A stretch of 64,000 bases of DNA from a virus, in the IMG/VR virus record IMGVR_UViG_3300037235_000042, positions 1-64,000 of that record. One strand, written 5' to 3'. The notes beneath the pieces were generated by a model, which made no database searches, was not told the DNA's origin, and saw nothing but the letters and a program-made list of their open reading frames with translations. Below are positions 1 to 64,000 of this stretch, one piece after another. The translations under genes were made by a program, and so were the position numbers. The number at the start of each line of letters is the position of its first letter. Position 1 is the first letter of the stretch.

Positions 1-1
1 G

Positions 2-442
2 CGTGAACTGGCGGATTGGTACGAAGAGCATCCAACCGTTCCAGCTCCCTATGCGCTCGAAGGGGAAACGGTTTCCGTTTATCTATTCGGGCACCCGAAT
101 CCTAAGGAAGTTCTACGGGCGATTGGATCGTTCGACAAGAAATTCACTTCCGGAGGAGAACACTTCACCGCTTCGAAACTGGTCGCGGGGAAGACTCTGG
201 AGTTTACCTTTTACCGCGATTCTGTCTGTATTCCGAAGGTCGTCGGAACTCGGTATGTAGAAGAACAGCTCATCCCTGAACAGTATGTTCCATCAAGAGT
301 CATCCCGGCACACGAGGAAGATATTGTCGAATATGACTGTCAGCCTGTGCTCAGGCCTGAGCCTAAGGAAGAGGAAGAATCAGACCAAGAAGTCCGCGTT
401 CCCTCTCATGTCGAAACCGACGCGAAAGGAATCCCTTTTTAA
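2..442 (+). CDS. 5'-truncated hypothetical protein with acidic C-terminus ending GIPF (not in ORF track)
   Basis: Frame 2 is open from the window edge to TAA at 440-442 (RELADWYEEHP...EEEESDQEVRVPSHVETDAKGIPF); more protein-like than the listed 3..260 and 285..482 ORFs. Confidence 0.7.
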   Translation, partial: RELADWYEEHPTVPAPYALEGETVSVYLFGHPNPKEVLRAIGSFDKKFTSGGEHFTASKLVAGKTLEFTFYRDSVCIPKVVGTRYVEEQLIPEQYVPSRVIPAHEEDIVEYDCQPVLRPEPKEEEESDQEVRVPSHVETDAKGIPF

Positions 443-485
443 ATGGCTAAGTATTGAGAGAACAAGCGAAAGGTTTAATTAATTT

Positions 486-1610
486 ATGGCAATTGGAATG
501 AACCGAAGTATCTTGATGTGGGCGGAAAGTGGTGCAGCCAAGACTTCTCAACTGAGTTATCTCTCGCGCCGGATATGGCGAGAACACCACAAACGTACTA
601 GAGTCGTCTCGACTGATGGCGGATCGCTTGACCCGTTGAAGCCTGAGATCGAGATTGGTTTGATCGAACCGTTCGTCGTTCCTCCCATCGACGGGAAAAC
701 AATTGCCCTGATGAGAAAATTATCCACTGGATTTTGGCCAAACATGGACAAGCTGAAAAACGAACACAAGATCGTCCTGCAGGCTCCAACGAACGCAATG
801 TTCAAGGAATTCGGCCTGTTGAGTTTCGATGGCCTGACGTCAACTTCTGACCGGATCTTCCGAGATATGCAACAATCTGGGCTCAGGCTGGGGAAGGACG
901 ACGCTTCAGCTGCACTTGAAGAAACTGTGGAATTCGACGCAATAGCCGGACAGCCTATTCAGCAACAGAAACCAGAAAAGATTTACGCCGCCACGCAGTC
1001 GATGTACATGTTCACCCAGAAAGAAGTAAGGATGCTCGTCGACAACGTTTCAACCTTGCCGTTCGAACGAACCTATTGGACGGCTTTAGAAAGTAAAGGG
1101 GAAGAAGTCGTTGGCCGAGACACGATCTATGGCCCGATGTTGGTAGGATCAGCGGCTACTTCTAAAATTCCGGCTTGGTTCGGAGATTGCTTCCATGCCG
1201 AAGCTATGTATTCGCCAAAGTTAGATCGGGAAAGGAAACAAATCCTGGATCCGATCACGAAAGCTCCAATATTGGTCAAGACAATTCGGGTATATTTCGT
1301 TGATCATCAGGATCCTAAAACAAGTTTCCGGTATAAAGCGAAACCGCGCACGCCACCTCATCTCTATCACAAGCTGGACGAGAAATACCCCGGTGGCTAT
1401 TTCGATCTAACGCCTGATAAGGGGATCGACGAGTTCTTGGATTTCGAAGATAGTTTGTTCGATCAGAGCGGAGAGGATCTGAAGAGGTTGGACTTCGATC
1501 TGGAGAAGTTCCGCGCCGAGATCGGGAGGGATCGCCCGGCTCAGGTAGCGGTTCCTCAGATCCCAGCCAGCAAGCCGGTTGTGACTCTAGGAACGGCTAC
1601 CAAACAGTAG
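486..1610 (+). CDS. AAA_24/Sak4-like P-loop ATPase (recombination/annealing)
   Basis: Walker A-like WAESGAAKTS, Walker B-like LSFDGLT, WTALE and IPAWFGDC segments typical of phage AAA_24 proteins. Confidence 0.7.
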   Translation: MAIGMNRSILMWAESGAAKTSQLSYLSRRIWREHHKRTRVVSTDGGSLDPLKPEIEIGLIEPFVVPPIDGKTIALMRKLSTGFWPNMDKLKNEHKIVLQAPTNAMFKEFGLLSFDGLTSTSDRIFRDMQQSGLRLGKDDASAALEETVEFDAIAGQPIQQQKPEKIYAATQSMYMFTQKEVRMLVDNVSTLPFERTYWTALESKGEEVVGRDTIYGPMLVGSAATSKIPAWFGDCFHAEAMYSPKLDRERKQILDPITKAPILVKTIRVYFVDHQDPKTSFRYKAKPRTPPHLYHKLDEKYPGGYFDLTPDKGIDEFLDFEDSLFDQSGEDLKRLDFDLEKFRAEIGRDRPAQVAVPQIPASKPVVTLGTATKQ

Positions 1611-1620
1611 AAGATTTCTC

Positions 1621-1650
1621 TTGACAAGAGGTTGAGCAGTGGATTAGATT
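1621..1650 (+). promoter_or_regulatory. sigma70-type promoter
   Basis: TTGACA (1621-1626), 18 nt, TAGATT (1645-1650) in the intergenic gap. Confidence 0.65.
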
Positions 1651-1744
1651 AGGGACTTCGATGAGTAAGTGGGTAAAGGTTGACCATCCTAAAATCTCAT
1701 GCGAACGAACTACAAACTTAAACAACGAAAGAGGAGAACACAAA

Positions 1745-2383
1745 ATGTCTAGTGAGGAATTGAAAGCGCCGACGAGCGTTGACATATTTGATCAAAGCTT
1801 AGCTACAGAAGAGATTGAAGTCGACCCGAGTGGCAACGCCTTTTCATACCCGCCGCCCCCACCCGAGTCAGGCAATCCCTATCGGGTGAAGTTGACCCGA
1901 GGCGATAAGGGCTGGCAAAGCTGGCCAGGCAAGAACGGGAAGCCCTCGTATCTGGTGACGGATCTGCGAGCGATAATTGTTGCTCCAGACAATGAAGCCG
2001 TAGATGGAAAGATTTTATTCGACGGCTTTGTGTCGACCATGGTCATGCAACAGACGCGGACGTCGCGGGTTCAGGGTATATTGAAAGCGATCTACGACAC
2101 TCGCGGTCAGGGAGAGAAGGTTCCTCAACATACTTCTCACCGGGAATTAGCTCAGTTGCTGCAAGCGGAGTTCGACAAGGAATCCGAGGTCGGGGTGTGG
2201 ATTCAATGGGAGGCCTACTGCGAGGCCTGTAGCCAGCCGGATAAACGAGTCAACGTCCGAGGCGAGAAGCGTTTCCCGGAGAACGCGGACAAAACCGGCC
2301 ATCTGGGCGAGATGGAACATAAGCAGTGTGGGTCGACTATTTCAGCCCAAGCCAAGATTTCCAGATACGTTCAGTTGACCTAG
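1745..2383 (+). CDS. hypothetical protein, possible ssDNA-binding protein with CxxC...HxxC zinc site
   Basis: GAGGAG RBS before ATG 1745; follows the Sak4-like gene, the usual SSB position; CEAC and HKQC. Confidence 0.5.
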   Translation: MSSEELKAPTSVDIFDQSLATEEIEVDPSGNAFSYPPPPPESGNPYRVKLTRGDKGWQSWPGKNGKPSYLVTDLRAIIVAPDNEAVDGKILFDGFVSTMVMQQTRTSRVQGILKAIYDTRGQGEKVPQHTSHRELAQLLQAEFDKESEVGVWIQWEAYCEACSQPDKRVNVRGEKRFPENADKTGHLGEMEHKQCGSTISAQAKISRYVQLT

Positions 2384-2417
2384 TCGACCGTTGACAGTCG
2401 ACCTCAGGGAATAACCT

Positions 2418-2660
2418 ATGCCCAAAACCAAGCCGACCCTCGAACAGATTCAGCAGATCGTTGAGGAAGTTCTGGGGGTCGACGCTCAGCAGGTGGTTCC
2501 TGAAGCCAAGCTGATCGAGGACTTGGGCGCGGATTCGCTCGATATCGTCGAGTTAGTTGTCAAGCTGGAGGATCAATTCCAGATCGAGATCGAAGACGAC
2601 GAACTGGACGGGATGACCACGGTAGGGAAGGTTCTGGAGTTTATCCAAGCCAAGGCTTAG
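2418..2660 (+). CDS. acpP: acyl carrier protein
   Basis: 80 aa, acidic, DLGADSLDIVELV phosphopantetheine-attachment motif, FQIEIEDDE..TTVG. Confidence 0.93.
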   Translation: MPKTKPTLEQIQQIVEEVLGVDAQQVVPEAKLIEDLGADSLDIVELVVKLEDQFQIEIEDDELDGMTTVGKVLEFIQAKA

Positions 2661-2680
2661 AAGGGAGGTTAAGGTTAAAT

Positions 2681-2941
2681 ATGCCCAAGAGGGATTCAGC
2701 AGAGGCCAAGGTAGTTCAGTATTTTTCGACGGCTCCATATGGGATCGCGGAGACGGTGTTCGGGATCTGCAAGGGAGTTATGAAGTCTCGGGCCGGAGAT
2801 CAGTTGCCCAGTGGGACAGCCGGTTCAACTCAGCCGAAGCCGAGGAAGACCCGGACCAAGAAGATCAAAGGGACTGGAGCGACGGCTGGAGCTGGAACAT
2901 CGACCAGCTTCCCAGGCTCAGACGTTGGAACGGCGGCTTAG
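2681..2941 (+). CDS. hypothetical protein
   Basis: GGAGG RBS, in operon order. Confidence 0.6.
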   Translation: MPKRDSAEAKVVQYFSTAPYGIAETVFGICKGVMKSRAGDQLPSGTAGSTQPKPRKTRTKKIKGTGATAGAGTSTSFPGSDVGTAA

Positions 2942-2961
2942 AAGTTTAGAAGTTTAGAAGT
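2938..2961. repeat. short tandem repeat (TTAGAAGT)x3
   Basis: ttagaagt ttagaagt ttagaagt overlapping the stop of the preceding gene. Confidence 0.7.
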
Positions 2962-3086
2962 TCTTGAATTCTCGTCTCTAAATGCCATCGGGGACATGAG
3001 AACGTCGTAGACTGATACGAGGGACGACGTAAATATATGGATCGCGTATCCGGGCACCGCAGCCGTTCCCACTGCGGTTTCTTAAC

Positions 3087-3392
3087 ATGAGGTCAACCAT
3101 GCACTGGAAGCAACGTTTAGGCAAGGAAATCCGGGAGCTGGAGAAGCTCGACCAGACTCCGGGGATTAGGACGAAAATCGCCCGGCTGAAGAAGAAGATG
3201 ATCTCCAACCACAAAGGGACCAATCAACAGTCCAAGAAGAAAAGATGTCCTAAGGGTCACAGATACACGAAGGAGAACACTTACTTCTTGAAGTCCGGCG
3301 CGAGGCGGTGCAAGACCTGTCATCGGGCGGCGAGCATGCGGTCGTATGTGAAGGCGCGGAAGAGGTTGAAGCCAGGGAAGACAGCGGCTTAG
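3087..3392 (+). CDS. basic protein with stand-alone CxxGH..ENTY..CxxC zinc domain (usually C-terminal to phage HNH nucleases)
   Basis: CPKGHRYTKENTY...RRCKTC; no HNH core visible. Confidence 0.6.
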   Translation: MRSTMHWKQRLGKEIRELEKLDQTPGIRTKIARLKKKMISNHKGTNQQSKKKRCPKGHRYTKENTYFLKSGARRCKTCHRAASMRSYVKARKRLKPGKTAA

Positions 3393-3413
3393 TCTTAGCG
3401 AAGGAGATCAAAT

Positions 3414-3713
3414 ATGAAACGTGTCATCCCTCCAACCAAGACGCTAACGGATCGGCAGAAATATCTGCTGCAAAGGATCCCGAACAAGTGGGACTTAAAC
3501 GGTTACCACGCAGAGAAAGAACCCATCGAGGTATCCCGAGCCCGGAAACTGGTAGCACGATACGACAAGGCCGAGAGCCGGAGACAGTGTGCTGCTGCCA
3601 AGCGCAATGAAGCTTTGCTGCGAAAGGCCAAGGAAGCCGTGTATTTCCACTCAGAGACTAAAGCCTTGGCGATTGTGCAGCAGGTTGAGAAATTGCTCAA
3701 AGCCTGTGATTGA
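3414..3713 (+). CDS. hypothetical protein
   Basis: AAGGAG RBS, operon order. Confidence 0.65.
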   Translation: MKRVIPPTKTLTDRQKYLLQRIPNKWDLNGYHAEKEPIEVSRARKLVARYDKAESRRQCAAAKRNEALLRKAKEAVYFHSETKALAIVQQVEKLLKACD

Positions 3714-3735
3714 CCTGTGATTGAGAGGATTAGGA

Positions 3736-5142
3736 ATGCCCGAACTTAACGATCTCGACGGCTCGTTCATCGATCAGGAGATTGATCTCGGGGAAGAGGT
3801 TGAGGTTCGGGAGCCGTACTGCGAGTTTCTAACCGGGTCCAGCGGTTCGGGAAAGACGTTCGAGATCAAGCGTCGGGTAGAACTCGATCATTCCTACGGC
3901 ACGGTTGGTAGTACGACCGGCGTGAGCGCCGTGAACCTAAACACCCGGACGATCCATTCCATCCTAGGCTACTTCAACACTGCATCTCTAGAAGATAACT
4001 TCCGCATGGGCTATCTTCAAGCCCGGTTGCGTAAACTCGCAATGGAAGACGGCTATCGCAACATAGTGATCGACGAAGTGAGCATGCTTCCTTCGGCTCA
4101 GCTGACGGTCATCTACGAAGCGGTCAAAGAAGTTAACGCTTACAAAACGATGCAGGCTGAAGGTCGCCAGTTGGGCATTGTACTAACCGGGGACTTCATG
4201 CAGCTCCCGGCTGTTTCAGAAGACGGTTCTAAGACCTGTGACTACGCGTTCCTTTCCCAGTATTGGCCAAGCTTCCAAGCCAACACAACGAGGTTAACTA
4301 AAATCTGGCGACAGGATAACTTGGAATTCGTAAACGCCCTTAACCTGCTTCGAGCCGGTAAAGGGGCTGAAGCTGCAGATCTCCTACGAACGATGACTCG
4401 GTTCCAGCCCAATGTCGATCCTAGATTCGATGGGACGACTATTCTGTCGACCAACAAAGAAGTCGAACGAGCGAACACTCTTCGTTTGATTCAAGTAAAA
4501 GGCCGTCCAGTAGTGGTCAGTTCCCGGCGCTGGGGGAAGCCTTCAGGGGAATGGAAGCTTATTCCGGACCAGCTTCAATTGAAGATCGGCGCTTTGGTTA
4601 TGATCTTGGCGAATGCTCGTTCTGGCGCAACCGGGCAGTTCGAGTATGTCAATGGCGATCTTGGGCATATTGTGGACTTCACCGGGGATGATGTCAACCG
4701 TCAGACTTTTCAGGTGAAGCTTCTACGGAACGAACGGATCGTCAACATTGGCAAGATTCACCGAACCACGACGACCAAGGACGAACCTGAAGAAGTCCGC
4801 TTAGGTAAGATCAGGGTTGAGGATATCCCAACCTGTGCGCCACCGGTTGAGCCTCCACCGTTCGGGCAGATATCACTTGAGCTGGAACGAGGCACGTATC
4901 ATGTAGGCGGGATCGAATATTTTCCACTGAGGATAGGGTTCGCCGCTACCGTGTTCAAGGTTCAAGGATTAACCTTGGATAAAGTTCAGATCGACTATCG
5001 TGGGGCGTGGTTTGGCCATCCTGGATCTCTGTACGTAGCACTTTCTAGGTGTAAGACTCCAGAAGGATTAAGGTTGGTTGGTTTGCCAGATGTGTTTGTG
5101 AAACGATGTAAGACCGATCCACAGGTGTTGCCGTGGCTATGA
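3736..5142 (+). CDS. Pif1/RecD-family SF1B DNA helicase
   Basis: GSSGSGKT, IVIDEVSML, GDFMQLPAV, LTKIWRQ, FPLRIGFAATVFKVQGLTLD, YVALSR. Confidence 0.92.
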   Translation: MPELNDLDGSFIDQEIDLGEEVEVREPYCEFLTGSSGSGKTFEIKRRVELDHSYGTVGSTTGVSAVNLNTRTIHSILGYFNTASLEDNFRMGYLQARLRKLAMEDGYRNIVIDEVSMLPSAQLTVIYEAVKEVNAYKTMQAEGRQLGIVLTGDFMQLPAVSEDGSKTCDYAFLSQYWPSFQANTTRLTKIWRQDNLEFVNALNLLRAGKGAEAADLLRTMTRFQPNVDPRFDGTTILSTNKEVERANTLRLIQVKGRPVVVSSRRWGKPSGEWKLIPDQLQLKIGALVMILANARSGATGQFEYVNGDLGHIVDFTGDDVNRQTFQVKLLRNERIVNIGKIHRTTTTKDEPEEVRLGKIRVEDIPTCAPPVEPPPFGQISLELERGTYHVGGIEYFPLRIGFAATVFKVQGLTLDKVQIDYRGAWFGHPGSLYVALSRCKTPEGLRLVGLPDVFVKRCKTDPQVLPWL

Positions 5143-5312
5143 TCCAGCTCTGGATCGAAATCCGCGACCGGGAGGATAACCTCCGTCTGGAATGGCTGCT
5201 ACGTGAAGGGGGATTCGCGTTCTACGACCCTTCCGTGGCGAGTAGTGAAACGTTTGATGAACTGGAAACGAGGTTAACCCGTGGCGTTAAGACAACAGTT
5301 GAAAATAGCTAA
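5139..5312 (+). CDS. small hypothetical protein (57 aa, not in ORF track)
   Basis: ATGA overlap with the helicase stop; MIQLWIEIRDRED... Confidence 0.45.
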   Translation: MIQLWIEIRDREDNLRLEWLLREGGFAFYDPSVASSETFDELETRLTRGVKTTVENS

Positions 5313-5481
5313 ACAGTTACATCGGCTGGCTGAGCAGGCGTTCCTGCGAGCAAAGGAGATCAGACGAGCGGCGAGGATTCTTGAAGGGAAGCCGGGACGG
5401 AAGCAGACAGTCAAACGGAAACGGAAGTTGAAGCTTCGTCGAGCCACCCTTGGATTGACGCTGAAACAGCGTTCGGGGTGA
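5281..5481 (+). CDS. small basic hypothetical protein
   Basis: GAGG RBS before GTG; K/R-rich. Confidence 0.45.
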   Translation: MALRQQLKIAKQLHRLAEQAFLRAKEIRRAARILEGKPGRKQTVKRKRKLKLRRATLGLTLKQRSG

Positions 5482-5544
5482 GCGTCGAGGTGATCGTGGA
5501 CGGTATTGTTTTGTTATATAGAACTACTTACTAGGAGGACAGTC

Positions 5545-5940
5545 TTGAAAGAACGGATAGAACAGATTGCCAAAGTCTGCCATGAAGCCAACCGGGCCTA
5601 CTGTTCGACGCTTGGTGATGATAGTCAACCAATTTGGGAGAACGCCCCGGATTGGCAACTGGCTTCGGCGATCAAGGGAGTTGAGTTTCATATCGATCAT
5701 TTGAAGAAGGGGTCTGAACCTAGTCCTTCAGCTAGTCATGATTCGTGGCTGAAACAGAAACAGGAAGAAGGCTGGACTTATGGACTGGTGAAGGATCCGG
5801 AGAAGAAAGAACATCCTTGTGTGATGCCTTACGGGGAACTGCCGGTCGAACAGAGGTTGAAGGATTATATATTCGCGGCGATTGTGAAGGCTTTTTGGGA
5901 AGCTCAGACTACGGAAGTTGCTCAAGCGTTGACAGACTAA
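5545..5940 (+). CDS. RyR-domain protein
   Basis: AGGAGG before TTG 5545; SHDSW..K..EGWTYG..KD..KKEHPC..PY.ELP...KD signature. Confidence 0.88.
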   Translation: MKERIEQIAKVCHEANRAYCSTLGDDSQPIWENAPDWQLASAIKGVEFHIDHLKKGSEPSPSASHDSWLKQKQEEGWTYGLVKDPEKKEHPCVMPYGELPVEQRLKDYIFAAIVKAFWEAQTTEVAQALTD

Positions 5941-5951
5941 CCGAACGAGAC

Positions 5952-6353
5952 ATGAGAATTCCTGTAATCTCGTTGTGGATGCCATGGGCGAACTGGGTCA
6001 TGCTTGGATGGAAGAGAATTGAGACTCGACTACATCCTCGGTTGGCCAGTCTACAGGGGAAGGTGGTAGGAATCCATGCTACGCAACATTGGGATTCCGG
6101 GGCGATTGATCTCGCCCACAGATATCTAACCGAGGAACAGCGCCTGAAGACTTCACGATTCCTGGGGATCGGCGGTTGCATTCTCGGGACGGTACAAGCG
6201 CTTGAGCATAGGTCGTTAGGACGGAGCGATTCTCAATATGCCTTGATTGATTGTGAGTCGACCAAGCGGTGGGGACTAGACCTAGCCAATCCGAAGGTTA
6301 TAGAAGCGATCCCGGTGAGGGGGAAACAGGGGATCTGGTATTACGAGGTTTGA
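5952..6353 (+). CDS. ASCH-domain protein
   Basis: ISLWMPWA....G.KRIETR, GIHA, G.ILG.V, PVRGKQGIW. Confidence 0.88.
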   Translation: MRIPVISLWMPWANWVMLGWKRIETRLHPRLASLQGKVVGIHATQHWDSGAIDLAHRYLTEEQRLKTSRFLGIGGCILGTVQALEHRSLGRSDSQYALIDCESTKRWGLDLANPKVIEAIPVRGKQGIWYYEV

Positions 6354-6371
6354 GACGATTATGGAACTTAT

Positions 6372-6767
6372 ATGATGAAGAGACATTTTATAACTTTCTT
6401 GTCTCCGGGGACGTTCGTGGCGGAGAGTACCACCAAGCCTATTGACTCTTGGTCGGTTGAGAAAGCCGTGAAAATGGCTAAGTCGATTAAGGAACGCTAC
6501 AACGCGACTCCTTACGGATTCTACTTCACTACTCGGTCTCGTAAGAAAGATGAACTGGATTCTTCCGTAGAGAAGACCAGTCCTACTTACTACCTTCCCC
6601 ATTGTCGGGTCGAGACCATTGAAGATGTGCGGGAGCGCAACGATCCCAAGGAGAGAATTCTTTTGTCCAACATGGAATGTAACCACTACGACAGGATTGT
6701 TAGGACTACCAAGGGTTGGCTGTGGACGCAACCGTTGAACGAAGAGGATGTGGTTCTTGAGGCTTGA
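6372..6767 (+). CDS. hypothetical phage protein
   Basis: 131 aa ORF in operon order. Confidence 0.65.
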   Translation: MMKRHFITFLSPGTFVAESTTKPIDSWSVEKAVKMAKSIKERYNATPYGFYFTTRSRKKDELDSSVEKTSPTYYLPHCRVETIEDVRERNDPKERILLSNMECNHYDRIVRTTKGWLWTQPLNEEDVVLEA

Positions 6768-7085
6768 ATGAGAAGGTTGCTGATCCTGTTAGGCCTGACC
6801 GGAATTCTGACTGTAATCCTTCCTGTTGCAGCCGGTCAATCGGTCAAGGTAACTTGGGACGCTCCCTCAGGCCGTCAGGTGAGCGGGTATATCATCTTCC
6901 GCCGGGCCGAGTGGGAGAAGGAGTTCGAGTGGCTCGCGGCGGTCAAGGGATCGAGCTATGTGGATGTGGCAGTCCGGCCAGGGGAGACCTACTACTACGT
7001 GGTCAGGAGTTACGATAGCCGGACCAATCAGGAGTCGAAGGATTCGCCGGTGATGAAGGTTCAGGTGCCCAAGGAGGGGAGATAG
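6768..7085 (+). CDS. secreted fibronectin type III-domain protein
   Basis: Signal peptide (..PVAAG/Q); VTWDAP, GYIIFR, SYVD..V.PGETYYYVVRSYD, ES.DS. Confidence 0.8.
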   Translation: MRRLLILLGLTGILTVILPVAAGQSVKVTWDAPSGRQVSGYIIFRRAEWEKEFEWLAAVKGSSYVDVAVRPGETYYYVVRSYDSRTNQESKDSPVMKVQVPKEGR

Positions 7086-7091
7086 TCGATT

Positions 7092-7586
7092 ATGCGACCA
7101 CCGGATCTACATGACAAAGCCTCAGCGTGGATCATCCCTATCGACCGTTCCCGGAAAGACTGGACCCCGGACTGGGACGGAACTTTATGTCTCTATCTGC
7201 TCCAGTGCAAATGGGCTCATCCGTTCTGGTCGTGGTATCACATCACCGGAATCCATCTGCGGGATATTCCTGGGGTGAAACCGGCTCATCGTCAATTCCC
7301 TGAAGCCGGGCATGAGATTGTGATTATGTCCCTTAACCCGAAGACTGAGCATGATCCGGATAAGCTATCGACCGGGGAACAGTCTCTGGAATATCTGCTT
7401 CCATTGGATCTCGAACACCAAGTCGCCGGGCTGAGCGACGAACAATTCAAGGGACTGGTACAGGATGTCGTAGTAGCAGTGGTTGAGGGGAGGATGTCGC
7501 CGGATCAGGATTACAGGCAATGGTGGAAGCAGGCGATTGATCAGACGGCGGAACATATCCGGGAAGGGAGACATAAGGTTCAATGA
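7092..7586 (+). CDS. hypothetical phage protein
   Basis: 164 aa, RBS, coupled to next gene. Confidence 0.65.
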   Translation: MRPPDLHDKASAWIIPIDRSRKDWTPDWDGTLCLYLLQCKWAHPFWSWYHITGIHLRDIPGVKPAHRQFPEAGHEIVIMSLNPKTEHDPDKLSTGEQSLEYLLPLDLEHQVAGLSDEQFKGLVQDVVVAVVEGRMSPDQDYRQWWKQAIDQTAEHIREGRHKVQ

Positions 7587-8125
7587 CTGATACAACAGGC
7601 GGATTCTTGGAAGTTGGCTGCAATGAACAAGACGAGATCGTCATAAACCATCCTGACCTAAAGCCGGACGATAATGGAGTCGGCCACATTGTGTTTTCTC
7701 CTCAGCAGGCTCGGAACCTAGCGCAATTGTTACTAGACAATGCAGCTAGAGCCGAACGAGAGATCCATCGTAAGCAGGAGGAAGAACGGATCAAGTCTAT
7801 CCCGCCGGTTGATCGATCTAAACGTTGCATGACTTCTGGTCGGCCTGAAGCTCCCGATCATCGTGAGATTGATCCTGAGACGGGCATGCAGAAGGATTAT
7901 GTCGTGTTGTGCCCCGATGAGAGGAAGAAGGGATTTGTCAGGCCAGTGAGACGGACCTACTTACATCTAACCTGTGGGACGACGACCACGATGGGACTGG
8001 CGCTCGCGGAAACTTACGCCAGGGATCCCTACTTCTATCAAGGAACGTTCTGTTGTGCTTGTCACGCACATTTCCCGTTAGATCAGTTCGTATGGGACGG
8101 GACACAGGAGGTTCTTGGATCTTAA
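7583..8125 (+). CDS. conserved phage protein with C-terminal zinc ribbon
   Basis: YVVL..ERKKGFVRPVR..YLHLTCG...AETYARDP.FY..TFCCAC. Confidence 0.7.
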   Translation: MTDTTGGFLEVGCNEQDEIVINHPDLKPDDNGVGHIVFSPQQARNLAQLLLDNAARAEREIHRKQEEERIKSIPPVDRSKRCMTSGRPEAPDHREIDPETGMQKDYVVLCPDERKKGFVRPVRRTYLHLTCGTTTTMGLALAETYARDPYFYQGTFCCACHAHFPLDQFVWDGTQEVLGS

Positions 8126-8265
8126 TGTCAGACTATAATCGATCCTCCTCCTACCCGATCCTCGACTGGATCGCTGAACACTGGTTGCTGACGGTCGTAC
8201 TGACAGTGGTAGTGTTCGACGGGACGGCAGAGATTATCCGGGCGTTGGTGGGGTGTAGGCCATGA
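8125..8265 (+). CDS. small membrane protein
   Basis: TAATG coupling; hydrophobic WLLTVVLTVVVF. Confidence 0.45.
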   Translation: MSDYNRSSSYPILDWIAEHWLLTVVLTVVVFDGTAEIIRALVGCRP

Positions 8266-8465
8266 AAGTCACCTTCCGTCTCAGCACCCGATGGACGTGG
8301 TATTTCTGGTTCTTCCTCTACATCGGGATCAGGTTGGTTGAGACTGTCCGGCATATATTCAAGCATATCTGCTGGCTGCAGGAAGCCGAGGATGGTGGGG
8401 CGTTCTGTATGTTGTGTGGATGTTCGTTCCGGTTGCATAAGGGGTGTAAACGGGCTTTGCGGTGA
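8262..8465 (+). CDS. small hydrophobic Cys-containing protein
   Basis: ATGA/GTGA overlaps at both ends. Confidence 0.45.
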   Translation: MKVTFRLSTRWTWYFWFFLYIGIRLVETVRHIFKHICWLQEAEDGGAFCMLCGCSFRLHKGCKRALR

Positions 8466-9070
8466 AGGAGACTCAGATTATGTATATGAATATGAAATTA
8501 TTCGCGATCTTATTGTTCTTCGCTACGTTAACCTCAGCTCAATCCATCCCCGTAGTCCCGCTCTCCTCGACCGACGTCGCCAAGATTAAACAGGTCCATC
8601 AGGCCATGCTGGACGCGGAGCGGGCTTGGGCTGATTTACAGAAAGAGATCGAGAGAAAATATCTAATCGTCGATAAAGGCGATCCGGAAGCTGGGGAGGG
8701 GAAGTGGTATCCAGAGGACAAGACTGGAGGGACATTAACGTGGACGTCCTCCTCCGGGGGTATAATAGCTGCTTTCTCTGCCGAGTCTAATTGTGAAACT
8801 CCTGAACAGAAGAAAGCCCGAGCAGCCAGAGAAGCTCAAGCCCAGAAGGATCGGGAACGGTTTGAACAAGAACTGGAACGTAAATCTCGCCGTATCCGCA
8901 GGGGCTGGGAACAGTGTCCGAACTGTGTAGGCTCAGGGACGGTTAGGGCATTCGACTACAGTCAGGATTGGAAATATCTTGTGCCCAAGCCTGAAGTGAC
9001 GCCGGAGTCGAATTCTCATCAAGGTTGGTCGTGGCAGACGTGGCCGCCGGTTACACTTAATTCCAACTAG
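8462..9070 (+). CDS. putative secreted protein
   Basis: MKLFAILLFFATLTSA/Q signal peptide (true start probably a downstream Met). Confidence 0.6.
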   Translation: MKETQIMYMNMKLFAILLFFATLTSAQSIPVVPLSSTDVAKIKQVHQAMLDAERAWADLQKEIERKYLIVDKGDPEAGEGKWYPEDKTGGTLTWTSSSGGIIAAFSAESNCETPEQKKARAAREAQAQKDRERFEQELERKSRRIRRGWEQCPNCVGSGTVRAFDYSQDWKYLVPKPEVTPESNSHQGWSWQTWPPVTLNSN

Positions 9071-9076
9071 ATTTCT

Positions 9077-12000
9077 ATGACCCTTTTACCAAAACCTTCC
9101 GAATGCCAGTCCTGTGACCTCTACGGCTCCGGGATGGGCTTTTCCAAGCCCGACGGTACGGGAAGTCTTGGGCTCATGGTGATGGCAGAAGCCTTAGGCG
9201 AGGAAGAAGAGAGAGACGGCAAGCCCTTACGCCCGTACGCTCAAAGTGGGGCGATGTTCGAACGGCTGCTCAAAATGTGCCGGTTGTCCCGCGATCAGTT
9301 AGTTATCTATAACACTGTTAATTGCCGTCCTCCGAAGAATTGGTTAGAGAAGGCTCCATGGGAGTTCAGCGCGATCTCCCACTGCCAAGTCCACCGGCAA
9401 CGCGTGATCGACCAGTTCAAGCCTCGGGTCATTCTAGCTCTCGGCAACGTCGCCACTCGGACCCTTACCGGAATGGCCGGGGAGAAACAAGGGGTGATGT
9501 ATTTACGCGGATATGTGCTCCCGGCTCTCCAGGGCCACAGGACGAATAAAAAACCCTGCCCAGACTGTCTGGATCAGGTTAAAAAGGGATGCTTCCTGTG
9601 CGACGGGACCGGCTGGATCGATGAGCAATCGCCCATTTATAGCCAGATCTACGTCGTTCCCACGGTCCATCCTAGTTTCATTCAGCGGGGCAAGAAGAAC
9701 TTCATCCCCGTCGCCACTTACGACATTCAGTTAGCACTCAGAACTTCAGACCTGATCCTCCGTGGTCAGAAGCCAACGAGGAAGTCGGTTCAATACATAA
9801 CTAGGGCGACCCTCGACGAAGCTCGGTCGTTCTATCTCAAGGTTAAAGACAGCCCGAACGTTCTGGTCACCTATGATATCGAGACCCCGAACTCCGCTAC
9901 CGAGGACGAAGATAAACGGGGCTCGATCATGGAAGACGAAGAAGATGAAGACGCTCCAGCGAAGAAATATCCCGAGGACTACTCCCTCTCAGCAGAAGAG
10001 TACGTTATAACCCAGATCCAGTTCTCTATCGCCCCGCAGACCGGGATCGTGTTTCCGTGGGAAGGCGAGTTCATCAAGATTGCCAAACTTATACTAGCCC
10101 TGCCCAACCTGAAAGCTGGCTGGAATTGCTTCGCTAAGAATACGTCTGTACAGATGGCTGACCGTAGTTGGAAACCAATTTGGCAAGTACAGATTGGAGA
10201 CTGGTTATCGTCTGTGAATAGTCAAGGCAAGATTTGTGGCCGTCAGGTTACACGGACGTTTCATGCCCAAGATAGTCGGCCTTGGATACGTGTGCAGGTA
10301 GACGGTGCCTACAATCGGGGAACGGGTAGATGGGGATGTCCTGGTGTTGTTTGTACCTTAGATCATGAATGGTTTTTATCAGATGGTTCTAAACGTATGG
10401 CCTACGCTTTACGTCCGGGAGATAGAGTTATACTACCTTCCCGAGGGTCCGAAGATCTGGTTCATGGGACGTTGCTAGGAGATGGCCACGCCAATCGCAA
10501 CAATTCCTGTCGTTTGCGTTTCTCGCAAACTAATCGGGCTTGGGCTCAGGCGAAGGCAGATAACTTCGGAGGGACAGCCAAACCAGCTAAAATCAGTCGA
10601 GGAGGATATCCTAATAGGAGCACTCCTTGGTGGGCAGAGACAACTATTCCTTCCTACTGGAGAAGGATATTCTATAACGGCAAACAGAAGTTGTGGATAG
10701 CTCCCCCTTCCATGAAGGCTCTAGCAGTTCTTTATGGTGATGATGGTTGGATCAATAAGGGTAAGACAGCTTCTTTCGCGCTGCATTCCTTCAAGCCTCA
10801 ACTAGAAGAAATAAAGGCATGGTTCACAGAACAGTTTGGTTCTTGTGCTATTTTTCGTGAAGGTGAATTACGACTCCATGTAGGAAGCAGTCGAAAGTTT
10901 TTTGAGTCCATTGCGTGTTTCTTGCACCCAAGCGTTCAATACAAGCTTCCGGTCGAATTCCAAGGTCGCTATAACAATTGGCTCAAGGAACAAGTTCCTC
11001 AAATTGGAGTTGTGTTAGGTACCGAACCCGTTCGGCCTAGAAAGAAAGAAACTAATCATAAATACTGCCTAGAGGTTGACGACACTCATCGTTTCTTTAC
11101 TCGGGCGGGTCTGGTTTCGAACTGCTGGGATTTTGACGATCCCCGGTTGCGGTCGAACGGTTGCGTTATAAATGGGCCATCGGAAGATCTGATGTGGAAG
11201 TGGCATCACCTGCAACCGGATCTACCAGCCGGACTGCAGTTCGCCTGTTCATTCTTGGGGATGGACTATCCCTGGAAGCATCTAGCGACGATGGGGGATA
11301 TGGGACAGTACGGGTGTGCGGATGTCGATGCTCCGCAGAGGGCTTATCCACTGTTAACCTCTGCGCTGAAGGCCAAGAGGATCGAACGGGGATACGAGAG
11401 ACATATCCGCCGGCTCGCGCCGATCCTGTGGGCAGCAGCGGATCGCGGAATTCCTGTCAACCGGGAGAAGTTGAAGAGTTTTGAGGACAAGATCACCCTC
11501 GCTCAACAGGAACTAGCCGACCAGAAGATCAAACCTAAAGTCCAAGGAATGGACCTCGGCAACGTCGAGCCCAAGGGAGGCTTCAAGCCTACTAACACGG
11601 GGAAGGTTCGCTCGGAAGAGTTGATGTCGCTAATCAACTCCGGCAAAACCTTCGATGAGATCTCGCAGATAGTCCACCGGAATAAAGAAGGCGATTCCTA
11701 CCGTTACCTCCAGAAAGAGTTCGTCGAACCGCAGAAGGTTGATCTGTTCGAGGGGAATTTAGTGTCAGACCCGGTCGCGGCTCCGGTCGTTAGATGGTGT
11801 CGGCAGTTCGACTTCAATCCTGGTTCGGCCAAGCAGATCATGGCCTATATGGCCGCGAAGAAGCATCCCATCCCGACCGCGTGGAAGACGGACAAGCCGA
11901 CTACGGCCAAGGAGGAATTAGAAAGGCTGGCGAAGAAGGTTAAGGATTCGTTCTACACGGATATTCTGGAATATAGAAAATTCGACAAGATGATCTCTAC

Positions 12001-14065
12001 CTATTGTGTAGGATGGCGACCGAAAGAAGACGGTTGCGTTCATACGACGTGGACGTTCCGGCCAGCCATAGGCCAAACCTCTACTACAAATCCGAATATT
12101 CAGAATTGTTTTTCGGACGACACAGAAATTCTGACTAAGCGTGGTTGGGTAATGTTTCCTGACTTATTGGAAACTGACTTGTGTGCTCAATGGACCTATG
12201 GTGGAACTGTCATATTCGGATCTCCGGAACGGGTAATAAGACAGTCCTACAATGGACTATTGCACTATATAACGACTGAAGAACAAATAGATATTGCAGC
12301 AACACCTAAGCATAACTGTTTGTTACAGGATCGTAAGACTAGTCGATTCTTCAGCGTCCCTGCCATAGACTTCAAGGCTGATGCTCGGCAGATTCAAGCT
12401 GGGATATACGTAGGAGGTAACGCTCATTATATTGAGGCCCAAATTGCGCTTATCTGTGCCCTTCAAGCTGATGGTTACGTAATGCCCAAGGTAATCGACA
12501 AGAAGGGCCGATCTCGGGGCTCTGGGGGAGCATACGATTTCTTTTTTGCTAAGGAACGTAAGATTGCTAGATTCGAACGTTGTTTGAATGAACTCAATAT
12601 TCCTTATAGGAAGGTTCAACGCTTCGTTAATACTACTCCCAGAAATCGCCTTCCAGGCATGCGTTTCTATATCGCTCGGAAGGACGTCCCAAGCTGGTGG
12701 CAGGATAAGAAATATTTTGGGCCGTGGATACTTGACTTAACTCGCGAATCTTTGGACTATTTGGCGGAAGAAATTTGGTTCTGGGATGGTTGTTCAGAAC
12801 GTCGAAGTATGTACTCATCTAGTGTTAAATCCAATGCGGATTGGGGCCAGATCATTACTATCCTGTCTAACCGTCGAGCCAAAGTTAGAGTGTACGCAGG
12901 CGAAGGAAATCGCAATGATAACTGGCAAGTTGACGCTAGTCTACATTCCTATTCTCTAACGACTAACTTGAAGAATGAAGCTAGACCCTACAATGGCATG
13001 GTCTACTGCGTAACTATGCCTTCTGGGACCATCATAGTAAGACGTAATGGAAAAGTTGCATTTACTGGAAACTGTCCAACGCATGTCGGCTTGGCTGAGG
13101 AATTCCGCGATTGTATCGAGGCTCCTGCTGGTCATCATATAGTCGAACTGGATTACAAATCGTTCTTCGTCATCACTATGGGGTTTGAGGCGAAAGACGA
13201 ACAGTGGATCCGGATGGGAAGGATGGATATTCATTCCTATCTGGGAGCCTACGCGTTACATCTGCCAGAACGGGACCGGTTGATCTCGATGCCAGATGAT
13301 GAACTACGCGACCGGCTGAGCTGGATCAAGAAGAACTACCAACACGAACGGGATTATAAGTGGAAGCGTGCGGTGCTCGGATATAACAACGGTCTAGGCT
13401 ATCGTAAACTCTACCATCAGCATCAGGAATATTTCTCAGGAGAGAACGAAGCTAAACAACTCCTGCAGACTCTAGACGCACAATTCCCTATCGCCTGTGC
13501 CTGGAGAGAAGAAGTTATCCACCGTGCGCAACGGGATTACAGATTGGTCTCCCGACATGGCTATCACAGATTATTCCATGACGTTCTGGTCTACTGGGGC
13601 CAGGGAAAGATTGAAGACGCTGTTCGCCGAGGAAGGAAAATTCCTCCCGTCTGCAAGATCTGCAAACAACGTCATGAGAACGGAGAAGAAGCTGAACAGG
13701 CTAAGGCGTATTTAGCGGCTAACAACGCGTTCGGTCATATCAAAGACGCTATTATTCGCGCCAGCGATCAGGACGAAGGCCCATGGGATAAGGAACGCTA
13801 TATGGCCTCGTGGCTGGGCCGAGCCGGGTTCTGCAACACCATTCACGACTCTATAGTCTGTATCATGCCTGATTCGTTGATCGATCAGGCTCTCCCGGCG
13901 ATCTATAACGAAATGGTCAAGCCTTCTACTATCTTGGTTAACGAGGTCGCGCCGGATGGGCTGGTATGCGATGTTGAAGCCAAGATCGGTAAGACTTGGA
14001 AGAAGAAAGGGCTAGGGTCGATGGAGACCATTTCCATCCACACCGGCATGAGCGTTACCGTATGA
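9077..14065 (+). CDS. polA: family-4 uracil-DNA glycosylase :: 3'-5' exonuclease :: family A DNA polymerase, with two inteins
   Basis: UDG: CQSC.L, AEALGEEE, NTVNCRPPKN, HPSF; ExoI YDIET, ExoII GWN/CWDFD, ExoIII YGCAD; Pol: FNPGS.KQ, PNIQN, motif A ELDY, motif B K....LG, motif C IHDS. Confidence 0.93.
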   Translation: MTLLPKPSECQSCDLYGSGMGFSKPDGTGSLGLMVMAEALGEEEERDGKPLRPYAQSGAMFERLLKMCRLSRDQLVIYNTVNCRPPKNWLEKAPWEFSAISHCQVHRQRVIDQFKPRVILALGNVATRTLTGMAGEKQGVMYLRGYVLPALQGHRTNKKPCPDCLDQVKKGCFLCDGTGWIDEQSPIYSQIYVVPTVHPSFIQRGKKNFIPVATYDIQLALRTSDLILRGQKPTRKSVQYITRATLDEARSFYLKVKDSPNVLVTYDIETPNSATEDEDKRGSIMEDEEDEDAPAKKYPEDYSLSAEEYVITQIQFSIAPQTGIVFPWEGEFIKIAKLILALPNLKAGWNCFAKNTSVQMADRSWKPIWQVQIGDWLSSVNSQGKICGRQVTRTFHAQDSRPWIRVQVDGAYNRGTGRWGCPGVVCTLDHEWFLSDGSKRMAYALRPGDRVILPSRGSEDLVHGTLLGDGHANRNNSCRLRFSQTNRAWAQAKADNFGGTAKPAKISRGGYPNRSTPWWAETTIPSYWRRIFYNGKQKLWIAPPSMKALAVLYGDDGWINKGKTASFALHSFKPQLEEIKAWFTEQFGSCAIFREGELRLHVGSSRKFFESIACFLHPSVQYKLPVEFQGRYNNWLKEQVPQIGVVLGTEPVRPRKKETNHKYCLEVDDTHRFFTRAGLVSNCWDFDDPRLRSNGCVINGPSEDLMWKWHHLQPDLPAGLQFACSFLGMDYPWKHLATMGDMGQYGCADVDAPQRAYPLLTSALKAKRIERGYERHIRRLAPILWAAADRGIPVNREKLKSFEDKITLAQQELADQKIKPKVQGMDLGNVEPKGGFKPTNTGKVRSEELMSLINSGKTFDEISQIVHRNKEGDSYRYLQKEFVEPQKVDLFEGNLVSDPVAAPVVRWCRQFDFNPGSAKQIMAYMAAKKHPIPTAWKTDKPTTAKEELERLAKKVKDSFYTDILEYRKFDKMISTYCVGWRPKEDGCVHTTWTFRPAIGQTSTTNPNIQNCFSDDTEILTKRGWVMFPDLLETDLCAQWTYGGTVIFGSPERVIRQSYNGLLHYITTEEQIDIAATPKHNCLLQDRKTSRFFSVPAIDFKADARQIQAGIYVGGNAHYIEAQIALICALQADGYVMPKVIDKKGRSRGSGGAYDFFFAKERKIARFERCLNELNIPYRKVQRFVNTTPRNRLPGMRFYIARKDVPSWWQDKKYFGPWILDLTRESLDYLAEEIWFWDGCSERRSMYSSSVKSNADWGQIITILSNRRAKVRVYAGEGNRNDNWQVDASLHSYSLTTNLKNEARPYNGMVYCVTMPSGTIIVRRNGKVAFTGNCPTHVGLAEEFRDCIEAPAGHHIVELDYKSFFVITMGFEAKDEQWIRMGRMDIHSYLGAYALHLPERDRLISMPDDELRDRLSWIKKNYQHERDYKWKRAVLGYNNGLGYRKLYHQHQEYFSGENEAKQLLQTLDAQFPIACAWREEVIHRAQRDYRLVSRHGYHRLFHDVLVYWGQGKIEDAVRRGRKIPPVCKICKQRHENGEEAEQAKAYLAANNAFGHIKDAIIRASDQDEGPWDKERYMASWLGRAGFCNTIHDSIVCIMPDSLIDQALPAIYNEMVKPSTILVNEVAPDGLVCDVEAKIGKTWKKKGLGSMETISIHTGMSVTV
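10127..11122 (+). mobile_element. intein 1 (332 aa) with LAGLIDADG-type endonuclease, in the ExoII motif
   Basis: N|CFAKNT.V.MAD start, TLDH block B, GTLLGDG and LYGDDG, YCLEV..THRFF..GLVSN|C end. Confidence 0.9.
12107..13072 (+). mobile_element. intein 2 (322 aa) with probable LAGLIDADG endonuclease, after PNIQN
   Basis: QN|CFSDDTEILTKRGW start, TPKH, ALQADG, WFWDG, YNGMVYCVTMPSGTIIVRRNGK..TGN|C end. Confidence 0.9.
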
Positions 14066-14322
14066 CTATCGTCCACCCAACCACGTCGAACTGTGAAATC
14101 TGTAACTCCTCTAGCATCCAGATCGCCGTTCATGAGTACGATCAAGGTTGTTCGATTCGGACATTGAACTACTGTGGCCCGATGCATGCTCTGTTGGGCA
14201 TGTTGAAACGCTACGGTAAGTTGATCAAGTGTCAGAGTTCGACCTCGACGGTCAAAGGATATTTGGCGGCGACGACGGCTCTTGAAAAGTTGTCGAAAAG
14301 TTTGGAGCGGGAAATCAAGTGA
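14062..14322 (+). CDS. hypothetical protein (CxxC)
   Basis: ATGA overlap with the polymerase stop. Confidence 0.55.
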   Translation: MTIVHPTTSNCEICNSSSIQIAVHEYDQGCSIRTLNYCGPMHALLGMLKRYGKLIKCQSSTSTVKGYLAATTALEKLSKSLEREIK

Positions 14323-14468
14323 TCTTGGCTATTGTGACCCGAGCCGTCGTGTTTGCGTGTTACGCCTTTGTGGTGACTTATATCCAACAATCTCATGGAT
14401 GGCACGGATTCCTTGCAGGCGCAATCTACGGAGCTGGATTGTCGTTCATAGCTCTAGTTCCTAGATAA
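14319..14468 (+). CDS. small two-helix membrane protein (not in ORF track)
   Basis: GTGA overlap; VILAIVTRAVVFACYAFVV...FLAGAIYGAGLSFIALVPR. Confidence 0.5.
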   Translation: MILAIVTRAVVFACYAFVVTYIQQSHGWHGFLAGAIYGAGLSFIALVPR

Positions 14469-14563
14469 TGATTTGTGGAACCCCAAACTGCGGATCTGAG
14501 TCCAGCGCACTAGTCATGATATAATCAACGGCGTCACATATCCCACGCGATTAGGAGATCGCT

Positions 14564-15340
14564 ATGGACCTGCTTGAACAGGTTGCAACGCCGTCTGAAG
14601 TCCAACCTACCACGAGTTCCAAAGAAATTCCAGAAGGATTTTGTCAGTGTGGTTGTGGAAAGAAAACCCGTATTGCTAAGCACAGCAATAAAGCTTGGGG
14701 ATGGGTTAAGGGAAAGCCTATTAGATATGTTCATGGCCATCAAGGTGTACAAACTGGGCCTGACTACGAAGTTCGCGACTGTGGATATCTCACTCCTTGT
14801 TGGGTCTGGCTGAAGTCCATTGCCAACGGCGGGTACGGAAGAGTTTGGGACTCGGGTACAAAGAAGCACAAACGCGCTCATCGAGTCTACTATGAACGAC
14901 TCAAAGGGCCAATTCCTGAAGGCCTCGGCCCGGATCATCTCTGCCGTAATCCTCCTTGTATAAATCCGGATCATATGCAACTTGTTCCTCAAGCTACTAA
15001 CGTAAGAAGAGGGGCCAAAGCGCATCTCATCATTGATGATGTTGTAAAAATGATTGCTATGAGAAAGAGTGGAATACAGTACAAGGACATAGCGATTCAT
15101 TTTGGACAACCTATATCCTATGTTCAATCTATTTGCAAAGGAAAACGCTGGAAGGGAGTTGTGCCTGATGAAGAACTTATCAAGCCGAAACGACGATTAA
15201 CCGTCGATGCTGTTAGAAAAATAAAACAACTGAAAGCTTCAGGGATGAACAACAAGGATATAGCCGTTCTATGTAGAACCAGCGTTTCGAACGTATATGC
15301 TATCCTTCAAGGGCGTAATTGGGCTCACGTTAAATTATGA
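14564..15340 (+). CDS. free-standing HNH homing endonuclease with two C-terminal HTH repeats
   Basis: CQCGCG, CWVW, GYG, RAHRVYY, DHLCRNPPCINPDH, N..RG; AT-richer. Confidence 0.9.
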   Translation: MDLLEQVATPSEVQPTTSSKEIPEGFCQCGCGKKTRIAKHSNKAWGWVKGKPIRYVHGHQGVQTGPDYEVRDCGYLTPCWVWLKSIANGGYGRVWDSGTKKHKRAHRVYYERLKGPIPEGLGPDHLCRNPPCINPDHMQLVPQATNVRRGAKAHLIIDDVVKMIAMRKSGIQYKDIAIHFGQPISYVQSICKGKRWKGVVPDEELIKPKRRLTVDAVRKIKQLKASGMNNKDIAVLCRTSVSNVYAILQGRNWAHVKL

Positions 15341-16634
15341 TAATTGGAATACCAAACTGTGGGTCGGAGTAGACAGCTGAAGAGAACGGTTCGATCACAT
15401 AATTCAGGTAGGAACATAGACTACAGCAGACGAGTGCCACACTTTTTCCTGTCGTACAATCAAAATCTTCGATTATCAAGGGAAAATCTTGCCAGTGTCC
15501 GCAGCCGCTTACCCAAAGACCAGTAAGTTCAACAAACCATTGGCCAGGTACTGGGTAATTTAGCCAGGGACTATTCTCTTGTTGAGGAAATACTATGGTG
15601 GATGGGCCGCCCGGCTGGCTCCATGCCACGTTATTCCATGTCGGATCGTATTGCAACCCAACCATCCAGTCGTTCACACAGTTGACGATCTGGTTTAGAA
15701 CCGGCGAGGTGCTGGGGTTGTAGGCGGAATCTCCTGAGTAGACCGCGACGACCACATGAGTTCCCATCTTCAACGTCGCGATTGAGTATTGAGCCTGTGA
15801 GATCCCTGTGCTTACAGCGGTCACATTCCGAGGCGCTACGGGCTTCCCGTCGATGCTGAAGGTTACCGTGCCGGTCGGTGAGCCGGTTCCTCCGGGACCG
15901 TTGATTGTAGCGGTAAAGATCACGTTCTGCCCGACGTTCGAGGGGTCGTCGTTGCTGGTTACGGTTGTTGTGGTGGTAGTTAGCGCAGCTGTTTCACTGA
16001 ACACCGATACTGCCGTAGACCCATCATCGGACGGGCTCAAATTGAAGGTAGCTTGTTGCGCTCCATTTACGTTGAGTAAGACTGCGACTCCAGCATTACA
16101 GGTTCCATTCCCAGTATTGCCTGCTAAATTGTCAAGAACCCATGAGGCCGGAGATACACTGGCCACGGTCGCTCCAAATAACCCACCAGTGGCGCACAAA
16201 GAGAAATAGACTGCGTTCTTGTTGCTAGCCGTGGTGTGGGCTGGACCTACGATGCTGGCTATTGCGGTTTCTGATTTGGTACCTGTGCCTTGGAAAGAAG
16301 TGGCAAAAGAAGAACTAGCCGATAGTTCATACACGATAAAGGTAGGAATAGAAATTCCCCCGGAATAGCTGATACTGTTGGCTACTTTGGTGGTGTGGAG
16401 CTGAAATAAATCCAGAACTATTTGCAGGCCACTAGGGCTAAGCGCGTTAACTCCACCAAACTGGGTAACAAACTCCCCTTGATCAGTACTTAGGCTGCTA
16501 ATGAACCCATCATCGCGATAGAGAGATACGATGACCAGCCAGTTTCCTATAGTAGATGGGGTAGAAAGATTGAAAGATCCATTGGAAACGTTACTAGGGT
16601 TGAGAAATATCGTTTTGTGGACTATGGAGATCAA
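15330..16634 (-). CDS. Ig-like (Big_3) domain protein with Cys-rich C-terminus, probably virion-associated
   Basis: TTTTVTS..PSNVGQNVIFTATI...PTGTVTFSIDG...GTHVVVAVYSGDSAY. Confidence 0.75.
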   Translation of the reverse strand: MISIVHKTIFLNPSNVSNGSFNLSTPSTIGNWLVIVSLYRDDGFISSLSTDQGEFVTQFGGVNALSPSGLQIVLDLFQLHTTKVANSISYSGGISIPTFIVYELSASSSFATSFQGTGTKSETAIASIVGPAHTTASNKNAVYFSLCATGGLFGATVASVSPASWVLDNLAGNTGNGTCNAGVAVLLNVNGAQQATFNLSPSDDGSTAVSVFSETAALTTTTTTVTSNDDPSNVGQNVIFTATINGPGGTGSPTGTVTFSIDGKPVAPRNVTAVSTGISQAQYSIATLKMGTHVVVAVYSGDSAYNPSTSPVLNQIVNCVNDWMVGLQYDPTWNNVAWSQPGGPSTIVFPQQENSPWLNYPVPGQWFVELTGLWVSGCGHWQDFPLIIEDFDCTTGKSVALVCCSLCSYLNYVIEPFSSAVYSDPQFGIPIIII

Positions 16635-16653
16635 TCATTTCACTCTCTTGCCT

Positions 16654-17022
16654 TCAGGCCGAAGTTCCCACCGGGATCGTCGTCGTTGGTTTCGCCGCAG
16701 GTTGTTCGTCCTCGATCCCGCCTATGAACCAGGCGTTGATCCCTTGAAGGATTATTCCGTGGATATAGTCGAACGGTGGCTCTCCGGCGGCTTCGGTCAC
16801 GGTCATCAGAGGTTCAACCAGATCGTTAGGGATCGTGACCAGCATCTTGAGATCCCCGTTCGGGAGACGATGGAATTTATCATCGTCCTTGATCCCGGCT
16901 TGGGCAGCGGCCAGACGGATGGCAGCGACTTTCTCCGGCGTCAGGCTAGCCATAGCAGATCGGATCTGATCGGCGCTTAAGGATTCCAGGATATTCTTCG
17001 GCTTGTCGGAATTGTTCGGCAT
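16654..17022 (-). CDS. hypothetical protein
   Basis: GGAG RBS, operon order. Confidence 0.6.
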   Translation of the reverse strand: MPNNSDKPKNILESLSADQIRSAMASLTPEKVAAIRLAAAQAGIKDDDKFHRLPNGDLKMLVTIPNDLVEPLMTVTEAAGEPPFDYIHGIILQGINAWFIGGIEDEQPAAKPTTTIPVGTSA

Positions 17023-17030
17023 TTTGGCTC

Positions 17031-17375
17031 CTATTTAGTTGTGGCCGGGGGAACGGTTGGGGTTGTGGTCGTGGACGACGAGGGAACTTTCGGAGGAACG
17101 GTCGGGGGAGCTGGAGGTAGGGTGGTTACTGGAGCTACCGCCAGAGTCGACGTCGGGATCGGCTTCGCTGGCCCGGTTGGCTCGACTGGCCCGACTGGCG
17201 TCAACTTCTCCTTGGTCATTATTAGCTGATCGTACAGTTCGCGTAGCTTCTCTGTGTTCCCTCCGGCTGTCAGGAGCTGAGGGGCGATCATCTGTATGAC
17301 TACTAGGGCTCCAGCTTCAGAGGACTGAAATTTCCTGACCTCGCGGGCTATATCCGACGACAGCAACTCAGGCAT
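17031..17375 (-). CDS. hypothetical protein with Pro/Thr-rich tail
   Basis: GGAGGAG RBS. Confidence 0.6.
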   Translation of the reverse strand: MPELLSSDIAREVRKFQSSEAGALVVIQMIAPQLLTAGGNTEKLRELYDQLIMTKEKLTPVGPVEPTGPAKPIPTSTLAVAPVTTLPPAPPTVPPKVPSSSTTTTPTVPPATTK

Positions 17376-17378
17376 AGG

Positions 17379-17606
17379 TTATCTCCTCCGGGTTCGAGAA
17401 CGTTTGACTTTATTTCTCTTCGACATCTTACCACGGTTGGACATTCCTGCTTCAGAAAGTGCAATCGCCTGAGCTTGTGCACGAGATTGCACGACTGGCC
17501 CATGCTTCGACCCGCTGTGAAGAGTTCCACGTTTAAACTTTCCCATCTCCTCGTGAACGCGTTGACGCTTGGCCCTTTTAGACGCATTTCTCGATAGTCT
17601 AGGCAT
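17379..17606 (-). CDS. DUF6496-like small basic protein
   Basis: EMGKFKRGTLHSGS..GPVV.SRAQAQAIALSEAG. Confidence 0.75.
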   Translation of the reverse strand: MPRLSRNASKRAKRQRVHEEMGKFKRGTLHSGSKHGPVVQSRAQAQAIALSEAGMSNRGKMSKRNKVKRSRTRRR

Positions 17607-18012
17607 CGAAATAACTCCCGAAACTGAACTGAGGATCGACCTTCAGCTCCCGCGTTACATTCCCTACCCAGTTCTGCCAATCCCCGGCCCATTTCTGTCC
17701 GAGTTCCATCCACGTCATCTCCGGCGAGTAGATACTCGACCTTCCTTGGACGATCCGGTTTAGTTTATCGTATAACCACTGCCAGCCGATCTCGGGCGAA
17801 GGGAAATGGGTGACGTTCGAACCAGAGTGAGGTTCGCCGCCGAAGGTCATGTAGCCGTCGGAGATATCGCCGGGGTTGTTCAGACGGAAGGGGTTGGAGT
17901 CTGGTTGGTCGTAGCCCTCCGCACGAGCTACGGCATGAGCTACTTCCCATATCTTGGCGTTAGGCCGATCTGGACTAGCCAGCGGCCACGTAGTTGGATC
18001 ACTGGTTATCAT
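17599..18012 (-). CDS. putative lysozyme-fold endolysin/virion hydrolase
   Basis: AVARAEGY...RLNNPGDI...F.SPE.GW; ATGA coupling with the upstream gene. Confidence 0.6.
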   Translation of the reverse strand: MITSDPTTWPLASPDRPNAKIWEVAHAVARAEGYDQPDSNPFRLNNPGDISDGYMTFGGEPHSGSNVTHFPSPEIGWQWLYDKLNRIVQGRSSIYSPEMTWMELGQKWAGDWQNWVGNVTRELKVDPQFSFGSYFDA

Positions 18013-18482
18013 TTCGCATCTGCCGCCGTAATCCTCTGTTTCAAGCAAGGACTCAACCTCGCATGACAGGGCCAGAAGTGTTCAAGCGGCTGTCCCCACA
18101 TCGCCAATAGAGGACTACCTACCTGATCGAACGCCCAGAACACCAGCACCGAACAGATGAAATGGTTAGCCGTACACCAGTCCCGGCCCAAGGCGATCCC
18201 TAGAATATCCAGTTCGTCATAGGGTCGGCCTAGTTGCGTTAAAGCTTTCTGGAACGCGGCCTGCATCACAGTTGGATCCTGATGATCAAGCAACAGGTTG
18301 ATCGTTTGGTGCTGGCTTACAGGTCGCCACGTCACTCCCTTCCCGTCGGCCATGGCGCTGAACGTCTGTCCGTTGTCGAGGTTATAGAACCCGATATGCG
18401 AGTCGATGCTGTCGCACTTCGCCCGGATCAGGACGCTGATTGGGTCGAACTCTTCGGTCGAAGTGAAGATGCAGATGTTCAT
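18009..18482 (-). CDS. permuted papain-like NlpC/P60 (YiiX/YebB-like) peptidase/amidase
   Basis: His before Cys: SHIGF ... QLGRPYD ... FICSVLV. Confidence 0.75.
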   Translation of the reverse strand: MNICIFTSTEEFDPISVLIRAKCDSIDSHIGFYNLDNGQTFSAMADGKGVTWRPVSQHQTINLLLDHQDPTVMQAAFQKALTQLGRPYDELDILGIALGRDWCTANHFICSVLVFWAFDQVGSPLLAMWGQPLEHFWPCHARLSPCLKQRITAADAK

Positions 18483-19213
18483 ACCAGACTTAGATTGTTG
18501 ACCGCTACGGAAAGCGGCGTGTTTCCCGTGTCCGCACTCGTATACGGCTGCACTTGGATAATCATCTGGTTCCGTGTCCAGTTGTGGGGCAGCGCCTTGA
18601 AGTTCTGATTGATCTGGTAAACATTCGAGCCGATCTGTATCGAGACGACCCCGAACATTTCCTCCTCGAAGTTAAGGTTCATCACCGTGGAGCGTGGAAC
18701 CCAGACTCCAGCCGGGAATGGTGCCGTCACCCGCTGCTTGGTGTCTGCCCAATTCCCGTTGGCATCACTGACAACCACAGCGTTGTCTGGGGCCACGTCA
18801 GGATAATGCTTTACGTAGGCCGTGCTGCAATTCTCTCCGAATCCGTTTCCGTCCGTGTTTCGAGCGTCAAGCTCGTGCATTCCATCCGGCCCTTCGAGGT
18901 ACATGTAGTCGCAGGAGAGAACATGCTGGCCGCTTTTCCATCCAGCAGTAGAGACAGCCAAGTACCACAGCCCGGTCGCCTTATAAGGTCCGGTGATCGA
19001 GAATAACTGCGAGCCGTCCTTCTGCTGACTTGTGGCATGGGACCGGGTAGCGACTCCGCCGATCCCGTTCGTACCTCCATCGTGATAGTTCCATGTCCCC
19101 TGTTGAAGCTGTTGGCCTTCGTTGATCGAAAAGCAAACCGGAACAGGCATTAGCGTCACCTGTTTCCCCGCGCTAACTGCGGCCATCGCTGTACCTAGGT
19201 CATTGGTGTTCAT
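18479..19213 (-). CDS. hypothetical beta-rich protein (possible lectin/ConA-like fold)
   Basis: 244 aa, AAGGAG RBS, coupled genes. Confidence 0.6.
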   Translation of the reverse strand: MNTNDLGTAMAAVSAGKQVTLMPVPVCFSINEGQQLQQGTWNYHDGGTNGIGGVATRSHATSQQKDGSQLFSITGPYKATGLWYLAVSTAGWKSGQHVLSCDYMYLEGPDGMHELDARNTDGNGFGENCSTAYVKHYPDVAPDNAVVVSDANGNWADTKQRVTAPFPAGVWVPRSTVMNLNFEEEMFGVVSIQIGSNVYQINQNFKALPHNWTRNQMIIQVQPYTSADTGNTPLSVAVNNLSLV

Positions 19214-19353
19214 TCATTCTCCTTTAACTTCTGCAGCCTGATCTCTAGTTCCTCGATCCGGTGTTCACAATACTTCCTGATCCCGCTGTCGGTAATATCC
19301 TTGAGATATTCCGTTAACTCAGCCAACTCCAACTTGATCTCTTCGACGTTCAT
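19210..19353 (-). CDS. small coiled-coil protein (47 aa, not in ORF track)
   Basis: ATGA overlaps on both sides; MNVEEIKLELAELTEYL... Confidence 0.55.
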   Translation of the reverse strand: MNVEEIKLELAELTEYLKDITDSGIRKYCEHRIEELEIRLQKLKENE

Positions 19354-19565
19354 GGTGACGGAATAATCTTCTGTTGCATATCGCGTTCTTGCTGGCGTCC
19401 CCGGTCTACCGCATCCATCAACCTTTGCGCGAGGCCGCTGTTGATGAGGATGTGAAGATTGGTGATCTTGTCCCGGTTGATGACTCCGAGAATAAGCGCT
19501 CCCGCTCCCATGATCGTAGGCGGAGTAGCAGCGATCAGCGCGACCTTGATGGCTTCTGAGATCAT
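19350..19565 (-). CDS. small membrane protein, holin-like
   Basis: N-terminal TM segment followed by a charged tail; lies upstream of putative lysins. Confidence 0.5.
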   Translation of the reverse strand: MISEAIKVALIAATPPTIMGAGALILGVINRDKITNLHILINSGLAQRLMDAVDRGRQQERDMQQKIIPSP

Positions 19566-19651
19566 GTAATTAGTAAACCTATGGTAGAATAAAAAGGCGG
19601 TTCACTGTTGAGAGTGAATCCGCCCAACACCGATGCCATAGGAGGGCAGCG

Positions 19652-20139
19652 ATGTCCAATCTCAAGTCTACCACCGAAACCTGTTACGAATTTCTCATTC
19701 GCACAATCCTTGAACATGCGGAAGGATCGAATCCCGATGCTTGTCTGCTTTGGCCCTTCAACAAAAGCAAAGAGGGCTACGGCAAACTCAAGCATGATGG
19801 AAAACATTATCGTGCCCACAGGGTTGCCTACAGATTGGCGAATGGAGGAGAAGCAATGCTCAAGGTGCTTCATCGTTGTGATAACCCTCTTGTTACAATC
19901 CCAAGCATCTTTTTGAGGGAACTCAGAAAGATAATTGTATGGACTGTTATGCCAAGGGCCGAGGACGCCAAGGGGAAACGGCGAAACAACGTCATTCTCA
20001 CTGAAGAACAAGTTCGAGAGATAAGAGCTACTTATAAGAGCCATGCCCCTATGACCCCGAACTTGCCAAAAAGTTTGGCGTCTGTCGTGGTGCCATTTAC
20101 GCCGTGGTAGCTAGGATTAATTGGAAACATATACCGTAA
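19652..20139 (+). pseudogene. frameshifted HNH endonuclease
   Basis: CLLWP, GYG, RAHRVAY, VLHRCDNP; continues in a shifted frame CYNPKHLFEGTQKDN, returns for LTEEQVREIR, shifts again for ELAKKFGV...NWKHIP*. Confidence 0.8.
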
Positions 20140-20153
20140 GTTATTGAAAACAA

Positions 20154-20387
20154 TCATCGTGGCGGGCGATCCCCGTTATCAGGCTTAAGCACCCAGTCTG
20201 TCGCCTGCGCGTCCTGCTTCGACAACGTGTATATTCCCTGATTCGTGGTCGTCCACAGGTCTACCGTTCCGTCATCGTTGGCGATTGCCTGATCCAGCGG
20301 CCAGGACTCCCGCCATGCGATCTGCGGTGATCCTCCGTCCGATCCCCCGCCGTTCTGTACCTCGTTATAAGCTTGAGTTCCGTTCAT
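20154..20387 (-). CDS. DUF2829/Tad2-like small protein (possible cyclic-nucleotide sponge)
   Basis: GGAGG RBS, ATGA overlap; MN..QA...V.NG...AWRESW...Y.LS..D..ATDW pattern. Confidence 0.5.
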   Translation of the reverse strand: MNGTQAYNEVQNGGGSDGGSPQIAWRESWPLDQAIANDDGTVDLWTTTNQGIYTLSKQDAQATDWVLKPDNGDRPPR

Positions 20388-20971
20388 TTCCTTTCCTCCC
20401 TGAAGTCGATAAACTTCGCTGTTCCCGGATAACGATCCACTGTCCATCCGGTTCGCTCCTGATCCGCGAAACTGTTCCCGCAACTCAACAACTCAACCGT
20501 GACGTCGACTGACATGCCAGGATCCAGATCCGCATGAGGTTCCTCACATTCCTTCCATAAATAAGCTCTCCCTGCTTGACCCGCGATTGGTTGTTTACTA
20601 ACCGGGTCGATCTCCTGAACCCAATAGTTATAAGAGTCGATCTTCTTCAACACATGCATGGTGTAACTGGTCACAGGATGAACCTTCTGTGTCGCCAGAT
20701 ACAGTCTATCAACGCCGATCCCGGCCAAAAACGCGATCAGGCTAACAATCGCCAGACTGGTTTCCCGGATCTCGGTCATAATCTTCACGTACAACAGGCT
20801 AATTGGCATCTTCCATTGCTCTGACTTTCCGCTCCAGTTCCTCCACTCTTTTTTCAAGTGTATCCCGGCGGTTAACAGAACGAAACAACAGCCAGCCCAG
20901 CAGGCCAACCAGCCAGCGTAGGACCATACTACCTCTATCCATGTATTCATTATTAATAACTCCAGCCACAT
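20384..20971 (-). CDS. membrane protein
   Basis: Two hydrophobic segments; AGGAG RBS. Confidence 0.6.
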   Translation of the reverse strand: MWLELLIMNTWIEVVWSYAGWLACWAGCCFVLLTAGIHLKKEWRNWSGKSEQWKMPISLLYVKIMTEIRETSLAIVSLIAFLAGIGVDRLYLATQKVHPVTSYTMHVLKKIDSYNYWVQEIDPVSKQPIAGQAGRAYLWKECEEPHADLDPGMSVDVTVELLSCGNSFADQERTGWTVDRYPGTAKFIDFREERK

Positions 20972-20984
20972 ATTTACTCCTGAA

Positions 20985-21416
20985 TTAGGATGATTTCGGA
21001 GGCTGGTTAGTTGCGCTCGGGGGCGTGGTCCCAGCCCCAGATCCAGTCTCGGTCGTGGTGGTAATGGTAGAAGTCTGTTTGATTCCGGCGTCGACTTTTT
21101 GAATCGTGCTTTCCGTCTTCTCGGTGATGACTACTTTATCCGGCGCTCCATGAAGCTGAAGGAACTCGAACATCCGATATCCTCCCTGGAACAGGAACAT
21201 CACGCCCATTAGTTTAAGTGTATTACCCACGCCGTTGGTCAGGTTGAAACGGTCTGGGGCGATTCCCATTCCTGCCATGGCCGCGACCATAGATGATGAC
21301 CCTCCACTGATAAAGGAACGCATGATCCCCAGCCACCAGGAAGGCCAGTCGTAGGCTTGGGCATTTTTGAACGCCGCCATCATCATCATTTTCAAGGCTC
21401 CTTTAATAAGCTTCAC
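20985..21416 (-). CDS. membrane protein, possible holin
   Basis: Two hydrophobic helices, hydrophilic tail; true start may be the MMMM run. Confidence 0.55.
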   Translation of the reverse strand: MKLIKGALKMMMMAAFKNAQAYDWPSWWLGIMRSFISGGSSSMVAAMAGMGIAPDRFNLTNGVGNTLKLMGVMFLFQGGYRMFEFLQLHGAPDKVVITEKTESTIQKVDAGIKQTSTITTTTETGSGAGTTPPSATNQPPKSS

Positions 21417-24400
21417 AACTGAACGAGATCACGTCTCCACTGACGTTCCCGGCTGGCAGGGTAAGCGATCCCGTCGTGGTCGAGTGAGCGCTCTGGTAGA
21501 TGCCGTTCCCGGCGGCTGTAGTCTCGTCTGCGCCATCGCAGTGCCAGCCATTGTTGGCCGTTATGGGATTAGCTCCTCCGATAGTTATCACTACCGTACA
21601 CGCCCCGGAAACGCCGGTCTTGAAGCTGCCATTAGCAGCCCCGCCGACCAACGTACCGTTAGTGCAACCAGAAGCGGTGAACTGAGAACCAGTTGATTGG
21701 ATCCCGCCTACCTGCCATAGTCCTGGGGTGCCGTTGAAAGCTCCTGATTGTTCGTAATGGACGACGGTACATCCGGCGGCAGGACAGCCTGATCCAGCTG
21801 CGGTTATAGTCTGACCGCCAGGGGAATCGTCTTGGAGTATCTTCTGGCTGTTCCCGATAACGCTGATGTTATCAGCCATGCTGCCGGTTACGCCGCTGTA
21901 GAAGTGAACCGGGGCTACGTTGGTCGCACCGCCTTGATTGGCGGTTGAGACATTCCGGACCACATAACCATTGCCGCCGTTGGTCTGGCCAAGATCTAAG
22001 CCGCGTTCGGTGAACTCGCAGTGCGCGTTGTCGATTTCAATCCGTAGGAACCCGTCATACCAGCCGCAATCATAGAACGTTTCGAGCAGCGAGAGATTCT
22101 TTCCGGTCACAGTCCCTTGATTAAACGCCGTATTGCCAGAGTCGCCTATATTCCCCCTCAGGATGTCATAGCCTTCGAAAGCGAACGGATAAGGTAAAAC
22201 TCCGGAAGAAGATGCGATATAACTCGGCCCGGTAGTAATATCCATCGTTCCGGTTGAGTAATGCGCTGGACCGGCCTCGCCCGTGTAGTTAAACGTCCTG
22301 TCAGTCATCATCCCGGCCATGATTGAAGCCGTAGCGACTTCTGAAGTACAGTTACTACCCGTCCCCGGAGGAGTGCAGCCAATGATTCCGCCGTTGTTAA
22401 AATTCCCTGAGTTCATGGCGACGTGAATACGATGGAAGCCATCGCGTTCCTGTGCGCCGTTCAGCAACAATCCGATAGCTAGTGGCATACCTTCTGGGTC
22501 GATAAAGAAATCCTGTAACTGGCTGCCGAAGGAATTATTCTGATAAGCGTCGTTCGAGACTCCGCCTGCCCAGCTCAGGATTGGAATAGCCGTAGGGTGA
22601 TATAGAGCATAGGTTAATCCAGCGACTCCGGTCGGGCAGACGACGCCGGGGTTATTTCCTTCACTTCCCCAGTTGCCCGATACGGTTAAGGAAGTAGTTG
22701 AATTAACCGCCGTGATCAGGGCTGAGCATGCGTTGGTCGCGTTAGGGCAGGTCGCTCCATGGCTGCTCGACGTCGCGCAACTGGTCAGATAGCCTCCGAC
22801 CATGGCTGAGGTCCAAGTCGTTCCAACTCCGGTGACGGTTGGGTTGTTTCCGGAAGCGACGGAAATCGTCCCGGTCGTATAAGGAGAGCCATCTAGAAAT
22901 GGACCGCCGACTGATCGAGTAGCGGTCGTAGGGAATTGCGGGAAGCCTGCAGGCCCGCAGGTCAGTCCAGAATTCTGCGGAGCGTAGCAGACAATAAGCG
23001 CTGTCCCAATTGGCCCCTTGGATGCGCCGGAGGTCACGCCAATCCACTGGTGAGCGCCGACCGTAGTCGTCCAGGGAGCGCTGGTAATAATCCAGTAATT
23101 TCCCCAGAGAATCACGGATTGGAAGCCTTGTCCGAGTCCGGCGGAGATGTCTGAGTTACTGAAGACGCACTGTTGAAACGCTCCTCCACCAGGGCAATAG
23201 GTTCCACCTGTCGAGGCGAACGCTCCAGGGTTCCGGGCGTCGATAATCGTCCCGGATCCAAGGTTAGATTGCAGAGTAGCTAGAGCTGCTGCGAAGTCGG
23301 CGGTTGCTACAGGTAACGTGCCGCATAAGGCAACCGTACAATCCCTGACGTCGAACGCCTGTTTGCTTTGCGCGAAGTAGGTCGTTCCCGGCCCGTTGGC
23401 AGCAGGAACTTGACCAGAAGCGCTTGCGGTAGGCAGACCGCTGACCGTGTTCAGCGCTGTGTATTCCGTGTAGCTCGCGCTGTCTAGATATTCCGTGACC
23501 GTTTTGGAATTCCCGGCGATGTCGATCTGGAACTGGAAACCCGTGTCTGATCCCCAGCCGCTAGGTAATCCGCCCGCTGAAGTCGGGCCGGTATTAAACA
23601 GGGTATTGATCCCGTCCACGGTGATGCTGTCGTAATATTCACAAGGATAAGCGTTGTGGTTCACCGGATTCGTGCAACCGTTCGTGTCTCCGGCTATTCG
23701 GTGAACGTTCTCTGTGATGGTGTGCCAGCCTGGGGTATTGTTAAGCAACGCACAAGTGACAGGAGTTGTGATCCAGGCTCCGCCGACTCCGGCTGTTCCT
23801 TGCTGGAAGATATCCCAGAACCCTCCATTACATTGGCTGCCGAACATGAATTCCGTACAGGTATAGGTGCTACAAGTTTGCCCCGGTGGGGCTGACACGA
23901 AGATGAACTGATCGAATTCTAAAGCCGAAGCGTTCCCCCAGTTTCCAGGGTTATAAACGGAAACCGTAAACGACTGAGCTACGATAGCTGCAGATTGGGC
24001 TTGGCTGTCGTGAGTTTTATAAGTAGCGAGGATGTTGGTTTGATTGCCTGAGCCGGTCGAGATGGAAGTTTCCGAGAATTCAATGCAACTCCCGTCCGCG
24101 CAAGGAGGAGTAGTGCTGATCTCGCTGAAGATGTGCGAGGCCGGAGCTACGTTTCCCCCCGGACTTCCCCCGCTACACATGCCGATATAACATATCCCCC
24201 AGGTAGAAGTCGCATCGTCGATATTGGGGAAAGTCTTGGAAGATGATCCTCCGCCGCCCGTGCCCCCGCTTCCATTGATCAACCCACCCCACATTCCGTT
24301 GTAGTAACCACAGTCCTGTCCGGTTACGGCTTGAGGAACGAGGAAGCCTGGAGTCGTGTTGGTCGATGCTGTACAGCTGGGATTACAGTCGAGACATTGA

Positions 24401-25245
24401 ACCACGGTGCCGTTCGGTGGGCTAACCGGCAAAGTGGCGAAGGTGACAGCGGATCCGGGAAGGATCAACCCGTCCGAACCACCGAAGGTGAAGAACCCTG
24501 GATTGGTGCTAGTGTCTAGTTGAGGATTGCTGTTCGTCAAGGTCGTCCCGCTGGCGGCTTGGGGGAAGACTCCAGTGCTCAGCCCGGTGATCGGCTGAGG
24601 CGTACAGGTCCAGTTGGTCCCGTTCCACGAGGGGAGACTGGGCGTCGGACAGCCTTGAGGGAGTTGATAAGCGCTCAGAATAGCTAGAGTTCCACTGCCG
24701 GTTATGGTCCCGCCCGATAATCCGGTTCCGCCAGTAATACTGGTAACCGCCGGACAGCTGACTTCTTCAACGCCGCCGGAAGGATTAGTCCATGTGCAAC
24801 CGTTGGCGTTGGTGAAGTTCAGCGTAGGTTGCGTAGCGTTAGGTGTGCTATTGGTTTGGATAGAAATATTGCCAGTGGCGTTCTGTGCAGTGACAAAATA
24901 GGAATAGACAACGTTATTCGTAACAGTGATCTGAACTATGTAATTTCCCGGAGAGACAAAGAAGCTGTAATTTGCGTATTGGTCTGTAGTATAAGGGTTG
25001 GACGCAGCTTGGGTTAACCCAGCATCTAGGTACAAGGATGCCAATGGGGAACAGGGAGTTCCAGCTCCACCAGTGTAGGAACATACCCGAACGCTAGCGA
25101 AAGCTGCAGGCCCACCTGAACCGACTGGAGGTGGTGGTTGGATCACTTGACCGCTGATTGCTCCGGATTGGCCGAACGCTGCTGAGGACACCAGTAGTAG
25201 CAACAGGATCAGCTGGATCTTTGAGCTTTGACGCAGAGCGAGCAT
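21403..25245 (-). CDS. large fibre/spike-like protein with signal peptide, lectin-like and beta-helix regions
   Basis: 1280 aa, G/T/S/N- and Cys-rich; tailspike-type N-terminal head (SLYLDAGLTQAASNPYTTDQYANYSFF); LLLLLVSSAAFG/Q. Confidence 0.7.
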   Translation of the reverse strand: MLALRQSSKIQLILLLLLVSSAAFGQSGAISGQVIQPPPPVGSGGPAAFASVRVCSYTGGAGTPCSPLASLYLDAGLTQAASNPYTTDQYANYSFFVSPGNYIVQITVTNNVVYSYFVTAQNATGNISIQTNSTPNATQPTLNFTNANGCTWTNPSGGVEEVSCPAVTSITGGTGLSGGTITGSGTLAILSAYQLPQGCPTPSLPSWNGTNWTCTPQPITGLSTGVFPQAASGTTLTNSNPQLDTSTNPGFFTFGGSDGLILPGSAVTFATLPVSPPNGTVVQCLDCNPSCTASTNTTPGFLVPQAVTGQDCGYYNGMWGGLINGSGGTGGGGSSSKTFPNIDDATSTWGICYIGMCSGGSPGGNVAPASHIFSEISTTPPCADGSCIEFSETSISTGSGNQTNILATYKTHDSQAQSAAIVAQSFTVSVYNPGNWGNASALEFDQFIFVSAPPGQTCSTYTCTEFMFGSQCNGGFWDIFQQGTAGVGGAWITTPVTCALLNNTPGWHTITENVHRIAGDTNGCTNPVNHNAYPCEYYDSITVDGINTLFNTGPTSAGGLPSGWGSDTGFQFQIDIAGNSKTVTEYLDSASYTEYTALNTVSGLPTASASGQVPAANGPGTTYFAQSKQAFDVRDCTVALCGTLPVATADFAAALATLQSNLGSGTIIDARNPGAFASTGGTYCPGGGAFQQCVFSNSDISAGLGQGFQSVILWGNYWIITSAPWTTTVGAHQWIGVTSGASKGPIGTALIVCYAPQNSGLTCGPAGFPQFPTTATRSVGGPFLDGSPYTTGTISVASGNNPTVTGVGTTWTSAMVGGYLTSCATSSSHGATCPNATNACSALITAVNSTTSLTVSGNWGSEGNNPGVVCPTGVAGLTYALYHPTAIPILSWAGGVSNDAYQNNSFGSQLQDFFIDPEGMPLAIGLLLNGAQERDGFHRIHVAMNSGNFNNGGIIGCTPPGTGSNCTSEVATASIMAGMMTDRTFNYTGEAGPAHYSTGTMDITTGPSYIASSSGVLPYPFAFEGYDILRGNIGDSGNTAFNQGTVTGKNLSLLETFYDCGWYDGFLRIEIDNAHCEFTERGLDLGQTNGGNGYVVRNVSTANQGGATNVAPVHFYSGVTGSMADNISVIGNSQKILQDDSPGGQTITAAGSGCPAAGCTVVHYEQSGAFNGTPGLWQVGGIQSTGSQFTASGCTNGTLVGGAANGSFKTGVSGACTVVITIGGANPITANNGWHCDGADETTAAGNGIYQSAHSTTTGSLTLPAGNVSGDVISFSCEAY

Positions 25246-25478
25246 ATGATCGGATTCTCTTCCCCTTCCCGGAAGACCTTGTCGCGGAACCTACATTCCC
25301 CAATAACCAAATCCCTCCCGCACGGACAGCTCCCCTTCTGCTTCCGGTACTGCTCCATCAACCGTTCGTTCTTCGCCGTCCACCCAGCCGGGCTGTGCAG
25401 AAAAGTTTCCTGGCCAAATCTCCTTTTCGTCTCGCGAATCTTCTTGGGCGGAGTGAACCTGACGCGATGAGCCCTCAC
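25209..25478 (-). CDS. small basic Cys-containing protein
   Basis: CPC..CSLC; upstream of the fibre gene. Confidence 0.4.
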   Translation of the reverse strand: MRAHRVRFTPPKKIRETKRRFGQETFLHSPAGWTAKNERLMEQYRKQKGSCPCGRDLVIGECRFRDKVFREGEENPIICSLCVKAQRSS

Positions 25479-25662
25479 GAGTGGAAGTTTAGCGAATGGA
25501 ACAGATGGAAGACAGGAGGAATGAAAAATTATGTTGACTTCTTGGTCAGGAATATGACAGGATACAAAACGTCACCGACCAGTAGACCGTACGAAGCGGC
25601 GAGGGGAGGGGAGGTTTTCCAGCCGTCACCCTGGAAGACCTCCCCCGGCGAGTTCAAGTTAA

Positions 25663-25761
25663 ATGATCAATTTTACGAAATCCTCGACTTCCGTTCTATC
25701 AAGCTTAAGTTCAAGCTTGCGACTCAGTCCGTTGTCCTCGCGACTGAGTTATTTATCCTAA
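25663..25761 (+). CDS. leader peptide A (32 aa, Ser/Leu/Tyr-rich) before the Leu/Ser/Tyr tRNA array
   Basis: MINFTKSSTSVLSSLSSSLRLSPLSSRLSYLS*: 13 Ser, 7 Leu, 1 Tyr; ends 9 nt before tRNA-Leu. Confidence 0.75.
   Translation: MINFTKSSTSVLSSLSSSLRLSPLSSRLSYLS
25721..25756 (+). terminator. terminator-like hairpin inside leader A
   Basis: GACTCAGTC / GACTGAGTT stem followed by ATTTAT (weak U tract). Confidence 0.5.
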
Positions 25762-25770
25762 GCACAATTT

Positions 25771-25855
25771 AGGCCCGTGGGCTAATAGGGAATGGCAGAC
25801 CTTTCAGGCTCAAAATCTGAGACCCTTGAGAGTTCAAGTCTCTCCGGGCCTACCA
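25771..25855 (+). tRNA. tRNA-Leu(CAA), short variable arm, enlarged D region
   Basis: AGGCCCG/CGGGCCT-A-CCA; TCAGG CT CAA AA TCTGA; GAGAG TTCAAGT CTCTC. Confidence 0.8.
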
Positions 25856-25861
25856 AGTTTA

Positions 25862-25877
25862 GATCTTTGACAATTTA
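25862..25877 (+). promoter_or_regulatory. rrn boxA-like antitermination element
   Basis: GATCTTTGACAATTTA; shares TCTTTGACAATTTA with the - strand copy near 29774-29790. Confidence 0.6.
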
Positions 25878-25880
25878 AAC

Positions 25881-25971
25881 GGAGAGATGGGTGAACGGGA
25901 AAACCGCCTGTTTGCTAAACAGGAGCTACCCGAAAGGGGGCACGCGAGGTCAGCACTCGCTCTCTCCGCCA
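25881..25971 (+). tRNA. tRNA-Ser(GCT)
   Basis: GGAGAGA/TCTCTCC-G-CCA; CCTGT TT GCT AA ACAGG; long variable arm. Confidence 0.88.
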
Positions 25972-25972
25972 C

Positions 25973-26067
25973 GGTGGGATGGACGAGATGCTAAAGTCAC
26001 CAGTCTTGAAAACTGGCGTGTCCGTCGAAAGGCGGCACCGGGGGTTGAATTCCCTCTCCCATCGCCA
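25973..26067 (+). tRNA. tRNA-Ser(TGA)
   Basis: GGTGGGA/TCCCATC-G-CCA; CCAGT CT TGA AA ACTGG; long variable arm. Confidence 0.9.
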
Positions 26068-26095
26068 AGTTTAAAAATGGTATACTTCCGCCATT

Positions 26096-26584
26096 ATGCC
26101 CATGGCTACACTTGAACTGCAGAGAGCCTATATGGCGGAGTGGTACTTGAGGAAGATCAAGCCCCGTCGCGAGAAATGGATAAAGGAAAATGGTCCTTGT
26201 CGTTGCTGTGGGTCATGGAAGAATTTGGAGGTTGATCACAAAGATCCATCCCAAAAAGTTCATCATCGTGTATGGTCATGGTCTGAATTACGAAGACAGG
26301 AAGAATTAAAAAAGTGTCAGGTTCTTTGTCACGACTGTCATCTTAGAAAGACTGTAGTAGATTTACAAGAGATGGATATCAATGCAGATAAACGCAGAAT
26401 CTGTCCTCCCGGAACGGCTTGGTGCTATCGAGGTAAACATTTCGTAGAAGTCCGGTGGTTCAGCAGTGATGCTGCCAAACACGATGGTTTACAGGACGAA
26501 TGTAGAATATGTCGAAGTAAACGAAGAAGTCCAAATGGTAAGCTCGGGCGTGTTGAGATGTTGGGAATCTCAAGCTGGCCGTAA
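26096..26584 (+). CDS. HNH endonuclease inserted in the tRNA array
   Basis: CRCCGS..NLEVDHKDP..K...ELKKCQVLCHDCH. Confidence 0.88.
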   Translation: MPMATLELQRAYMAEWYLRKIKPRREKWIKENGPCRCCGSWKNLEVDHKDPSQKVHHRVWSWSELRRQEELKKCQVLCHDCHLRKTVVDLQEMDINADKRRICPPGTAWCYRGKHFVEVRWFSSDAAKHDGLQDECRICRSKRRSPNGKLGRVEMLGISSWP

Positions 26585-26634
26585 CCCAGTGACGCTTTGT
26601 CGTCTCGGTCGTTCGATTCGATCCACGCCCACCA
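26546..26634 (+). tRNA. tRNA-Tyr(GTA)
   Basis: GGGCGTG/CACGCCC-A-CCA; GCTGG CC GTA AC CCAGT; variable arm; TTCGATT. Confidence 0.85.
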
Positions 26635-26639
26635 AAAAT

Positions 26640-26716
26640 GCCATCCTGCCGCAACTGGAAGACGGACGTGGTTGAGGTCCACGGTTATGTGAGTTCGAGT
26701 CTCACGGATGGCACCA
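26640..26716 (+). tRNA. tRNA-Leu(GAG), short variable arm
   Basis: GCCATCC/GGATGGC-A-CCA; CGTGG TT GAG GT CCACG. Confidence 0.85.
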
Positions 26717-26726
26717 TTTTTTCAGT

Positions 26727-26803
26727 GCCGGAGTATGCAAATAGGAAAAGCAGCTGAGCTTAGACCTCAGTGTTTGGAGGTTCGATTCCTCTCTCCGGTA
26801 CCA
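26727..26803 (+). tRNA. tRNA-Leu(TAG), short variable arm
   Basis: GCCGGAG/CTCCGGT-A-CCA; CTGAG CT TAG AC CTCAG. Confidence 0.85.
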
Positions 26804-26889
26804 ATTTTCTTGAAAATGATCCTAACTGAACATCTTCCTCCTGTTGAAAACCTGCATCATACCTAGGTCCAACAGGAGGCTTTGCTAAA

Positions 26890-27141
26890 ATGTCAACCTT
26901 GAACGCAATTGCTCTACTGGCGTATCGCGTGCCTGACACGTCGACCGGGAATATATTGCACTTCGCTGTCGGGTTCATCGTCATGGTGTGCGTGCTGGCG
27001 ATTGTGATTATTCTGGTCAAGTGGCTGCTCAGTCTTGGCGGGGTCACAATTCCCCAACCCTTGTTGATCTGTTTGGGGATTCTGATTTTTATCGTCTGTA
27101 TGCTGGCGTTGCTTAGCTGGTCGGGGTATTACAGGTTCTGA
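26890..27141 (+). CDS. small two-TM membrane protein
   Basis: AGGAGG RBS; two long hydrophobic helices. Confidence 0.7.
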   Translation: MSTLNAIALLAYRVPDTSTGNILHFAVGFIVMVCVLAIVIILVKWLLSLGGVTIPQPLLICLGILIFIVCMLALLSWSGYYRF

Positions 27142-27167
27142 GAGCTGAAGCTGAGAACTGAGATGAG

Positions 27168-27197
27168 AAATGGCCCTCGATCTATTGAGGACCATTT
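27168..27197. terminator. hairpin between convergent transcription units, possibly bidirectional terminator
   Basis: AAATGG-C-CCTCGA TCTA TTGAGG-A-CCATTT. Confidence 0.5.
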
Positions 27198-27202
27198 CAA
27201 TC

Positions 27203-27278
27203 TGGTAGCGGGAAGAGGATTTGCACCTCTGTCTCGACCTTATGAGGGTCGCGTATCGTCCTACGCTACTATCCCGCA
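27203..27278 (-). tRNA. tRNA-Met(CAT), initiator-like acceptor stem
   Basis: TGCGGGA/TCCCGCT-A-CCA with 1:72 mismatch; CGACC CT CAT AA GGTCG. Confidence 0.8.
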
Positions 27279-27285
27279 ACACTTG

Positions 27286-27588
27286 TTAAGCCGCGTCCAG
27301 CTTCTTGTTCAACTTCGCCAGTTCAGCGTTGATCTCGGCCTTGCGTTCAACCGTAGTCTTCAAGCTGTCCTTGCGAGCCAGCAGTTCCTTCCGACGCGCT
27401 TCCAGCCGGTCGTGGTTCTTGGCCAGGATCTGACGATCCAAGCTCTTGCTCTGGGCCTCGATCCACTCAGGCAGTTCCACATCCTGTTCGATGTACTCAG
27501 TTACGAGTCCACGAGCGAATGCACGTAGAGAGACCATTTCATCAATGGACGCTCTGTTGTGGTCGAAATTCTTTAGCAACTCCAGCAC
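27286..27588 (-). CDS. coiled-coil hypothetical protein co-transcribed with the TROVE gene
   Basis: AAGGAG RBS, GTG start 16 nt after the TROVE stop. Confidence 0.7.
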   Translation of the reverse strand: MLELLKNFDHNRASIDEMVSLRAFARGLVTEYIEQDVELPEWIEAQSKSLDRQILAKNHDRLEARRKELLARKDSLKTTVERKAEINAELAKLNKKLDAA

Positions 27589-27604
27589 GGGTCAGTTCTC
27601 CTTT

Positions 27605-29119
27605 CTAGGCAACTACGGCCTCTTCGACTGTTTCCACCTTGGTTTTGAACACGTCGTTGAGGGTCAGCAAAGGAAATTCCATAATTTCCTCTAGCAACCC
27701 ATATCGTTGAACTCTCATGGTGGAGACGATATTTGGAAGAGAGTAAAAGTCGACTCCCCCTCTTAAATCGAACTCCTGCAAGTCGATCTCCGCTCGTTTC
27801 ATCGACTGGGCTAGGTCGATGTCGCCTATTCCATGCATCGATGGAGCCAGACGATAGAGATAAACAGGAACTTCTTTACCCAGAGTTGTGCAGTACCGCT
27901 TATACGTGTCTGCGAACCTCGGGGCAGTGTTCTCCTGTGCGTCTGACACGATAGCGATCCCGTCGGCCTCGACGCTTCGGTCGATTGCGTATTGAACGCC
28001 ACAACCAATCGAAGTTCCTGCTCCGTCGGCTGTAATCCATTTCGTGTCTGACTTGATCTCGTCATAGCTCTTTCCAGTAACGTCGAACACGCGTGAAGCA
28101 ACAGAGTCGAAGAAGACCAAAGTGATTTTGTTCTTCACCATCTTCCCTAGTGTTCCTGCTACCAGTCGAGCCGTTTCGATAGCGTTCGACATGGAAGGAG
28201 ATTTGTCTGCCAAGATCAGCCAGTTTCCCTCAATCCCTGCAGCACGTTTGAGTTGTTTCTCCTGCAAGTTCTGGAGCTTCCCCTTCAACCCTTCATCCGA
28301 GATCTGTTCCGCTGCTCGGGTAGTCTTCAGCACGTTCTTGGTCGACTTCGACGCCTTTTCAAGCGCTTCCTCGAACACGCCCCGCAGCGCCGGGTTCGTC
28401 TTGACCCCCAGGCGTTCGAGCATTTTCACATTCGTTACCAACTGCGAAGGCGTCATCTTTTTGATCAACGCCAGCACGAGGTCAGGATCGTTGATCTTCT
28501 TCCCCAACGCGCCCTGAGCGGCCATGAACGGGATGTTGTGCTCAAGGATCGCTCCAGCGGCTTCAAGCGCTGACATATTGATCAACTGAGCAACGATCTC
28601 TCTTTTCGAACCTTCCGGGTGGGCCATCTTCCCGTTGTGTTGGTAGAACAGGATATCCCCTACCCGGTCGGAACGCTTGCAGTGTCCCAAAGCGTAGAGA
28701 TTGGCAAAGGTCTTCCGGTCCTGCGTGACCATTGAGTCCCATTTCTGTGGAACGGCTTCGATCTTCTTCAGATAAGCTTCGATCAACCGGCGCAGGGTAC
28801 GCATTCTTCCGGCTGGACGAAGTTCCAGCGCGAACCGGTAGGCTCGCTCCAGTTCCCGAGGGCCGAGCAGCGCGATATGAGCTAGGGAATTGTCGATGAA
28901 TTCGTCTGGGTAGTTCTTGGCCTTCAGCGACACGACTGGTAACGCCACCTTGGCGTCACGGATCTGGCCTTTCAGCCGGTCCCAAGCTACGAGATGTGCA
29001 AAGAATTCAGGTTCCTGTTCAGCCGCCTTTAGGCCGATGGGAACGTATTCCTGAAGCTTCCCGTGAGGAGACTTCGACAATTCACTTAAAATAGTGTTCT
29101 TGGTAAGTCCTGTTTCCAT
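27605..29119 (-). CDS. TROVE-like helical + vWA domain protein (Ro60/Rsr-like RNA-binding protein)
   Basis: 504 aa, helical N-terminus (EQEPEFFAHL..W...GQIRD), C-terminal vWA with MIDAS LILADKSPSM, GTSIG, IVSDAQEN; YrlA-type RNA upstream. Confidence 0.75.
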   Translation of the reverse strand: METGLTKNTILSELSKSPHGKLQEYVPIGLKAAEQEPEFFAHLVAWDRLKGQIRDAKVALPVVSLKAKNYPDEFIDNSLAHIALLGPRELERAYRFALELRPAGRMRTLRRLIEAYLKKIEAVPQKWDSMVTQDRKTFANLYALGHCKRSDRVGDILFYQHNGKMAHPEGSKREIVAQLINMSALEAAGAILEHNIPFMAAQGALGKKINDPDLVLALIKKMTPSQLVTNVKMLERLGVKTNPALRGVFEEALEKASKSTKNVLKTTRAAEQISDEGLKGKLQNLQEKQLKRAAGIEGNWLILADKSPSMSNAIETARLVAGTLGKMVKNKITLVFFDSVASRVFDVTGKSYDEIKSDTKWITADGAGTSIGCGVQYAIDRSVEADGIAIVSDAQENTAPRFADTYKRYCTTLGKEVPVYLYRLAPSMHGIGDIDLAQSMKRAEIDLQEFDLRGGVDFYSLPNIVSTMRVQRYGLLEEIMEFPLLTLNDVFKTKVETVEEAVVA

Positions 29120-29131
29120 TCTTAACCTCTT

Positions 29132-29188
29132 CCCCGAACGTAAGATTGGCCCGACTAATTCTCTTAATCGGGCCTGTGTACGTCGAAA
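29132..29188 (-). promoter_or_regulatory. 5'-leader hairpin of the TROVE gene carrying the Y-module, overlapping the RBS
   Basis: ACGTA-CACA-GGCCCGATT...AGTCGGGCC-AATCT-TACGT, then GGGGAAGAGG and ATG 29119. Confidence 0.65.
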
Positions 29189-29194
29189 CTTTCA

Positions 29195-29267
29195 TCACTG
29201 GTGGGGTATTGAGTGCCCACATCTCCGATAGCTTGCGCTACCCGGCGTAATCCTTATACGACAGTGA
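29195..29267 (-). ncRNA. tRNA-like element with the anticodon arm replaced by a GCAA-capped hairpin, no CCA
   Basis: TCACTG/CAGTGA stem, D-like GTA..TAC, CCGGGTAGC GCAA GCTATCGG, GTGGG..CCCAC T-like arm. Confidence 0.55.
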
Positions 29268-29274
29268 AGATTTA

Positions 29275-29399
29275 CGGCGTTGGATCGTTTCAGCTATTTT
29301 ACGCGCTCTACCGCTGAGCTACGGTTCTTGCGAACCGGTTGGATTCGAACCAACGACCTCGGTCGCCAAGTGACATGTAAGCTGGAACCGTAAACGCCG
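29275..29399 (-). ncRNA. YrlA-type Y RNA (circularly permuted tRNA mimic)
   Basis: Ends pair (CGGCGTT/AACGCCG); order T arm (GTTGG TTCGAAT CCAAC), acceptor stem closed by GCAA (CGGTTC/GAACCG), D arm (GCTC AGCGGTA GAGC). Confidence 0.85.
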
Positions 29400-29404
29400 A
29401 TCTT

Positions 29405-29529
29405 TGGTGGGGAGTGTTGGATTCGAACCAACATGAGCAGTCTTGAAGGACTGTTGCATGAATCCAGTTTCAGTATGCGATGTGACTCGCAGGATCGCTA
29501 CTGGCGCTTTTCCATTTTGCTAACTCCCC
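29405..29529 (-). ncRNA. CCA-ended tRNA/Y-RNA hybrid (Y-module in the anticodon position)
   Basis: GGGGAGT/ACTCCCC-A-CCA, D arm, T arm GTTGG TTCGAAT CCAAC; insert CCAGTAGC GATCC TGCGA..TCGCA TACT GAAACTGG. Confidence 0.7.
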
Positions 29530-29534
29530 AAACT

Positions 29535-29631
29535 TGGTGGAGGGCTCCGGGTATTAGCCGGAGAAGCATGTAATCTCGCAATGTATGCGCTTTAAAGGCG
29601 CAGGATCGAACGTGATTTTGCAGAGCCCCCC
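29535..29631 (-). ncRNA. CCA-ended D-armless tRNA/Y-RNA hybrid
   Basis: GGGGGGC/GCCCTCC-A-CCA, TCCGG CTAATAC CCGGA; insert GATCC TGCGC CTTTAAA GCGCA TACA...TACATG. Confidence 0.65.
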
Positions 29632-29639
29632 GTAAAATC

Positions 29640-29767
29640 CCCATCGCAGGATCGCTTGAGCTAAGGTCTTGCGACCTCAAGGTTGGAATCGAACCAACAA
29701 CTTTCTGATTACTAGTCAGATGCTCTACCAATTGAGCTACGTGTAAGCCCGAGCCGTGTGCGATAGG
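29640..29767 (-). ncRNA. Y-RNA/tRNA-Thr(AGT) hybrid (Y-module replaces the acceptor stem)
   Basis: CCTATCGCA CACG GCTCGGGCT...AGCTCAAGC GATCC TGCGATGGG enclosing D arm, TCTGA CT AGT AA TCAGA, T arm and a GCAA hairpin; no CCA. Confidence 0.75.
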
Positions 29768-29773
29768 AATATT

Positions 29774-29790
29774 AAATTGTCAAAGAACAA
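29774..29790 (-). promoter_or_regulatory. rrn boxA-like antitermination element
   Basis: TTGTTCTTTGACAATTT between the promoter and the first Y-hybrid. Confidence 0.65.
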
Positions 29791-29803
29791 TGATGACTAC
29801 CAA

Positions 29804-29832
29804 TATGTAGCATCCTTGACAGAGGTTGTCAA
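29804..29832 (-). promoter_or_regulatory. sigma70-type promoter of the Y-RNA/TROVE operon within an inverted repeat
   Basis: TTGACA-17-TACATA with TGn extension; CTTGACA gaggt TGTCAAG palindrome. Confidence 0.55.
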
Positions 29833-29850
29833 GATAAAATTACCTAAAAA

Positions 29851-29925
29851 TGGTCGGGGATGCTGATTCTGCCACAGCGACCCCTCGGTCCCAAGCCGAG
29901 TGCTCTGCTTCTGAGCTAATCCCCG
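29851..29925 (-). tRNA. tRNA-Pro(TGG)
   Basis: CGGGGAT/ATCCCCG-A-CCA; CTCGG CT TGG GA CCGAG; atypical T loop. Confidence 0.85.
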
Positions 29926-29930
29926 AAATT

Positions 29931-30005
29931 TGGTGCGGACTGGAGCGCTCGCATCTCCGTCTGAAGGGCTTCAACCTTCCGCTACTCTGTCTCAGCTAAG
30001 TCCGC
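29931..30005 (-). tRNA. tRNA-Phe(GAA)
   Basis: GCGGACT/AGTCCGC-A-CCA; GAAGG TT GAA GC CCTTC. Confidence 0.82.
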
Positions 30006-30011
30006 AAAAGT

Positions 30012-30087
30012 TGGTGGACCCTGTCGGCTTCGCTCCGACCGCCTCCGGTTTGCAGGACCGGCGCTCTCCTGAATGAGCTAAGAGCCC
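30012..30087 (-). tRNA. tRNA-Ala(TGC)
   Basis: GGGCTCT/AGGGTCC-A-CCA with G3:U70; CCGGT CC TGC AA ACCGG. Confidence 0.88.
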
Positions 30088-30095
30088 ACATAAAA

Positions 30096-30170
30096 TGGGG
30101 TGGCTGACGGACTCTGCCTCCGTATGATCGGGGCCACAACCCGACGCCTTTCTAGTTCGGCCACAGCCAC
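30096..30170 (-). tRNA. tRNA-His(GTG)
   Basis: GTGGCTG/CAGCCAC-C-CCA; TCGGG TT GTG GC CCCGA. Confidence 0.86.
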
Positions 30171-30173
30171 AAT

Positions 30174-30247
30174 TGGAGCAGGCGTTCGGTGTTTGACCGA
30201 AGTCTTACGGGTACAAGCCGTAGGCTCTATCGTTGAGCTACACCTGC
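30174..30247 (-). tRNA. tRNA-Thr(TGT)
   Basis: GCAGGTG/CGCCTGC-T-CCA; TACGG CT TGT AC CCGTA. Confidence 0.85.
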
Positions 30248-30254
30248 AAACTTA

Positions 30255-30328
30255 TGGAGCCGAGGCCGGTAGTCGAAACCGGATCGTATGCTTACCAAGC
30301 ATATGCTCTGCCGTTGAGCTACCAAGGC
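30255..30328 (-). tRNA. tRNA-Thr(GGT)
   Basis: GCCTTGG/CCTCGGC-T-CCA; TATGC TT GGT AA GCATA. Confidence 0.86.
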
Positions 30329-30330
30329 TC

Positions 30331-30405
30331 TGGAGCTAGCGTTCCGACGTGCGCGGAATTCTGCTGGTTACGAATCAGCGGCTCTACTATATGAGCTACG
30401 CTAGC
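30331..30405 (-). tRNA. tRNA-Thr(CGT)
   Basis: GCTAGCG/CGCTAGC-T-CCA; GCTGA TT CGT AA CCAGC. Confidence 0.83.
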
Positions 30406-30410
30406 AAAAC

Positions 30411-30487
30411 TGGAGTACTGGGTAGGACTGTAACCTACTAAGAAAGGCTTTGCAGGCCTCCGCTTCGACATCTTCAGCATCCAGTAC
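30411..30487 (-). tRNA. tRNA-Cys(GCA)
   Basis: GTACTGG/CCAGTAC-T-CCA (U73); GAGGC CT GCA AA GCCTT. Confidence 0.85.
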
Positions 30488-30495
30488 ATCAAAAA

Positions 30496-30569
30496 TGGAG
30501 CGAGTGGGGATACTCGAAATCCCATCTCTGGTTTGGAAGACCAGGGCCTTACCTTTAGACGACACTCGC
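30496..30569 (-). tRNA. tRNA-Gly(TCC)
   Basis: GCGAGTG/CACTCGC-T-CCA; CTGGT CT TCC AA ACCAG. Confidence 0.9.
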
Positions 30570-30570
30570 A

Positions 30571-30647
30571 TGGCGAGAACGACAGGATTCGAACCTGCTT
30601 GTCGGTGGTTTGGAATCACCTGCCCTTCCAATCGGGTCATCGTTCTC
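30571..30647 (-). tRNA. tRNA-Trp(CCA)
   Basis: GAGAACG/CGTTCTC-G-CCA; GGTGA TT CCA AA CCACC; TTCGAAT. Confidence 0.87.
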
Positions 30648-30648
30648 A

Positions 30649-30726
30649 TGGCGGGCTAGACGGAACTCGCATCCGCTTTACTCCTCCGTGACGGGGAGGC
30701 GGCTCGACTCCTTCGCCCTCTAGCCC
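30649..30726 (-). tRNA. tRNA-Asp(GTC)
   Basis: GGGCTAG/CTAGCCC-G-CCA; CCTCC CC GTC AC GGAGG. Confidence 0.85.
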
Positions 30727-30727
30727 A

Positions 30728-30803
30728 TGGCAAGCTCCCAGCGATTCGAACGCTGATTGACAGATTCAGAATCTGTAGTCCTAGCCAATTGGACGAGGAG
30801 CCT
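30728..30803 (-). tRNA. tRNA-Gln(CTG)
   Basis: AGGCTCC/GGAGCTT-G-CCA; ACAGA TT CTG AA TCTGT. Confidence 0.9.
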
Positions 30804-30809
30804 AGTTAA

Positions 30810-30882
30810 TGGCACCGGCGCTGGGAATCGAGCCCAGACCGCAAGCTTCAAAGGCTTACTACGGCACCAGCCGCACGCCGGA
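30810..30882 (-). tRNA. tRNA-Gln(TTG)
   Basis: TCCGGCG/CGCCGGT-G-CCA; TAAGC CT TTG AA GCTTG. Confidence 0.82.
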
Positions 30883-31065
30883 TCAAATTTTCAATGAAAT
30901 CGCCCTTATACACCGGGCGCAAACCACCGCCGACTGATCGACGTCTTTTTCCTTCCGCATCCGGTCGACCCGAGCTTCCCGGACCAGCTGACGATGATCA
31001 CCACCGCGTTCGCAGTAATTGATATCGCCGGGCTCGATGGTCGTGTTGAACAGTTTGTGCTTCAT
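30883..31065 (-). CDS. small Cys/His protein inside the tRNA array
   Basis: MKHKLF...CERGGDH...CARC fills the gap between tRNA-Glu and tRNA-Gln. Confidence 0.5.
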   Translation of the reverse strand: MKHKLFNTTIEPGDINYCERGGDHRQLVREARVDRMRKEKDVDQSAVVCARCIRAISLKI

Positions 31066-31075
31066 TCTTGATCTC

Positions 31076-31152
31076 TGGTGCCGCATGTCGGAGTCCCACC
31101 GACTTTATCCTCCTTGAAAGAGAGGCCGCTCCAGTCCTTTGCGCTATGCGGC
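31076..31152 (-). tRNA. tRNA-Glu(TTC)
   Basis: GCCGCAT/ATGCGGC-A-CCA; CCTCT CT TTC AA GGAGG. Confidence 0.82.
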
Positions 31153-31154
31153 AA

Positions 31155-31229
31155 TGGTAGCGGATGACGGTTACGATCCGTCTTTTTTCGGATGAGAACC
31201 GAATGGCCTAGCCAGTAGCCGAATCCGCC
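31155..31229 (-). tRNA. tRNA-Glu(CTC)
   Basis: GGCGGAT/ATCCGCT-A-CCA; TTCGG TT CTC AT CCGAA. Confidence 0.82.
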
Positions 31230-31247
31230 GTTTAACTATCGAACTCT

Positions 31248-31595
31248 TTATCGAACCACCAAAAACGGAATCGTCACCAGCTGTTTCTCCTTGGTGACCA
31301 TGTCCGTCGCCGAGAACACCAGATTAACCTGCTTCCCGGCTGAGGTTGGCCCGGTCGGCGTCCCCGTTACCACAGCAGATCGAGGATCCTCGGCGACCAA
31401 GGCTAGTCCGGCAGGCATCGGGTCGCTGGTTGAATCCAGATCCCAGCAGATCTGATGCAGGGGCTTATCCAAGGTGTGCAGCCCCGTGTACAAGTAAGCG
31501 GTGAATGGACGGTTGATCCTGGAGATCAGCGCCGGAAAGGGTTGGGCTAATCCTGGTATCTCCTGATCGTTCAAATCCGTAGCGATGTCGGGCAT
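31248..31595 (-). CDS. putative Ig (He_PIG-like) domain protein
   Basis: W.L....MPAGLAL......VVTGTPT...F.ATD; AAGGA RBS. Confidence 0.65.
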   Translation of the reverse strand: MPDIATDLNDQEIPGLAQPFPALISRINRPFTAYLYTGLHTLDKPLHQICWDLDSTSDPMPAGLALVAEDPRSAVVTGTPTGPTSAGKQVNLVFSATDMVTKEKQLVTIPFLVVR

Positions 31596-31631
31596 AGAAT
31601 TCCTTTCAAGTTGGATTAAGTAGATCAGATT

Positions 31632-31664
31632 AAAAAAGCCTTCTAGTTTTTAAGTAGAAGGCTT
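31632..31664 (-). terminator. intrinsic terminator (attenuator C)
   Basis: AAGCCTTCTA-9 nt-TAGAAGGCTTTTTT. Confidence 0.85.
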
Positions 31665-31692
31665 GCCGTTTAAACCCGTCAAATCCTTCCAA

Positions 31693-31794
31693 CTACCCAC
31701 AACCTTCGCCCTGAAACCACGCTTGGTGTAGTCCAAACGGAGTCTTGGTCACAGTCGGGGTCGTAGGTTGATCGGAATGGATTGGTGTTCTCAT
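31693..31794 (-). CDS. leader peptide C (33 aa) before the 15-tRNA array
   Basis: MRTPIHSDQPTTPTVTKTPFGLHQAWFQGEGCG*; lies between a promoter and a terminator; contains all 11 amino acids of the downstream array. Confidence 0.8.
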   Translation of the reverse strand: MRTPIHSDQPTTPTVTKTPFGLHQAWFQGEGCG

Positions 31795-31817
31795 GTTCTG
31801 GTAACTCAACAGGAAGA

Positions 31818-31846
31818 ACTCTACTATTCGGACGAAAACTTGTCAA
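31818..31846 (-). promoter_or_regulatory. sigma70-type promoter for leader C/array C
   Basis: TTGACA-17-TAGAGT. Confidence 0.75.
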
Positions 31847-31940
31847 CAGGAAAATTAAGAGAATTCCTTAACCGGGTAAGGTATCGACGGTATTGTTCCT
31901 TCTTCCGGTTCCACGCAAGCTGATAAGCGGAGGAATTCTT

Positions 31941-32120
31941 ATGCCCTGTTCACAGCAGGATCGCTTCTCAGCATCGGCGGATAAACTTCAAGGGGAACTG
32001 GAATCGCTGGATAACCGGTTGCAACAGTTGCAGAATATGGAAGAGATATTGGAGAAGGTGGAAGGATCACCGATACTGACGAGGACGGAGAGAAGGATGG
32101 AGTTTAACCGAGCGGCTTAG
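31941..32120 (+). CDS. small coiled-coil protein
   Basis: GGAGG RBS before ATG 31941. Confidence 0.55.
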   Translation: MPCSQQDRFSASADKLQGELESLDNRLQQLQNMEEILEKVEGSPILTRTERRMEFNRAA

Positions 32121-32125
32121 AAGAC

Positions 32126-32202
32126 TGGTAGGCCAGGTCGGACTCGAACCGACAACCTCTAGATTCGGAATCTAGCGCGATTTCCTTTTTCGCTTCTGGC
32201 CT
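32126..32202 (-). tRNA. tRNA-Arg(CCG)
   Basis: AGGCCAG/CTGGCCT-A-CCA; CTAGA TT CCG AA TCTAG. Confidence 0.88.
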
Positions 32203-32204
32203 AA

Positions 32205-32280
32205 TGGTGACAGCGTCGAGGCTCGAACTCGAAATTGCTTTTTAGGAGAAAGCTGTGATTTCCGTTTTCACCACGCCGTC
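32205..32280 (-). tRNA. tRNA-Arg(CCT)
   Basis: GACGGCG/CGCTGTC-A-CCA; GCTTT CT CCT AA AAAGC. Confidence 0.88.
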
Positions 32281-32286
32281 GAAATA

Positions 32287-32364
32287 TGGTGCGGGATAGA
32301 GGACTCGAACCTCTTGCCTCGGGTTTCGTAGACCCGCGCTCTGATCCTGATGAGCTAATCCCGC
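32287..32364 (-). tRNA. tRNA-Arg(ACG)
   Basis: GCGGGAT/ATCCCGC-A-CCA; CGGGT CT ACG AA ACCCG. Confidence 0.92.
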
Positions 32365-32369
32365 AAACT

Positions 32370-32445
32370 TGGGGGCTGCTGGCCGACTCGAACGGCCATT
32401 CGAACTTTAGAAGAGTTCGTCCTAATCCTGTTGGATGAAGCAGCC
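32370..32445 (-). tRNA. tRNA-Arg(TCT)
   Basis: GGCTGCT/AGCAGCC-C-CCA; GAACT CT TCT AA AGTTC. Confidence 0.86.
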
Positions 32446-32465
32446 ATAGTTAACCTCTGTAAAAG

Positions 32466-32541
32466 TGGTGGAGGTCATGGGATTCGAACCCACATCGGCT
32501 CGCTTAAAAGGCGAGGGTCTTCACCATTAGACGAAACCTCC
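32466..32541 (-). tRNA. tRNA-Lys(TTT)
   Basis: GGAGGTT/GACCTCC-A-CCA; CTCGC CT TTT AA GCGAG. Confidence 0.9.
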
Positions 32542-32549
32542 AAAACTCT

Positions 32550-32628
32550 TGGTGGGTGCGGCTGGGGTCGAACCAGCATGTTCCTGATTAAGAGTCAGGA
32601 GCGCCTTCCATCACTCCGCCACGCACCC
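32550..32628 (-). tRNA. tRNA-Lys(CTT)
   Basis: GGGTGCG/CGCACCC-A-CCA; CCTGA CT CTT AA TCAGG. Confidence 0.9.
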
Positions 32629-32629
32629 A

Positions 32630-32703
32630 TGGTACTCGCAGGTTGAGTCGAACAACCATCTCGTGCTCATCAGACACGGGCCTTACCGTTAGACGATGCG
32701 AGT
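32630..32703 (-). tRNA. tRNA-Ile(GAT)
   Basis: ACTCGCA/TGCGAGT-A-CCA; CGTGT CT GAT GA GCACG. Confidence 0.86.
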
Positions 32704-32775
32704 GAAACTTGCGGGCCGCCGTTACCCCTGACAGGACTTCAACCACTGTCAGGATTGTTGAACTTTGGCCCAGCT

Positions 32776-32850
32776 TGGTGCGCGGTGAGCGATTCGAACG
32801 CCCGACAAGTAGTTCGTAAAACTACGGCTCTACCCCTGAGCTAACCGCGC
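32776..32850 (-). tRNA. tRNA-Val(TAC)
   Basis: GCGCGGT/ACCGCGC-A-CCA; GTAGT TT TAC GA ACTAC. Confidence 0.9.
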
Positions 32851-32856
32851 AAACTT

Positions 32857-32935
32857 TGGTCCGTCCTCTTGGATTTGAACCAAGGCCCTTCGCCTTATGA
32901 GGGCGCTGCTCTAGGCCGGGCTGAGCTAAGGACGG
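32857..32935 (-). tRNA. tRNA-Met/Ile2(CAT), elongator type
   Basis: CCGTCCT/AGGACGG-A-CCA; GCGCC CT CAT AA GGCGA. Confidence 0.86.
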
Positions 32936-32943
32936 ACGGGAGG

Positions 32944-33126
32944 TTATTGCACCCCCAGTTTATACGACGCCTTCTTGTTCTTCCGTTGACGTTTTTTACC
33001 TTTTTTAAACTTGGCCTTCGCGTAACGGACTTGTGGCGGATATTTTTTGAACACTCGTTCACGATGCGCCTTGCGTTCCGCCGCCTTGCGGAGCTTGGTC
33101 GCTAGTTTCTGTCCTGTTGTACGCAT
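32944..33126 (-). CDS. small Lys/Arg-rich protein inside tRNA array B
   Basis: GAGGTG RBS; about 24 of 60 residues are K/R. Confidence 0.55.
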   Translation of the reverse strand: MRTTGQKLATKLRKAAERKAHRERVFKKYPPQVRYAKAKFKKGKKRQRKNKKASYKLGVQ

Positions 33127-33174
33127 TGACGTTCACCTCTTAGTGAATCGTCATGGCGGACCTCCTTTGGAATT

Positions 33175-33251
33175 TGGCGACACCGGGAGGACTCCAACCT
33201 CCACCCTTCCGCTTAACAGGCGGCTGCTCGGCGCATCTCAGCTTCGGTGCC
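33175..33251 (-). tRNA. tRNA-Asn(GTT)
   Basis: GGCACCG/CGGTGTC-G-CCA; GCCGC CT GTT AA GCGGA. Confidence 0.85.
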
Positions 33252-33283
33252 AAAATATTAAAGGTCCCCATCTCTGAGGACCC
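33252..33283 (-). terminator. intrinsic terminator (attenuator B)
   Basis: GGGTCCTCA GAGA TGGGGACCT TTAATATTTT directly before tRNA-Asn. Confidence 0.75.
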
Positions 33284-33318
33284 TTTTTGTCTCCACTCCA
33301 ACAGTGATAAAGAGACAG

Positions 33319-33390
33319 TCAGGTCCCCAAACGCATATTGCGCTTCACTTTAATGACGCGCCTAGCTGAGTTGGGGTTGATCAATCTCAT
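33319..33390 (-). CDS. leader peptide B (23 aa) before the Asn/Met/Val/Ile/Lys/Arg array
   Basis: MRLINPNSARRVIKVKRNMRLGT*; core RRVIKVKRNMR consists only of array amino acids; ends in TGGGGACCT, identical to the terminator 3' arm. Confidence 0.82.
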   Translation of the reverse strand: MRLINPNSARRVIKVKRNMRLGT

Positions 33391-33399
33391 GGTTTGGGT

Positions 33400-33429
33400 A
33401 GGATACGAAATTGGAGTAGGAGATGTCAA
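33400..33429 (-). promoter_or_regulatory. sigma70-type promoter for leader B/array B
   Basis: TTGACA-18-TATCCT, -10 box ending 9 nt before the leader ATG. Confidence 0.7.
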
Positions 33430-33653
33430 GCTAATTTCCTATACGCATACCCGCCGTTTTTCACGAATTCATGGAAATACTGCCCCGACGACAACGCCTG
33501 CGCGAACCCGGTCACCACATCTCCTGCAACCTGTGAGTAAACATAGGTCGAGCCGTTTTTAAACTGGACGTACAGCTCCATCGCGTCTTCGTCATAAGCG
33601 ACCGCTGCTAAATGCCCGGACGGAACGATTTGTATCTCCTTCAACACTCTCAT
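33426..33653 (-). CDS. KTSC-domain protein
   Basis: SG.LAAVAYD.....LYVQFKNGSTYVYSQV.....ALSSGQYFHEFVK. Confidence 0.9.
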   Translation of the reverse strand: MRVLKEIQIVPSGHLAAVAYDEDAMELYVQFKNGSTYVYSQVAGDVVTGFAQALSSGQYFHEFVKNGGYAYRKLA

Positions 33654-33667
33654 ATACTACATCAGAA

Positions 33668-34525
33668 ATGGCGAAACCGGAAAAATCCGTCCAAGAACTC
33701 CTCTCCGCAGGCGGCAACGGTCCCATCACCACACAATCTCTAGCCAAGCTGCTCGAAGTCGGCCTGCCGGAGATCCAGTCCCTGATCGATAATGAATATC
33801 TGCGCGTAATCTTCAACAAGGAATCCTTTCCTGCAACCGTCGTCGCCTGTCCAGGGGATCGCGGGTTGATCTGGCTCCGGCAGATGTTCCGTCCTTTTTA
33901 TCTTCGGCCTATGATCAAGTTGGTTGAAGTACGCGAGATGATCGAACAGTATAGAAAAAAGGAACCCAAACGCTGGGAGATTGACCGATGGGCAGCCGTT
34001 ATGGGAACGCTGGATTTCTACCGGAAGCTATGCTTCGAACACCGGATTCCAATCTACCACGACGAGGAATTCGGGGAGTTACTGACTATTGAAGGCTTCG
34101 GCTGGTTGCTCCTCCGGCTCCGGACGTCTTGGCAGAAACGAGGGAAAAAGGATCAGGCTTCGCTCTTAGCCTATCTGCTTAACACCCTACCGGATCCGCA
34201 ACTGAAGCCTAAGGATCCTCTGGAAGTCCCGCGTTACTCTGCCCAGTTGTCGAAAGAGATAAACCGGATCGCCCGTTTGCCTATTGAACAACGGACGATC
34301 ATGGCGCTGAATCTCTACCAGTGCTGGAAGGATGCACGGACAGTTCAGGAATGCCTGATCAAGTTGAAGGATCTGGAGAGGTATCTGGAAAAGGATAACG
34401 GTGGTCCAGGAAGCGGACATAGACGTAATCAATACGCGTTCAAATGCGGCCCGAGGGTAGCTGAGGTAATGGAATTCGACCGCAGGATCGAGAGGTTGAA
34501 GGATCAGGTTACGACGGTCGAGTAA
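33668..34525 (+). CDS. hypothetical protein, possible N-terminal HTH
   Basis: 285 aa; ITTQSLAKLLEVG..EIQSLI. Confidence 0.65.
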   Translation: MAKPEKSVQELLSAGGNGPITTQSLAKLLEVGLPEIQSLIDNEYLRVIFNKESFPATVVACPGDRGLIWLRQMFRPFYLRPMIKLVEVREMIEQYRKKEPKRWEIDRWAAVMGTLDFYRKLCFEHRIPIYHDEEFGELLTIEGFGWLLLRLRTSWQKRGKKDQASLLAYLLNTLPDPQLKPKDPLEVPRYSAQLSKEINRIARLPIEQRTIMALNLYQCWKDARTVQECLIKLKDLERYLEKDNGGPGSGHRRNQYAFKCGPRVAEVMEFDRRIERLKDQVTTVE

Positions 34526-34530
34526 ACCGA

Positions 34531-34722
34531 TCAGCAATCCGGCTTGTGGACGATTATTAAAGTGTCGACGTTCGGGATTATCTGCGGTCGACAGTCGCAA
34601 TCCCTTCCGATCTTGTGGCCGTGATGAAACTGAACCCCGTCGATCTCAATCCCTTGTACGACGTCGATCTGCACGACTTCTGCTTCACCGTCGTCGGGGA
34701 TTACCAGCCATTGACGTTTCAT
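34531..34722 (-). CDS. small hypothetical protein (H..CDCRP motif)
   Basis: Operon order; HKIGRDCDCRP...IIVH. Confidence 0.6.
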   Translation of the reverse strand: MKRQWLVIPDDGEAEVVQIDVVQGIEIDGVQFHHGHKIGRDCDCRPQIIPNVDTLIIVHKPDC

Positions 34723-34954
34723 CTTCTTGGGAAGAGTCGATCTCTTTCTTGAGTTCGTTGGCCATTTTTAACAAATGATCAGGTTCTTCGGACTCTAGGA
34801 TTGACATAACCTCGTCGCGGGAGAGATCGATCAGGAATCCTCCGTCGATAGGCGAACTCCCGGCGAGGAAGATCGAACAATGATCGTCGTCGATGGGCTT
34901 GACCACGGCTAGGAGATCAGTGTTGATTAGTAATTCGTCGAGCAGGATGAACAT
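34685..34954 (-). CDS. hypothetical protein
   Basis: Start abuts the upstream stop. Confidence 0.6.
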   Translation of the reverse strand: MFILLDELLINTDLLAVVKPIDDDHCSIFLAGSSPIDGGFLIDLSRDEVMSILESEEPDHLLKMANELKKEIDSSQEDETSMAGNPRRR

Positions 34955-37489
34955 TTACCTATTAACCTCTTCTCTGGTTTCCGTCTCTTCTTTCTGATCT
35001 TCCTTAGGCGCTGACTGTCCCGCGACCGCAGCTCCCGCGTAGCGTCCGACTCGACGAGGCTTATCCAATCTACCAGACTTGGCCGGAGTAATCTTAACCC
35101 TTCTAGGCGGTTTCGCTCCACGATACGCTGAGTATTGCGTTAACTGTCGGTCGAGATCCGCGATGGAGTTCTGGATCTGTTGCTGCAGATCCGACGGTAA
35201 CGCAGCATAAGGCGTGATATTCCGTCCTCCTCCAGCCCTGGCCACGTAATCCTGCAACCGCTTCATGGCTTGGTACGCCATCTGTGGATCGGTCGTGTAC
35301 ATCGTCCCTGGACCGACACGGGACACGTCACCACCAGAAGTTTCAGGGATCATTTGCCAGACGGTTTCACGTTTGGTCGGAGAGCCGGTAAAACTACGAT
35401 CAGGCGTGATACTCCCTTTCGGGCCGATTTCAAGCTTTCGCTCCTTGGGTGGAGTGTAGTAATCCTTGTGGAACGCCGGATCACCACCGACGCCGGTTCT
35501 TCCCTTGTGCGAAGACGGCTCGAAAGGTTCATAGCTAGGATTGGGAACTTCCCGCGTCCCCGCGTACTCCATCCGAGTCGACCGTTCATAAGGAGTGATT
35601 AATTCCTGAGGAATTCCGCCGTTGACGCGAAACATGGGCTCCCCCGGAGAGGAAGTAGTCATGTCACGTACTGGAACAGCACTGAAACTGTCTGCTTGGC
35701 CTTTTCCGTAAACTCGATGAATAGGTGCTTGTGAAGACGATGGAAGGGCTTTCTGTTCCACCGGAGCGACTTCTACCTTTTCTCCAGTTGCACCTTCGCC
35801 GAGCTTCCCTACTCCTTGCTTGAACCAGAGGTTGAACTCCCCGGCTGGTTCACGTTCGAATCTTAACGCCCGCTTGGCGACGTGGCGTTCCCACAACGAA
35901 CCGTGTTCCAGATTACCAAGATAACCTTTCGCTACTTCAGCTGCTTGGCTAGGGTCGACATCAGCGAAGTAGGTCGCGTGAATGCCGTCACGGAAGCGGA
36001 TCGCCGCAGCTTCCCTGGCTCCGTATTGTCGAAGGTCGACTCCGCTTATTTCAGATAACTTCGGATACATGAACTGCCGGATCGAGTCAGCGGCGATCTT
36101 CCATGCGTAGATTGTGTCAGCGGACGCACCAATAGTCTTACCAGGGACTCCACTTAGCGCTCCCTTGATCTTCTTGTTCGCGGTTATTTTGATATCGTTC
36201 AACTCGCCGATATTCTTAGCGTCGTCGACACGGTCAGCGAGGTTGTAGAGCGCTCTGGCGAGTTGAGGGTTGGCTGCTTTCTCTTCTTCAGCTGCGGAAT
36301 TCATCAGATCGTCTATGATCTTAGGCTTTATATCCTTGATGGAATCCGCCGCGTATTCCTGCGCGATCTTTCTAAACGGACGGTCAGCAATATCAACCGC
36401 GCCACTTGAAGCTTCTAGCGCCCGTCGTGCACCAGCGCGGATATTGCTCACGAACTTCCCAGTCGGGTTCCCTTGAGCATCAAACGCGGGTTCTACCCGT
36501 TGAAACCACTTCGCACCGCGCCGGACAGGAAACGATCCCGTGAACCGGCCTTTCATACTTTTGGTGGCCGGACTCTCTGAGAAGAAATCCGGATGAACAA
36601 CTCTTTCTTCCAAGGACCGCTGGTCGACGTAGCCGCTTTCCTGCAGCCATTGTTTCAACAAGGGTCGAACCTGTTGAGCGATCCACAAGTTATCATGGAC
36701 TTCACCGTAGATCGGTGTTCGATCAGCTTGGGACTTCCCGATCATTGCGGCGAGACTTTCGTCTTCCTTAACCGCGTGTCGGCCTGTAGCCTCACTGGAT
36801 TCACTCCCGCCGACGACTTTCTTCAACAATTTCCCTGCGCCGATAGTTGCAGCAGGAACGGTAAACATCGACGCAAGGCCACTAGTGTACATCCCTGCAC
36901 CGAAGTCCCTCCAAGCCTGATCAGGATCGCCGCCGAACAAGGCTGAGGTGAAGTTAAGTGATTTCCAAGCTTCCTTTGCTCCACCTTCTTTATTCGCTTC
37001 AGGATGAGATTGGAGATAACGTTGGAATTCTGAATCTGGTCTATCGGTTAATTGCCGGAAGGGGTCGGTCAGTCCCTTGCCGAAGTTCAGCGTAGAATCC
37101 CAGATCTTCTTCCCGGTCATCGGTCGGCCAGTTTCAGGATCGTTCAGAATAGCCATCGGTGCGCCGAGCTGGTCGGCTATTCCTTTACCTAATTCAACGA
37201 TGCCTGACGCTGCCCGGACGGTTCCGGCGTCGGACGTGGGTTCAACCTTTGTCTTCGGCCCAGCAGCAGGACGTTTAGCCTGTGCATAAGCAGCTGGAGC
37301 CAAGCGTTCAATGGTCTCGTCGAATTTCCTGTCTGACAGCTTGCCGAAATCCGGATCATGTTGCGCAAGGAAATCCTTCTGCCCCTTGGGCGTCATGGCA
37401 TGGAAATCCGGATCGTTCAGCACTGATTGGATGACTTGGGAGTTATCCTGGGGGCTGGACGCCTGCGGGTTGTTTTGCTCCGGGGGCAT
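34955..37489 (-). CDS. large internal virion/ejection protein (putative)
   Basis: 844 aa, helical, last of three A/G/Q-rich genes after the tail genes. Confidence 0.6.
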   Translation of the reverse strand: MPPEQNNPQASSPQDNSQVIQSVLNDPDFHAMTPKGQKDFLAQHDPDFGKLSDRKFDETIERLAPAAYAQAKRPAAGPKTKVEPTSDAGTVRAASGIVELGKGIADQLGAPMAILNDPETGRPMTGKKIWDSTLNFGKGLTDPFRQLTDRPDSEFQRYLQSHPEANKEGGAKEAWKSLNFTSALFGGDPDQAWRDFGAGMYTSGLASMFTVPAATIGAGKLLKKVVGGSESSEATGRHAVKEDESLAAMIGKSQADRTPIYGEVHDNLWIAQQVRPLLKQWLQESGYVDQRSLEERVVHPDFFSESPATKSMKGRFTGSFPVRRGAKWFQRVEPAFDAQGNPTGKFVSNIRAGARRALEASSGAVDIADRPFRKIAQEYAADSIKDIKPKIIDDLMNSAAEEEKAANPQLARALYNLADRVDDAKNIGELNDIKITANKKIKGALSGVPGKTIGASADTIYAWKIAADSIRQFMYPKLSEISGVDLRQYGAREAAAIRFRDGIHATYFADVDPSQAAEVAKGYLGNLEHGSLWERHVAKRALRFEREPAGEFNLWFKQGVGKLGEGATGEKVEVAPVEQKALPSSSQAPIHRVYGKGQADSFSAVPVRDMTTSSPGEPMFRVNGGIPQELITPYERSTRMEYAGTREVPNPSYEPFEPSSHKGRTGVGGDPAFHKDYYTPPKERKLEIGPKGSITPDRSFTGSPTKRETVWQMIPETSGGDVSRVGPGTMYTTDPQMAYQAMKRLQDYVARAGGGRNITPYAALPSDLQQQIQNSIADLDRQLTQYSAYRGAKPPRRVKITPAKSGRLDKPRRVGRYAGAAVAGQSAPKEDQKEETETREEVNR

Positions 37490-39674
37490 ACTTTTTGTTC
37501 AACCGTTCCTGGATTTCTTCGTCAGATTCCTTCTTCTCTCCAGCAGCAGCGTGGTGTTCCGCTGGTTCCGCTGATCGAGGGAACTTTTTATCCAGCTCCT
37601 CCTGCATATCCTTCGGCAGAAATCCCTTAGCTACATCGACGTCGTCTTGCAGGGTGTTGAGTTTCTGGGTCGCCTGAGCCTCGTCTTGGACATTGACGCC
37701 TAGCACGGGAAGTTCGTTCGACAACATGGCGTACATGGCCTGTTGAGGCTTACCGGAACTTCCTTGGAGCGAACGGATCGTAGCAGCGTTCGTCCAGGCG
37801 CGAAAGAAGTTGGTCAGATAAGTTTGTCCCGCCGGGCTCACCTTGCTTAAAGCTTCGTTGACTGCCGGGATCGCTGACCAGTTGTCTTTGAAATATGCCA
37901 GCCAGCCATAGTCGGAAGAATCATGCCCAGCGGATTGAGTCTTGGCCAGCGAATCCAAAGCCCGCATGGCGACTGAGATATTCTGCAGATCTTCTTTGTT
38001 CCTTAGAACGTTCAACGTAGATTTTCGCAGCCCGATATCCGTCTTCGATCCCGGCATGCCGTTGATCGTCAGTTCCTGTCCAGCGATAGCCTTAGCCGCA
38101 CCTTGGTTATCCTTGGAGTATTTCTGGAACGCAATCGCGCCATGAGGAACGCCAGATTCTTGTGCGACCTTGTCTGCTTGTTTGAGATGATCTTCGACAG
38201 TTTTAGACTTATGGTGTTCAGGGGTAGGCTTCGTGGCCTTCGGAGGAACGTTGTGTAACGGCTGTTCTCCTCCTCCACGTTCACCTTCGCCGATTAGTTG
38301 TGCCCCTTCCTTAACCGCGCCTTCCGAGCCGACGTCGATTGGCTTGTCGACCTTCGTCCCCTTAGGTGGAGCGATCATCTGATGCTTGTACTGCGGCATG
38401 AACGGGACGACTAGTGTAGTAGGATTCCCGTTCGCGTCTCGTCCATCGATTTTTATATACTGCCCCTTCTGCGGAACCTTACCAACTTCTGCGCCTTCCC
38501 AAGTCTTGGTTAGAGGGTTGAAAACTCTTTGCACCGGTTGACCACTGGCGTCAGCGGTGGTCTTCAACTGACCGGAGACGGTCATAGGTTCGTAGCGGAC
38601 CATGGGCTGCCCGCCTGACTCGCCGTAGATAACTTCTCGGTAAGCATCTCCATCAGCCGGAGTGAACGTTCCACTCGGCCCAGGAACGCCGTTCGGATAC
38701 ATTTTCTTCAAATCTGTTCCAGTCACGTTCGGCCCGTAGCGGGGTGCGAAATACTTAGCTGCTCCTTGCGAGGCCGTTCCTCCGAGCGCCGAGATAGCGT
38801 CCTTAGTCTGCTGGATCTGACCGTCGTGTTGAGCCTTCGCCGCGTCGTCCATCTTCGACGTGTCCTGCTGCGTCAGGTCAGCCAGCTTACTCTGCAGCTC
38901 GACCTTCCGGGCTTCGTTCTCGGCGTTCTGTCCGCCGTATTTCTGATCGGCTTGGGCCTGTTTTGATCCTAGCTGATTGGCTTGGATATAAACCGGTGGC
39001 CCGAGCTTTAGTAGGGTTCCATAGATCCCTTCCATCTTCTCTTGGGGATCTTTCGAGAACGCTTGTTGAATAGGATTAGCGTTCTGATCCTGTTTCTTTT
39101 TCTTCCCCTTTCCTTGCGGAGTGATCTGCGCACCGTAAATCCCCATCCAGTTCTTCCACGAAGTATCGACTGCGCCACGGGCTTGGTCGAATTCTTTCAA
39201 CTGACTGTTGATCTCGTCGAGTCGGGCGGCTTGCTTGCTGGAATCTTCAGTCGGCTGACGAAGCGCTGGATCACCGGCTGAAGCTTGGGCGGTTCTTGAC
39301 TGGATCTCTCCTTCGATCTTCTTCTTCTCTTCCTGAAGTTTCTTCGGATCCCCATAACGCTTGACCATGTCGAGATATTTCTCGGCGTCGTTGTTATAGG
39401 AATACTGAGCAGCGTCGGCTTGCTTCTTCAGCTTCAGCGCCTTGATCTGATCAGCTTGAGCTTTCCCTTTCATGTAACCGCGCAGGATGGAATCGCCCAT
39501 CGAAGCGATCCCGCCCAAGGCTCCTTTGCCGCCACCGCCGAAGCCTAGGCTAGAAGGCTTGAACGGAGCCGGGGTTTCTACTTGTTGTGGAGGAGGCGCG
39601 GTGGCAGATTCCGGCAACTGTGCAGGTTGATAAGGCTGAGGGTCGGTCGGGTTATACTGAGGCGTCGTAGGCAT
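37443..39674 (-). CDS. internal virion/ejection protein (putative)
   Basis: 743 aa, Q/K/A-rich coiled coils. Confidence 0.6.
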   Translation of the reverse strand: MPTTPQYNPTDPQPYQPAQLPESATAPPPQQVETPAPFKPSSLGFGGGGKGALGGIASMGDSILRGYMKGKAQADQIKALKLKKQADAAQYSYNNDAEKYLDMVKRYGDPKKLQEEKKKIEGEIQSRTAQASAGDPALRQPTEDSSKQAARLDEINSQLKEFDQARGAVDTSWKNWMGIYGAQITPQGKGKKKKQDQNANPIQQAFSKDPQEKMEGIYGTLLKLGPPVYIQANQLGSKQAQADQKYGGQNAENEARKVELQSKLADLTQQDTSKMDDAAKAQHDGQIQQTKDAISALGGTASQGAAKYFAPRYGPNVTGTDLKKMYPNGVPGPSGTFTPADGDAYREVIYGESGGQPMVRYEPMTVSGQLKTTADASGQPVQRVFNPLTKTWEGAEVGKVPQKGQYIKIDGRDANGNPTTLVVPFMPQYKHQMIAPPKGTKVDKPIDVGSEGAVKEGAQLIGEGERGGGEQPLHNVPPKATKPTPEHHKSKTVEDHLKQADKVAQESGVPHGAIAFQKYSKDNQGAAKAIAGQELTINGMPGSKTDIGLRKSTLNVLRNKEDLQNISVAMRALDSLAKTQSAGHDSSDYGWLAYFKDNWSAIPAVNEALSKVSPAGQTYLTNFFRAWTNAATIRSLQGSSGKPQQAMYAMLSNELPVLGVNVQDEAQATQKLNTLQDDVDVAKGFLPKDMQEELDKKFPRSAEPAEHHAAAGEKKESDEEIQERLNKKYAPGAKQPAGVQPPG

Positions 39675-39677
39675 AGG

Positions 39678-40280
39678 TTAAGCCAATATCGCAGCTGTCC
39701 CCAGTTCCGCGCCCGATCCGGCGAGACTGCTCAGGGAGCCGAGGACATTCCCTTTCTGCTCCGCTTGGATCTGTTGCTCAGCGATTTGCTGATTACCGAG
39801 ATTGGCTAGAGTGCTCGATCCAGCGCTTAAGCTGGAAATTCCCGTCCCTGCAGCTGAGATCGATTCCCCAACCCCCTGACCAGCGATCTGCGCTAGGGCA
39901 TTCGGAGCGCCTAGGAAAGCCTGAGTCGCGGTCTGGCCGACCTGTGCTCCTTTGTTCGCCTGAACGTTGGCCAAGGCGAGATTCTTTTCGCCGCCAGCCG
40001 GAGCGGATTCGAGAATTGACTGGGTTGCGCCTTGGGCGGATTGCTGGATCTGCCCGGCAGCAGGCCCGATAGCCTGCATGATCGACGAAGGATCGCCGGA
40101 AGCCAGTTTGGTGTAGAAATCTTCAGCGGTGGCTAGGCCGGGCTCGGTGAGGCCGAACAGGGTCTGTGCGTTCTGATTCTGTTGCTGCGCGATTTGAACC
40201 AGTGAAGTTTGGTTACTCAACTCCCCCTGAGTTACTTCCAGGCTCGCTCCCGCTGATCCGCCCTTCGAGCTTCCGCCCAT
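39678..40280 (-). CDS. DNA pilot/ejection protein (putative)
   Basis: MGGSSKGG start, A/G/Q/S-rich, follows a GNAT-like gene. Confidence 0.6.
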   Translation of the reverse strand: MGGSSKGGSAGASLEVTQGELSNQTSLVQIAQQQNQNAQTLFGLTEPGLATAEDFYTKLASGDPSSIMQAIGPAAGQIQQSAQGATQSILESAPAGGEKNLALANVQANKGAQVGQTATQAFLGAPNALAQIAGQGVGESISAAGTGISSLSAGSSTLANLGNQQIAEQQIQAEQKGNVLGSLSSLAGSGAELGTAAILA

Positions 40281-40938
40281 TTAATTCCCCGTCCTTATAG
40301 AGCCTAACTAGTTTCTGTTCAACATACTGTTCAAAATCTTCGATAAACAGGGTCGACGAGACTGCTCCAACCAGTTTATCCCCCTGCATCATGTAACGAG
40401 GGATCAGGCCATTCTCGCGAAAGCCGAAAGTTCGTGTAAAGCGAGCAGTCAGCCCGTTGCTAGGGTAGCGTAAACCATGAATAGCCGTCACGTCGAACTG
40501 AACAAAAAAGTACGCCAAGCCGAGCATCCCCAGAATTTCCGCCTCAGGCCGTCCCCATACTTCTTTAAACAGGCCATACCCGGCGAACAGGGCTCGTTCA
40601 GGGCCGGTTTTATTCCCGATGACTGGTAGAGTTGACGGAAAACCGATTCCGGCCTCCTTGAACTCTTCCGGGCCAATCCAGATTCCAGCGATTATGACAG
40701 GACGAGTCGCGAGGTAGGTGGTTATGGCGTCGTGCGACAGGTCAGTCATGCCGCAGAACAGGGAAGGGAGGATTCCTAAAGGAGACCGTCGCCCGGAATC
40801 TTTACACAACTGCCAAAGCTTGGTCAGGTAACCAGGAGGAAAGACATCTGTTCGACTACGGTCGTACAGCATGACTTCGCAGTCGCCGATCCTGAACCCA
40901 TCTTGTTTGAGCGCCAGAAGGACGGAATCTTCCTTCAT
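40213..40938 (-). CDS. GNAT-fold acetyltransferase-like virion assembly protein
   Basis: WGRPEA...YFF..FDV.AIHG...SNGLTARF.RTFGFRENG.IP.Y. Confidence 0.6.
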   Translation of the reverse strand: MKEDSVLLALKQDGFRIGDCEVMLYDRSRTDVFPPGYLTKLWQLCKDSGRRSPLGILPSLFCGMTDLSHDAITTYLATRPVIIAGIWIGPEEFKEAGIGFPSTLPVIGNKTGPERALFAGYGLFKEVWGRPEAEILGMLGLAYFFVQFDVTAIHGLRYPSNGLTARFTRTFGFRENGLIPRYMMQGDKLVGAVSSTLFIEDFEQYVEQKLVRLYKDGELNGRKLEGRISGSEPGSNSGGVE

Positions 40939-41369
40939 TAGAATCCCGTGACGGTGAAGAAGGCCAAGATTAATGCTGCTACGAAGAAGAACACGCCATA
41001 TGTTCCCAGAGCTAGGGTGAACGCGTAGCGACTTGCCGTGTAGTTCGATTGCATAGAACCGGTCATTGTGTAACGGGAGGCGATGTAACTTTCATAAGCC
41101 AACGTAACCCAGAGGTTGAAGATCAGCGAACTGACAGTGGAGATCAGGAACATTCCGCCGAGCATGGGAACGTGTAGCTCGCCAAACTTGAACGCACCGA
41201 CCAAAGAAAGGATGAAGATCGTCCAGTAAGTAAAACGATAAGGAGCCCAGACGACCGCGAACATGAACTTGTGCCCTGCGGGGTCCATTTCGTAAACCTT
41301 CCCGCGAAGCCGGAACCAGAAAACCAGCCAGAGCAGGACGAACGCGCTAATGCTAAGGTAGAACATCAA
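40938..41369 (-). CDS. four-TM membrane protein
   Basis: Four hydrophobic segments. Confidence 0.7.
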   Translation of the reverse strand: MMFYLSISAFVLLWLVFWFRLRGKVYEMDPAGHKFMFAVVWAPYRFTYWTIFILSLVGAFKFGELHVPMLGGMFLISTVSSLIFNLWVTLAYESYIASRYTMTGSMQSNYTASRYAFTLALGTYGVFFFVAALILAFFTVTGF

Positions 41370-41656
41370 TTCGACCTCTGGCCTACGACCATTTGTGGGA
41401 CTGTTAGTGGAGAAGGACCATTCCAGGTGTTGGACGCGCTTTCCAGATTCGCCGCAGCACTAAGCAACGGCTGCATACACGGGGAGAGAAGACTGTATTT
41501 CCTCTTTATCAGGACGGCTCCAGCTAGTTTGTTGATCGCTTTGCTCATCGACCGGAGAGCGTCGACGATTTCCATTTCGGTCATGTCGTCCCGGATAGCA
41601 ACGGACAGGGAATAAAGATCAGCCATTGAGATCTCCTCGCCAGAAGAGTAGAACAT
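41366..41656 (-). CDS. hypothetical protein
   Basis: GAGGAG RBS before an internal Met. Confidence 0.55.
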   Translation of the reverse strand: MFYSSGEEISMADLYSLSVAIRDDMTEMEIVDALRSMSKAINKLAGAVLIKRKYSLLSPCMQPLLSAAANLESASNTWNGPSPLTVPQMVVGQRSN

Positions 41657-41669
41657 TGTAAGAGATTGG

Positions 41670-41969
41670 TCAAGTCTTTTCTTGAGGATCGAGATCGATG
41701 GTCTTCCCGTTCAGGCTGATCAGTTCCATGTGGGATTGAGTCCGGCGAACGTGCTTGGTTAGCATCTCCTGACCTACCCACTGGAGCCATTTCTGGATAT
41801 CCCCGCCGAATTTCAAATCGAGCGCGGTTGACTCGATGGCGTAGGTTTCCTTAATTCCAGCTATAGTCTGGTTGGAATCGGTTAGCTCGATGATATGAAC
41901 GAGGATCGTGTGATGACCAGTGGTTCCATCGACGGAAGGTTTCTCGATTTTCAGCTGATACTTCGACAT
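41670..41969 (-). CDS. hypothetical protein
   Basis: Operon order. Confidence 0.6.
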   Translation of the reverse strand: MSKYQLKIEKPSVDGTTGHHTILVHIIELTDSNQTIAGIKETYAIESTALDLKFGGDIQKWLQWVGQEMLTKHVRRTQSHMELISLNGKTIDLDPQEKT

Positions 41970-41978
41970 TGGTAACCT

Positions 41979-42938
41979 TTATAATCGAGCCAGTATTCTA
42001 ACGTTGCTACCCGTCACTGGAGGCGTTGCGCCTGCGGAAGAATTCGTGTTGTCACCCCCAGAACCATTGATTATGACCACAGCTATAAGCGTTTGGCTAT
42101 CGAAATTTGCAATTAATCTATTGGACTGAGAGTCGGCGGAAAATGGTCCAGTTCTGACTAGTTGTCCGCTGTTTTTCTGGAGCGAGTAGTAATAAGTCCC
42201 AGAAAGAGAAACCGAGCCTCCAGAAGAACTCCCATTCGGCGCGAACTGCTGATACGTGAACACTGTACTTGAATGGATGTTCAGAACTTGGAACGACCCA
42301 TCAAACGACGAATCCGCTACGCCGCCGACGACCGCGTTCTCGCCGGGGATTATAGAATTCACGCCGGTCGTGGTCACGGTCACGATATTCCCTGACCGAA
42401 CGATGGTTGAAATCGTATAAGAAGTCGGCAAGGTTAGAGTATCGTTGAACGCTGAGTAAGCAACGATGCTGCGGTCGACTTTCTGATGAACTCCTGAGGA
42501 GATTGTAACCGGGACGGTTCCTCCACTGGGAGATCCAAAGTTGACGGTAGAAGTGTTCGTCGTAGGCGCGGTCGACATCAGGTTGTTCAGAAACGAGGAG
42601 GAGGTCTCACGTTGATTAACGTCGTTCAACCGGCGCATGGATTGTAAGACATTCTTCCCTAATATTTCTAGAGCCTGCCGGATCGTCGCTGGGCCGTAGT
42701 TTGCGTCAGCATAGGCCTTCGACACCGCATCTCCAGGATTAGAAGGATCTCCGAGGTTCTGGATCGTGTTGCCGGACAGGTTCAGGTGGGATTTGACCGT
42801 GGTCGTTCCGCCGCTACCGATCAGCGAATCCAGAGCAGCGGTTATATTCTGTAAGGTTTGGTTCAGCAGGGTTAGATTAGGGTCGTCAAGATCGGACTTC
42901 TTGAACGTGACCTGCGGGATGGCTAGCTGGAGCGGCAT
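41979..42938 (-). CDS. tail-associated protein
   Basis: LNLSGNTIQNLGDP..PGDAVSKAYAD neck-like motif and a beta module (IVTVTT..FDGSFQV..FTY). Confidence 0.6.
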   Translation of the reverse strand: MPLQLAIPQVTFKKSDLDDPNLTLLNQTLQNITAALDSLIGSGGTTTVKSHLNLSGNTIQNLGDPSNPGDAVSKAYADANYGPATIRQALEILGKNVLQSMRRLNDVNQRETSSSFLNNLMSTAPTTNTSTVNFGSPSGGTVPVTISSGVHQKVDRSIVAYSAFNDTLTLPTSYTISTIVRSGNIVTVTTTGVNSIIPGENAVVGGVADSSFDGSFQVLNIHSSTVFTYQQFAPNGSSSGGSVSLSGTYYYSLQKNSGQLVRTGPFSADSQSNRLIANFDSQTLIAVVIINGSGGDNTNSSAGATPPVTGSNVRILARL

Positions 42939-42952
42939 CTTGGGGCCAATGA

Positions 42953-43237
42953 CTAAACGCTAACCGCTTCTACCTTTCGCACGCCTCGACGAGCAGCGAA
43001 GTTCTCCGTGAAATCCCGGTCGTCGTCGGATAGGCGTTGGACTAAACGGAAATCCACATCAGCGTGGAGACTTAAATAACGTTCGAAACAACCGTAGCAT
43101 AACCGGAGCTTCCCGACCTGGAACAGAGCCTTCGCGTGACATTCACGGAGATAATTTTCCCCGGTTTGCGTCGAGACGAGGTTGAAGCGATAACGGCATT
43201 GTTCAGGATCGCCGGTTGGATAGTAGGATTTCTTCAT
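42953..43237 (-). CDS. small zinc-binding hypothetical protein
   Basis: C...C...CYGC. Confidence 0.5.
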   Translation of the reverse strand: MKKSYYPTGDPEQCRYRFNLVSTQTGENYLRECHAKALFQVGKLRLCYGCFERYLSLHADVDFRLVQRLSDDDRDFTENFAARRGVRKVEAVSV

Positions 43238-43262
43238 AGATTGTCGGGTAGCTCCTTTCGCT

Positions 43263-46200
43263 TCATGAGGTCACTAGTTCTGATCTCTGGTAGCCCTTAG
43301 CTCCAGCGTCGATTACAGGTTTCTGATCTATCTGTGGAGCGTTCCAGAATTGCAGGTTCCCCGTCGTTGTGGCGATCAGCCGAAACTGGCGCAACTTTAT
43401 CGCCGGGAATCTCACTCGCGTTGGGGATTCTGATCTAGCCGCGTTAGTTGGCAGGGTGAATGAGTAATAAGAATTCACATTCCCGTCTGCGTAGATGCCG
43501 ACTATCACTGGAGCTGTAGACGTGTAGTCGAAATAGCCTTGCTTGACCAGCTTAGATTCGTCGGTGCCGAACTTTATCCAGTAGGTGTCGTAGGAGTTTA
43601 GCTGAGCGGCTAGTTCTGCGGCCAGCATTTCCATCTGGTAGATAATCGGCGCGACAATCACAGATCCGCTCAACTGTGCGCTCAGACGATAAGCTTCTTG
43701 GCCGAATCCGGCGTTGACCGTGAACTGGAATTTCTGCCGAACTGCCCCGGTGAACGAGGGGAGAGTAATCGGCGCGACGGATCCGTTGTTGTCGTCGAAC
43801 AGAAGTTCAAGCGTTAAGGACTGCCCGTTCGGATTGGCGTCGACCGTGACCATGTTGTACTGTTTCTGGTTGTTGGGGAGACTCTGGTCGTAGTAGGGAG
43901 TTTGCAGGGTGAATGAGATCGGGTATTTAACCAATGCTCCTGAGGCCCAGCCCGCATCATCGTAATCGCCAACCTGATCGACTGCGACTACGAAGTTCGT
44001 TCCCGTTTGTGAAGCTGAAGGCTGGTAGACTCGGGCGATCACTAGAGTGTTTGTATCGGCTTCGTAGTTGATCGCGTTGACGAATAAATCGTCATTCTTC
44101 CAGCGGTTGTATGTCGACCAATATACCAGTCGATGATTGTTCCCGTCTGTTCCTGGGTAGATCACGAACACTCTGTTGTTCCAGAACGCCATCTTCACCT
44201 GACTGATCAGAGCTTGATTCAACGGGATCAATGGCGAAGGGCTAGGCGTTGTAGGCTGATTCTGGAACAACCATTCGATAGTTGCTGAACGATAAGCGCC
44301 GTCGGTTCCGTTAAACTCCCGGACCCCGTCGAATCCTAAATACCAGATCGCCGACTCCGTCTGACACCATCCGAAACTCGCTGCGAGTCCGTGTTTCGAT
44401 CCCGTTGGCTGGGCGACTGGCGGATTCGATGGATAGATCTGATACCAAGTAGACTTAGTCGCGATGAACAGAGTCCCCCGGAAATTAATAACCCCCATGA
44501 TCGGATCTGAAGGATTCGACACTGGGATATAGTTCTGGGGTGGGAAGTTCTCTGGGAATCCGGGGTTCGAGAAATACAACAGATGAGGATTGTTGGGATC
44601 GCCTGCCAGCCAGACTTGGTTGTAGGCTAGAGCAACTAGATTGCATGGAATCGCTGGCTTCGAGAACACTTGAACCTGTTCTCCAGCTGCATGCGGAAGT
44701 TGAACACAGGCTTGAAACGAGCCCGTCCCCCCGACAGCTACGATAGTCTGTTCGAGATCAGAAACGTTGCCGATATTCACGATCTGCCCGACGACGAACG
44801 TCGCAGTAAGTTGCGTAACTGAAACGGTGATGGGGATGAACGGTGCGGTCGGGCTAAGCGCAGTAGTTAAGGTCGTGACGATAGGGTTCTGTAAAGTGCT
44901 GCTGACCGGGGGGTCATTAGCCAGGTTTAGCGGAAGCTGTTCGAACAGATCAGCGTCGGTGAAGATGTCATTGTAGCTGAAGGTTCCAGTTCCGATGACG
45001 TTAGGAATCTGATCAACCAGCAACCACGCAGGGCCAGGAAGCACTCCGCCGCGACGATAGATTCGAACGTGGGTTACGCGAGGATTCGGACTGTATTGCC
45101 CTTGAACGTTTATAGGTTGCCGGAGAACGATCAAGGTGGATATTCCCGCAGGGTTGTAGGTGGTTACTGGATAGTATTGAGATGAGCAAGGATTCGACTC
45201 AGTGTTGGTTACGGCGTCAAAATATGTATAACGATAATCATATCCGACTCCGCCGTAGGAACTTGGCCCAGCTCCACTCAGCGTATAAAGTCCGTTCAGC
45301 CCAATCGCCGTCGAACCTTGGGTGTTAGTGATGATCTGAATCTGCCAGCCGGTAACCTTCGACCAGTCCGCTCCCGGTTCGTCGGCGTTCCCGACCGGCA
45401 GGAAGTCTCCCTTTCGCATGTAGACCACCGACCATGCCGAAGTTCCAGTGCTGATGTTCACAGGTTGAAGCCGAGGGACCGATGGATCGCTGATGGTTAG
45501 AGGTTGTTGTTTTATCTCAGTCTGAGTGTCTTGTGGAAGGGTGAGTAGGCCGAAAGTGTTGGAATTAACCACGCCGCCAGCTTGACCTGAGACTTCGTTG
45601 GTCACAGCTTGAGCTGGAGAGGTCGTGCTTGGGGAGGAGACTCCAGTTTGGAAAGTTTGAGGCGTTATACTCTTGTAGTAATAGGTTGAAGTATAACCCG
45701 ACGAGTTGACGTCGAATTGAAGTCTGATCTCCTGTACGACTTCCGGCGAGCCGACCTGGATGACTAGGACTATGAAATCATCCGGGGTCATGTTAGTCAG
45801 AACCGGGAACGACCCTGTGGTCTTGCCGATGCTGCCGATGGAATTCGTCGCCACAGTCCCGTTCAGGGCGTTGAACAAGAAGCTGTCCGTGGCCGCGTAG
45901 GTGCCGCCGAGGAAGTTTATAACGTTGAACTTGGTCGTGTCTTGGGTAGTATCGAACTTGACCATGAACTGGCCGGTGTGGTTGCTCAGGCCGATGCAGC
46001 CGTCTTGGACAAGCGCGGAGGAACCGTCCGTACAGGAATATTTCTCGTAGGTCAGGACGCCGGTGCCGCTGCTGCCGTTCACCGTAGCAATGGTCGTGAT
46101 AGTCGTGATCGTGAAGCCGCTGGTGGTAAATCCTGTGCCAGTATCGAAGGCGTCAATCCCACCTTGGAAGATTCCCAGCGCTCCAGGGAGAGTATTAACG

Positions 46201-46727
46201 ACCTGGGTCGGACCAAGAATCCCCCAGCTCACCGGGTTACCGATTCCAGAATCTTTTAACATGGCCAAGGCGTCGGCGATGAATAGATAAGGCTGCGCGG
46301 ACTGGTAGCAAGGGGTGACGAGTGTGGAAAATTGCTGCCCAGATAAGTTGATAACCGTCCCACCGTAGATATTGGTCGGGGAGAGTTTGGTGAAGGGTCC
46401 TTGGCTATCGCCAGCCCTGCGCCAGAGCGTATTCGAAGAAGGTCCAGTTACGCCAACGTAACGCCAAGTAGATGAACCTGAGACCAGCCGAGCGATAGTG
46501 TTCGGCGGCCCGGTGAAGAAATAATTCGACGTTCCGATCCCTAGAGGATCTCGATTGATGATCAGCGAGCCGTAGCGAGAGCTAAGAGATTGTTCCTCGC
46601 GTTCTTCACAGGAATCGAGATTGAGATACCAGCCTTCGCCAGGCGGACGGTCAATTGTGTAGCGGGAGTATATTCCGCGACTTTGAAATATATATGGCCA
46701 GTTTTTGTATTTAGTGTCGGTGCTCAT
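43263..46727 (-). CDS. tail nozzle/tubular protein B-like (packaged-DNA stabilisation)
   Basis: 1154 aa; YRYTY..ESNP, RIYR, beta-propeller-like VWLAG..LYFS..PENFP, IWYLGFDGVREFNG. Confidence 0.7.
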   Translation of the reverse strand: MSTDTKYKNWPYIFQSRGIYSRYTIDRPPGEGWYLNLDSCEEREEQSLSSRYGSLIINRDPLGIGTSNYFFTGPPNTIARLVSGSSTWRYVGVTGPSSNTLWRRAGDSQGPFTKLSPTNIYGGTVINLSGQQFSTLVTPCYQSAQPYLFIADALAMLKDSGIGNPVSWGILGPTQVVNTLPGALGIFQGGIDAFDTGTGFTTSGFTITTITTIATVNGSSGTGVLTYEKYSCTDGSSALVQDGCIGLSNHTGQFMVKFDTTQDTTKFNVINFLGGTYAATDSFLFNALNGTVATNSIGSIGKTTGSFPVLTNMTPDDFIVLVIQVGSPEVVQEIRLQFDVNSSGYTSTYYYKSITPQTFQTGVSSPSTTSPAQAVTNEVSGQAGGVVNSNTFGLLTLPQDTQTEIKQQPLTISDPSVPRLQPVNISTGTSAWSVVYMRKGDFLPVGNADEPGADWSKVTGWQIQIITNTQGSTAIGLNGLYTLSGAGPSSYGGVGYDYRYTYFDAVTNTESNPCSSQYYPVTTYNPAGISTLIVLRQPINVQGQYSPNPRVTHVRIYRRGGVLPGPAWLLVDQIPNVIGTGTFSYNDIFTDADLFEQLPLNLANDPPVSSTLQNPIVTTLTTALSPTAPFIPITVSVTQLTATFVVGQIVNIGNVSDLEQTIVAVGGTGSFQACVQLPHAAGEQVQVFSKPAIPCNLVALAYNQVWLAGDPNNPHLLYFSNPGFPENFPPQNYIPVSNPSDPIMGVINFRGTLFIATKSTWYQIYPSNPPVAQPTGSKHGLAASFGWCQTESAIWYLGFDGVREFNGTDGAYRSATIEWLFQNQPTTPSPSPLIPLNQALISQVKMAFWNNRVFVIYPGTDGNNHRLVYWSTYNRWKNDDLFVNAINYEADTNTLVIARVYQPSASQTGTNFVVAVDQVGDYDDAGWASGALVKYPISFTLQTPYYDQSLPNNQKQYNMVTVDANPNGQSLTLELLFDDNNGSVAPITLPSFTGAVRQKFQFTVNAGFGQEAYRLSAQLSGSVIVAPIIYQMEMLAAELAAQLNSYDTYWIKFGTDESKLVKQGYFDYTSTAPVIVGIYADGNVNSYYSFTLPTNAARSESPTRVRFPAIKLRQFRLIATTTGNLQFWNAPQIDQKPVIDAGAKGYQRSELVTS

Positions 46728-47947
46728 GCTGATCGCCTCTTAGCTTGTTGACCGGAATTCATCATCCCCTTTATCCAACGAGTCGTGGCCACAACGCCCA
46801 TTTCGAAACGTTGATGGCAGTAGCTAGCAAGTTGCTCCGATCTTTCTTCACCATCTTTTGAGAACATATACTCCAGCGTTTTGTATTTGACGTAGTGTAG
46901 AACCAGATCCGGAACCGCAAAGCCGTCAGTCAGTGCCAGAGAGTCTGTGTCTCGGATTGAACACAACAATTCAACTGGGAAACTAGAACTAGGTTTACCC
47001 CCTACACCCCACCTATAATTTCCTCCACGATCTTCCCACCAATTTTTAGGGTAAAGTTGAAATTCCGATTGCCAGTTCCGGTCCTGCATTGTCAGTTGTT
47101 CCTGACTGACTTCGTACAATCGAGTCAGGGGAAGCGATGCGAACGATCCAACGGCTGTGTTCATAATCCCGTTGGTTAATTGGAGGAAGAATGCCATCCC
47201 GTTAGGCGCGATCAGAGGGAGCTGCGTCGGCGCTGATGGAGTCTGCGAGGACATCGGAGCGCTGTGGAGAATTCCGCTGCTTCCGCCGACAGAAACGATG
47301 GTCAGCTGCCATGTCAGGCCACTAGCCGTATCGTTGACCAAGATCCCGGTTGGAGCCGTGCCCGCGACCGGCGTGGTGTCGACGATTCCACTGTTGGTAA
47401 CGATGATCTGCCAAGCCTGCGAGGCTGCGTCTAGGAGAATGAACGAAGCCGGAGGAATCGTAGCCAACGCGATCCGTTCGATCTCGATACAGGTTGAAGG
47501 GGTCGATTGGTAGATCTGCCCATAGGCTATGGATTGATAGAAGAACTGGAATATGCAAGGAACTCGGGCGAGGAATTCGTTCTGGGCTCGGGACAGGTAG
47601 CCTAGGACTTCGGATTGAGTGAAGAAGGGATCGCCTGCGATGGCTTGGGTTGAAAACGTAGGTCCAAATACGCTTGCGCCGGAGTTATGGGAATTCGCAA
47701 AAGTAGCCGTGATCGACGTTCCTGGTACGAACGCCGTTACAGTCACAGCTTCCTGATTAGGCGTGTTGGCGTCGACGATGATCTGAGCGCCGACGTAGAT
47801 TCCTAAGGTCGAGCCGATGGTTACGGTTTCTGGACCTACGGAAGAATTCTGGGTAAGAGTTGTCTGCAGAACTGGTTCTAAAACGTGGTAGGAAATCTCG
47901 CACAGCAAAGACCAGACCGACCGACTTCCTAAGCCCGGATTGGCCAA
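46724..47947 (-). CDS. head-tail adaptor/tubular protein A-like with inserted domains
   Basis: YLSRAQNEF, P..WW, C-terminal LVLHYVKYK...KDGE. Confidence 0.6.
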   Translation of the reverse strand: MANPGLGSRSVWSLLCEISYHVLEPVLQTTLTQNSSVGPETVTIGSTLGIYVGAQIIVDANTPNQEAVTVTAFVPGTSITATFANSHNSGASVFGPTFSTQAIAGDPFFTQSEVLGYLSRAQNEFLARVPCIFQFFYQSIAYGQIYQSTPSTCIEIERIALATIPPASFILLDAASQAWQIIVTNSGIVDTTPVAGTAPTGILVNDTASGLTWQLTIVSVGGSSGILHSAPMSSQTPSAPTQLPLIAPNGMAFFLQLTNGIMNTAVGSFASLPLTRLYEVSQEQLTMQDRNWQSEFQLYPKNWWEDRGGNYRWGVGGKPSSSFPVELLCSIRDTDSLALTDGFAVPDLVLHYVKYKTLEYMFSKDGEERSEQLASYCHQRFEMGVVATTRWIKGMMNSGQQAKRRSA

Positions 47948-48064
47948 GACACGTCTCCCCCGCCAATACTGTGTTGACCTTACGCGGTCGTTTGTGAGAC
48001 AGTATGGCTGAACGTGTCGGATTTTCTCAGAGGGCCGACCTCTGGCAAGGAATGGCCCTTCAAG

Positions 48065-48499
48065 TTAAGCTACGACGGCTTCCTTCTTGATCTCCTCTTT
48101 CTGATCGTTCTTGGCTTGATTCTGTTGAGTCTGAGTTGCTAACTGGGGCTGAGGTTGAACGCCTTGAGGCTGTTCAGGCTGAAGTTGAATCCGTGGGCTC
48201 TCAGGTTCCTTCGCCGAGAGCGATCCAGTTCCACCACAGATATCACAGACTGACTTATATTCCGACTTTCCATCCCAAGGCGCGACTGAGCCGACCATTC
48301 CTTCCCCATCGCATTTCAAACATTGAGCGATATAACCTGAGACCAGACAGAATTTACAATAGGTCTTCAACGGCGGAGGGAGTTTGGAATTCCCACAGTG
48401 TTCGCAGACTCGGATCGGACCTCGGTACTTCGCTACGTCGATGTGATTGTCATTAATCATTTTTGAACCTCGGCTATCCATGTTACTACGAATCGACAC
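48065..48499 (-). CDS. DnaJ-type zinc-finger protein
   Basis: CEHCG, CKFC, CLKCDGEG, CDICGGTG; Q/P-rich tail. Confidence 0.65.
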   Translation of the reverse strand: MSIRSNMDSRGSKMINDNHIDVAKYRGPIRVCEHCGNSKLPPPLKTYCKFCLVSGYIAQCLKCDGEGMVGSVAPWDGKSEYKSVCDICGGTGSLSAKEPESPRIQLQPEQPQGVQPQPQLATQTQQNQAKNDQKEEIKKEAVVA

Positions 48500-48508
48500 A
48501 ATAAAGCT

Positions 48509-49966
48509 CTAGTTTCCAAGACAGAACCAGTTAATATGCCCAGTATCGCTGCCTACGCTATCGGTCGGAGTTACCCCAGTGGTAGAAGTGACGAAACTTA
48601 ATATCCCAGTCATGGTGCCTATTCCATTCCAGCTCCCAAAGCACTGGGGGGCTACTGCATAAGTTGTCGCAAAGTTTTGTCCTGGACAAGTTCCAGAACT
48701 CAACGTACACGTACCTTGATCGCTGATCTGTAGACGGTAGTTCTGCAACTTCATGGCTGCCGAATTTCCAGATAATTGGGTAGTGCAATAATTGACAGAA
48801 GGGTTTCCAGCTCCACTAATCAGGGTAGGAAGAGCGCCCCCAGTACGAGGACACCACTGAATAGTACCAAATGCTATAGCATGCACGTAGCCATTAGTCA
48901 ACGTATTGCTTGACGCAGTTATAGTAGTGTTTTGTACGTTTAAGCTATCACCAGAGAAAGTTATGAATTCCGGAATAGTTCCAACACCTGTGTCCGCCAG
49001 CATCAAACCCCCAAGCATGGTTATATTATTATTACTACCAGTAGACTTGATAAAATCTCCAGTCGATCCAACGCCATTCATCTCTAAGTGAACTCCATTT
49101 AGTGTTAGATTAATAAAGTTCGCAGGCATCACTATGCCAAGTGAACCAGTACCTAAATTTGTCTCTATGTCTGTGCCTTGGATATAAACGTCCACAGACG
49201 TGCCCAAAAGGATATCTTCTATCGTATTTTGAAAAGTAGTCCCTTGGAGGATCCACATCACGCTCCCCGCATTAAAGTTGACGCCAATACCATTGTTAGC
49301 GATCATTGGCTGAACAAAGCCTGAATCAAAAGCGTTCATGATAGCAGCTGTACCCCAACCCTGCATTGCGACATTTTCAAATATCACGCCTTGTGTTGGG
49401 AAGTTCGGGCCATTGCCGACGTTGGCACCAACAGTAGTGCTGGTAGCCCCTGAAATATTACAATTCATATAACATAGAGTCAGGTTGGAGATCACTCCTG
49501 GGTGGCCATTAATACCCAAATTACCTCCCCAATTAATGACGAACGCTGTCCCCGTGCTACTACCTGTCCAGTTTAAACAGGTTGGTCCTGAACCAGCTCC
49601 AGTGAGATTGACTATCTTGCCTACAGTGTTGAACACGATCTCTGTGGAAAAATTATAGCAAGTAGAATTAGGGGATACAAAAATCGTGCCTCCTGGGGAC
49701 GGTAGAGATGCATAAGCTAGATTTATTTCAGCTCCTATGTCTGCTCCACCTCGGGATAATGCAGAGTTCACATACTGAACGCCGTTTAGGATAGAGGTTA
49801 TAGTCGGCCCTGTGGTCGTGGTCGTGCCGCTGAAGGTGTTGTTACCCGTGAATAGATTGTTAACATCTAGTGCAGCGAAGGTATGGCCTTGTGAAAGTAA
49901 GAGAGAAGATAGGATCATCAGGACTACGAAAGCAGCGAGCAGTTTATAGGGAGTGGTCATGTTCAC
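48509..49966 (-). CDS. beta-helix tailspike-like protein with signal peptide
   Basis: ADIGAEINLAY..L..PGGTIFV, N/G/I-rich; visibly AT-richer. Confidence 0.65.
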   Translation of the reverse strand: MNMTTPYKLLAAFVVLMILSSLLLSQGHTFAALDVNNLFTGNNTFSGTTTTTGPTITSILNGVQYVNSALSRGGADIGAEINLAYASLPSPGGTIFVSPNSTCYNFSTEIVFNTVGKIVNLTGAGSGPTCLNWTGSSTGTAFVINWGGNLGINGHPGVISNLTLCYMNCNISGATSTTVGANVGNGPNFPTQGVIFENVAMQGWGTAAIMNAFDSGFVQPMIANNGIGVNFNAGSVMWILQGTTFQNTIEDILLGTSVDVYIQGTDIETNLGTGSLGIVMPANFINLTLNGVHLEMNGVGSTGDFIKSTGSNNNITMLGGLMLADTGVGTIPEFITFSGDSLNVQNTTITASSNTLTNGYVHAIAFGTIQWCPRTGGALPTLISGAGNPSVNYCTTQLSGNSAAMKLQNYRLQISDQGTCTLSSGTCPGQNFATTYAVAPQCFGSWNGIGTMTGILSFVTSTTGVTPTDSVGSDTGHINWFCLGN

Positions 49967-50655
49967 CTTTTCGGGATAGAATTCAGTCCTGTAATCCCGC
50001 CAAAACTTCGACTGAACAACAATGGATCCTTGCGGTCTTCAATCTGGGTCATTCTCTGAGCTAAGGTTAAATAAGACTGGTAGAGAGTCATGGATTCTTT
50101 GAACTCCGCTCCTGATTCCTTAATTCTACAGAAATGGGCACTGTACATTTCAAGCGCTTCAAAGAATTCGTCATGGAACGGAACTACCTCGGTCCCAGTG
50201 TAAGGCCAGTTATCAGCCGTTGGATAAGGAATAGTTGTGATACTGACCTGTGTAGGAGCATTCGGAGCCGGATGGACGAAAAATAACCCACCGAGCCCGA
50301 CTGGCCCCCAGCGTTGTGGGATAGGGGCAGTATCCGCTTCCCATGATGATCCCCATGAAGCTTGTTCGTAGTCCATAGAGAACAAGGAAACCCGCCAGAG
50401 CGGGGAAGATGGGCCTTGGATATCCGTGATCAGCAACTGACCTTTAGGCATCTGTTGCCAGACTGTATTTGGAACGAGGTTGAACGGTTGGTTGACCAGA
50501 AAGTCCGGACGCCCGACTAGGATCAAGAGATCATTGCAGGCTTCGATCAGACCAGAATAGAGTTCGTTCGAGAGATTCCAGAAAACAGGAGGATTGTTCT
50601 CTTCTAAACGGTTGATGACCTGTCCTGCCAAGACGCTGATTGGAGTGGTTCCCAT
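49963..50655 (-). CDS. head-tail adaptor-like protein
   Basis: V.NRLEE..P.FW...EL...LIEA.ND, FFVHPAP, FFEALEMY. Confidence 0.65.
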   Translation of the reverse strand: MGTTPISVLAGQVINRLEENNPPVFWNLSNELYSGLIEACNDLLILVGRPDFLVNQPFNLVPNTVWQQMPKGQLLITDIQGPSSPLWRVSLFSMDYEQASWGSSWEADTAPIPQRWGPVGLGGLFFVHPAPNAPTQVSITTIPYPTADNWPYTGTEVVPFHDEFFEALEMYSAHFCRIKESGAEFKESMTLYQSYLTLAQRMTQIEDRKDPLLFSRSFGGITGLNSIPKR

Positions 50656-50759
50656 ATCTTATTTCTTGCCTAGGATAATATCATCATATTTGAGTTTTCA
50701 TTGTGAGTATTTCGTCTCTATTGAATTTCCCAGAGCCTGTGGTAAAGTGTCAGACCTTT

Positions 50760-50987
50760 TTATTGAATCACCACGTTTGCGCCTTGCATGTTTACAGTGC
50801 CGGTAAAATTCACCTGATTACCCGATGCACCAACCGGACACATCCGCATATAACCTGTAATCGGCTTGGGGCATTGCGCCACGGTCGGAGCAATTGGGCC
50901 GACTCCGAGAGCACCGTAGGAACCGCTAGCCTTGACCCAGAGCACGAATCCACCAACCATTAAGATTACCAAGAGAACGATTTTCAT
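50760..50987 (-). CDS. small secreted/membrane protein
   Basis: Hydrophobic N-terminus, two Cys. Confidence 0.55.
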   Translation of the reverse strand: MKIVLLVILMVGGFVLWVKASGSYGALGVGPIAPTVAQCPKPITGYMRMCPVGASGNQVNFTGTVNMQGANVVIQ

Positions 50988-53900
50988 CGGGCATCTCCCT
51001 CCACTAAAAAATTACCCGCCATGAACCATGCTGCCGGAGAGCTGTTAGTCACACCTGCCGGAGCAATCGCTGCACCCATTACGATATAACTTCCGCCGCT
51101 GTCAAAACTCGGTGTGTAAGCTGCGGGAGTAACTCCTAACCGATATTCAGAAAGATCGTCTGCGGTGTCGTTAACCCCAACAGCATACGGAGTAAGAGCA
51201 CCGAGCGCAGTATCTACACAGGCAAACCAGACAGAATCATTATTCGCCGCTGTAACGTTGGATACACTCGTGGAGCACTGGCCTGAAGCTCCTGCCGACG
51301 ATCCGACCGCTGCAAAAGTCGTAGTGCCACCAACCGTAGAATTGCCCTGAAATTCTCCGCCGAGCACGGTGCCAAAGTTAGAACAATCAGAAACTCCGCT
51401 CCCGGTGAACGACACCGTAAAGGTTGCGCTCGAAGTATTGGGAGCGATGAAACCAAACAAGGCACTCACGTTGCCAGTCGTGTTGCCCAGTGGAGCAATC
51501 AACTGCGTGCTGTTTGTCCAGCCCGTAGCCGTCAAGGTGATAGCCGTAATCGTCCCACTGGAAGGATGGCAATCAACCGCGAATAACACTGCATCTCCAG
51601 TTCTGGCTGGAGTGCAGGAAAAAGTCGGTGTGTTGCTTGCACCAGTGAGGATAGCGCTGGTCGAACAGCCTCCGCTAATGTAGCCTATTGGTATCCCGGT
51701 TCCCTGCAATGCAACGGAATCCGGTGAACTGGTGGCGTTGGTTGTAAAAATGAGTGAATAATTCTGACTTCCGAGCGCGTTCGGAGTGAAGGTTACGCTC
51801 ACCGTACAACTGCTCGTCGCGGCCAGCGTAGAACCGCAAGTGGTAGAAGATTTCACATACTGCGAATTATTGGTGGCGATGCTGACAATGTTGAGTGTGG
51901 CGTTCCCGGTGTTGGTGAGCGTTGTTGTCTGCCCACCAGAAGTCACGTTTAGGACTTGGCTGCCAAACACCAGCGTAGTCGGAGATAAGGACACAATTGG
52001 CCCGGTCGCAACTCCCGTACCCGTAAGATTTATCGTGTCCGGGTTGCCAACGTTATCTGGCACGCTGATGGTCGCGGGCTTCGATCCTGCTGAAGTCGGA
52101 CTGAAAGTTACAACGAATGTGCACGTCGCATTTACCGCAAGATTCTGACCGTTGCAGGTGTTACTCGATATCGCATACTCCGCATCGCTGGGCGATCCTA
52201 GAGTGCCGATATTTAGAGTTCCGCTCGTCCCGTCGTTAGTGATGGTCACCGTGATCGGGCTGCTGCTTGAGCCATCGTTGATCAAACCAAAAGCGACCGG
52301 AGACGGGCTGTACTGAAATCCTGGGCCGGACGATGCGGTGTACTCATAAGTCCCAACGTCCCAAGCTCCGCTGGACGGGCGAGTATTGGCGGTAGTTGCT
52401 GGGCAGGTATTTACGTGAGTGCTTGTGTTGTAGAAACAGGCGTAGGTTGTGGCTGATTTACAGGCCGTCGCTGCTGCACTTAATCCTGCCGTGGCTAGTG
52501 CCGCACAGTAACCGCCCGTTTCATTGGTCCCCACCCCTACCGTAGAATTGGTCGAAGCCAGCGGAGAATAAGCATAAGTCTCGCTGCTGGTGTACTGATC
52601 GAACTTTGGCGTAACGTTGGCATCCGAGTAGGTCGGACAGGCCGTGGTCGTCCCGCCAGAAGTATTCGACTGGCATAAATTAGTTGTGCTTACCTGCGTG
52701 CTGCATCCCGTTCCGATGGGTGTTGAGGTGTCGTCGATGTAGTGCTCATTGGTGTCGTTCACGGCTGCGGCAGTGTACCCGGAACAACGAATGATGACTT
52801 GGGAATAATTACTCTGCCATGTGTTGTTGAAGAAGGTGTAGGGGCCATTGGCGTTTGACCCCGCCGTACCTCCTATATTCAGGTACTCCAGATTCCCGAT
52901 GTCGTAGCCTACATTGTTGAAAATGTAGTCCGTCGTGATCGTGCTGCCATTGCATCCGTAAGAACTGATCCCAGTGTTGCACGGCGGCGAGAACCACAGG
53001 AAGACTCCGCCACCGCTCGTGATCCCTGCCTCTACGTGGCGAAACACGTTGTTGTAAATGGCATTCGCGGTGGTCGGGTTATCCGGGATGCCTTCAATCA
53101 TGTTCGAGTGGCCGTTTTCAAAAAAATATTCGTAAAGGTTGTCGTGGAAAAGATGAAGCCCATTAGCGCCGCCTGGGGCGCACTGCGTCGTATAGCGAAA
53201 GACGTTGTAGGCTACGTTGTAGAATCCACTAAAACAAAGGCCCTCCCCAATAGGATCGGAGTCCGCAAAATCCACCACGTTGTTGACTATGGTTTCTCCG
53301 ACGCTGCTGTTGTTCACGCCACCTTGAAAAGCAAAATTGTTAAAGCAGTACACGCCAGCGCAGTTTTGCCCGTTCTGCACGCCGAACTGCGGGTGACTCG
53401 ATCCGTGAATATAGAGATTTTCTAGGGCGAGCGGCGGAACCCCACCGGAGCAGCCGGAATTGCACATGCTGCCGTATCTCACGTAGGTGTCGTTGCCCTG
53501 AACTACAAAGTTCGGGGAGCCTTGTGATTCATTGCAGATCCCCAGCATCTCAATGTTGTCCACGATGTAATATTTCAGGCCGCTTACATTCAGCATGTTG
53601 TCCGTGCCGCCCGAAATCTGATAGACGCAGGCCGAGACGTAATTGCAATTCTGACTGGCATAGCCCGTACCGTTTGCATAACAAGCCGTGCCTGTGGCTG
53701 CAAAGCACGTTGCTCCATCGGGCATGGTTCCCAGAGTCGAGCCGTTGCACGGTGAATTGTCGGCATTGAAAGCAGGACGGACCCATGATCCGCCCGAGTA
53801 CCATGACTTATCTACTCCGACGTAGATGGGATTCGTACTCGTTCCCATTGGGTAGGGCGAAACGCTGAAGTTCCACGTTCCCCCGGTGTATGGAGTGGCA

Positions 53901-54235
53901 CCATTATTTCCAAAGTGCCACATATCTCCACCGCGGAATATGATTCCGGTTCCCGCTGGTAGCGTGGCGCTTTGCACCGTCAAACAATTACTCGCGCAAG
54001 TTGGCATCTGTGGGGCGTGCGCCCAAGGATGTCCACTGGCTTCGCTCAATCCATCATTCGAGTCGGAACCATTAGACGCCACAAAATAACAGCTTGTCAC
54101 TCCCAGACTGGCAAGCGTGACCAGCGTTCCTTGCGGGTTCGCTGGATTCGTATAGTTAGCACCAGACGGACATGTCCCGCCAGCTCCAAATGACGGGACT
54201 ATGAATAAGAGCGGGATAAGCCAGCGGAGTTTCAT
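50984..54235 (-). CDS. large secreted-type protein: beta-helix plus two choice-of-anchor-D/ASH Ig domains
   Basis: Signal peptide; YFVASNGSDSNDG....PW; WDVGTYEY; two SP..L/VFG...TN.G...L.I...C...L.....CT..VTF.P repeats. Confidence 0.75.
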   Translation of the reverse strand: MKLRWLIPLLFIVPSFGAGGTCPSGANYTNPANPQGTLVTLASLGVTSCYFVASNGSDSNDGLSEASGHPWAHAPQMPTCASNCLTVQSATLPAGTGIIFRGGDMWHFGNNGATPYTGGTWNFSVSPYPMGTSTNPIYVGVDKSWYSGGSWVRPAFNADNSPCNGSTLGTMPDGATCFAATGTACYANGTGYASQNCNYVSACVYQISGGTDNMLNVSGLKYYIVDNIEMLGICNESQGSPNFVVQGNDTYVRYGSMCNSGCSGGVPPLALENLYIHGSSHPQFGVQNGQNCAGVYCFNNFAFQGGVNNSSVGETIVNNVVDFADSDPIGEGLCFSGFYNVAYNVFRYTTQCAPGGANGLHLFHDNLYEYFFENGHSNMIEGIPDNPTTANAIYNNVFRHVEAGITSGGGVFLWFSPPCNTGISSYGCNGSTITTDYIFNNVGYDIGNLEYLNIGGTAGSNANGPYTFFNNTWQSNYSQVIIRCSGYTAAAVNDTNEHYIDDTSTPIGTGCSTQVSTTNLCQSNTSGGTTTACPTYSDANVTPKFDQYTSSETYAYSPLASTNSTVGVGTNETGGYCAALATAGLSAAATACKSATTYACFYNTSTHVNTCPATTANTRPSSGAWDVGTYEYTASSGPGFQYSPSPVAFGLINDGSSSSPITVTITNDGTSGTLNIGTLGSPSDAEYAISSNTCNGQNLAVNATCTFVVTFSPTSAGSKPATISVPDNVGNPDTINLTGTGVATGPIVSLSPTTLVFGSQVLNVTSGGQTTTLTNTGNATLNIVSIATNNSQYVKSSTTCGSTLAATSSCTVSVTFTPNALGSQNYSLIFTTNATSSPDSVALQGTGIPIGYISGGCSTSAILTGASNTPTFSCTPARTGDAVLFAVDCHPSSGTITAITLTATGWTNSTQLIAPLGNTTGNVSALFGFIAPNTSSATFTVSFTGSGVSDCSNFGTVLGGEFQGNSTVGGTTTFAAVGSSAGASGQCSTSVSNVTAANNDSVWFACVDTALGALTPYAVGVNDTADDLSEYRLGVTPAAYTPSFDSGGSYIVMGAAIAPAGVTNSSPAAWFMAGNFLVEGDAR

Positions 54236-57200
54236 TGGAGAAGTAACGCCATTGCCGCTTGCGGGTTTGCGGTCTGATTACCCGTCCCCGTTGATGGTAA
54301 CGTAATGGTTGTGCTAGACACCTGCCCTCCCGATACCGTAGCGGTCAAAAACCCTTGCGAATATGGCATTGGCGTTTGCCCATTTTGATAACCGATTGCA
54401 TATTTTATTGTGGTTCCTGCGCTAACCAACATCAAAATCGCATTGCCTCCCGGCCAATTTACAGTACCTTGGGAGCACGCAGAGTTCGTCGCGCTCGTCC
54501 AGCCAGTGGAGGCCTCGACTGCCGCCGTAGTGCTGCACCACACCTTACCCGCAGTATCAGCCAGTCCCCACGAAGACGGGTTTGTTCCATCGGCAGTTGA
54601 TATGTAAATCGTCATATGGGTAAAAGTGGTTGCCGGAATGTAAACTGTGCCGAACTCAACCGTGTTACCAGAGCTGGTAAAAATCTGAGTATCGCAACCG
54701 CCGCCGCAGCCTGCTGAATTGAGCCAGAAAGACAACTGATTTGCGCCTATTGCTGGCCCCCGTCCGTGAACGTAGTTGCTTCCGTTGGAGCAAATCTCTA
54801 CGCTTGTTCCCGGCGTGATCGGGAATCCCGTATAAGCCGTACCGTCCAGCGTTAGGCTATTTGTACTCAAGAGTAAATTGTAGGGAGCTGACGCCAGCGA
54901 GTTACTCACGATTTCACAGGGCATGTTGCCGCTAACGAGAGCAGGAGCGCTGGCGAGCAGGGTATGCGTCACCGCAGTTGATGAGGAAATTGTGTAGATG
55001 ATTTCCGTCTCTGGCGTCGTCGCGTTGGAAAAATCTCCTGAAACTGTGGAGTAGTTCGCCGTCTTGGTGAGAGGTGTGATGGTTGCAGGAGCACCCGAAC
55101 CACCGCCGCTTCCTCCACCTGAAGGGGTTCCAATAAACATCAACTGATCGGTAATTGTGTTTGAAGTGCTGGCGCTACTAAACGTCGCAAACGTGTCGAG
55201 AAACAACGCTGCCGTAAGGTCGATATTACTGGATGTCGCTGTGTTCGCGTCAGAGTAAGTAGTAGTGACGACACTGCCTGAGGTAAGATCAATGGCCGCT
55301 ACTCCGTGGCAGATTAAGTTGCCGGTTGAGCCAGTGGTCTTTGTACCGCACTTTAGGTTGGCGTTAAATTGATTGTTAGCTCCGGTCACAGTAGTCGCGC
55401 TTGCCAACGCTGCTAGAGTTACGACGGTTCCTGAGCCGCAGCCCGAGACGGTACAAAGCTTGAACGTCAACGTAAGCGAAGGCGTTGATGTCGTGCTAAA
55501 TATCCCTGAGCTATGGATAAGCGTTGGAAAGCTGGCCGAATTTAAGTATCCCGCTGTAAGAGATAGTTCTTGAAGCTGCTGGGCAGTCGTAACGCTATTA
55601 TTCGCTGTGACTGGCGTAGTGTTCGATACTGCTAAGGAATTCAAACATCCAGTCGTACTTACGCCTCCATTTGCTGTTGCACAAACTGGCGTTCCAACTG
55701 TTGTGCTGATTGTCGCAGCCGAAGCAAGTCCGGTATCGGTTCCTACAATAGCTTCCGAGGAGGTAACCGTGCTCGCAGTCGCTGCTATAGCAACCTGCCC
55801 AGCGGTCATGCCAGACAGACTTCCGCTAATCGTATTACAGCCCCAGGCGTGTGTTGTCGTGTTATACGTCAGGGCGCTCGTTCCAGCCGAGCAACTTGGA
55901 ATCGCAACGTCCGTTGGGGCTGCCGTGCTGCCTGTTTCGTTCTGATAAATAGAGTCGGCGGCTAAGGTTGGAAGCTGGGCTAGTGTTGCATTTCCGGTGA
56001 GTCCGGTAAATGGAACGCCAGTGAAGTTGGTCCCTGTCAGTGTCGGTGCCGTGTTGCAGGAGAATCCTGTCGTGGTTGAGAATTGCATGACCCCGGTGCA
56101 GGCCGGGAATGCTGCAAAGGTCGGGAAGTAAATCCGGTCCCAGTTAGTCGCTGCATCGGAGTATACGAAGCTGGCGAAGTTGTTGAGGATCGTGCAAGTG
56201 GAAGCGCCGTCGCACAGATCGGAATGGCCTGCGTTTGGGGTGATTGTCATGGTCGCGCCTTCGGTATTTCTCAGAGCGAAACCGTCGTTATTGGTGAATC
56301 CCGATGAGGCCAGAGATGGCAGAGCTAAAGCCGTACCCGTCGTCCAATTCAGGAAGTTAAAGCGATCAGTCGTTAGCAGTGTGACCGGATTCGTCGCATC
56401 AATCGGCACGCCCGCTAATTGCCACACTTCCGCTGCTGCGGCTCCTGCTGATGGAGTATTCGTTAGGAATTGCGGAACACTATTGGGTGCGGTCGGCCCT
56501 GCTAATCTTGCCGCTGCTGGCGTGGCATTCTCGTAAATGATGTCTCCGAGCGTGGTCATGGGATTCGCAAAACCGCTTGTCTGCGCCACGCAATCGCTGG
56601 CTTGTGGCGTGAATACGTAAGTGGCTGTGTTGCATCCGGTTAGCCCTTGAATCAAAGTAGCGGCCTGGCCTGCCGTGGCTGCCGTGTCTGCCGCGCTCGC
56701 AGTGCCATACCTAAATCCAGTGATGCTGGTCGTTGAGATTGCGCCTGCGCTGGTGATCGCTAGCGGGAGTGTCGCACTTAGGCCCGCACTGCCCACATCG
56801 GCAATCGGAATAAGGTTCGTACATGTGCTGCTTAAATTCTTGCTAGCATCGGTGCAGATGGGAAGTGAGGCTGTCAGGCTACTGTCGTTGAATAGCGGTG
56901 CAGTTACTGAAGTCCCGGCAGTGGCTGCACCCCCGATGCTGAAGGCGTGCGTGACTAAATTGTCTACAAAGAAATTGGCAGCACCATTGGCGGTATAGGT
57001 CGCCGCTGGTCCGTTGTACGACCATGCGGCAGTTCCATATAAGCGATTGCCCACATCGTAAACGTCATCTACGATGGCGAACGTTCCAGCATCATGTTCC
57101 GATGCCATCATGTTAACGGTAAGCGCAGTCAGAACATTGCTGCTTCCGCCGATAACGTCGATTCCATACTGGGTCTGCTCATAATTTAACTGCCCAATGT

Positions 57201-58599
57201 TCATCCCCGGCGAAATTCCGCTTCCTGTGGGATTATTGATCACGACACAAACTTCATCGTAACCACAAATAAGGTGTTGCACGGCAGCGTGTTCAACTAA
57301 CGTCAAAGCGGTAGTAAAGCCATCAGCCCGCAATGTTCCAATGTCGATCAGGTCGGGATTCCCGGCACCGGGAGCGATCACACATACACCGCCTGCGGTC
57401 GGAACTGCCACGGGGACGCTGCCCACATCGCAACTATTGAATCCCGGCATCGAGAGTTGGCCAATGGCTACTGCGTTGATCGCGCTGTAAAGTGGATTAA
57501 CCGTCCTACGAAATGCGATTCCATTGACGATCAACTTGACGGCAGTGTACCCACTGTTTCCGCCCGTGGATGATCCAGCGCCCGCGATTAGATCGCAACC
57601 CGTGCTAGCGGTTTGAATCACCGTGCCGCCTTGGGCTGCCCCGTTATCTAAATTTAGCGCGGGCGTGAGGCCTTCGATGTCTACAACTGCGAATGGGGTA
57701 TCGACGAAAGTTGCGGTGTTGATCGTCGGAACCAGAATCATCGAGGTTGCGGCATTGGAGGTCTGACAAGCGGTGTTTACGTTGAATACCCCAGAGGGTA
57801 GAAGAATCTTTGCTTCGGTCGATGTCGTAGCCGTGTTAACTGCTGCTTGCAGTGCAGCACCATCATCGTGATAAACACCTTTGCCTGCAGTGGTTGGCGC
57901 AGAACTGCAAGCCGGGGAGATCGTCAGATTCCCTGTCGCGACCGCTGTGATCTTGCTCACGCAATCACTCGTACTCGACCCCGGACAGTGTTGTGTTCCG
58001 GTTGCGCCTGCACCGACGATACACACTCCCTGATTTACTGCAAAGTCAGTGATCGAGGCGACATTAATCGAAGTTGTGGTGCTGGCTGTACCAGAAATAG
58101 TAGTGCTAAGATTCGCGCCGGACGAAACGACGAGCGCTGACGATGGAATGGAAACAGTTGGATTGATCGGACCTGAAACTAGGTTCTGCGCCGAAATTGC
58201 CGAGATACTAGAAATTGTTCCGGTTCCGCTGGTTGCCAGCGAGGCCCCGCTTCCCACCACCATTGCTGCTGATGTATTCGTAGCTGAGGTAATCGCACTG
58301 AAGGCAGGGGCCGATGCCGACGATCCGGCAAAGGCCCACGCCGATCCAGTATAGATACAGGCTACAGCGTTCGTCCCGCTACCGGTCGTACAGTCACTGG
58401 TTGTAGATCCGTCAGAGACCGTGGCGAAGAAGCCACGGGATTTTCCGGTGGGTAGAGTAGCCACAGTGTAGATAGTAAGTCCGCCACCCCCACCGCCCGG
58501 ACCTCCACCACCGCCTTGTTGAGCGAACACGGGGATAGCCAGTAGGAATAGGCTTAGACAGAGGTTAAGTTTCCTGCTACACAATTGCGAACGAGACAT
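54232..58599 (-). CDS. very large T/A/S/G-rich fibre/adhesin-like protein with signal peptide
   Basis: GGAG RBS before ATG 58599; LFLLAIPVFA/Q; DDGAALQAAVN beta-helix start; NPMTTLGDIIY fibre motif. Confidence 0.72.
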   Translation of the reverse strand: MSRSQLCSRKLNLCLSLFLLAIPVFAQQGGGGGPGGGGGGLTIYTVATLPTGKSRGFFATVSDGSTTSDCTTGSGTNAVACIYTGSAWAFAGSSASAPAFSAITSATNTSAAMVVGSGASLATSGTGTISSISAISAQNLVSGPINPTVSIPSSALVVSSGANLSTTISGTASTTTSINVASITDFAVNQGVCIVGAGATGTQHCPGSSTSDCVSKITAVATGNLTISPACSSAPTTAGKGVYHDDGAALQAAVNTATTSTEAKILLPSGVFNVNTACQTSNAATSMILVPTINTATFVDTPFAVVDIEGLTPALNLDNGAAQGGTVIQTASTGCDLIAGAGSSTGGNSGYTAVKLIVNGIAFRRTVNPLYSAINAVAIGQLSMPGFNSCDVGSVPVAVPTAGGVCVIAPGAGNPDLIDIGTLRADGFTTALTLVEHAAVQHLICGYDEVCVVINNPTGSGISPGMNIGQLNYEQTQYGIDVIGGSSNVLTALTVNMMASEHDAGTFAIVDDVYDVGNRLYGTAAWSYNGPAATYTANGAANFFVDNLVTHAFSIGGAATAGTSVTAPLFNDSSLTASLPICTDASKNLSSTCTNLIPIADVGSAGLSATLPLAITSAGAISTTSITGFRYGTASAADTAATAGQAATLIQGLTGCNTATYVFTPQASDCVAQTSGFANPMTTLGDIIYENATPAAARLAGPTAPNSVPQFLTNTPSAGAAAAEVWQLAGVPIDATNPVTLLTTDRFNFLNWTTGTALALPSLASSGFTNNDGFALRNTEGATMTITPNAGHSDLCDGASTCTILNNFASFVYSDAATNWDRIYFPTFAAFPACTGVMQFSTTTGFSCNTAPTLTGTNFTGVPFTGLTGNATLAQLPTLAADSIYQNETGSTAAPTDVAIPSCSAGTSALTYNTTTHAWGCNTISGSLSGMTAGQVAIAATASTVTSSEAIVGTDTGLASAATISTTVGTPVCATANGGVSTTGCLNSLAVSNTTPVTANNSVTTAQQLQELSLTAGYLNSASFPTLIHSSGIFSTTSTPSLTLTFKLCTVSGCGSGTVVTLAALASATTVTGANNQFNANLKCGTKTTGSTGNLICHGVAAIDLTSGSVVTTTYSDANTATSSNIDLTAALFLDTFATFSSASTSNTITDQLMFIGTPSGGGSGGGSGAPATITPLTKTANYSTVSGDFSNATTPETEIIYTISSSTAVTHTLLASAPALVSGNMPCEIVSNSLASAPYNLLLSTNSLTLDGTAYTGFPITPGTSVEICSNGSNYVHGRGPAIGANQLSFWLNSAGCGGGCDTQIFTSSGNTVEFGTVYIPATTFTHMTIYISTADGTNPSSWGLADTAGKVWCSTTAAVEASTGWTSATNSACSQGTVNWPGGNAILMLVSAGTTIKYAIGYQNGQTPMPYSQGFLTATVSGGQVSSTTITLPSTGTGNQTANPQAAMALLLQ

Positions 58600-59221
58600 T
58601 ATATTGGTCTCCACTTGTGCCCAGCACGAACAGCTCAGACATCGCGAATGGGTTGCCGAAAAAGTTTTCAGTCGCGGAATAGTAATAGGGATTAGCCAGA
58701 GAAGCGACCTTCGGCAGTTTGAAAATCCGGCGGAACGTGGCGGACATGTTATAAGAGTTTCCAATATAGAGGAAATTCCCAGTCCCGCCGTCTTCGAGGG
58801 TTACCAGAAGATTGTTCGCGGTCGTGTTAGGGATGATGAAGGAGCCCGTGCCAAACGCTCCGGAGACGTGGGAGTTTTCAGTCACGACGCCTGGGCCGCC
58901 ACCGACACCGGTTTTCTTATAGCCTAAGGTAACGGTGTTAACAGTGGTCCCGCCAATACTTGTGATTAGGACGTCTTCTGCGTTCCCTCCGGCAGGATCG
59001 ACAATGAGCGCGTTCATTCCAGCGATGGACTGACCAGCAGGACCGCCGAAGATGGAAGTAGCATCACACACGCTGCCAGTGGTTACAGTGGCCGTTCCTA
59101 AAGTAAGGGTGATCGGAGCCTTGGAAGGAGCGCCGATCCCAGCAGTGATCCACGAACCGACTAAGGGCTGAGCGACGGTTGACGATGCCAGCGTAAAAAC
59201 TGCAAACGAGCGGAATGCCAT
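58577..59221 (-). CDS. virion structural protein (putative)
   Basis: GAGGAG RBS; beta-rich. Confidence 0.6.
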   Translation of the reverse strand: MAFRSFAVFTLASSTVAQPLVGSWITAGIGAPSKAPITLTLGTATVTTGSVCDATSIFGGPAGQSIAGMNALIVDPAGGNAEDVLITSIGGTTVNTVTLGYKKTGVGGGPGVVTENSHVSGAFGTGSFIIPNTTANNLLVTLEDGGTGNFLYIGNSYNMSATFRRIFKLPKVASLANPYYYSATENFFGNPFAMSELFVLGTSGDQYNVSFAIV

Positions 59222-59604
59222 TAGCTCTCCTCTTGGTCGTTTCGGTTCTGTTTCCCGGTGAAAGCTGGATGTTTCAACGTGTTATTCCCACTACCCCAGC
59301 CATAACCTCCGACCTCAGGGCTGTACTTAGCAGCATCGTGCATTCGTTCTGGTGAAGCTCGACGGCGGGTGACGGTGACGTTACACGGGGAGGACAGCAT
59401 GCCTGGGTAATTACGCTGCCGTCCCTTTGGCTGACGGGATGGAGTACAGTCGATGTGAGTTTCCATGGGCATGGTGGAATCGCCGACGACTGAAGTTACG
59501 GAACGGGAATTGACGGAGAGAGGATGCTTGCCGGAATCGCCTTCGACGTCGCGGCGGTAACCACGAACGCGGTCGGATTCAGGAGTGCGGACTGGTTTAA
59601 CCAT
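59221..59604 (-). CDS. hypothetical protein
   Basis: AAGGAG RBS. Confidence 0.55.
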   Translation of the reverse strand: MVKPVRTPESDRVRGYRRDVEGDSGKHPLSVNSRSVTSVVGDSTMPMETHIDCTPSRQPKGRQRNYPGMLSSPCNVTVTRRRASPERMHDAAKYSPEVGGYGWGSGNNTLKHPAFTGKQNRNDQEES

Positions 59605-59617
59605 TGTTCAAGTCTCC

Positions 59618-60091
59618 TTAAGCGACCAGTAATTTATCCTTGGTCGTCGGTCCTACGTTAACGCCGACCATGTCGTCTCGCTGCTCAGGTGGCGTCCATT
59701 TCCACTTATAATCGTGTCTGATGTCTCCTGCCCAGTTCTCATGCTGCGGCGGCGTATCGAGAGCTTCCTGAGTCAAACAATGAGAAGCATGATGGACGAA
59801 GCCAAACTTCTTCTCAGCGGCTCTCAACTCCCGTTCGGAGTTAACCTTGACCGGCTTGTTGTTCTCGTCGCGGACGTGTTGCAGGGTGAGATTCTCGAAT
59901 GGATTGTGGGCCGGGCCACGTTTCATGGCGAATCTCGTCGGAGCCATTCGAGTGTGAACTCGGGAGATTAGACGTTCGAGGTTCTTCGAGTCACACTTCG
60001 GACAAGCGACCATGGCTTCGTGGGCCTTGGTCAGGATCAAGGCTTCGAACTCGATATGACAGTCTAAACAACGTTCGTCGAATATGGGCAT
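59618..60091 (-). CDS. FmdB-family zinc-ribbon protein
   Basis: MPIFD.RCLDC..EFE.L......CPKC.S..LERLIS. Confidence 0.85.
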   Translation of the reverse strand: MPIFDERCLDCHIEFEALILTKAHEAMVACPKCDSKNLERLISRVHTRMAPTRFAMKRGPAHNPFENLTLQHVRDENNKPVKVNSERELRAAEKKFGFVHHASHCLTQEALDTPPQHENWAGDIRHDYKWKWTPPEQRDDMVGVNVGPTTKDKLLVA

Positions 60092-60094
60092 TGG

Positions 60095-60313
60095 TTAAGC
60101 GACTCGCTTTTGTTCCTGTTCCTGTTCACGTTCCTCAACCCAGGACCGTTTGATCTCCAAGAGAACCTTGTGTGTCCAACCTTCCGCTCGGCGGATATTC
60201 CGTTCTGCTAAACTCAACCAAGGCTCTCGCAGCATCCGTCTCCATTCCTGAACTGATCGATTCCGTAACTGCATAAGGAACCAATAAGCCAAGGCTTGGT
60301 CGGAGATCGACAT
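60095..60313 (-). CDS. hypothetical protein
   Basis: Operon order. Confidence 0.5.
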   Translation of the reverse strand: MSISDQALAYWFLMQLRNRSVQEWRRMLREPWLSLAERNIRRAEGWTHKVLLEIKRSWVEEREQEQEQKRVA

Positions 60314-60381
60314 CTTGAGATAGAACTCGGAGATATGGTATTCGAGGCTTAGGGGAGGGAACTAGGAGAAGTGAAAATTTG

Positions 60382-61389
60382 TTACCAGTCGCCGTCGCTG
60401 TTGGTCGACGATCCGACCGGGTGTAACACGTCGTAGAACGCATCGCCGGGATCGACCATGGGCATCTGCTCCCAACGCTGGACGACGTCCTGACGGTAGA
60501 GTTGTTCGTCGGCCTGTTCCATGGCCATTAGCTCCCCGGCGAACTCCTGCATTTTGGTCCGGGAGACCGCTAAGGCAGTCGCAGGGTCGTAGTAGGAATT
60601 CTCCTTCGGGCGATAGAGCAGGCAGTCAGCGATAGCGCGAGCCACGAGAACGTCCGAACGCATGAACGCTGGAAGCACGTCGGAGTCGTTCACGAGGTTC
60701 GGCGGCTGGGTATAGGCGAGATAAGGAAAAGTCTGCTGAATCATCGACGCCGGGTAGAGTTCGAACTGGAAGTTTCCGTTCGGATCCGGAGGCATCGAGG
60801 CCAGACCCCAAGGATACAATATCTGCAGCCGCGAGGGGTCTCGGGCGTTCAAGGTCGCCTGATTCAAGTTGACCCACATCCGGCGTTGAAGCTGGAGGTT
60901 GATGCATTCGATGATGAACTTTATGTTCGGGATCGAGTAGTATTGCTGGACGATGAAGTAGCCGGTTGAGGACTGGGAAGGCGAGCCCCACGGGAGTTCG
61001 AGGGTTAGGGTGGTGGAATTGGGAACCGCGATGATGTTGTAGATCGGGTTTATGTAGCCGACGCGAAGGGACAGTCCGACTAGGGAAGAGGTGAAGTTCG
61101 TGCCCGTGCCAGTGACAGTAGCGGAACCGTTGGTGACTGCGATGGTTCCGGTTGAGTAGTAGGCTGGAGAAATTATCTGGCCCTTTCGTAATGTCCCTAC
61201 CCATAATCTTTTATCTATGACTGAACGCAAAGCGTTATTTAGAAAAGTTTGCACCATGCTAACGCTACAAGAGGGGTTCCAAGAAAGACATTCTCCAATC
61301 ATTTGTCCGAAACTCTGTTGAGCAACATACGGCTGATTGCCGTTCGGGCCGATCTGATTCGGTATGGCTTGAGGTGGAATGATCGGCAT
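60382..61389 (-). CDS. head-tail adaptor-like protein with inserted beta module
   Basis: FLNNALR.V, TGTIAVTNGSATVTGTGTNFT, FELYP, P.LVNDSDVLP. Confidence 0.65.
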   Translation of the reverse strand: MPIIPPQAIPNQIGPNGNQPYVAQQSFGQMIGECLSWNPSCSVSMVQTFLNNALRSVIDKRLWVGTLRKGQIISPAYYSTGTIAVTNGSATVTGTGTNFTSSLVGLSLRVGYINPIYNIIAVPNSTTLTLELPWGSPSQSSTGYFIVQQYYSIPNIKFIIECINLQLQRRMWVNLNQATLNARDPSRLQILYPWGLASMPPDPNGNFQFELYPASMIQQTFPYLAYTQPPNLVNDSDVLPAFMRSDVLVARAIADCLLYRPKENSYYDPATALAVSRTKMQEFAGELMAMEQADEQLYRQDVVQRWEQMPMVDPGDAFYDVLHPVGSSTNSDGDW

Positions 61390-61485
61390 ATAAAAACCTA
61401 ATGGGCCTCAGCTCCCTTCGAAGCTTTGGCCCATTCTACGCCTTCTCGGGGAAGAGAAGAACGATTAAACTTCTTCGACCTCAAC

Positions 61486-62643
61486 TTATCTCTGACACAT
61501 CACGAGCGCTGTCCATGAGTAAGTGGTCAGGTTCGTGCCCGCAGCAATCTCGACAGAATCCTCCGGAGCCGCGCCCACGATCAATGGAGCTGCAGCGCCA
61601 GCGTCCGCACCGGTCGAGATATTCGCGTGGTTGAAGTTATATTCAAACAGCGCGTTGGTCAGGCCAGTTGCGATGACCGTGCCGACGTAACCGTTCAGCG
61701 CGGCTCCGTTGGTCAGGCCTTGGACCATCACTAAAGTATTGACTGGAAAATTCTGGACGGCGCTTAGAGAAACCACGTTCGACGTCAGAACGCTGTTCGT
61801 TACGGAAGCCGAGAAGCCAGTAGTGATGGGCGTCCGGCCTTGCGTGACCATAGGAACAACGGATCCGGTGGTTTCTGAGCCAGTGGTGACGTTGGCATGG
61901 TTCAGGTTGAACGTGAACTGGGTCGCGGAAGCGGTTAAGACTTGAACCGTGTAACCGTTCAGAGCTGAAGCGTTCGTTAAACCTTGCAATAGGACTAGCT
62001 GGCCAGGGACGAACGTGTTGGCCGCAGTGATTGTGCCGACGTTCGACGCTAGGACGGTTGTGGTCGGGATTCCTGTAGCCACGCCTGCGAAGGTTGCTCC
62101 ACCGCTCTGGGTCACGACTGGGTAGGCTAGAACTCCAGTATCGGCGGCTGAGCTGACTGCACCACCGATCCCCGCCCATGTGAACGAGAAGGTTGTAGCT
62201 GTGGCAGCAGTGACGTAGACGAGTTGTCCGTTGGCCTTAGCGATATTTCCGTTCGCTGCTCCTTGGAAGACTACGAAGCATGGGGCCACGAGAGAATTAG
62301 GCGCGGTGATGGTTACCAAGTTAGCCGCTGTACAGACGCTCAGGGTGGAAGTTCCAGTCGCTGCTCCCAAGGTTAGGAACGTTCCAGACGGCGTGCCTGG
62401 GCCTTCAACTTGAAGCGTTCCTAGAGTGCTTTGATAAGCGAGTTCAAATTGCTGAAAAGAAGTCGACGCGCCAAGTTGAAGAACCCCGGCCAAGTGAATC
62501 CCGTCGAGCCCGAACAGCCCAGGCGTGAGCGGATAGCCTCCGGCAGGATAGCTCGAATCGCCGGTGATGGTGAACAGGCCGAACGGGGTAAGTCCGGCGA
62601 AGTCCAGCCCAGAATCCCCAAGTTTCGTAATCGTAAGCGCCAT
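61486..62643 (-). CDS. head decoration-like protein with three internal repeats
   Basis: ITGDSSYPAGGY N-terminus; repeats N....TA.N.F....LV..QGLTN..ALNGY...V...T...F.FN.NHAN. Confidence 0.65.
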   Translation of the reverse strand: MALTITKLGDSGLDFAGLTPFGLFTITGDSSYPAGGYPLTPGLFGLDGIHLAGVLQLGASTSFQQFELAYQSTLGTLQVEGPGTPSGTFLTLGAATGTSTLSVCTAANLVTITAPNSLVAPCFVVFQGAANGNIAKANGQLVYVTAATATTFSFTWAGIGGAVSSAADTGVLAYPVVTQSGGATFAGVATGIPTTTVLASNVGTITAANTFVPGQLVLLQGLTNASALNGYTVQVLTASATQFTFNLNHANVTTGSETTGSVVPMVTQGRTPITTGFSASVTNSVLTSNVVSLSAVQNFPVNTLVMVQGLTNGAALNGYVGTVIATGLTNALFEYNFNHANISTGADAGAAAPLIVGAAPEDSVEIAAGTNLTTYSWTALVMCQR

Positions 62644-62678
62644 TTTCCGTACCTCGCGAAACTTTCAAATCTTTCAAC

Positions 62679-63317
62679 TTAGAACAGGGGTAAATTGGCT
62701 TCGACGTCAGCCAAGTTGCTCGTGACTGTTCCGATGACCCAGCCGAGTAGCTTGTTGGTTGGGGCGGTGTTGACCGCAACGCCGGTCGGGGTCCAAGCAG
62801 TGGCTGAGCCGACGAGGCCTTGACCTTGCGAGGCTGAAGCGACGTAGGCTCCACCGATGTAGCCAGAAAGCCCGATGAACACGAAAGAGCCGTTCCCGCT
62901 GTTACGCAGGACAGAGATAGTGAACGCGGTTGTGCCCAGAGCAGTCGTGTTCGGCAGCAGCCAGCCTGCGATAGAGTTGGCGTCGGCTAGTTGGGATTCA
63001 GACTGGAGATCGGTGACTTGGGTGTAGGTCTCGTCCGTCCAGTAGACCGGGGCAGGACCGGCTTTGACGGCGGTCGTGTCGGTGCTTTTGAACAAAACGT
63101 ATTTCACCCATAGCCCTGAGCCTGACCCCTTCGACGTTGAAGCAGTCAGATATTGGTTTGACTGCAATCCGCCCTCACCAGCTCCAAGGAAATAGAGCGA
63201 TCCCAGAGGGTTCAACGCGCCGTTGTTCTGCACGGTAGAGACATAAGGATCAGCGGTCCCGAAGACTCCGTTGCCCAAGACCAAGTTGGACGAGATTACT
63301 GGGTAATTTGGTAACAT
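62679..63317 (-). CDS. capsid cement/decoration protein (putative)
   Basis: GAGGAG RBS; directly after the capsid gene. Confidence 0.6.
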   Translation of the reverse strand: MLPNYPVISSNLVLGNGVFGTADPYVSTVQNNGALNPLGSLYFLGAGEGGLQSNQYLTASTSKGSGSGLWVKYVLFKSTDTTAVKAGPAPVYWTDETYTQVTDLQSESQLADANSIAGWLLPNTTALGTTAFTISVLRNSGNGSFVFIGLSGYIGGAYVASASQGQGLVGSATAWTPTGVAVNTAPTNKLLGWVIGTVTSNLADVEANLPLF

Positions 63318-63379
63318 TTTCTATTCTCCTCGCCCGATTGGGCAAGCTCAATTTCTATCAACCTACGACCAGATTACGA

Positions 63380-64000
63380 CTAGCTCGTGACTCCAGTCAT
63401 GATGAATCCCAACCTCGGGGCCGTCACCACGATATCTCCGCCGTAGATATTCTGTCCCGCCATATCGATAGAGTTCGGCAGCTCCTTGAAGCCAGTAAAG
63501 CCGAACGCGAACAACGGATCCTCGGACACGTAAGCGTCGATATAGCTGGTGTTCATGCCGAAGATATCTCCGGACGGGCAGTATTGATCGACCACCACGG
63601 CCATTCCGTTAAACAGGAAGGATTTGAACCCGGCTCCCTGGAGGTCAGGGTCTTCCTTGAACGTGCGTTGCAGAGGAAGCATCTTGGCCCAAAAGGAGTT
63701 GTAGATCGTCTGGGTCGTGGCAATCAGGTCGGGCTGGTTAGGTCCGAAGGTCGCTTGACCGTAGGCAGTTTGCAGAGAATTCAAAGTGAACGGCCCGGCG
63801 AGATTGATGTAGTAGCCGTTGATGCCGTTCGACGCGCCCGTGCCCACGGCTGAACGGGTGACGCCGCCGTAGGACGCGTAGTTCGTGCCATCGTCGTAAC
63901 CAGCGAGGATACCGTCTAGCGCGATCTGACTAGACACCGTGCCTTGACCGTCGCGGTAGAAGTCCTGGATCAGCGCCTGCGCGAGGGATTGTTCCCCGTT
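63380..64000 (-). CDS. major capsid protein (3' part; 5' end outside the window)
   Basis: Frame open to the edge; YGGVTRS, PDLIATT..IY, QR, GFKSFLFNG..VVVDQYCP, typical HK97-fold C-terminal half. Confidence 0.82.
   Translation of the reverse strand, partial: NGEQSLAQALIQDFYRDGQGTVSSQIALDGILAGYDDGTNYASYGGVTRSAVGTGASNGINGYYINLAGPFTLNSLQTAYGQATFGPNQPDLIATTQTIYNSFWAKMLPLQRTFKEDPDLQGAGFKSFLFNGMAVVVDQYCPSGDIFGMNTSYIDAYVSEDPLFAFGFTGFKELPNSIDMAGQNIYGGDIVVTAPRLGFIMTGVTS

What the first reader, a model, noticed from the sequence alone, without database searches (positions are those of the whole stretch)
29119..29188. Fifth module copy overlaps the TROVE gene's RBS: possible autogenous translational control
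ACGTA-CACA-[9 bp GGCCCGATT/AGTCGGGCC]-AATCT-TACGT extends by TTTCG/CGGGG pairing into the GGGGAAGAGG Shine-Dalgarno region. A slightly degenerate copy (AATCT versus GATCC) fits feedback in which free protein represses its own mRNA once the Y RNAs are saturated, as ribosomal proteins do.
Basis: inference. Interest (0 to 1): 0.75.

Follow-up and report, generated by a model that had tools for sequence, protein, structure and literature searches.

The report
Minimal Y-RNA hairpin before phage Ro gene
A 48-base RNA hairpin just before a phage gene for a Ro60-like RNA-binding protein is a stripped-down copy of the protein-docking stem of the neighbouring Y RNAs; it could let spare protein shut off its own synthesis, but only its position supports that idea.

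Summary
Observation confirmed. On the minus strand at 29137-29184 there is a very stable hairpin (-23 kcal/mol, z -6.8). It has a 6-bp outer helix, a CACA/AATCT internal loop and an 11-bp inner helix, and it ends 17 nt before the ATG of a 504-aa gene. That gene folds like Ro60 (TROVE ring plus vWA), although Pfam TROVE misses it. The hairpin has the same layout as the stem shared by four upstream Y-like RNAs, all with GATCC loops.

The two closest relatives with DNA (69% and 60% protein identity) carry a module with the same AATCT loop but different stems, 19-20 nt before their start codons. It is therefore a conserved positional orthologue. The window copy is the shortest found and the only one lacking the apical CTTACAYG motif.

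"Overlaps the RBS" is overstated. The Shine-Dalgarno core is free, and the TTTCG/CGGGG extension is weak and not conserved.

Autogenous control is physically plausible but unsupported beyond position. About 20-40% of 73-74 orthologous loci have a module next to the RBS. In other loci an ordinary tRNA or a coding gene sits equally close, so tight packing is enough to explain the position.

Best reading: a handle-only, YrlB-like last member of the Y-RNA array, lying in the Ro leader.

The parts
29137..29184 (-). Core hairpin M5: outer helix GACGTA/TACGTT, internal loop CACA/AATCT, 11-bp inner helix, GAGAA loop. This is a handle-only copy of the Y-RNA stem.
   Evidence: z -6.84; background 0.3 per 64 kb.
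29132..29136 (-). CGGGG: the 3' arm of the optional 5-bp extension that pairs with TTTCG (29184-29188). It has three G-U pairs and is not conserved.
   Evidence: In the MFE. The corresponding flanks in L077 and L070 cannot pair.
29126..29131 (-). Shine-Dalgarno core AAGAGG, 6 nt before the ATG. It is left unpaired by the hairpin.
   Evidence: Sequence; fold.
27605..29119 (-). 504-aa Ro60-like gene (helical-repeat ring plus vWA).
   Evidence: AlphaFold2 model pLDDT 82. Foldseek matches phage phiLo Ro60 (9kop, 9l5y), Xenopus Ro60 (1yvp) and Deinococcus Rsr (2nvo) over the full length, E 2.5e-11 to 1e-7, TM about 0.6. Pfam gives only vWA.
29193..29269 (-). Cloverleaf-like spacer RNA between the YrlA-type RNA and M5.
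   Evidence: Four-way fold, z -1.9; weak skipping-rope hit, E 0.05. Absent in L077.
29275..29399 (-). M4: YrlA-type Y RNA with the module as its closing stem (TTAC / GATCC).
   Evidence: Rfam RF02553 42.5 bits, E 6.7e-8, below the gathering score of 69; scanner.
29405..29529 (-). M3: CCA-ended tRNA-like RNA with a permuted module in the anticodon-arm position.
   Evidence: Rfam tRNA 41.8 bits with a 41-nt insertion; fold.
29535..29631 (-). M2: CCA-ended hybrid RNA with a permuted module.
   Evidence: Fold z -3.1; GATCC motif.
29637..29770 (-). M1: tRNA body (Rfam model positions 7-64) whose acceptor stem is replaced by the module.
   Evidence: Rfam tRNA 54.3 bits; scanner outer 12 / inner 8, CACG / GATCC.

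Best explanation
M5 is the last and most reduced member of the phage's Y-RNA array. It keeps only the docking stem that all the array's RNAs share: outer helix, YAC[N]/RATCY internal loop, inner helix. It has lost the apical CTTACAYG motif and any tRNA-like or effector part.

It is transcribed on the same strand as the other Y-like RNAs and the Ro60-like gene, probably in one precursor. It therefore lies in the gene's leader, 4-5 nt before the SD core. It is most like the hairpin-type second Y RNAs of bacteria, such as M. smegmatis YrlB, which lies between YrlA and rsr and is cut from the same precursor.

Its closeness to the RBS is best explained by the tight packing of this 98-kb phage genome.

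Shown: the structure; the module layout; positional orthology with covarying stems and a conserved AATCT loop; the Ro60 fold of the protein.

Inferred: that the Ro-like protein binds it; that it is co-transcribed; whether it is released as a small RNA or stays on the mRNA.
For: - Structure and rarity.
- Same layout as M1-M4. Its 5' strand (CGUA-CACA-GG) fits the window consensus CG[CU]A-YAC[A]-KG. In the Rfam YrlA alignment of M4 this region is the closing stem that holds the GNCGAA motif (PMC4201824).
- L077 (69% identity) and L070 (60%) have a module with the identical AATCT loop 19-20 nt before the start. Their outer and inner helices differ in sequence but still pair. Their other modules carry GATCY.
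- Free-standing mini modules of 59-80 nt occur at -130 to -1680 in ten relatives, so hairpin-type modules are genes in their own right.
- Modules are strand-specific and confined to the Ro locus.
- tRNAs abut the Ro RBS at 17, 27 and 31 nt in L055, L053 and L060.
- Literature: YrlB lies between YrlA and rsr and is processed from a single precursor. Each studied species has a long-hairpin Y RNA (PMC4201824). Phage phiLo has Yrl1 and Yrl2 upstream of Ro60 (PMC12135203).
Against: - M5 is the only one of 64 upstream or proximal scanner hits in its position class to lack the apical TACAYG-like motif. 58 of 64 have it, and 0 of 14 background hits do. It may therefore not behave like the other Y RNAs.
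- A covariance model built from 11 relatives' mini modules does not detect it. The same model also misses M1-M4, so the test had no power.
- Rfam YrlA and Y_RNA do not match it.
- A handle without an effector part has no obvious job as a free RNA, which favours a role in cis.
- There is no evidence on transcripts, processing or binding.
Confidence: 0.45

Rival explanations
1. Autogenous translational operator. Once the canonical GATCC Y RNAs are saturated, free Ro-like protein binds the weaker AATCT handle in its own leader. The 55-kDa ring then sterically keeps the 30S subunit off the SD, which lies 4-5 nt away. This would work like ThrRS on the thrS operator or ribosomal proteins on their leaders.
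For: - A copy of the protein's presumed docking stem ends 17 nt before the ATG.
- It is handle-only, which suits a cis role better than a trans role.
- The A-for-G loop variant is specific to the RBS-proximal copy in all three loci of the clade, against eight GATCY copies elsewhere.
- A module next to the RBS recurs in 15 of 74 loci by strict scan, against 4 of 540 control positions, and in about 27-30 of 73 by eye.
- Its 5' strand is canonical, and this is the strand Ro60 reads in known complexes (PMC4201824).
- Operators just upstream of the SD are established for thrS (general knowledge).
Against: - The evidence is position only.
- The SD core is not paired and the extension is not conserved.
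- Most orthologous loci lack a proximal module.
- In distant relatives the proximal module is a full, canonical Y RNA, not a weakened one.
- tRNAs and coding genes abut the RBS equally closely.
- No paper in the searched library reports Ro60 autoregulation.
Confidence: 0.3
2. A processing or stability hairpin that works without Ro. The irregular ~22-bp helix with an asymmetric internal loop would be cut by RNase III or a similar enzyme. Alternatively it stays as a 5'-terminal stem-loop that protects the Ro mRNA after the upstream tRNA-like RNAs are cut away.
For: - A very stable hairpin at the junction between an RNA array and an mRNA.
- It is preceded by a cloverleaf-like element that tRNA-processing enzymes could cut.
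- The geometry recalls T7 RNase III sites (from memory, not tested).
- The apical motif present in nearly every other upstream or proximal module (58 of 64) is missing.
Against: - The internal-loop layout and the conserved AATCT loop across 30-40% protein divergence point to a sequence-specific partner, not just a helix.
- The module family occurs only beside the Ro-like gene.
Confidence: 0.15
3. A decaying remnant of a former Y RNA, left after an internal deletion, with no present function.
For: - It is the shortest of all modules found and lacks the interior that its orthologues in L077 and L070 retain.
Against: - All 17 base pairs are intact and the loops fit the consensus.
- The stems of the orthologues have turned over completely while pairing was kept.
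Confidence: 0.1

Closest known systems
M. smegmatis yrlA-yrlB-rsr locus and the hairpin-type bacterial Y RNAs (YrlB, D. radiodurans Yrn2; Chen et al. 2014, PMC4201824)
   Same: A second, smaller RNA lies between a tRNA-like YrlA and the Ro gene on the same strand and is cut from one precursor. [quoted passage not shown]
   Different: M5 is only 48 nt. Its loop is purine-rich, it has no T-arm, and the GNCGAA motif is only approximated (GACGUAC). Binding and accumulation are untested. The protein is too divergent for Pfam TROVE.
Thermus phage phiLo Ro60 with Yrl1 and Yrl2 (PMC12135203; PDB 9kop, 9l5y)
   Same: A phage Ro60 homologue with Y-like RNAs directly upstream. It is the best structural match to the window's protein.
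   Different: Sequence identity is about 16%. The phiLo RNAs are described as stem-bulge-stem with a CGAA motif. No leader operator is reported there.
Rfam YrlA (RF02553)
   Same: M4, two elements upstream of M5 (the cloverleaf-like spacer lies between them), matches it at 42.5 bits. M5 has the layout of the YrlA closing stem.
   Different: M5 itself has no match. It lacks the T, D and acceptor-like arms that define the family.
Autogenous translational operators that mimic the protein's RNA ligand (E. coli thrS operator; ribosomal-protein leaders S8, L1, S15, L20; phage T4 gp32 and RegA; MS2 coat-replicase hairpin)
   Same: A copy of the protein's cognate RNA site placed at the RBS of its own gene. 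In thrS the mimic also sits just upstream of the SD.
   Different: For those systems binding and repression are demonstrated. Here neither is. The site is not conserved in most orthologous loci.

Membership tests
Ro60/TROVE protein (for the downstream gene) | Sequence match to the TROVE domain (Pfam PF05731) | tested here: not met
   Pfam finds only VWA_2 at 23 bits, with no TROVE even at E 10. Among 39 homologues, 3 reach vWA_Ro60 at E 2.8e-4 or weaker and none reaches TROVE. PDB sequence and profile searches are empty.
Ro60/TROVE protein (for the downstream gene) | Helical-repeat ring followed by a vWA domain, matching solved Ro60 structures over the full length | tested here: met
   Model pLDDT 82. 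The top 12 Foldseek hits are all Ro60, Rsr or TROVE, with E 2.5e-11 to 5e-7, TM 0.6 and about 500-550 aligned columns.
YrlA (Rfam RF02553) | Closing stem plus T-arm, acceptor-like stem and D-arm; score at or above the gathering threshold | tested here: not met
   No hit on 29119-29190 at E up to 10. A 48-nt hairpin has no room for the arms.
Y RNA in the functional sense | Encoded close to the Ro gene and on the same strand | tested here: met
   It ends 17 nt upstream, on the same strand.
Y RNA in the functional sense | Stem formed by the 5' and 3' ends with an internal loop or bulge that carries the Ro-binding motif (GNCGAA N0-1 G in bacteria) | tested here: inconclusive
   The stem and internal loop are present. 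The 5' strand reads GACGUACACAG, which only approximates the motif. The whole phage family reads GNCG[AG]UACUG instead.
Y RNA in the functional sense | Bound by Ro and accumulating as a discrete small RNA | not testable with these tools
   Needs immunoprecipitation, Northern blotting or RNA-seq.
Shared stem module of this phage Ro-like family | Outer helix, YAC[N] 5' loop, inner helix of at least 7 bp, RAYYN 3' loop | tested here: met
   Outer 6 bp, CACA, inner 11 bp, AATCT. It has the joint highest score of all proximal modules.
Shared stem module of this phage Ro-like family | Apical CTTACAYG-type motif just after the inner 5' strand | tested here: not met
   Present in 58 of 64 upstream or proximal modules and absent in M5. 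Present in the orthologues L077 and L070.
Shared stem module of this phage Ro-like family | Detected by a covariance model built from relatives | tested here: inconclusive
   Model R1 gives no significant hit. It also misses M1-M4, so it has no power for this clade's GATCC variant.
Autogenous translational operator | Mimic of the protein's RNA ligand placed so that binding excludes the ribosome | tested here: inconclusive
   The geometry is compatible: it ends 4-5 nt before the SD core. The hairpin does not pair with the SD core or the AUG.
Autogenous translational operator | Conserved at the RBS of orthologues | tested here: inconclusive
   Present in the closest clade. Found in 15 of 74 distinct loci by strict scan and about 27-30 of 73 by eye; absent in the rest.
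Autogenous translational operator | Protein binds the leader and represses translation | not testable with these tools
   Needs EMSA, toeprinting and reporter fusions.
Intrinsic terminator | GC-rich hairpin followed by a U tract | tested here: not met
   The 3' flank is UCGGGGAAGAGG. The scan finds no terminator here.

The most novel reading that the evidence does not exclude
A Ro60-family protein controls its own translation through a handle-only Y-RNA mimic in its mRNA leader. The A-for-G loop variant would make it a lower-affinity site that fills only after the real Y RNAs are saturated. This would be the first autogenous feedback loop described for any Ro/Y RNP, and it would set the protein-to-RNA ratio during phage infection.
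Probability: 0.27. Interest if true: 0.7.

Novelty: new variant of a known kind. Interest (0 to 1): 0.45.

Why it matters
Ro60/Y-RNA particles are known from animals, bacteria and a few phages. How the cell or phage matches the amount of protein to the amount of RNA is not known, and I found no report of Ro60 feedback on its own mRNA.

This 48-nt hairpin is a natural minimal version of the docking stem in a very divergent phage Ro-like family. It is a convenient substrate for defining what the protein recognises: the 5' strand, the internal loop and the G/A loop variant. It also allows a direct test of whether a Y-RNA handle at the RBS represses translation.

If it does not, it remains a useful example of how far a Y RNA can shrink. 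It also shows that closeness to an RBS in a compact phage genome is not evidence of control.

Tried and rejected
- Pfam, NCBIfam and PDB sequence searches for TROVE found nothing beyond vWA. PHROGs gave only a weak hit to phrog_850, "RNA-binding protein".
- Rfam on the hairpin: no family at E up to 10.
- Covariance model R1 from 11 mini modules of relatives gave no significant hit anywhere in the window, with filters on or off. I rejected this as a membership test because it also misses the four accepted copies.
- Intrinsic terminator or sigma-70 promoter at the hairpin: none.
- Other module copies in the window as a possible regulon: the only other scanner hits are weak and lie inside long ORFs.
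- SD sequestration by RNA structure: not supported and not conserved.
- Closer relatives:
  - A single-protein scan of metagenome contigs found nothing.
  - The genome-contig scan found nothing.
  - A DNA pattern shared by L077 and L070 has no match in viral contigs.
- Two reviews on bacterial Y RNAs are not held in the library.

Full report
**Setting.** The window is part of a complete 98,271-bp virus record with direct terminal repeats. It has about 52% G+C and at least 23 tRNA genes around the finding. The finding lies on the minus strand, directly upstream of ORF 27605-29119 (504 aa).

**The gene.**
- Pfam finds only a sub-threshold vWA domain and no TROVE domain, even at E 10.
- NCBIfam and PDB sequence searches give nothing. 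PHROGs gives a weak hit to an "RNA-binding protein" family.
- The family is large: 826 relatives by word search and 588 cluster representatives by HMMER. Many sit on contigs of about 100 kb.
- An AlphaFold2 model built on 39 homologues (pLDDT 82) matches Ro60 structures over its full length. The matches are Thermus phage phiLo Ro60/TROVE (9kop, 9l5y), Xenopus Ro60 (1yvp, 1yvr, 2i91), human Ro60 and Deinococcus Rsr (2nvo), with E 2.5e-11 to 5e-7 and TM about 0.6.
- Three of the 39 homologues touch Pfam vWA_Ro60.
- "TROVE gene" is therefore right at the level of fold, not of sequence family.
- The ATG at 29119 is the true start. The N-terminus ME.G[LI]TKN.I is conserved in more than 60 related loci.

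**The observation.**
- The 48-mer 29137-29184 folds as a 6-bp outer helix, a CACA/AATCT internal loop, an 11-bp inner helix and a GAGAA loop. Its energy is -23.0 kcal/mol, z -6.84.
- A scanner for this layout finds exactly the three standard-topology copies upstream of the gene.
- Hits of M5's grade arise 0.3 times per 64-kb strand in simulated sequence. The few weak hits elsewhere lie inside long ORFs.
- The four other copies all carry GATCC followed by the outer 3' strand. There are four GATCCWNCG within 375 nt of one strand, against 5.8 expected for the whole window on both strands.
- Two of those copies are circularly permuted, with the outer helix closed by a loop.
- M4 is a YrlA-type RNA: Rfam RF02553 at 42.5 bits, E 6.7e-8, below the gathering score. 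In that alignment the module is the closing stem.
- Two details of the finding are overstated. The core hairpin ends 4-5 nt before the SD core (AGAGG, 6 nt from the ATG), so it does not overlap it. The TTTCG/CGGGG extension has three G-U pairs and a bulge and reaches only the G-run.

**Relatives.** I fetched 65 viral and 26 metagenomic loci that encode relatives of the protein.
- Modules are found strand-specifically upstream of the gene in many of them. The family consensus is TACT/GACTT loops plus a strongly conserved CTTACAYG directly after the inner 5' strand.
- The closest relatives with DNA are L077 (69% identity) and L070/L066 (60%).
- Both have a module whose 3' loop is the same AATCT as in M5, ending 19-20 nt before the start codon. 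Their other modules carry GATCT or GATCC.
- The outer helices differ from the window's but still pair: GCCGTC/GACGGC against ACGTA/TACGT. The inner helices differ too.
- M5 therefore has positional orthologues with covarying stems and a conserved, copy-specific loop.
- Those orthologues keep TACATG and an interior of 20-60 nt. M5 has lost both.
- Of 64 upstream or proximal scanner hits in all loci, 58 carry the apical motif. None of the 14 background hits inside or after the gene does. M5 is the only RBS-proximal hit without it and the shortest module of all.

**Does the position mean control?**
- A module ending 8-50 nt before the start codon is detected in 15 of 74 distinct loci, against 4 of 540 control positions.
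- By eye the figure is about 27-30 of 73.
- In the remaining loci an HNH-like coding gene abuts the RBS, or, in three loci, an ordinary tRNA at 17, 27 and 31 nt. That is the same range as the modules. Leaders of this gene are short whatever precedes it.
- In distant relatives the proximal module is often a full YrlA-like RNA with canonical loops, not a weakened copy.
- Mini hairpin modules of 59-80 nt also occur hundreds of bases from any RBS.
- Folding the leaders shows no conserved pairing with the SD or the AUG.
- Adjacency is thus what compact packing predicts, and it adds little support for feedback.

**What favours a cis role.**
- M5 retains just the part that, by analogy, the protein reads. 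Its 5' strand, CGUA-CACA-GG, fits the window's consensus. Ro60 mainly contacts the 5' strand of the stem in the known complexes (Chen et al. 2014, PMC4201824).
- A handle without any effector part has no obvious function as a free RNA.
- The G-to-A loop variant is restricted to the RBS-proximal copy in all three loci of the clade.
- If the protein binds and the hairpin stays on the mRNA, competition with the 30S subunit 4-5 nt away is physically likely, as at the thrS operator (general knowledge).

**Known comparisons.**
- In M. smegmatis a second Rsr-bound RNA, YrlB, lies between YrlA and rsr, and both are processed from one precursor.
- Every studied bacterium has a hairpin-type Y RNA with a small loop.
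- Phage phiLo has two Y-like RNAs upstream of its Ro60 (PMC12135203).
- I found no report of Ro60 autoregulation.
- Earlier notes of this scan describe similar leader hairpins beside Ro60-like genes in other genomes. These are unchecked leads, not evidence.

**Verdict.** M5 is a genuine, selected, handle-only derivative of the last Y RNA of the array, lying in the leader of the Ro60-like gene. My odds are:

| Reading | Odds |
|---|---|
| YrlB-like minimal Y RNA whose position reflects packing | about 45% |
| Autogenous operator | about 30% |
| Ro-independent processing or stability hairpin | about 15% |
| Remnant | about 10% |

The first two readings are not exclusive. Transcript mapping, binding assays and a reporter fusion would settle it.

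**Limits.** The covariance model had no power for this clade.

Noticed in passing
window 29193-29269 (-): A cloverleaf-like four-way junction lies between the YrlA-type RNA and M5: a 6-bp closing stem, three hairpins, one of them with a GCAA tetraloop. The fold z is only -1.9, and there is a weak Rfam skipping-rope hit (E 0.05). It is absent from the closest relative L077, where YrlA is followed after 9 nt by the mini module.
   Followed up: partly
L077:1725-2252, L070:735-1289 and about 20 other loci: In about a quarter of related loci an HNH-like coding gene lies directly upstream of the Ro-like gene. It has cysteine pairs, KDKG..DP..WC, and a C-terminus ..DY.FF..YL..RKLP. In some loci it sits between members of the Y-RNA array, which suggests a mobile insertion that splits the array.
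   Followed up: no
L001-L091, upstream of the Ro-like gene: The family-wide module consensus is outer helix, TACT, inner helix ending GCTTACAYG, then CAAnAAAGC, inner 3' strand, GACTT, outer helix. Rfam does not recognise it, apart from sub-threshold YrlA hits on the tRNA-like members. The window's clade uses GATCC instead of GACTT.
   Followed up: partly
window 29854-29925 (-): Rfam calls a tRNA here (44 bits, anticodon-loop sequence CUUGGGA, irregular T arm) that ARAGORN does not list. It lies just upstream of the Y-RNA array.
   Followed up: no
L017, L018, L014, L022, L002: about -38 to -20 from the start codon: Loci in which a coding gene abuts the Ro-like gene still carry AACTTTTC[GA][CT]A between the stop codon and the SD. 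This resembles the 3' loop plus outer 3' strand (GACTT-TCCGCA) of a module. It may be a remnant of a split module or a conserved leader motif.
   Followed up: no
window 25771-33251: A complete 98-kb phage genome with direct terminal repeats carries tRNA arrays on both strands (23 by ARAGORN in 9 kb) around the Ro/Y-RNA locus.
   Followed up: no

Follow-up and report, generated by a model that had tools for sequence, protein, structure and literature searches.

In a 98-kb phage present in soil metagenomes, a 215-nt unit on the minus strand (31,632 to 31,846) that lies ahead of a large tRNA array is probably a ribosome-mediated attenuator, in which three mutually related pairings of the leader RNA (1:2, 2:3 and 3:4) would form a stall switch that gates a 115-aa ORF and the array behind it. 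The broader statement, that the short ORF within this unit (leader C) is translated and coupled to the array (array C), is likely. Translation of the leader, stalling of the ribosome upon it and regulated read-through of its terminator are the parts of the attenuator reading that we infer, and the reading is supported in that it agrees with every computational test that was run. Coordinates refer to the window, i.e., the whole stretch of 64,000 nucleotides that was analysed, which represents the first 64 kb of a source record of 98,271 bp with direct terminal repeats that is rated complete.

Most of the proteins of this phage have no family matches. The recognisable ones include a Dda-like helicase, a DNA polymerase with a LAGLIDADG insert, a primase, a portal, a large terminase and tail fibres, and the genome also encodes a TROVE/vWA (Ro60-like) protein, the gene of which is preceded by a YrlA-like RNA. 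ARAGORN called 23 tRNAs and further ones were obtained from Rfam and from ARAGORN at relaxed thresholds, the remaining anticodons being taken directly from the anticodon loops. The tRNAs form three arrays. Array A, on the plus strand, carries Leu (three), Ser (two) and Tyr; array B, on the minus strand, carries Asn, Met, Val, Ile, Lys (two) and Arg (four); and array C (29,851 to 31,229, minus strand) carries 14 tRNAs for Glu (two), Gln (two), Asp, Trp, Gly, Cys, Thr (two), His, Ala, Phe and Pro, a content on which ARAGORN at normal and relaxed thresholds, Rfam and the reading of the anticodon loops agree. The amino-acid sets of the three arrays are disjoint, and their union comprises all 20 amino acids. 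The original prediction had counted 15 tRNAs for 11 amino acids in array C, among them three for Thr and two for Gln. The 11 amino acids and the two Gln tRNAs stand, but the array consists of 14 bona fide tRNAs, of which two are ordinary tRNAs for Thr, and one tRNA-like element. This tRNA-Thr(AGT)-like element (29,653 to 29,748, minus strand) has no normal acceptor stem, is called by ARAGORN at the relaxed threshold only, gives a partial match to the Rfam tRNA model (model positions 7-64) and is embedded in a Y-RNA-type stem, such that it is better described as a tRNA-like Y-RNA module.

The unit opens with a promoter. A consensus scan places a -35 hexamer TTGACA at 31,841 to 31,846 and, after a 17-nt spacer, a -10 hexamer TAGAGT at 31,818 to 31,823, both on the minus strand; the site agrees with the consensus at 10 of 12 positions, is among the two best in the 25-35 kb interval, and is predicted to start transcription at about 31,810. 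Around 16 nt past this start, which leaves a 5' UTR of about 16 nt, begins the leader ORF of 33 codons plus TAG (31,693 to 31,794, minus strand; ATG at 31,794, TAG at 31,695 to 31,693). Its codons include the complete sets for Thr and Gly (four each) and for Gln and His (two each). The promoter, the 33-aa leader and the complete sets of Thr and Gln codons had all been predicted from the sequence, and the scan and the codon listing agree with that description. A Shine-Dalgarno sequence is absent at leader C, where pairing to the anti-SD reaches -2.2 kcal/mol (the background level) against a median of -5.5 kcal/mol for the phage genes, and the AUG lies about 10 nt ahead of a hairpin of -46 kcal/mol. 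Initiation on leader C may possibly take a short-leader or leaderless route.

The absence of a Shine-Dalgarno sequence gives some weight to a different reading, in which the unit does not code for a peptide but yields a structured leader or small RNA of about 180 nt, the terminator is leaky and allows a constitutive partial read-through, and the ORF and its composition are accidental. The frame as such does not discriminate against such an RNA. ORFs are found in all three minus-strand frames at leader C, and because 27% of the shuffles that preserve the structure also leave the frame open, the open frame alone is insignificant. As a whole, this reading is unlikely, and the composition of the peptide speaks against it.

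Of the 32 residues that follow Met1 in leader C, 26 fall within the set of 11 amino acids of array C, as compared with a mean of 50% in windows of the genome (P=9e-4, with all stop-free windows of the genome as the null). The original prediction had stated that the peptide includes all 11 amino acids of the array, which is borne out; all 11 occur together in 0.7% of the null genome windows. When the ATG ORFs of 15-60 aa of the whole genome, 998 in number, were ranked blindly for this amino-acid set, leader C took rank 2, and rank 1 was the nested tail of a real gene. Codon complementarity partly maps the set onto itself, so that a hairpin might alone inflate the count, and for this reason base pairs and unpaired bases were also shuffled with structure and composition kept; the probability of 26 or more residues in the set was then 6e-5. 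Base shuffles of the ORF gave P<5e-5. In each of the five remaining frames, 12-18 of 33-34 residues are in the set, and none of these frames is enriched. With respect to the codons, 13 of the 14 anticodons of array C find their cognate codon in leader C (P=3e-3), the sole exception being Glu-CUC (GAG). Seven of the 11 amino acids appear no more than twice, which counts against an attenuator in that the classic ones rely on codon runs. Over four null models, the enrichment in this one frame has P between 1e-3 and 6e-5, and the match between peptide and array at leader C is beyond chance. A match confined to one frame is very unlikely to arise in an RNA that does not code but shares this structure and composition (P=6e-5).

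The match also recurs at the other two arrays, which is another point against an accidental origin. Leader A (25,663 to 25,761, plus strand) draws 21 of its 31 residues from Leu, Ser and Tyr and lies upstream of the Leu/Ser/Tyr array (P=1.4e-5, rank 1 of 998, six of six anticodons sampled). Likewise, leader B, a near-leaderless ORF (33,319 to 33,390, minus strand), takes 15 of its 22 residues from the six amino acids of array B (P=8e-4, rank 2 of 998, nine of ten anticodons sampled). If the three leaders are compared with the three arrays, the diagonal is enriched and every off-diagonal pair is depleted.

The RNA of leader C can adopt the pairings of an attenuator. Most of the ORF is held in a long imperfect hairpin (regions 1:2; 31,682 to 31,783, minus strand; -46.4 kcal/mol), the base of which consists of 22 near-perfect pairs and the 5' strand of which includes the Thr/Pro-rich stretch at codons 10-19. 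One nucleotide past the TAG starts region 2b, the putative antiterminator segment (31,680 to 31,691, minus strand), which equals the 3' arm of the terminator at eight of ten positions and can pair with the terminator 5' arm, at -11.5 kcal/mol as a duplex and -13.2 kcal/mol as a 2:3 hairpin, the latter slightly exceeding the terminator in stability. The intrinsic terminator (regions 3:4; 31,632 to 31,664, minus strand) has a 10-bp stem, a 9-nt loop and a U6 run at -11.8 kcal/mol, with its 5' arm at 31,664 to 31,655, its 3' arm at 31,645 to 31,636 and the U run at 31,637 to 31,632; it begins 28 nt past the stop codon. It was missed by the consensus scan because the loop limit of the scan is 8 nt. 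Both the U6 terminator and a segment after the stop able to pair with its 5' arm had been proposed before, and both are recovered here. Numbered from 31,810, the transcript has the AUG at 17-19, the stop at 116-118, the long hairpin at about 28-129, region 2b at 120-131 and the terminator arms at 147-156 and 166-175. The long 1:2 hairpin had gone unmentioned in the earlier description of the unit. The possibility that it is a further copy of the YrlA/Y-RNA module of the neighbouring Ro60-like operon was rejected, since its 3' strand lacks the GATCC of the conserved internal loop and Rfam gives no YrlA match.

The 1:2 hairpin is exceptionally stable (z=-5.3 against shuffles, with equally stable folds in 0.27% of the 105-nt segments of the genome) and spans nearly the whole ORF, a feature that a non-coding RNA would share and in which it would be a stabilising or RNase III-type element. 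What such an RNA leaves to coincidence is the position of the stop codon, exactly at the antiterminator segment, and the 28-nt spacing to the terminator that is typical of the class described below. Nor does the segment from 31,590 to 31,870 give any relevant Rfam match, to a T-box or other leader, at E values up to 10, which likewise counts against a structured RNA of the non-coding kind. The 2:3 pairing, on the other hand, is modest evidence for an attenuator if taken alone; a pairing of this quality is expected by chance with P=0.16 anywhere upstream and with P=0.017 if it is required at the stop codon.

Folding of the nascent RNA up to region 3 with the footprint of the ribosome masked, which is a simple and crude model, gives the three states of the trp model. 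In the fold without a ribosome, 1:2 is formed and region 3 is free; with a ribosome stalled at codons 11-16, in the Thr-rich stretch, the 2:3 antiterminator is formed; and a ribosome that has reached the stop codon covers region 2b and abolishes 2:3. In this footprint model the antiterminator arises only from stalls near codons 11-16 or near codon 30, and for stalls at codons 18-26 the lower 1:2 stem re-forms. Only nascent-transcript folds were used for this purpose because masked equilibrium folding never removes the terminator, which is present in every masked state of the full-length RNA. Hence the geometry of 2:3 versus 3:4 that had been called classic is reproduced by constrained folding of the nascent transcript but not at equilibrium, and since the terminator wins in all equilibrium folds, the switch must be kinetic. 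The persistence of the terminator in those folds also counts in favour of a non-coding unit.

The same results bear on another alternative, in which the translated ORF is linked to the array by something other than the 2:3 versus 3:4 switch, for example by the opening of the hairpin for processing or stability, by shielding from Rho or by the distance between ribosome and RNA polymerase. This has a small probability. The composition match argues for translation, which this alternative shares, and the modest significance of the 2:3 pairing, the different geometry of leader A, where the hairpin lies inside the ORF, and the many sampled codons outside the positions from which a stall should free region 2 are all in line with it. 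The three classic states in the masked-footprint folds weigh against it, and so does the structure of leader B. There, the last codons and the stop repeat exactly 8 nt from the 3' arm of the leader B terminator (33,285 to 33,260), and the resulting antiterminator, which overlaps the stop, forms 9 bp with the terminator 5' arm (-15.4 kcal/mol, P=0.0012); the minimum-energy state of leader B is the antiterminated fold unless a ribosome is at the end of the ORF. A stop-proximal copy of a terminator arm is thus common to leaders B and C, which speaks against coupling by other means.

The design is also found in unrelated viruses. By means of a pattern for three tandem T-loops, 119 loci were collected from unrelated viral contigs of IMG/VR, among which 114 arrays were defined as at least three tRNAs (ARAGORN) on one strand for 2-12 amino acids. 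The upstream ORFs (first-ATG, 12-60 aa, within 350 nt) were compared with the amino-acid set of their array, with a binomial P from the base composition of each ORF. At P<0.01, matched ORFs number 12 of 224 on the sense strand, against 1 of 139 on the antisense strand and, with the sets swapped among arrays, 39 of 4433 (Fisher 3.4e-6 for the enrichment of sense ORFs in the 114 arrays). A hairpin with a U run stands between the ORF and the first tRNA in 10 of the 12 matched arrays, and in nine of those 10 the distance from stop to terminator is 24-29 nt, the range into which leader C falls with 28 nt. Complementarity between the stop-proximal segment and the terminator 5' arm has P<0.05 in five of the 10 (combined P=6e-5). 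The best case, L110, has an Ala/Glu/Phe-rich leader ahead of an Ala/Glu/Phe array (P=2e-10). In L110, L068 and L121 the order is a clear promoter or Shine-Dalgarno sequence, leader, terminator and tRNA, and in L068 all Ile codons are ATA, the codon of the tRNA-Ile(UAU) of that array. The recurrence of the peptide match in unrelated phages speaks against an accidental ORF at leader C, and the enrichment of the stop-proximal feature and of its spacing speaks against a coupling that dispenses with the switch.

The array does not stand directly behind the terminator. The leader is indeed upstream of the array, but the first gene behind the terminator is the 115-aa ORF with a good Shine-Dalgarno sequence (31,248 to 31,595, minus strand), which starts 36 nt past the U run, and the first tRNA of array C, at 31,229, comes behind this ORF. 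That the first gene under control would encode a protein is a caveat to the attenuator reading. A consensus scan found no promoter-like site between the terminator and the operon, and the terminator sits between the only recognisable promoter and the operon. The 115-aa protein is predicted to be all-beta, with low confidence (AlphaFold pLDDT 49), and it has no match in Pfam or PHROGs.

Parts of the region are present as Logan contigs in two soil metatranscriptome runs (X3 and X4). A 396-nt contig of X3, identical to 31,406-31,800, spans leader C, the terminator and part of the 115-aa ORF, and its end at 31,800 lies 10 nt inside the predicted transcript. Contigs of X3 and X4 connect the 115-aa ORF with the tRNA-Glu genes. 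The interval from 31,829 to 32,152 is covered by no RNA contig, and a DNA run is continuous there. These RNA contigs are in line with transcription from the predicted promoter that in part passes the terminator and that carries the ORF and the array on one transcript; being contigs of RNA libraries in which carry-over of DNA is possible, they are silent on levels, ends and regulation, and depth and uncovered stretches in Logan contigs are no measure of expression level. Five more runs (X6-X10) hold small shares of the region only.

A DNA run (X5) contains a strain that is about 98% identical. Within the 215-nt unit this strain has only two changes, at 31,751 and 31,749, by which Val at codon 15 becomes Glu (GAG) and Thr at codon 16 becomes Ala. 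Both are non-synonymous, both replacements are amino acids of array C, and GAG is the very anticodon-cognate codon that is missing in the reference. The leader frame and its composition are kept, and the hairpin is strengthened (-65.2 against -62.3 kcal/mol). Of the four changes in the adjacent 59-aa gene on the plus strand, by contrast, three are on third codon positions. As an anecdote of two sites only, this variation would agree with a constraint on the composition of the peptide rather than on its sequence. It would fit a constraint on RNA structure equally well, and the strengthening of the hairpin by two adjacent substitutions is in keeping with the non-coding reading.

Another alternative is an independent small-protein gene, in which the unit, with its own promoter, ATG and terminator all present, would express a 33-aa peptide that is functional in itself. 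For such a gene, it is surprising that both substitutions alter the peptide when three of four changes in the 59-aa neighbour fall on third positions, that a Shine-Dalgarno sequence is absent, and that the downstream operon would be left without a promoter of its own. The match to the array would also be left unexplained, and this possibility is very improbable.

Scans of viral, metagenome and genome contigs with protein patterns yielded no relatives. The single viral match (L002) was rejected, as it is weak, extends over 34 residues and lies in a stretch without tRNAs. One homologue of the 115-aa ORF, with 80% identity, occurs on contigs up to 42 kb. Viral relatives of the Ro60-like protein were not found, and searches by exact DNA pattern, with the terminator and with the junction of the two tRNA-Glu genes, yielded none. 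The best relatives of the TerL are at most 38% identical and are on short contigs, and the matches in a phage collection were to single tRNAs only.

Leader-peptide attenuators are well known from the amino-acid operons of enterobacteria, such as trpL, hisL, leuL and pheL and the multivalent leaders of thrL and ilvGMEDA. The classic attenuators use runs of codons. Leader C resembles them in its promoter-proximal short ORF with codons tied to the product of the operon, in its 1:2 hairpin, and in a 2:3 antiterminator that excludes the 3:4 terminator and a region 2 that is covered by the ribosome at the stop codon; with the ilv and thr leaders it has multivalent sensing in common. It differs from them in that it would control tRNA genes and one small protein gene instead of biosynthetic enzymes, and in that the 11 amino acids and 13 anticodons of its ORF are for the most part sampled a single time, unlike the runs for one to three amino acids in the classic leaders. 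Furthermore, it has no Shine-Dalgarno sequence, its 1:2 hairpin is far longer (about 100 nt), and no sequence or Rfam relationship exists between them. The pheST attenuator of E. coli, with the pheM leader, controls an aminoacyl-tRNA synthetase and senses Phe alone. It is likewise a case of leader-peptide attenuation on a gene of the decoding machinery, but it is cellular and concerns a single amino acid and a synthetase, whereas leader C is viral and concerns tRNA genes. T-box riboswitches bind one uncharged tRNA directly and use no translation; they share with leader C a transcription attenuation that responds to the state of tRNA, but leader C has no T-box match. The mechanism is accordingly the classic amino-acid attenuation, especially that of ilv, thr and pheST, on a new kind of gene and with many tRNAs sampled once each.

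A literature search for leader peptides or attenuators of tRNA operons, of tRNA arrays or of the tRNAs of phages returned none. Promoters, leaders and terminators are not mentioned in the papers that treat phage tRNAs as a counter-defence, nor in those on the tRNA array units of mycobacteria. Among published systems, the trn operon of Anabaena sp. PCC 7120 comes closest; it is a tRNA array on a cellular megaplasmid that is silent until translation is impaired (PMC8421152) and is controlled by the repressor TrcR (PMC10272220). A leader peptide, attenuator or terminator is mentioned in neither of these two papers. The operon is similar in being an accessory tRNA array that is off by default and different in that it relies on a protein repressor and does not belong to a phage.

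If the attenuator operates as proposed, transcription would start from the sigma-70-type promoter at about 31,810, and the leader ORF would sample the codons of 13 of the 14 tRNAs of array C, with codons 10-19 placed in the 5' strand of the hairpin. When the leader is not translated, the 1:2 hairpin would form and leave region 3 free, and the 3:4 terminator would halt transcription. A ribosome that moves fast to the stop codon would cover region 2b, and the terminator would again form. If a charged cognate tRNA is short, however, an early stall would hold region 1 open, upon which region 2b may pair with the emerging 5' arm of the terminator and allow read-through into the ORF and the tRNAs. 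The new tRNAs would relieve the stall, which amounts to a negative feedback. Hence the phage probably makes the tRNAs of array C only when the ribosomes run short of them.

A more general proposal can be put forward tentatively, with chances somewhat short of even. The phage may possess three demand-switched tRNA operons that split the whole genetic code among them, each with a leader that works as an OR gate and senses depletion of tRNA as opposed to amino-acid starvation, and this arrangement may be widespread among phages with tRNA arrays. Each leader would carry about one codon for almost every tRNA species of its array (6/6, 9/10 and 13/14 anticodons), such that the loss of any single species would stall the ribosome and open the array. 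The trigger might be a host anticodon nuclease or a phage-induced decay of host tRNA.

The role of phage tRNAs has been debated for about 50 years, with codon compensation and escape from tRNA-targeting host defences as the main proposals (PMC10264068, PMC11555353). If the sensor opens the array only on slow decoding of its own codons, the phage tRNAs would be a conditional reserve. The finding, if true, would add tRNA genes to the amino-acid and synthetase genes for which trp-type attenuation is known, with a multivalent leader of nearly one codon per tRNA, and this mid-sized phage of 98 kb would offer a compact case, in which the 20 amino acids are divided without overlap among three arrays, each with a leader of its own. 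The question of what phage tRNAs are for would then become testable through the stress that opens each switch.

The leader predicted ahead of array A, the plus-strand Leu/Ser/Tyr tRNA array of the phage, is an ORF at 25663-25761 that is overlapped in another frame by a long ORF (25158-25772, plus strand) ending 7 nt before tRNA-Leu. The last ~100 residues of this long ORF are protein-like in appearance, and therefore a rival reading is that the stretch is part of a real overlapping gene rather than a leader. No site resembling a promoter could be detected around leader A. Array A itself is interrupted between its Ser and Tyr tRNAs by an HNH homing endonuclease gene (26096-26584, plus strand; PHROG E=9e-25). 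A LAGLIDADG homing-endonuclease segment lies within the 1662-aa DNA polymerase ORF (9077-14065, plus strand), at residues ~458-625, and is probably an intein.

Within array B, between tRNA-Asn and tRNA-Met, is a Lys/Arg-rich ORF of 60 aa (32944-33126, minus strand), which draws 28 of 59 residues from the amino-acid set of this array, ranking 5th genome-wide. Part of it is covered by an RNA-library contig, and the ORF could act as a second leader or else encode a small basic protein. Between array B and promoter C, the promoter of the array C leader, stands a 59-aa coiled-coil ORF (31941-32120, plus strand), convergent with array B and having a strong GGAGG ribosome binding site. This ORF is probably a real gene, because three of its four changes in the ~98% identical strain X5 fall at third codon positions.

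In array C, tRNA-Glu(UUC) and tRNA-Gln(UUG) are separated by a 193-nt spacer (30883-31075, minus strand) with a folding energy of -60.7 kcal/mol, to which no tRNA or Rfam family could be assigned. The array continues directly into a minus-strand block comprising a TROVE/vWA (Ro60-like) gene (27605-29119) and, upstream of it, an RNA region (29119-29770). The latter holds a YrlA-like RNA (29271-29400), whose Rfam score of 42.5 bits falls short of the gathering threshold, and several tRNA-like RNAs. The RNAs ahead of the gene have in common a stem whose internal loop carries GATCC.

Several tRNAs of the phage have atypical T loops. Seven minus-strand tRNAs (Glu-UUC, Asp, Cys, His, Ala, Pro and Asn; 29851-30728 and 33175-33251) were missed by ARAGORN at default settings and were recovered with Rfam, relaxed ARAGORN settings, or both.

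Clear leader-peptide attenuators are predicted from sequence upstream of tRNA arrays in three unrelated IMG/VR contigs. An Ala/Glu/Phe leader in L110 (9077-9190, plus strand) precedes an Ala/Glu/Phe array (binomial P=2e-10). In reverse-complement coordinates of their loci, the L068 leader (1200-1265) carries Ile(ATA)/Pro/Trp/Tyr codons ahead of a Trp-Ile(UAU)-Tyr-Pro array, and the Arg/Ser/Tyr/Trp leader of L121 (4276-4374) is followed by a Trp/Ser/Tyr/Arg array. On two different contigs, L116 and L132, related yet diverged leaders precede similar Cys/Leu/Asn/Arg/Thr(/Val) arrays, a pair that may represent a case of leader composition following array content.

Follow-up and report, generated by a model that had tools for sequence, protein, structure and literature searches.

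What controls the expression of phage tRNA arrays? The function and control of such arrays have been debated for decades, and neither of the current answers, codon compensation and escape from tRNA-cleaving defences, explains how their expression is controlled. The viral genome considered here (IMG/VR record IMGVR_UViG_3300037235_000042) is complete, has a length of 98,271 bp with direct terminal repeats and 52% G+C, and carries about 35 tRNA genes within 25.7-33.3 kb, arranged in three transcription blocks. An initial annotation of the window, by which we mean the first 64 kb of this genome (64,000 nucleotides), had proposed that one of these blocks, array B, lies behind a transcription attenuator whose short leader ORF is written in the codons that the downstream tRNAs read. 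Written in the codons of its own array, a leader peptide would directly sense the supply of tRNA. Here we describe a computational analysis of this putative leader, leader B, and of the regions upstream of the other two arrays.

Three tRNA arrays with disjoint amino-acid sets

tRNA genes were identified using ARAGORN, ARAGORN at a relaxed threshold, Rfam and reading by eye. The three arrays are as follows:

25779-26803, plus strand: Ser/Leu/Tyr array, in the order Leu, Ser, Ser, Tyr, Leu, Leu
33251-32126, minus strand: array B, the regulated unit of the model, with ten tRNAs and one protein gene in the order Asn(GTT), 60-aa gene, Met(CAT), Val(TAC), Ile(GAT), Lys(CTT), Lys(TTT), Arg(TCT), Arg(ACG), Arg(CCT), Arg(CCG)
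31229-29854, minus strand: Glu-to-Pro array of 15 tRNAs, Glu x2, Gln x2, Asp, Trp, Gly, Cys, Thr x3, His, Ala, Phe, Pro

The amino-acid sets of the three arrays are disjoint and their union comprises all 20 amino acids, with array B accounting for six of them (Asn, Met, Val, Ile, Lys and Arg). The plus-strand array consists of exactly the three bacterial tRNA families that possess a long variable arm (type II), namely Leu, Ser and Tyr, so that the sorting of tRNAs follows tRNA class as well as amino acid. An HNH-like ORF (~26100-26545) is inserted between the Ser and Tyr tRNAs of this array.

Array B is bordered upstream by a gene for a KTSC-domain protein (33653-33426, minus strand; Pfam E 9e-17) and downstream by a convergent plus-strand ORF. 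Its first gene, tRNA-Asn(GTT), which starts at 33251 on the minus strand, scores 44.5 bits in Rfam and is detected by ARAGORN only at the relaxed threshold. Between tRNA-Asn and tRNA-Met lies a protein gene with a strong Shine-Dalgarno (SD) sequence (33126-32944, minus strand), which encodes a very basic, Lys/Arg-rich product of 60 aa, 29 of them within the array B set. This protein has no Pfam family match, and a search of a protein collection identified a 92% identical relative on an NCBI contig. The array-matched make-up of protein genes embedded in the arrays was also examined, and was found not to be specific.

Other features of the genome were noted during this analysis. A 504-aa protein with a weak VWA match (27605-29830, minus strand) adjoins several tRNA-like RNAs. 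A match to YrlA, a Y RNA-like family, was found at 29271-29400 (42.5 bits, under the Rfam cut-off of 69), the tRNA model also matches 29408-29529, with a long insert, and 29740-29681 contains a tRNA-like body that lacks an acceptor stem. Together, the VWA-like protein and the tRNA-like RNAs at 27605-29830 look like a phage Ro60/Y-RNA module. Elsewhere, the 1662-aa DNA polymerase ORF (9077-14065) contains a LAGLIDADG homing-endonuclease segment at residues 458-625, which may be an intein or an inserted endonuclease.

A small ORF matched to each array lies just upstream of it

Every ATG-initiated ORF of 20-45 aa (378 ORFs) or 12-50 aa (661 ORFs), in all six frames of the whole genome, was scored by its binomial enrichment in the amino acids carried by the tRNAs of each array. 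For each of the three sets, the top-ranked ORF in the genome was found to lie just upstream of the matching array, on the same strand:

25663-25761, plus strand: Ser/Leu/Tyr-rich leader ORF of 32 codons, the end of which lies 17 nt short of the Leu/Ser/Ser/Tyr/Leu/Leu array; 21 of its 32 residues belong to the array set (p 1.8e-7), rank 1
33390-33319, minus strand: leader ORF B, 23 codons plus TGA, with the ATG at 33390 and the TGA at 33321-33319
31794-31693, minus strand: leader ORF of 33 codons upstream of the Glu-to-Pro array; 26 of 33 residues in its own array set, rank 1

The three-by-three matrix of leaders against arrays is diagonal, whether residues are counted or codons that the array anticodons can read. 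We roughly estimate the joint chance of three first ranks to be far below 1e-5, because only a handful of the 661 ORFs occupy such positions.

Leader ORF B, with its ATG at 33390 as first annotated and a length of 23 codons, lies between a TTGACA/TATCCT site and tRNA-Asn. Sixteen of its 23 residues fall in {N,M,V,I,K,R} (background 0.29, binomial p 7.7e-5), which places it first for the array B set among both the 378 and the 661 ORFs genome-wide. The annotation had drawn attention to a run of eleven consecutive array-matched codons (AGG CGC GTC ATT AAA GTG AAG CGC AAT ATG CGT, encoding RRVIKVKRNMR); this is present inside the ORF at 33363-33331 on the minus strand and is the longest run of set B codons in all six frames of the 98-kb genome. 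The anticodons of array B can read 15 of the 23 codons, as against three for each of the other arrays. Thirteen of the 16 matched codons fall at or before codon 17 and together sample eight of the ten array B tRNAs, with Met sampled only at codons 1 and 19. AGA, ATC and AAC do occur earlier in the ORF, as had been claimed in support of this sampling, but CGG, the codon read by tRNA-Arg(CCG), is absent from it.

A TTG-extended, 36-aa version of ORF B was considered and rejected, since its start would fall inside the -35 hexamer. A search of a 15-billion-protein collection with five start variants of the leader ORFs returned none of them.

As a control, the same ranking script was applied to arrays of Xanthomonas phage BUDD and of the 735-kb uncultured megaphage LR756501, which gave ranks of 2, 16, 30, 80 and 91. 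With control arrays at ranks 2-91, and with the first array of the Tunturiibacter phage Tunturi_5 (see below) reaching only 10 of 299, we rejected the possibility that the enrichment is an artefact of the method. Because it has the top enrichment among 661 small ATG-ORFs, contains the longest matched run, and has matched counterparts at the other arrays, ORF B is not a chance ORF.

Putative promoter, terminator and antiterminator parts of leader B

The sequence elements assigned to leader B, in the order in which they would be transcribed, are as follows:

33400-33429, minus strand: sigma-70-like promoter, with the -35 hexamer TTGACA at 33429-33424, an 18-nt spacer and the -10 hexamer TATCCT at 33405-33400
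33340-33361, minus strand: hairpin inside ORF B, codons 11-17, dG -9.9 kcal/mol
33321-33329, minus strand: putative antiterminator 5' strand, a second exact copy of TGGGGACCT, formed by the final three codons together with the first nucleotide of the stop
33289-33316, minus strand: inner hairpin enclosed by the antiterminator helix
33262-33283, minus strand: terminator stem-loop, with 5' arm GGGTCCTCA (33283-33275), loop GAGA and 3' arm TGGGGACCT (33270-33262)
33252-33261, minus strand: U-rich terminator tail, interrupted by A residues and abutting the 5' end of tRNA-Asn

The promoter that had been proposed, TTGACA-18-TATCCT, is present on the minus strand and scores 10/12. It is one of only two such sites in 25000-36000 and one of six scoring at least 10/12 across the whole genome, two of which sit directly before leader B and the 31794 ORF. 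Sites of this quality are not enriched genome-wide (6 observed, compared with about 7.5 in shuffles), and a pattern scan of 25000-36000 found no further promoter-like site between the leader B terminator and array B. The -35 hexamer shares bases with the stop codon that ends the upstream KTSC gene. From the spacing of the hexamers alone, we infer that transcription starts at about 33395-33393, with the ATG some 3-5 nt further on; this would leave a leader of only 2-4 nt, so that the transcript would be near-leaderless.

No Shine-Dalgarno sequence occurs within the 25 nt before the ATG of ORF B, so the classical criterion for a ribosome-binding site is not met and translation would need a near-leaderless start; an SD-like tetramer precedes about 55% of the long ORFs in this genome. 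A possible leaderless precedent within the same genome is the gene for a 232-aa NUMOD4/HNH_3 homing endonuclease (genome 96648-97346), which lacks an SD and starts 6 nt after a TTGTCA-17-TATATT site, and which likely gives a leaderless mRNA in the same phage. The context around the ATG is common to leader B and the 31794 leader. In transcripts arriving from the KTSC gene, ORF B would be internal and have no SD, and read-through would probably be constitutive.

At the other end of the leader, the annotation had described a hairpin with a U-rich tail just before tRNA-Asn and an exact duplication of its 3' arm. The hairpin is there, whereas termination at this site remains an inference. A/U pairs extend the stem to 11 bp (33285-33260; dG -16.6 kcal/mol), and it was the top-ranked terminator-like site in the 11-kb pattern scan (25000-36000). 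In that scan, terminator-like matches near leader B were no more frequent than in shuffles. Since its U-tract is broken by A residues, the terminator may be weak. The exact 9-nt copy of the 3' arm (33262-33270) likewise proved to be present, at 33321-33329. When the 109-nt leader was subjected to dinucleotide shuffling, an exact copy of the 3' arm appeared in 11 of 20000 shuffles (p ~5e-4), and any 9/9 complement of the 5' arm, with G-U pairs allowed, in 286 of 20000 (1.4%). It is possible, by inference only, that the hairpin at 33340-33361 acts as an RNA polymerase pause hairpin.

The region 33252-33429 had no Rfam match, T-box included, either at the gathering score or at E up to 1, and we rejected the T-box and other known RNA families as identities for leader B.

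The predicted fold of leader B depends on ribosome position

The leader B RNA is predicted to be more stable than its own shuffles (z -4.4). Its minimum free energy fold is the antiterminator, in which 33329-33321 pairs with 33283-33275; the antiterminator helix together with the inner hairpin has a dG of -26.9 kcal/mol, and the terminator hairpin one of -16.6. RNA that ends before the 3' arm already folds as the antiterminator, which would make read-through the default on kinetic grounds. We found no 1:2 protector helix in leader B, where both the free RNA and the RNA lacking the 3' arm fold as the antiterminator. Since the untranslated leader thus defaults to the antiterminator, it is not a superattenuator of the trp type.

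Folding under a ribosome-footprint constraint had been put forward beforehand as a check on the model. We placed an unpaired footprint of 28 nt (A site -15 to +12) at each codon in turn and, for each placement, calculated the partition function of the RNA extending to the 3' edge of the terminator stem. An A site anywhere on codons 19-24 (24 being the stop) hides the upstream copy of the 3' arm, and the terminator is then predicted with P=0.99. For codons 8-17, the 5' arm is mainly paired with the upstream copy (P 0.6-0.98), and for positions up to codon 17 the footprint exposes the whole of that copy; codons 10-17 of the eleven-codon run lie in this zone. Codon 14 departs from the pattern (terminator 0.92), and the probabilities are noisy between neighbouring codons because the terminator and antiterminator are nearly isoenergetic in these calculations.

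The check therefore reproduces the proposed switch, with one restriction. That a ribosome at the stop codon masks the copy and allows termination is borne out by the calculation, as is, for most of codons 8-17, the claim that a stalled ribosome leaves the copy free and allows read-through; this second claim fails at codons 19 (AUG) and 20 (CGU), which lie in the masked zone, so that a stall there should favour termination. By computation, then, the two folds of leader B are mutually exclusive and dependent on the position of the ribosome.

Sister leaders at the other two arrays

The leader upstream of the Glu-to-Pro array includes the following elements in addition to its ORF:

31634-31846, minus strand: 31794 sister element, upstream of the 15-tRNA array, with the promoter TTGACA-17-TAGAGT
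31664-31655 and 31645-31636, minus strand: arms of a strong terminator, followed by a U6 tract

No thermodynamic antiterminator was found in the 31794 leader, for which the terminator is predicted, at equilibrium, with P 0.95 in every ribosome state. A long helix joins the 5' half of its ORF to the stop region, an arrangement that is more trp-like. In the Ser/Leu/Tyr leader, a weak hairpin lies inside the ORF and the geometry differs from that of leader B; the simple attenuator model is a poor fit and does not explain this leader. A perfect 15-bp hairpin without a U-tail is found at 25604-25648, about 15 nt upstream of the Ser/Leu/Tyr leader ORF. In summary, the codon match is uniform across the three leaders, and the RNA switch is clean only in B.

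An apparently comparable element in a cultured phage

In searches for relatives, neither blastn nor tblastn against GenBank phages returned a match. IMG/VR was queried with the KTSC protein, the 285-aa neighbour, the 115-aa array protein and its 80% relative, their alignment, and the helicase; these scans yielded only relatives of 30-45%, none of which had tRNA arrays. Scans of JGI metagenomes and GTDB genomes identified no near relative. Three near relatives of the neighbouring proteins, 80-96% identical, were present in the protein collection.

The Tunturiibacter phage Tunturi_5 carries 43 tRNAs (PMC11924767). This cultured phage (PP885688) encodes a 49-aa protein, gp308, which precedes a 14-tRNA array running from Trp to Val; 30 of its 49 residues match that array, and it ranks first among 274 ORFs. 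The relevant segment is:

PP885688 17832-18096: Tunturi_5 gp308 and its terminator, before the 14-tRNA array

The gp308 ORF is followed by a hairpin with a U-tail. A GAGGG copy close to the ORF's 3' end is able to pair with the 5' arm of this hairpin; in this element the antiterminator appears only in truncated RNA. A second ORF in Tunturi_5 (5430-5594), followed by a terminator at 5620-5637, is rich in the amino acids of the next array over its C-terminal half and ranks 10 of 299. Like leader B, gp308 is a top-matched small ORF followed by a U-tailed hairpin and then by a tRNA array. It differs from leader B in its 49 codons, its SD-like AAGGGA and its annotation as a hypothetical protein, and the two share no sequence similarity. 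Cultured Tunturi_5 thus appears to carry an element comparable to leader B.

A model for the control of array B

Taken together, we consider it probable, though well short of established, that leader B is a ribosome-mediated attenuator that senses tRNA supply and gates array B. This reading rests on sequence and on modelled RNA folds, without expression or conservation data, and the transcription start, the translation of the ORF, real termination and the physiological trigger are all inferred.

According to this model, transcription would start at the TTGACA/TATCCT promoter a few nucleotides before the ATG, and the 23-codon leader would be read as the polymerase nears the hairpin at 33283-33262. 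If decoding is fast, a ribosome at codons 19-23 or at the stop would cover the 9-nt copy (33329-33321), the 5' arm would pair with the true 3' arm, and transcription would stop at 33261-33252, before tRNA-Asn. Were the ribosome instead to lag or stall on codons 2-17 (Arg AGA/AGG/CGC, Ile, Asn, Val and Lys AAA/AAG), which would be read by eight of the ten array B tRNAs, the free copy would pair first with the 5' arm, no terminator would form, and the polymerase would read through into tRNA-Asn, the 60-aa gene and the remaining nine tRNAs. A leader that is not translated at all would also default to read-through. With read-through predicted unless the leader is translated quickly, array B would be shut off only when its own class of codons is being translated successfully, and the circuit would act as negative feedback on tRNA supply. 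The trigger that we infer is either the demand imposed by codon usage or the cleavage of host tRNAs by defence nucleases. Published cases of anticodon-nuclease defences have targets such as Lys, Arg, Asn and fMet tRNAs.

A broader proposal, which we offer tentatively and with appreciable doubt, is that all three operons, split by amino acid, are each gated by their leader, so that the phage senses which class of host tRNA is failing and switches on the matching set alone. If this is true, such gating would constitute a class-specific sensor of, and counter-measure to, tRNA-targeting immunity, or a sensor of codon demand, and would explain why the arrays are sorted by amino acid. At 180 nt and with parts of the sigma-70 type, the leader B element is directly testable, and could serve as a compact biosensor for the depletion of specific tRNAs.

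Several other explanations have to be weighed against an attenuator at leader B. The strongest of them, which we regard as unlikely but worth keeping in view, accepts that the matched ORF senses decoding and places its output elsewhere: in Rho access, in RNase E or RNase P processing, in RNA stability, or in a switch of reversed polarity in which stalling leads to termination. Such an output would accommodate a codon match that is strong at all three arrays alongside a clean, thermodynamically competitive antiterminator found only in B, and it draws further support from the hairpin that lies inside the Ser/Leu/Tyr ORF and from the interrupted U-tract of B itself. It is harder to reconcile with the copy of the 3' arm in B, which falls exactly on the stop codon, with folds that are mutually exclusive in the way an attenuator needs, or with the U-tailed hairpins that follow two of the leaders here as well as gp308 of Tunturi_5.

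A more deflationary account, in which the parts are ordinary and the ORF arose by chance, seems to us improbable. The hairpin would then end the KTSC transcript or mark a processing site, the promoter, ORF and repeat would be coincidental, and the tRNAs would be made by read-through or from unrecognised promoters. The absence of an SD, the lack of conservation and expression data, and the fact that promoter-like and terminator-like matches in the region are no commoner than in shuffles all leave room for such an account; yet chance would have to put the matched ORF first among 661 at all three arrays and supply the longest matched run of the genome within ORF B and an exact arm copy at p ~5e-4, when control phages analysed with the same script gave mostly unremarkable ranks. 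Harder still to credit is the idea that the product of ORF B is a short basic peptide that acts in its own right, for example in RNA or ribosome binding, and whose match to the array merely reflects its richness in Lys and Arg. The neighbouring 60-aa gene, with its similar Lys/Arg-rich composition and its close relative, is a real conserved protein and lends this idea some plausibility. Against it, the matched run includes Val, Ile, Asn and Met codons as well and draws on several Arg codons and both Lys codons, each of the other two leaders matches its own array without being basic, and ORF B has never been called by gene callers in the 15-billion-protein collection.

Comparison with known systems

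A full-text search of the literature yielded no relevant account of leader-peptide or attenuation control of tRNA arrays or operons, and we found no published case in which tRNA genes are controlled in the style of the trp operon. The nearest published system is the trn operon of Anabaena sp. PCC 7120, a long tRNA array that is inducible (PMC8421152, PMC10272220). As in our model for array B, an extra tRNA array is silent by default and comes on when translation is impaired; unlike leader B, its control involves direct repeats over the -10 box and the repressor TrcR (PMC8421152, PMC10272220), and the words leader, attenuation and terminator are absent from both papers. Phage tRNAs have also been described as a counter-defence against tRNA-cleaving immunity (PMC10264068), including the case of PARIS and the T5 tRNA-Lys (PMC11464382). 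This work gives a reason for phages to carry Lys, Arg, Asn and Met tRNAs and to want them once those of the host run low, but treats the tRNAs themselves rather than any demand-sensing control of their transcription (PMC10264068, PMC11464382); the former paper mentions no leader or attenuator and does not discuss the regulation of phage tRNAs.

T-box riboswitches resemble leader B in that the status of tRNA is sensed via a choice between terminator and antiterminator in a 5' leader. The T-box binds uncharged tRNA directly through its specifier codon and does not require translation. Leader B differs in that its sensing would depend on translation of the leader rather than on direct binding of tRNA, and in its lack of an Rfam match.

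The closest mechanistic parallel is with the attenuators of amino-acid operons, which share with leader B a short ORF in the 5' leader rich in the codons to be monitored, an intrinsic terminator followed by the regulated genes, and an alternative helix that is masked once the ribosome reaches the stop. The enterobacterial examples include multivalent attenuators, such as those of ilvGMEDA (Ile/Val/Leu) and thr (Thr/Ile), as well as trpL, hisL, pheL and leuL. The distance from stop codon to terminator in leader B, about 56 nt, is similar to that of trpL. Unlike the enterobacterial attenuators, leader B is phage-encoded, lacks an SD, is putatively near-leaderless, and samples six amino acids together with several isoacceptors. 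Without a 1:2 protector helix, its untranslated RNA is predicted to read through, whereas the trp type superattenuates. The targets differ as well, being biosynthetic enzymes in the enterobacterial systems and tRNAs in leader B; if the model is correct, attenuation, classically a control of amino-acid biosynthesis, would here reach to the tRNAs themselves.
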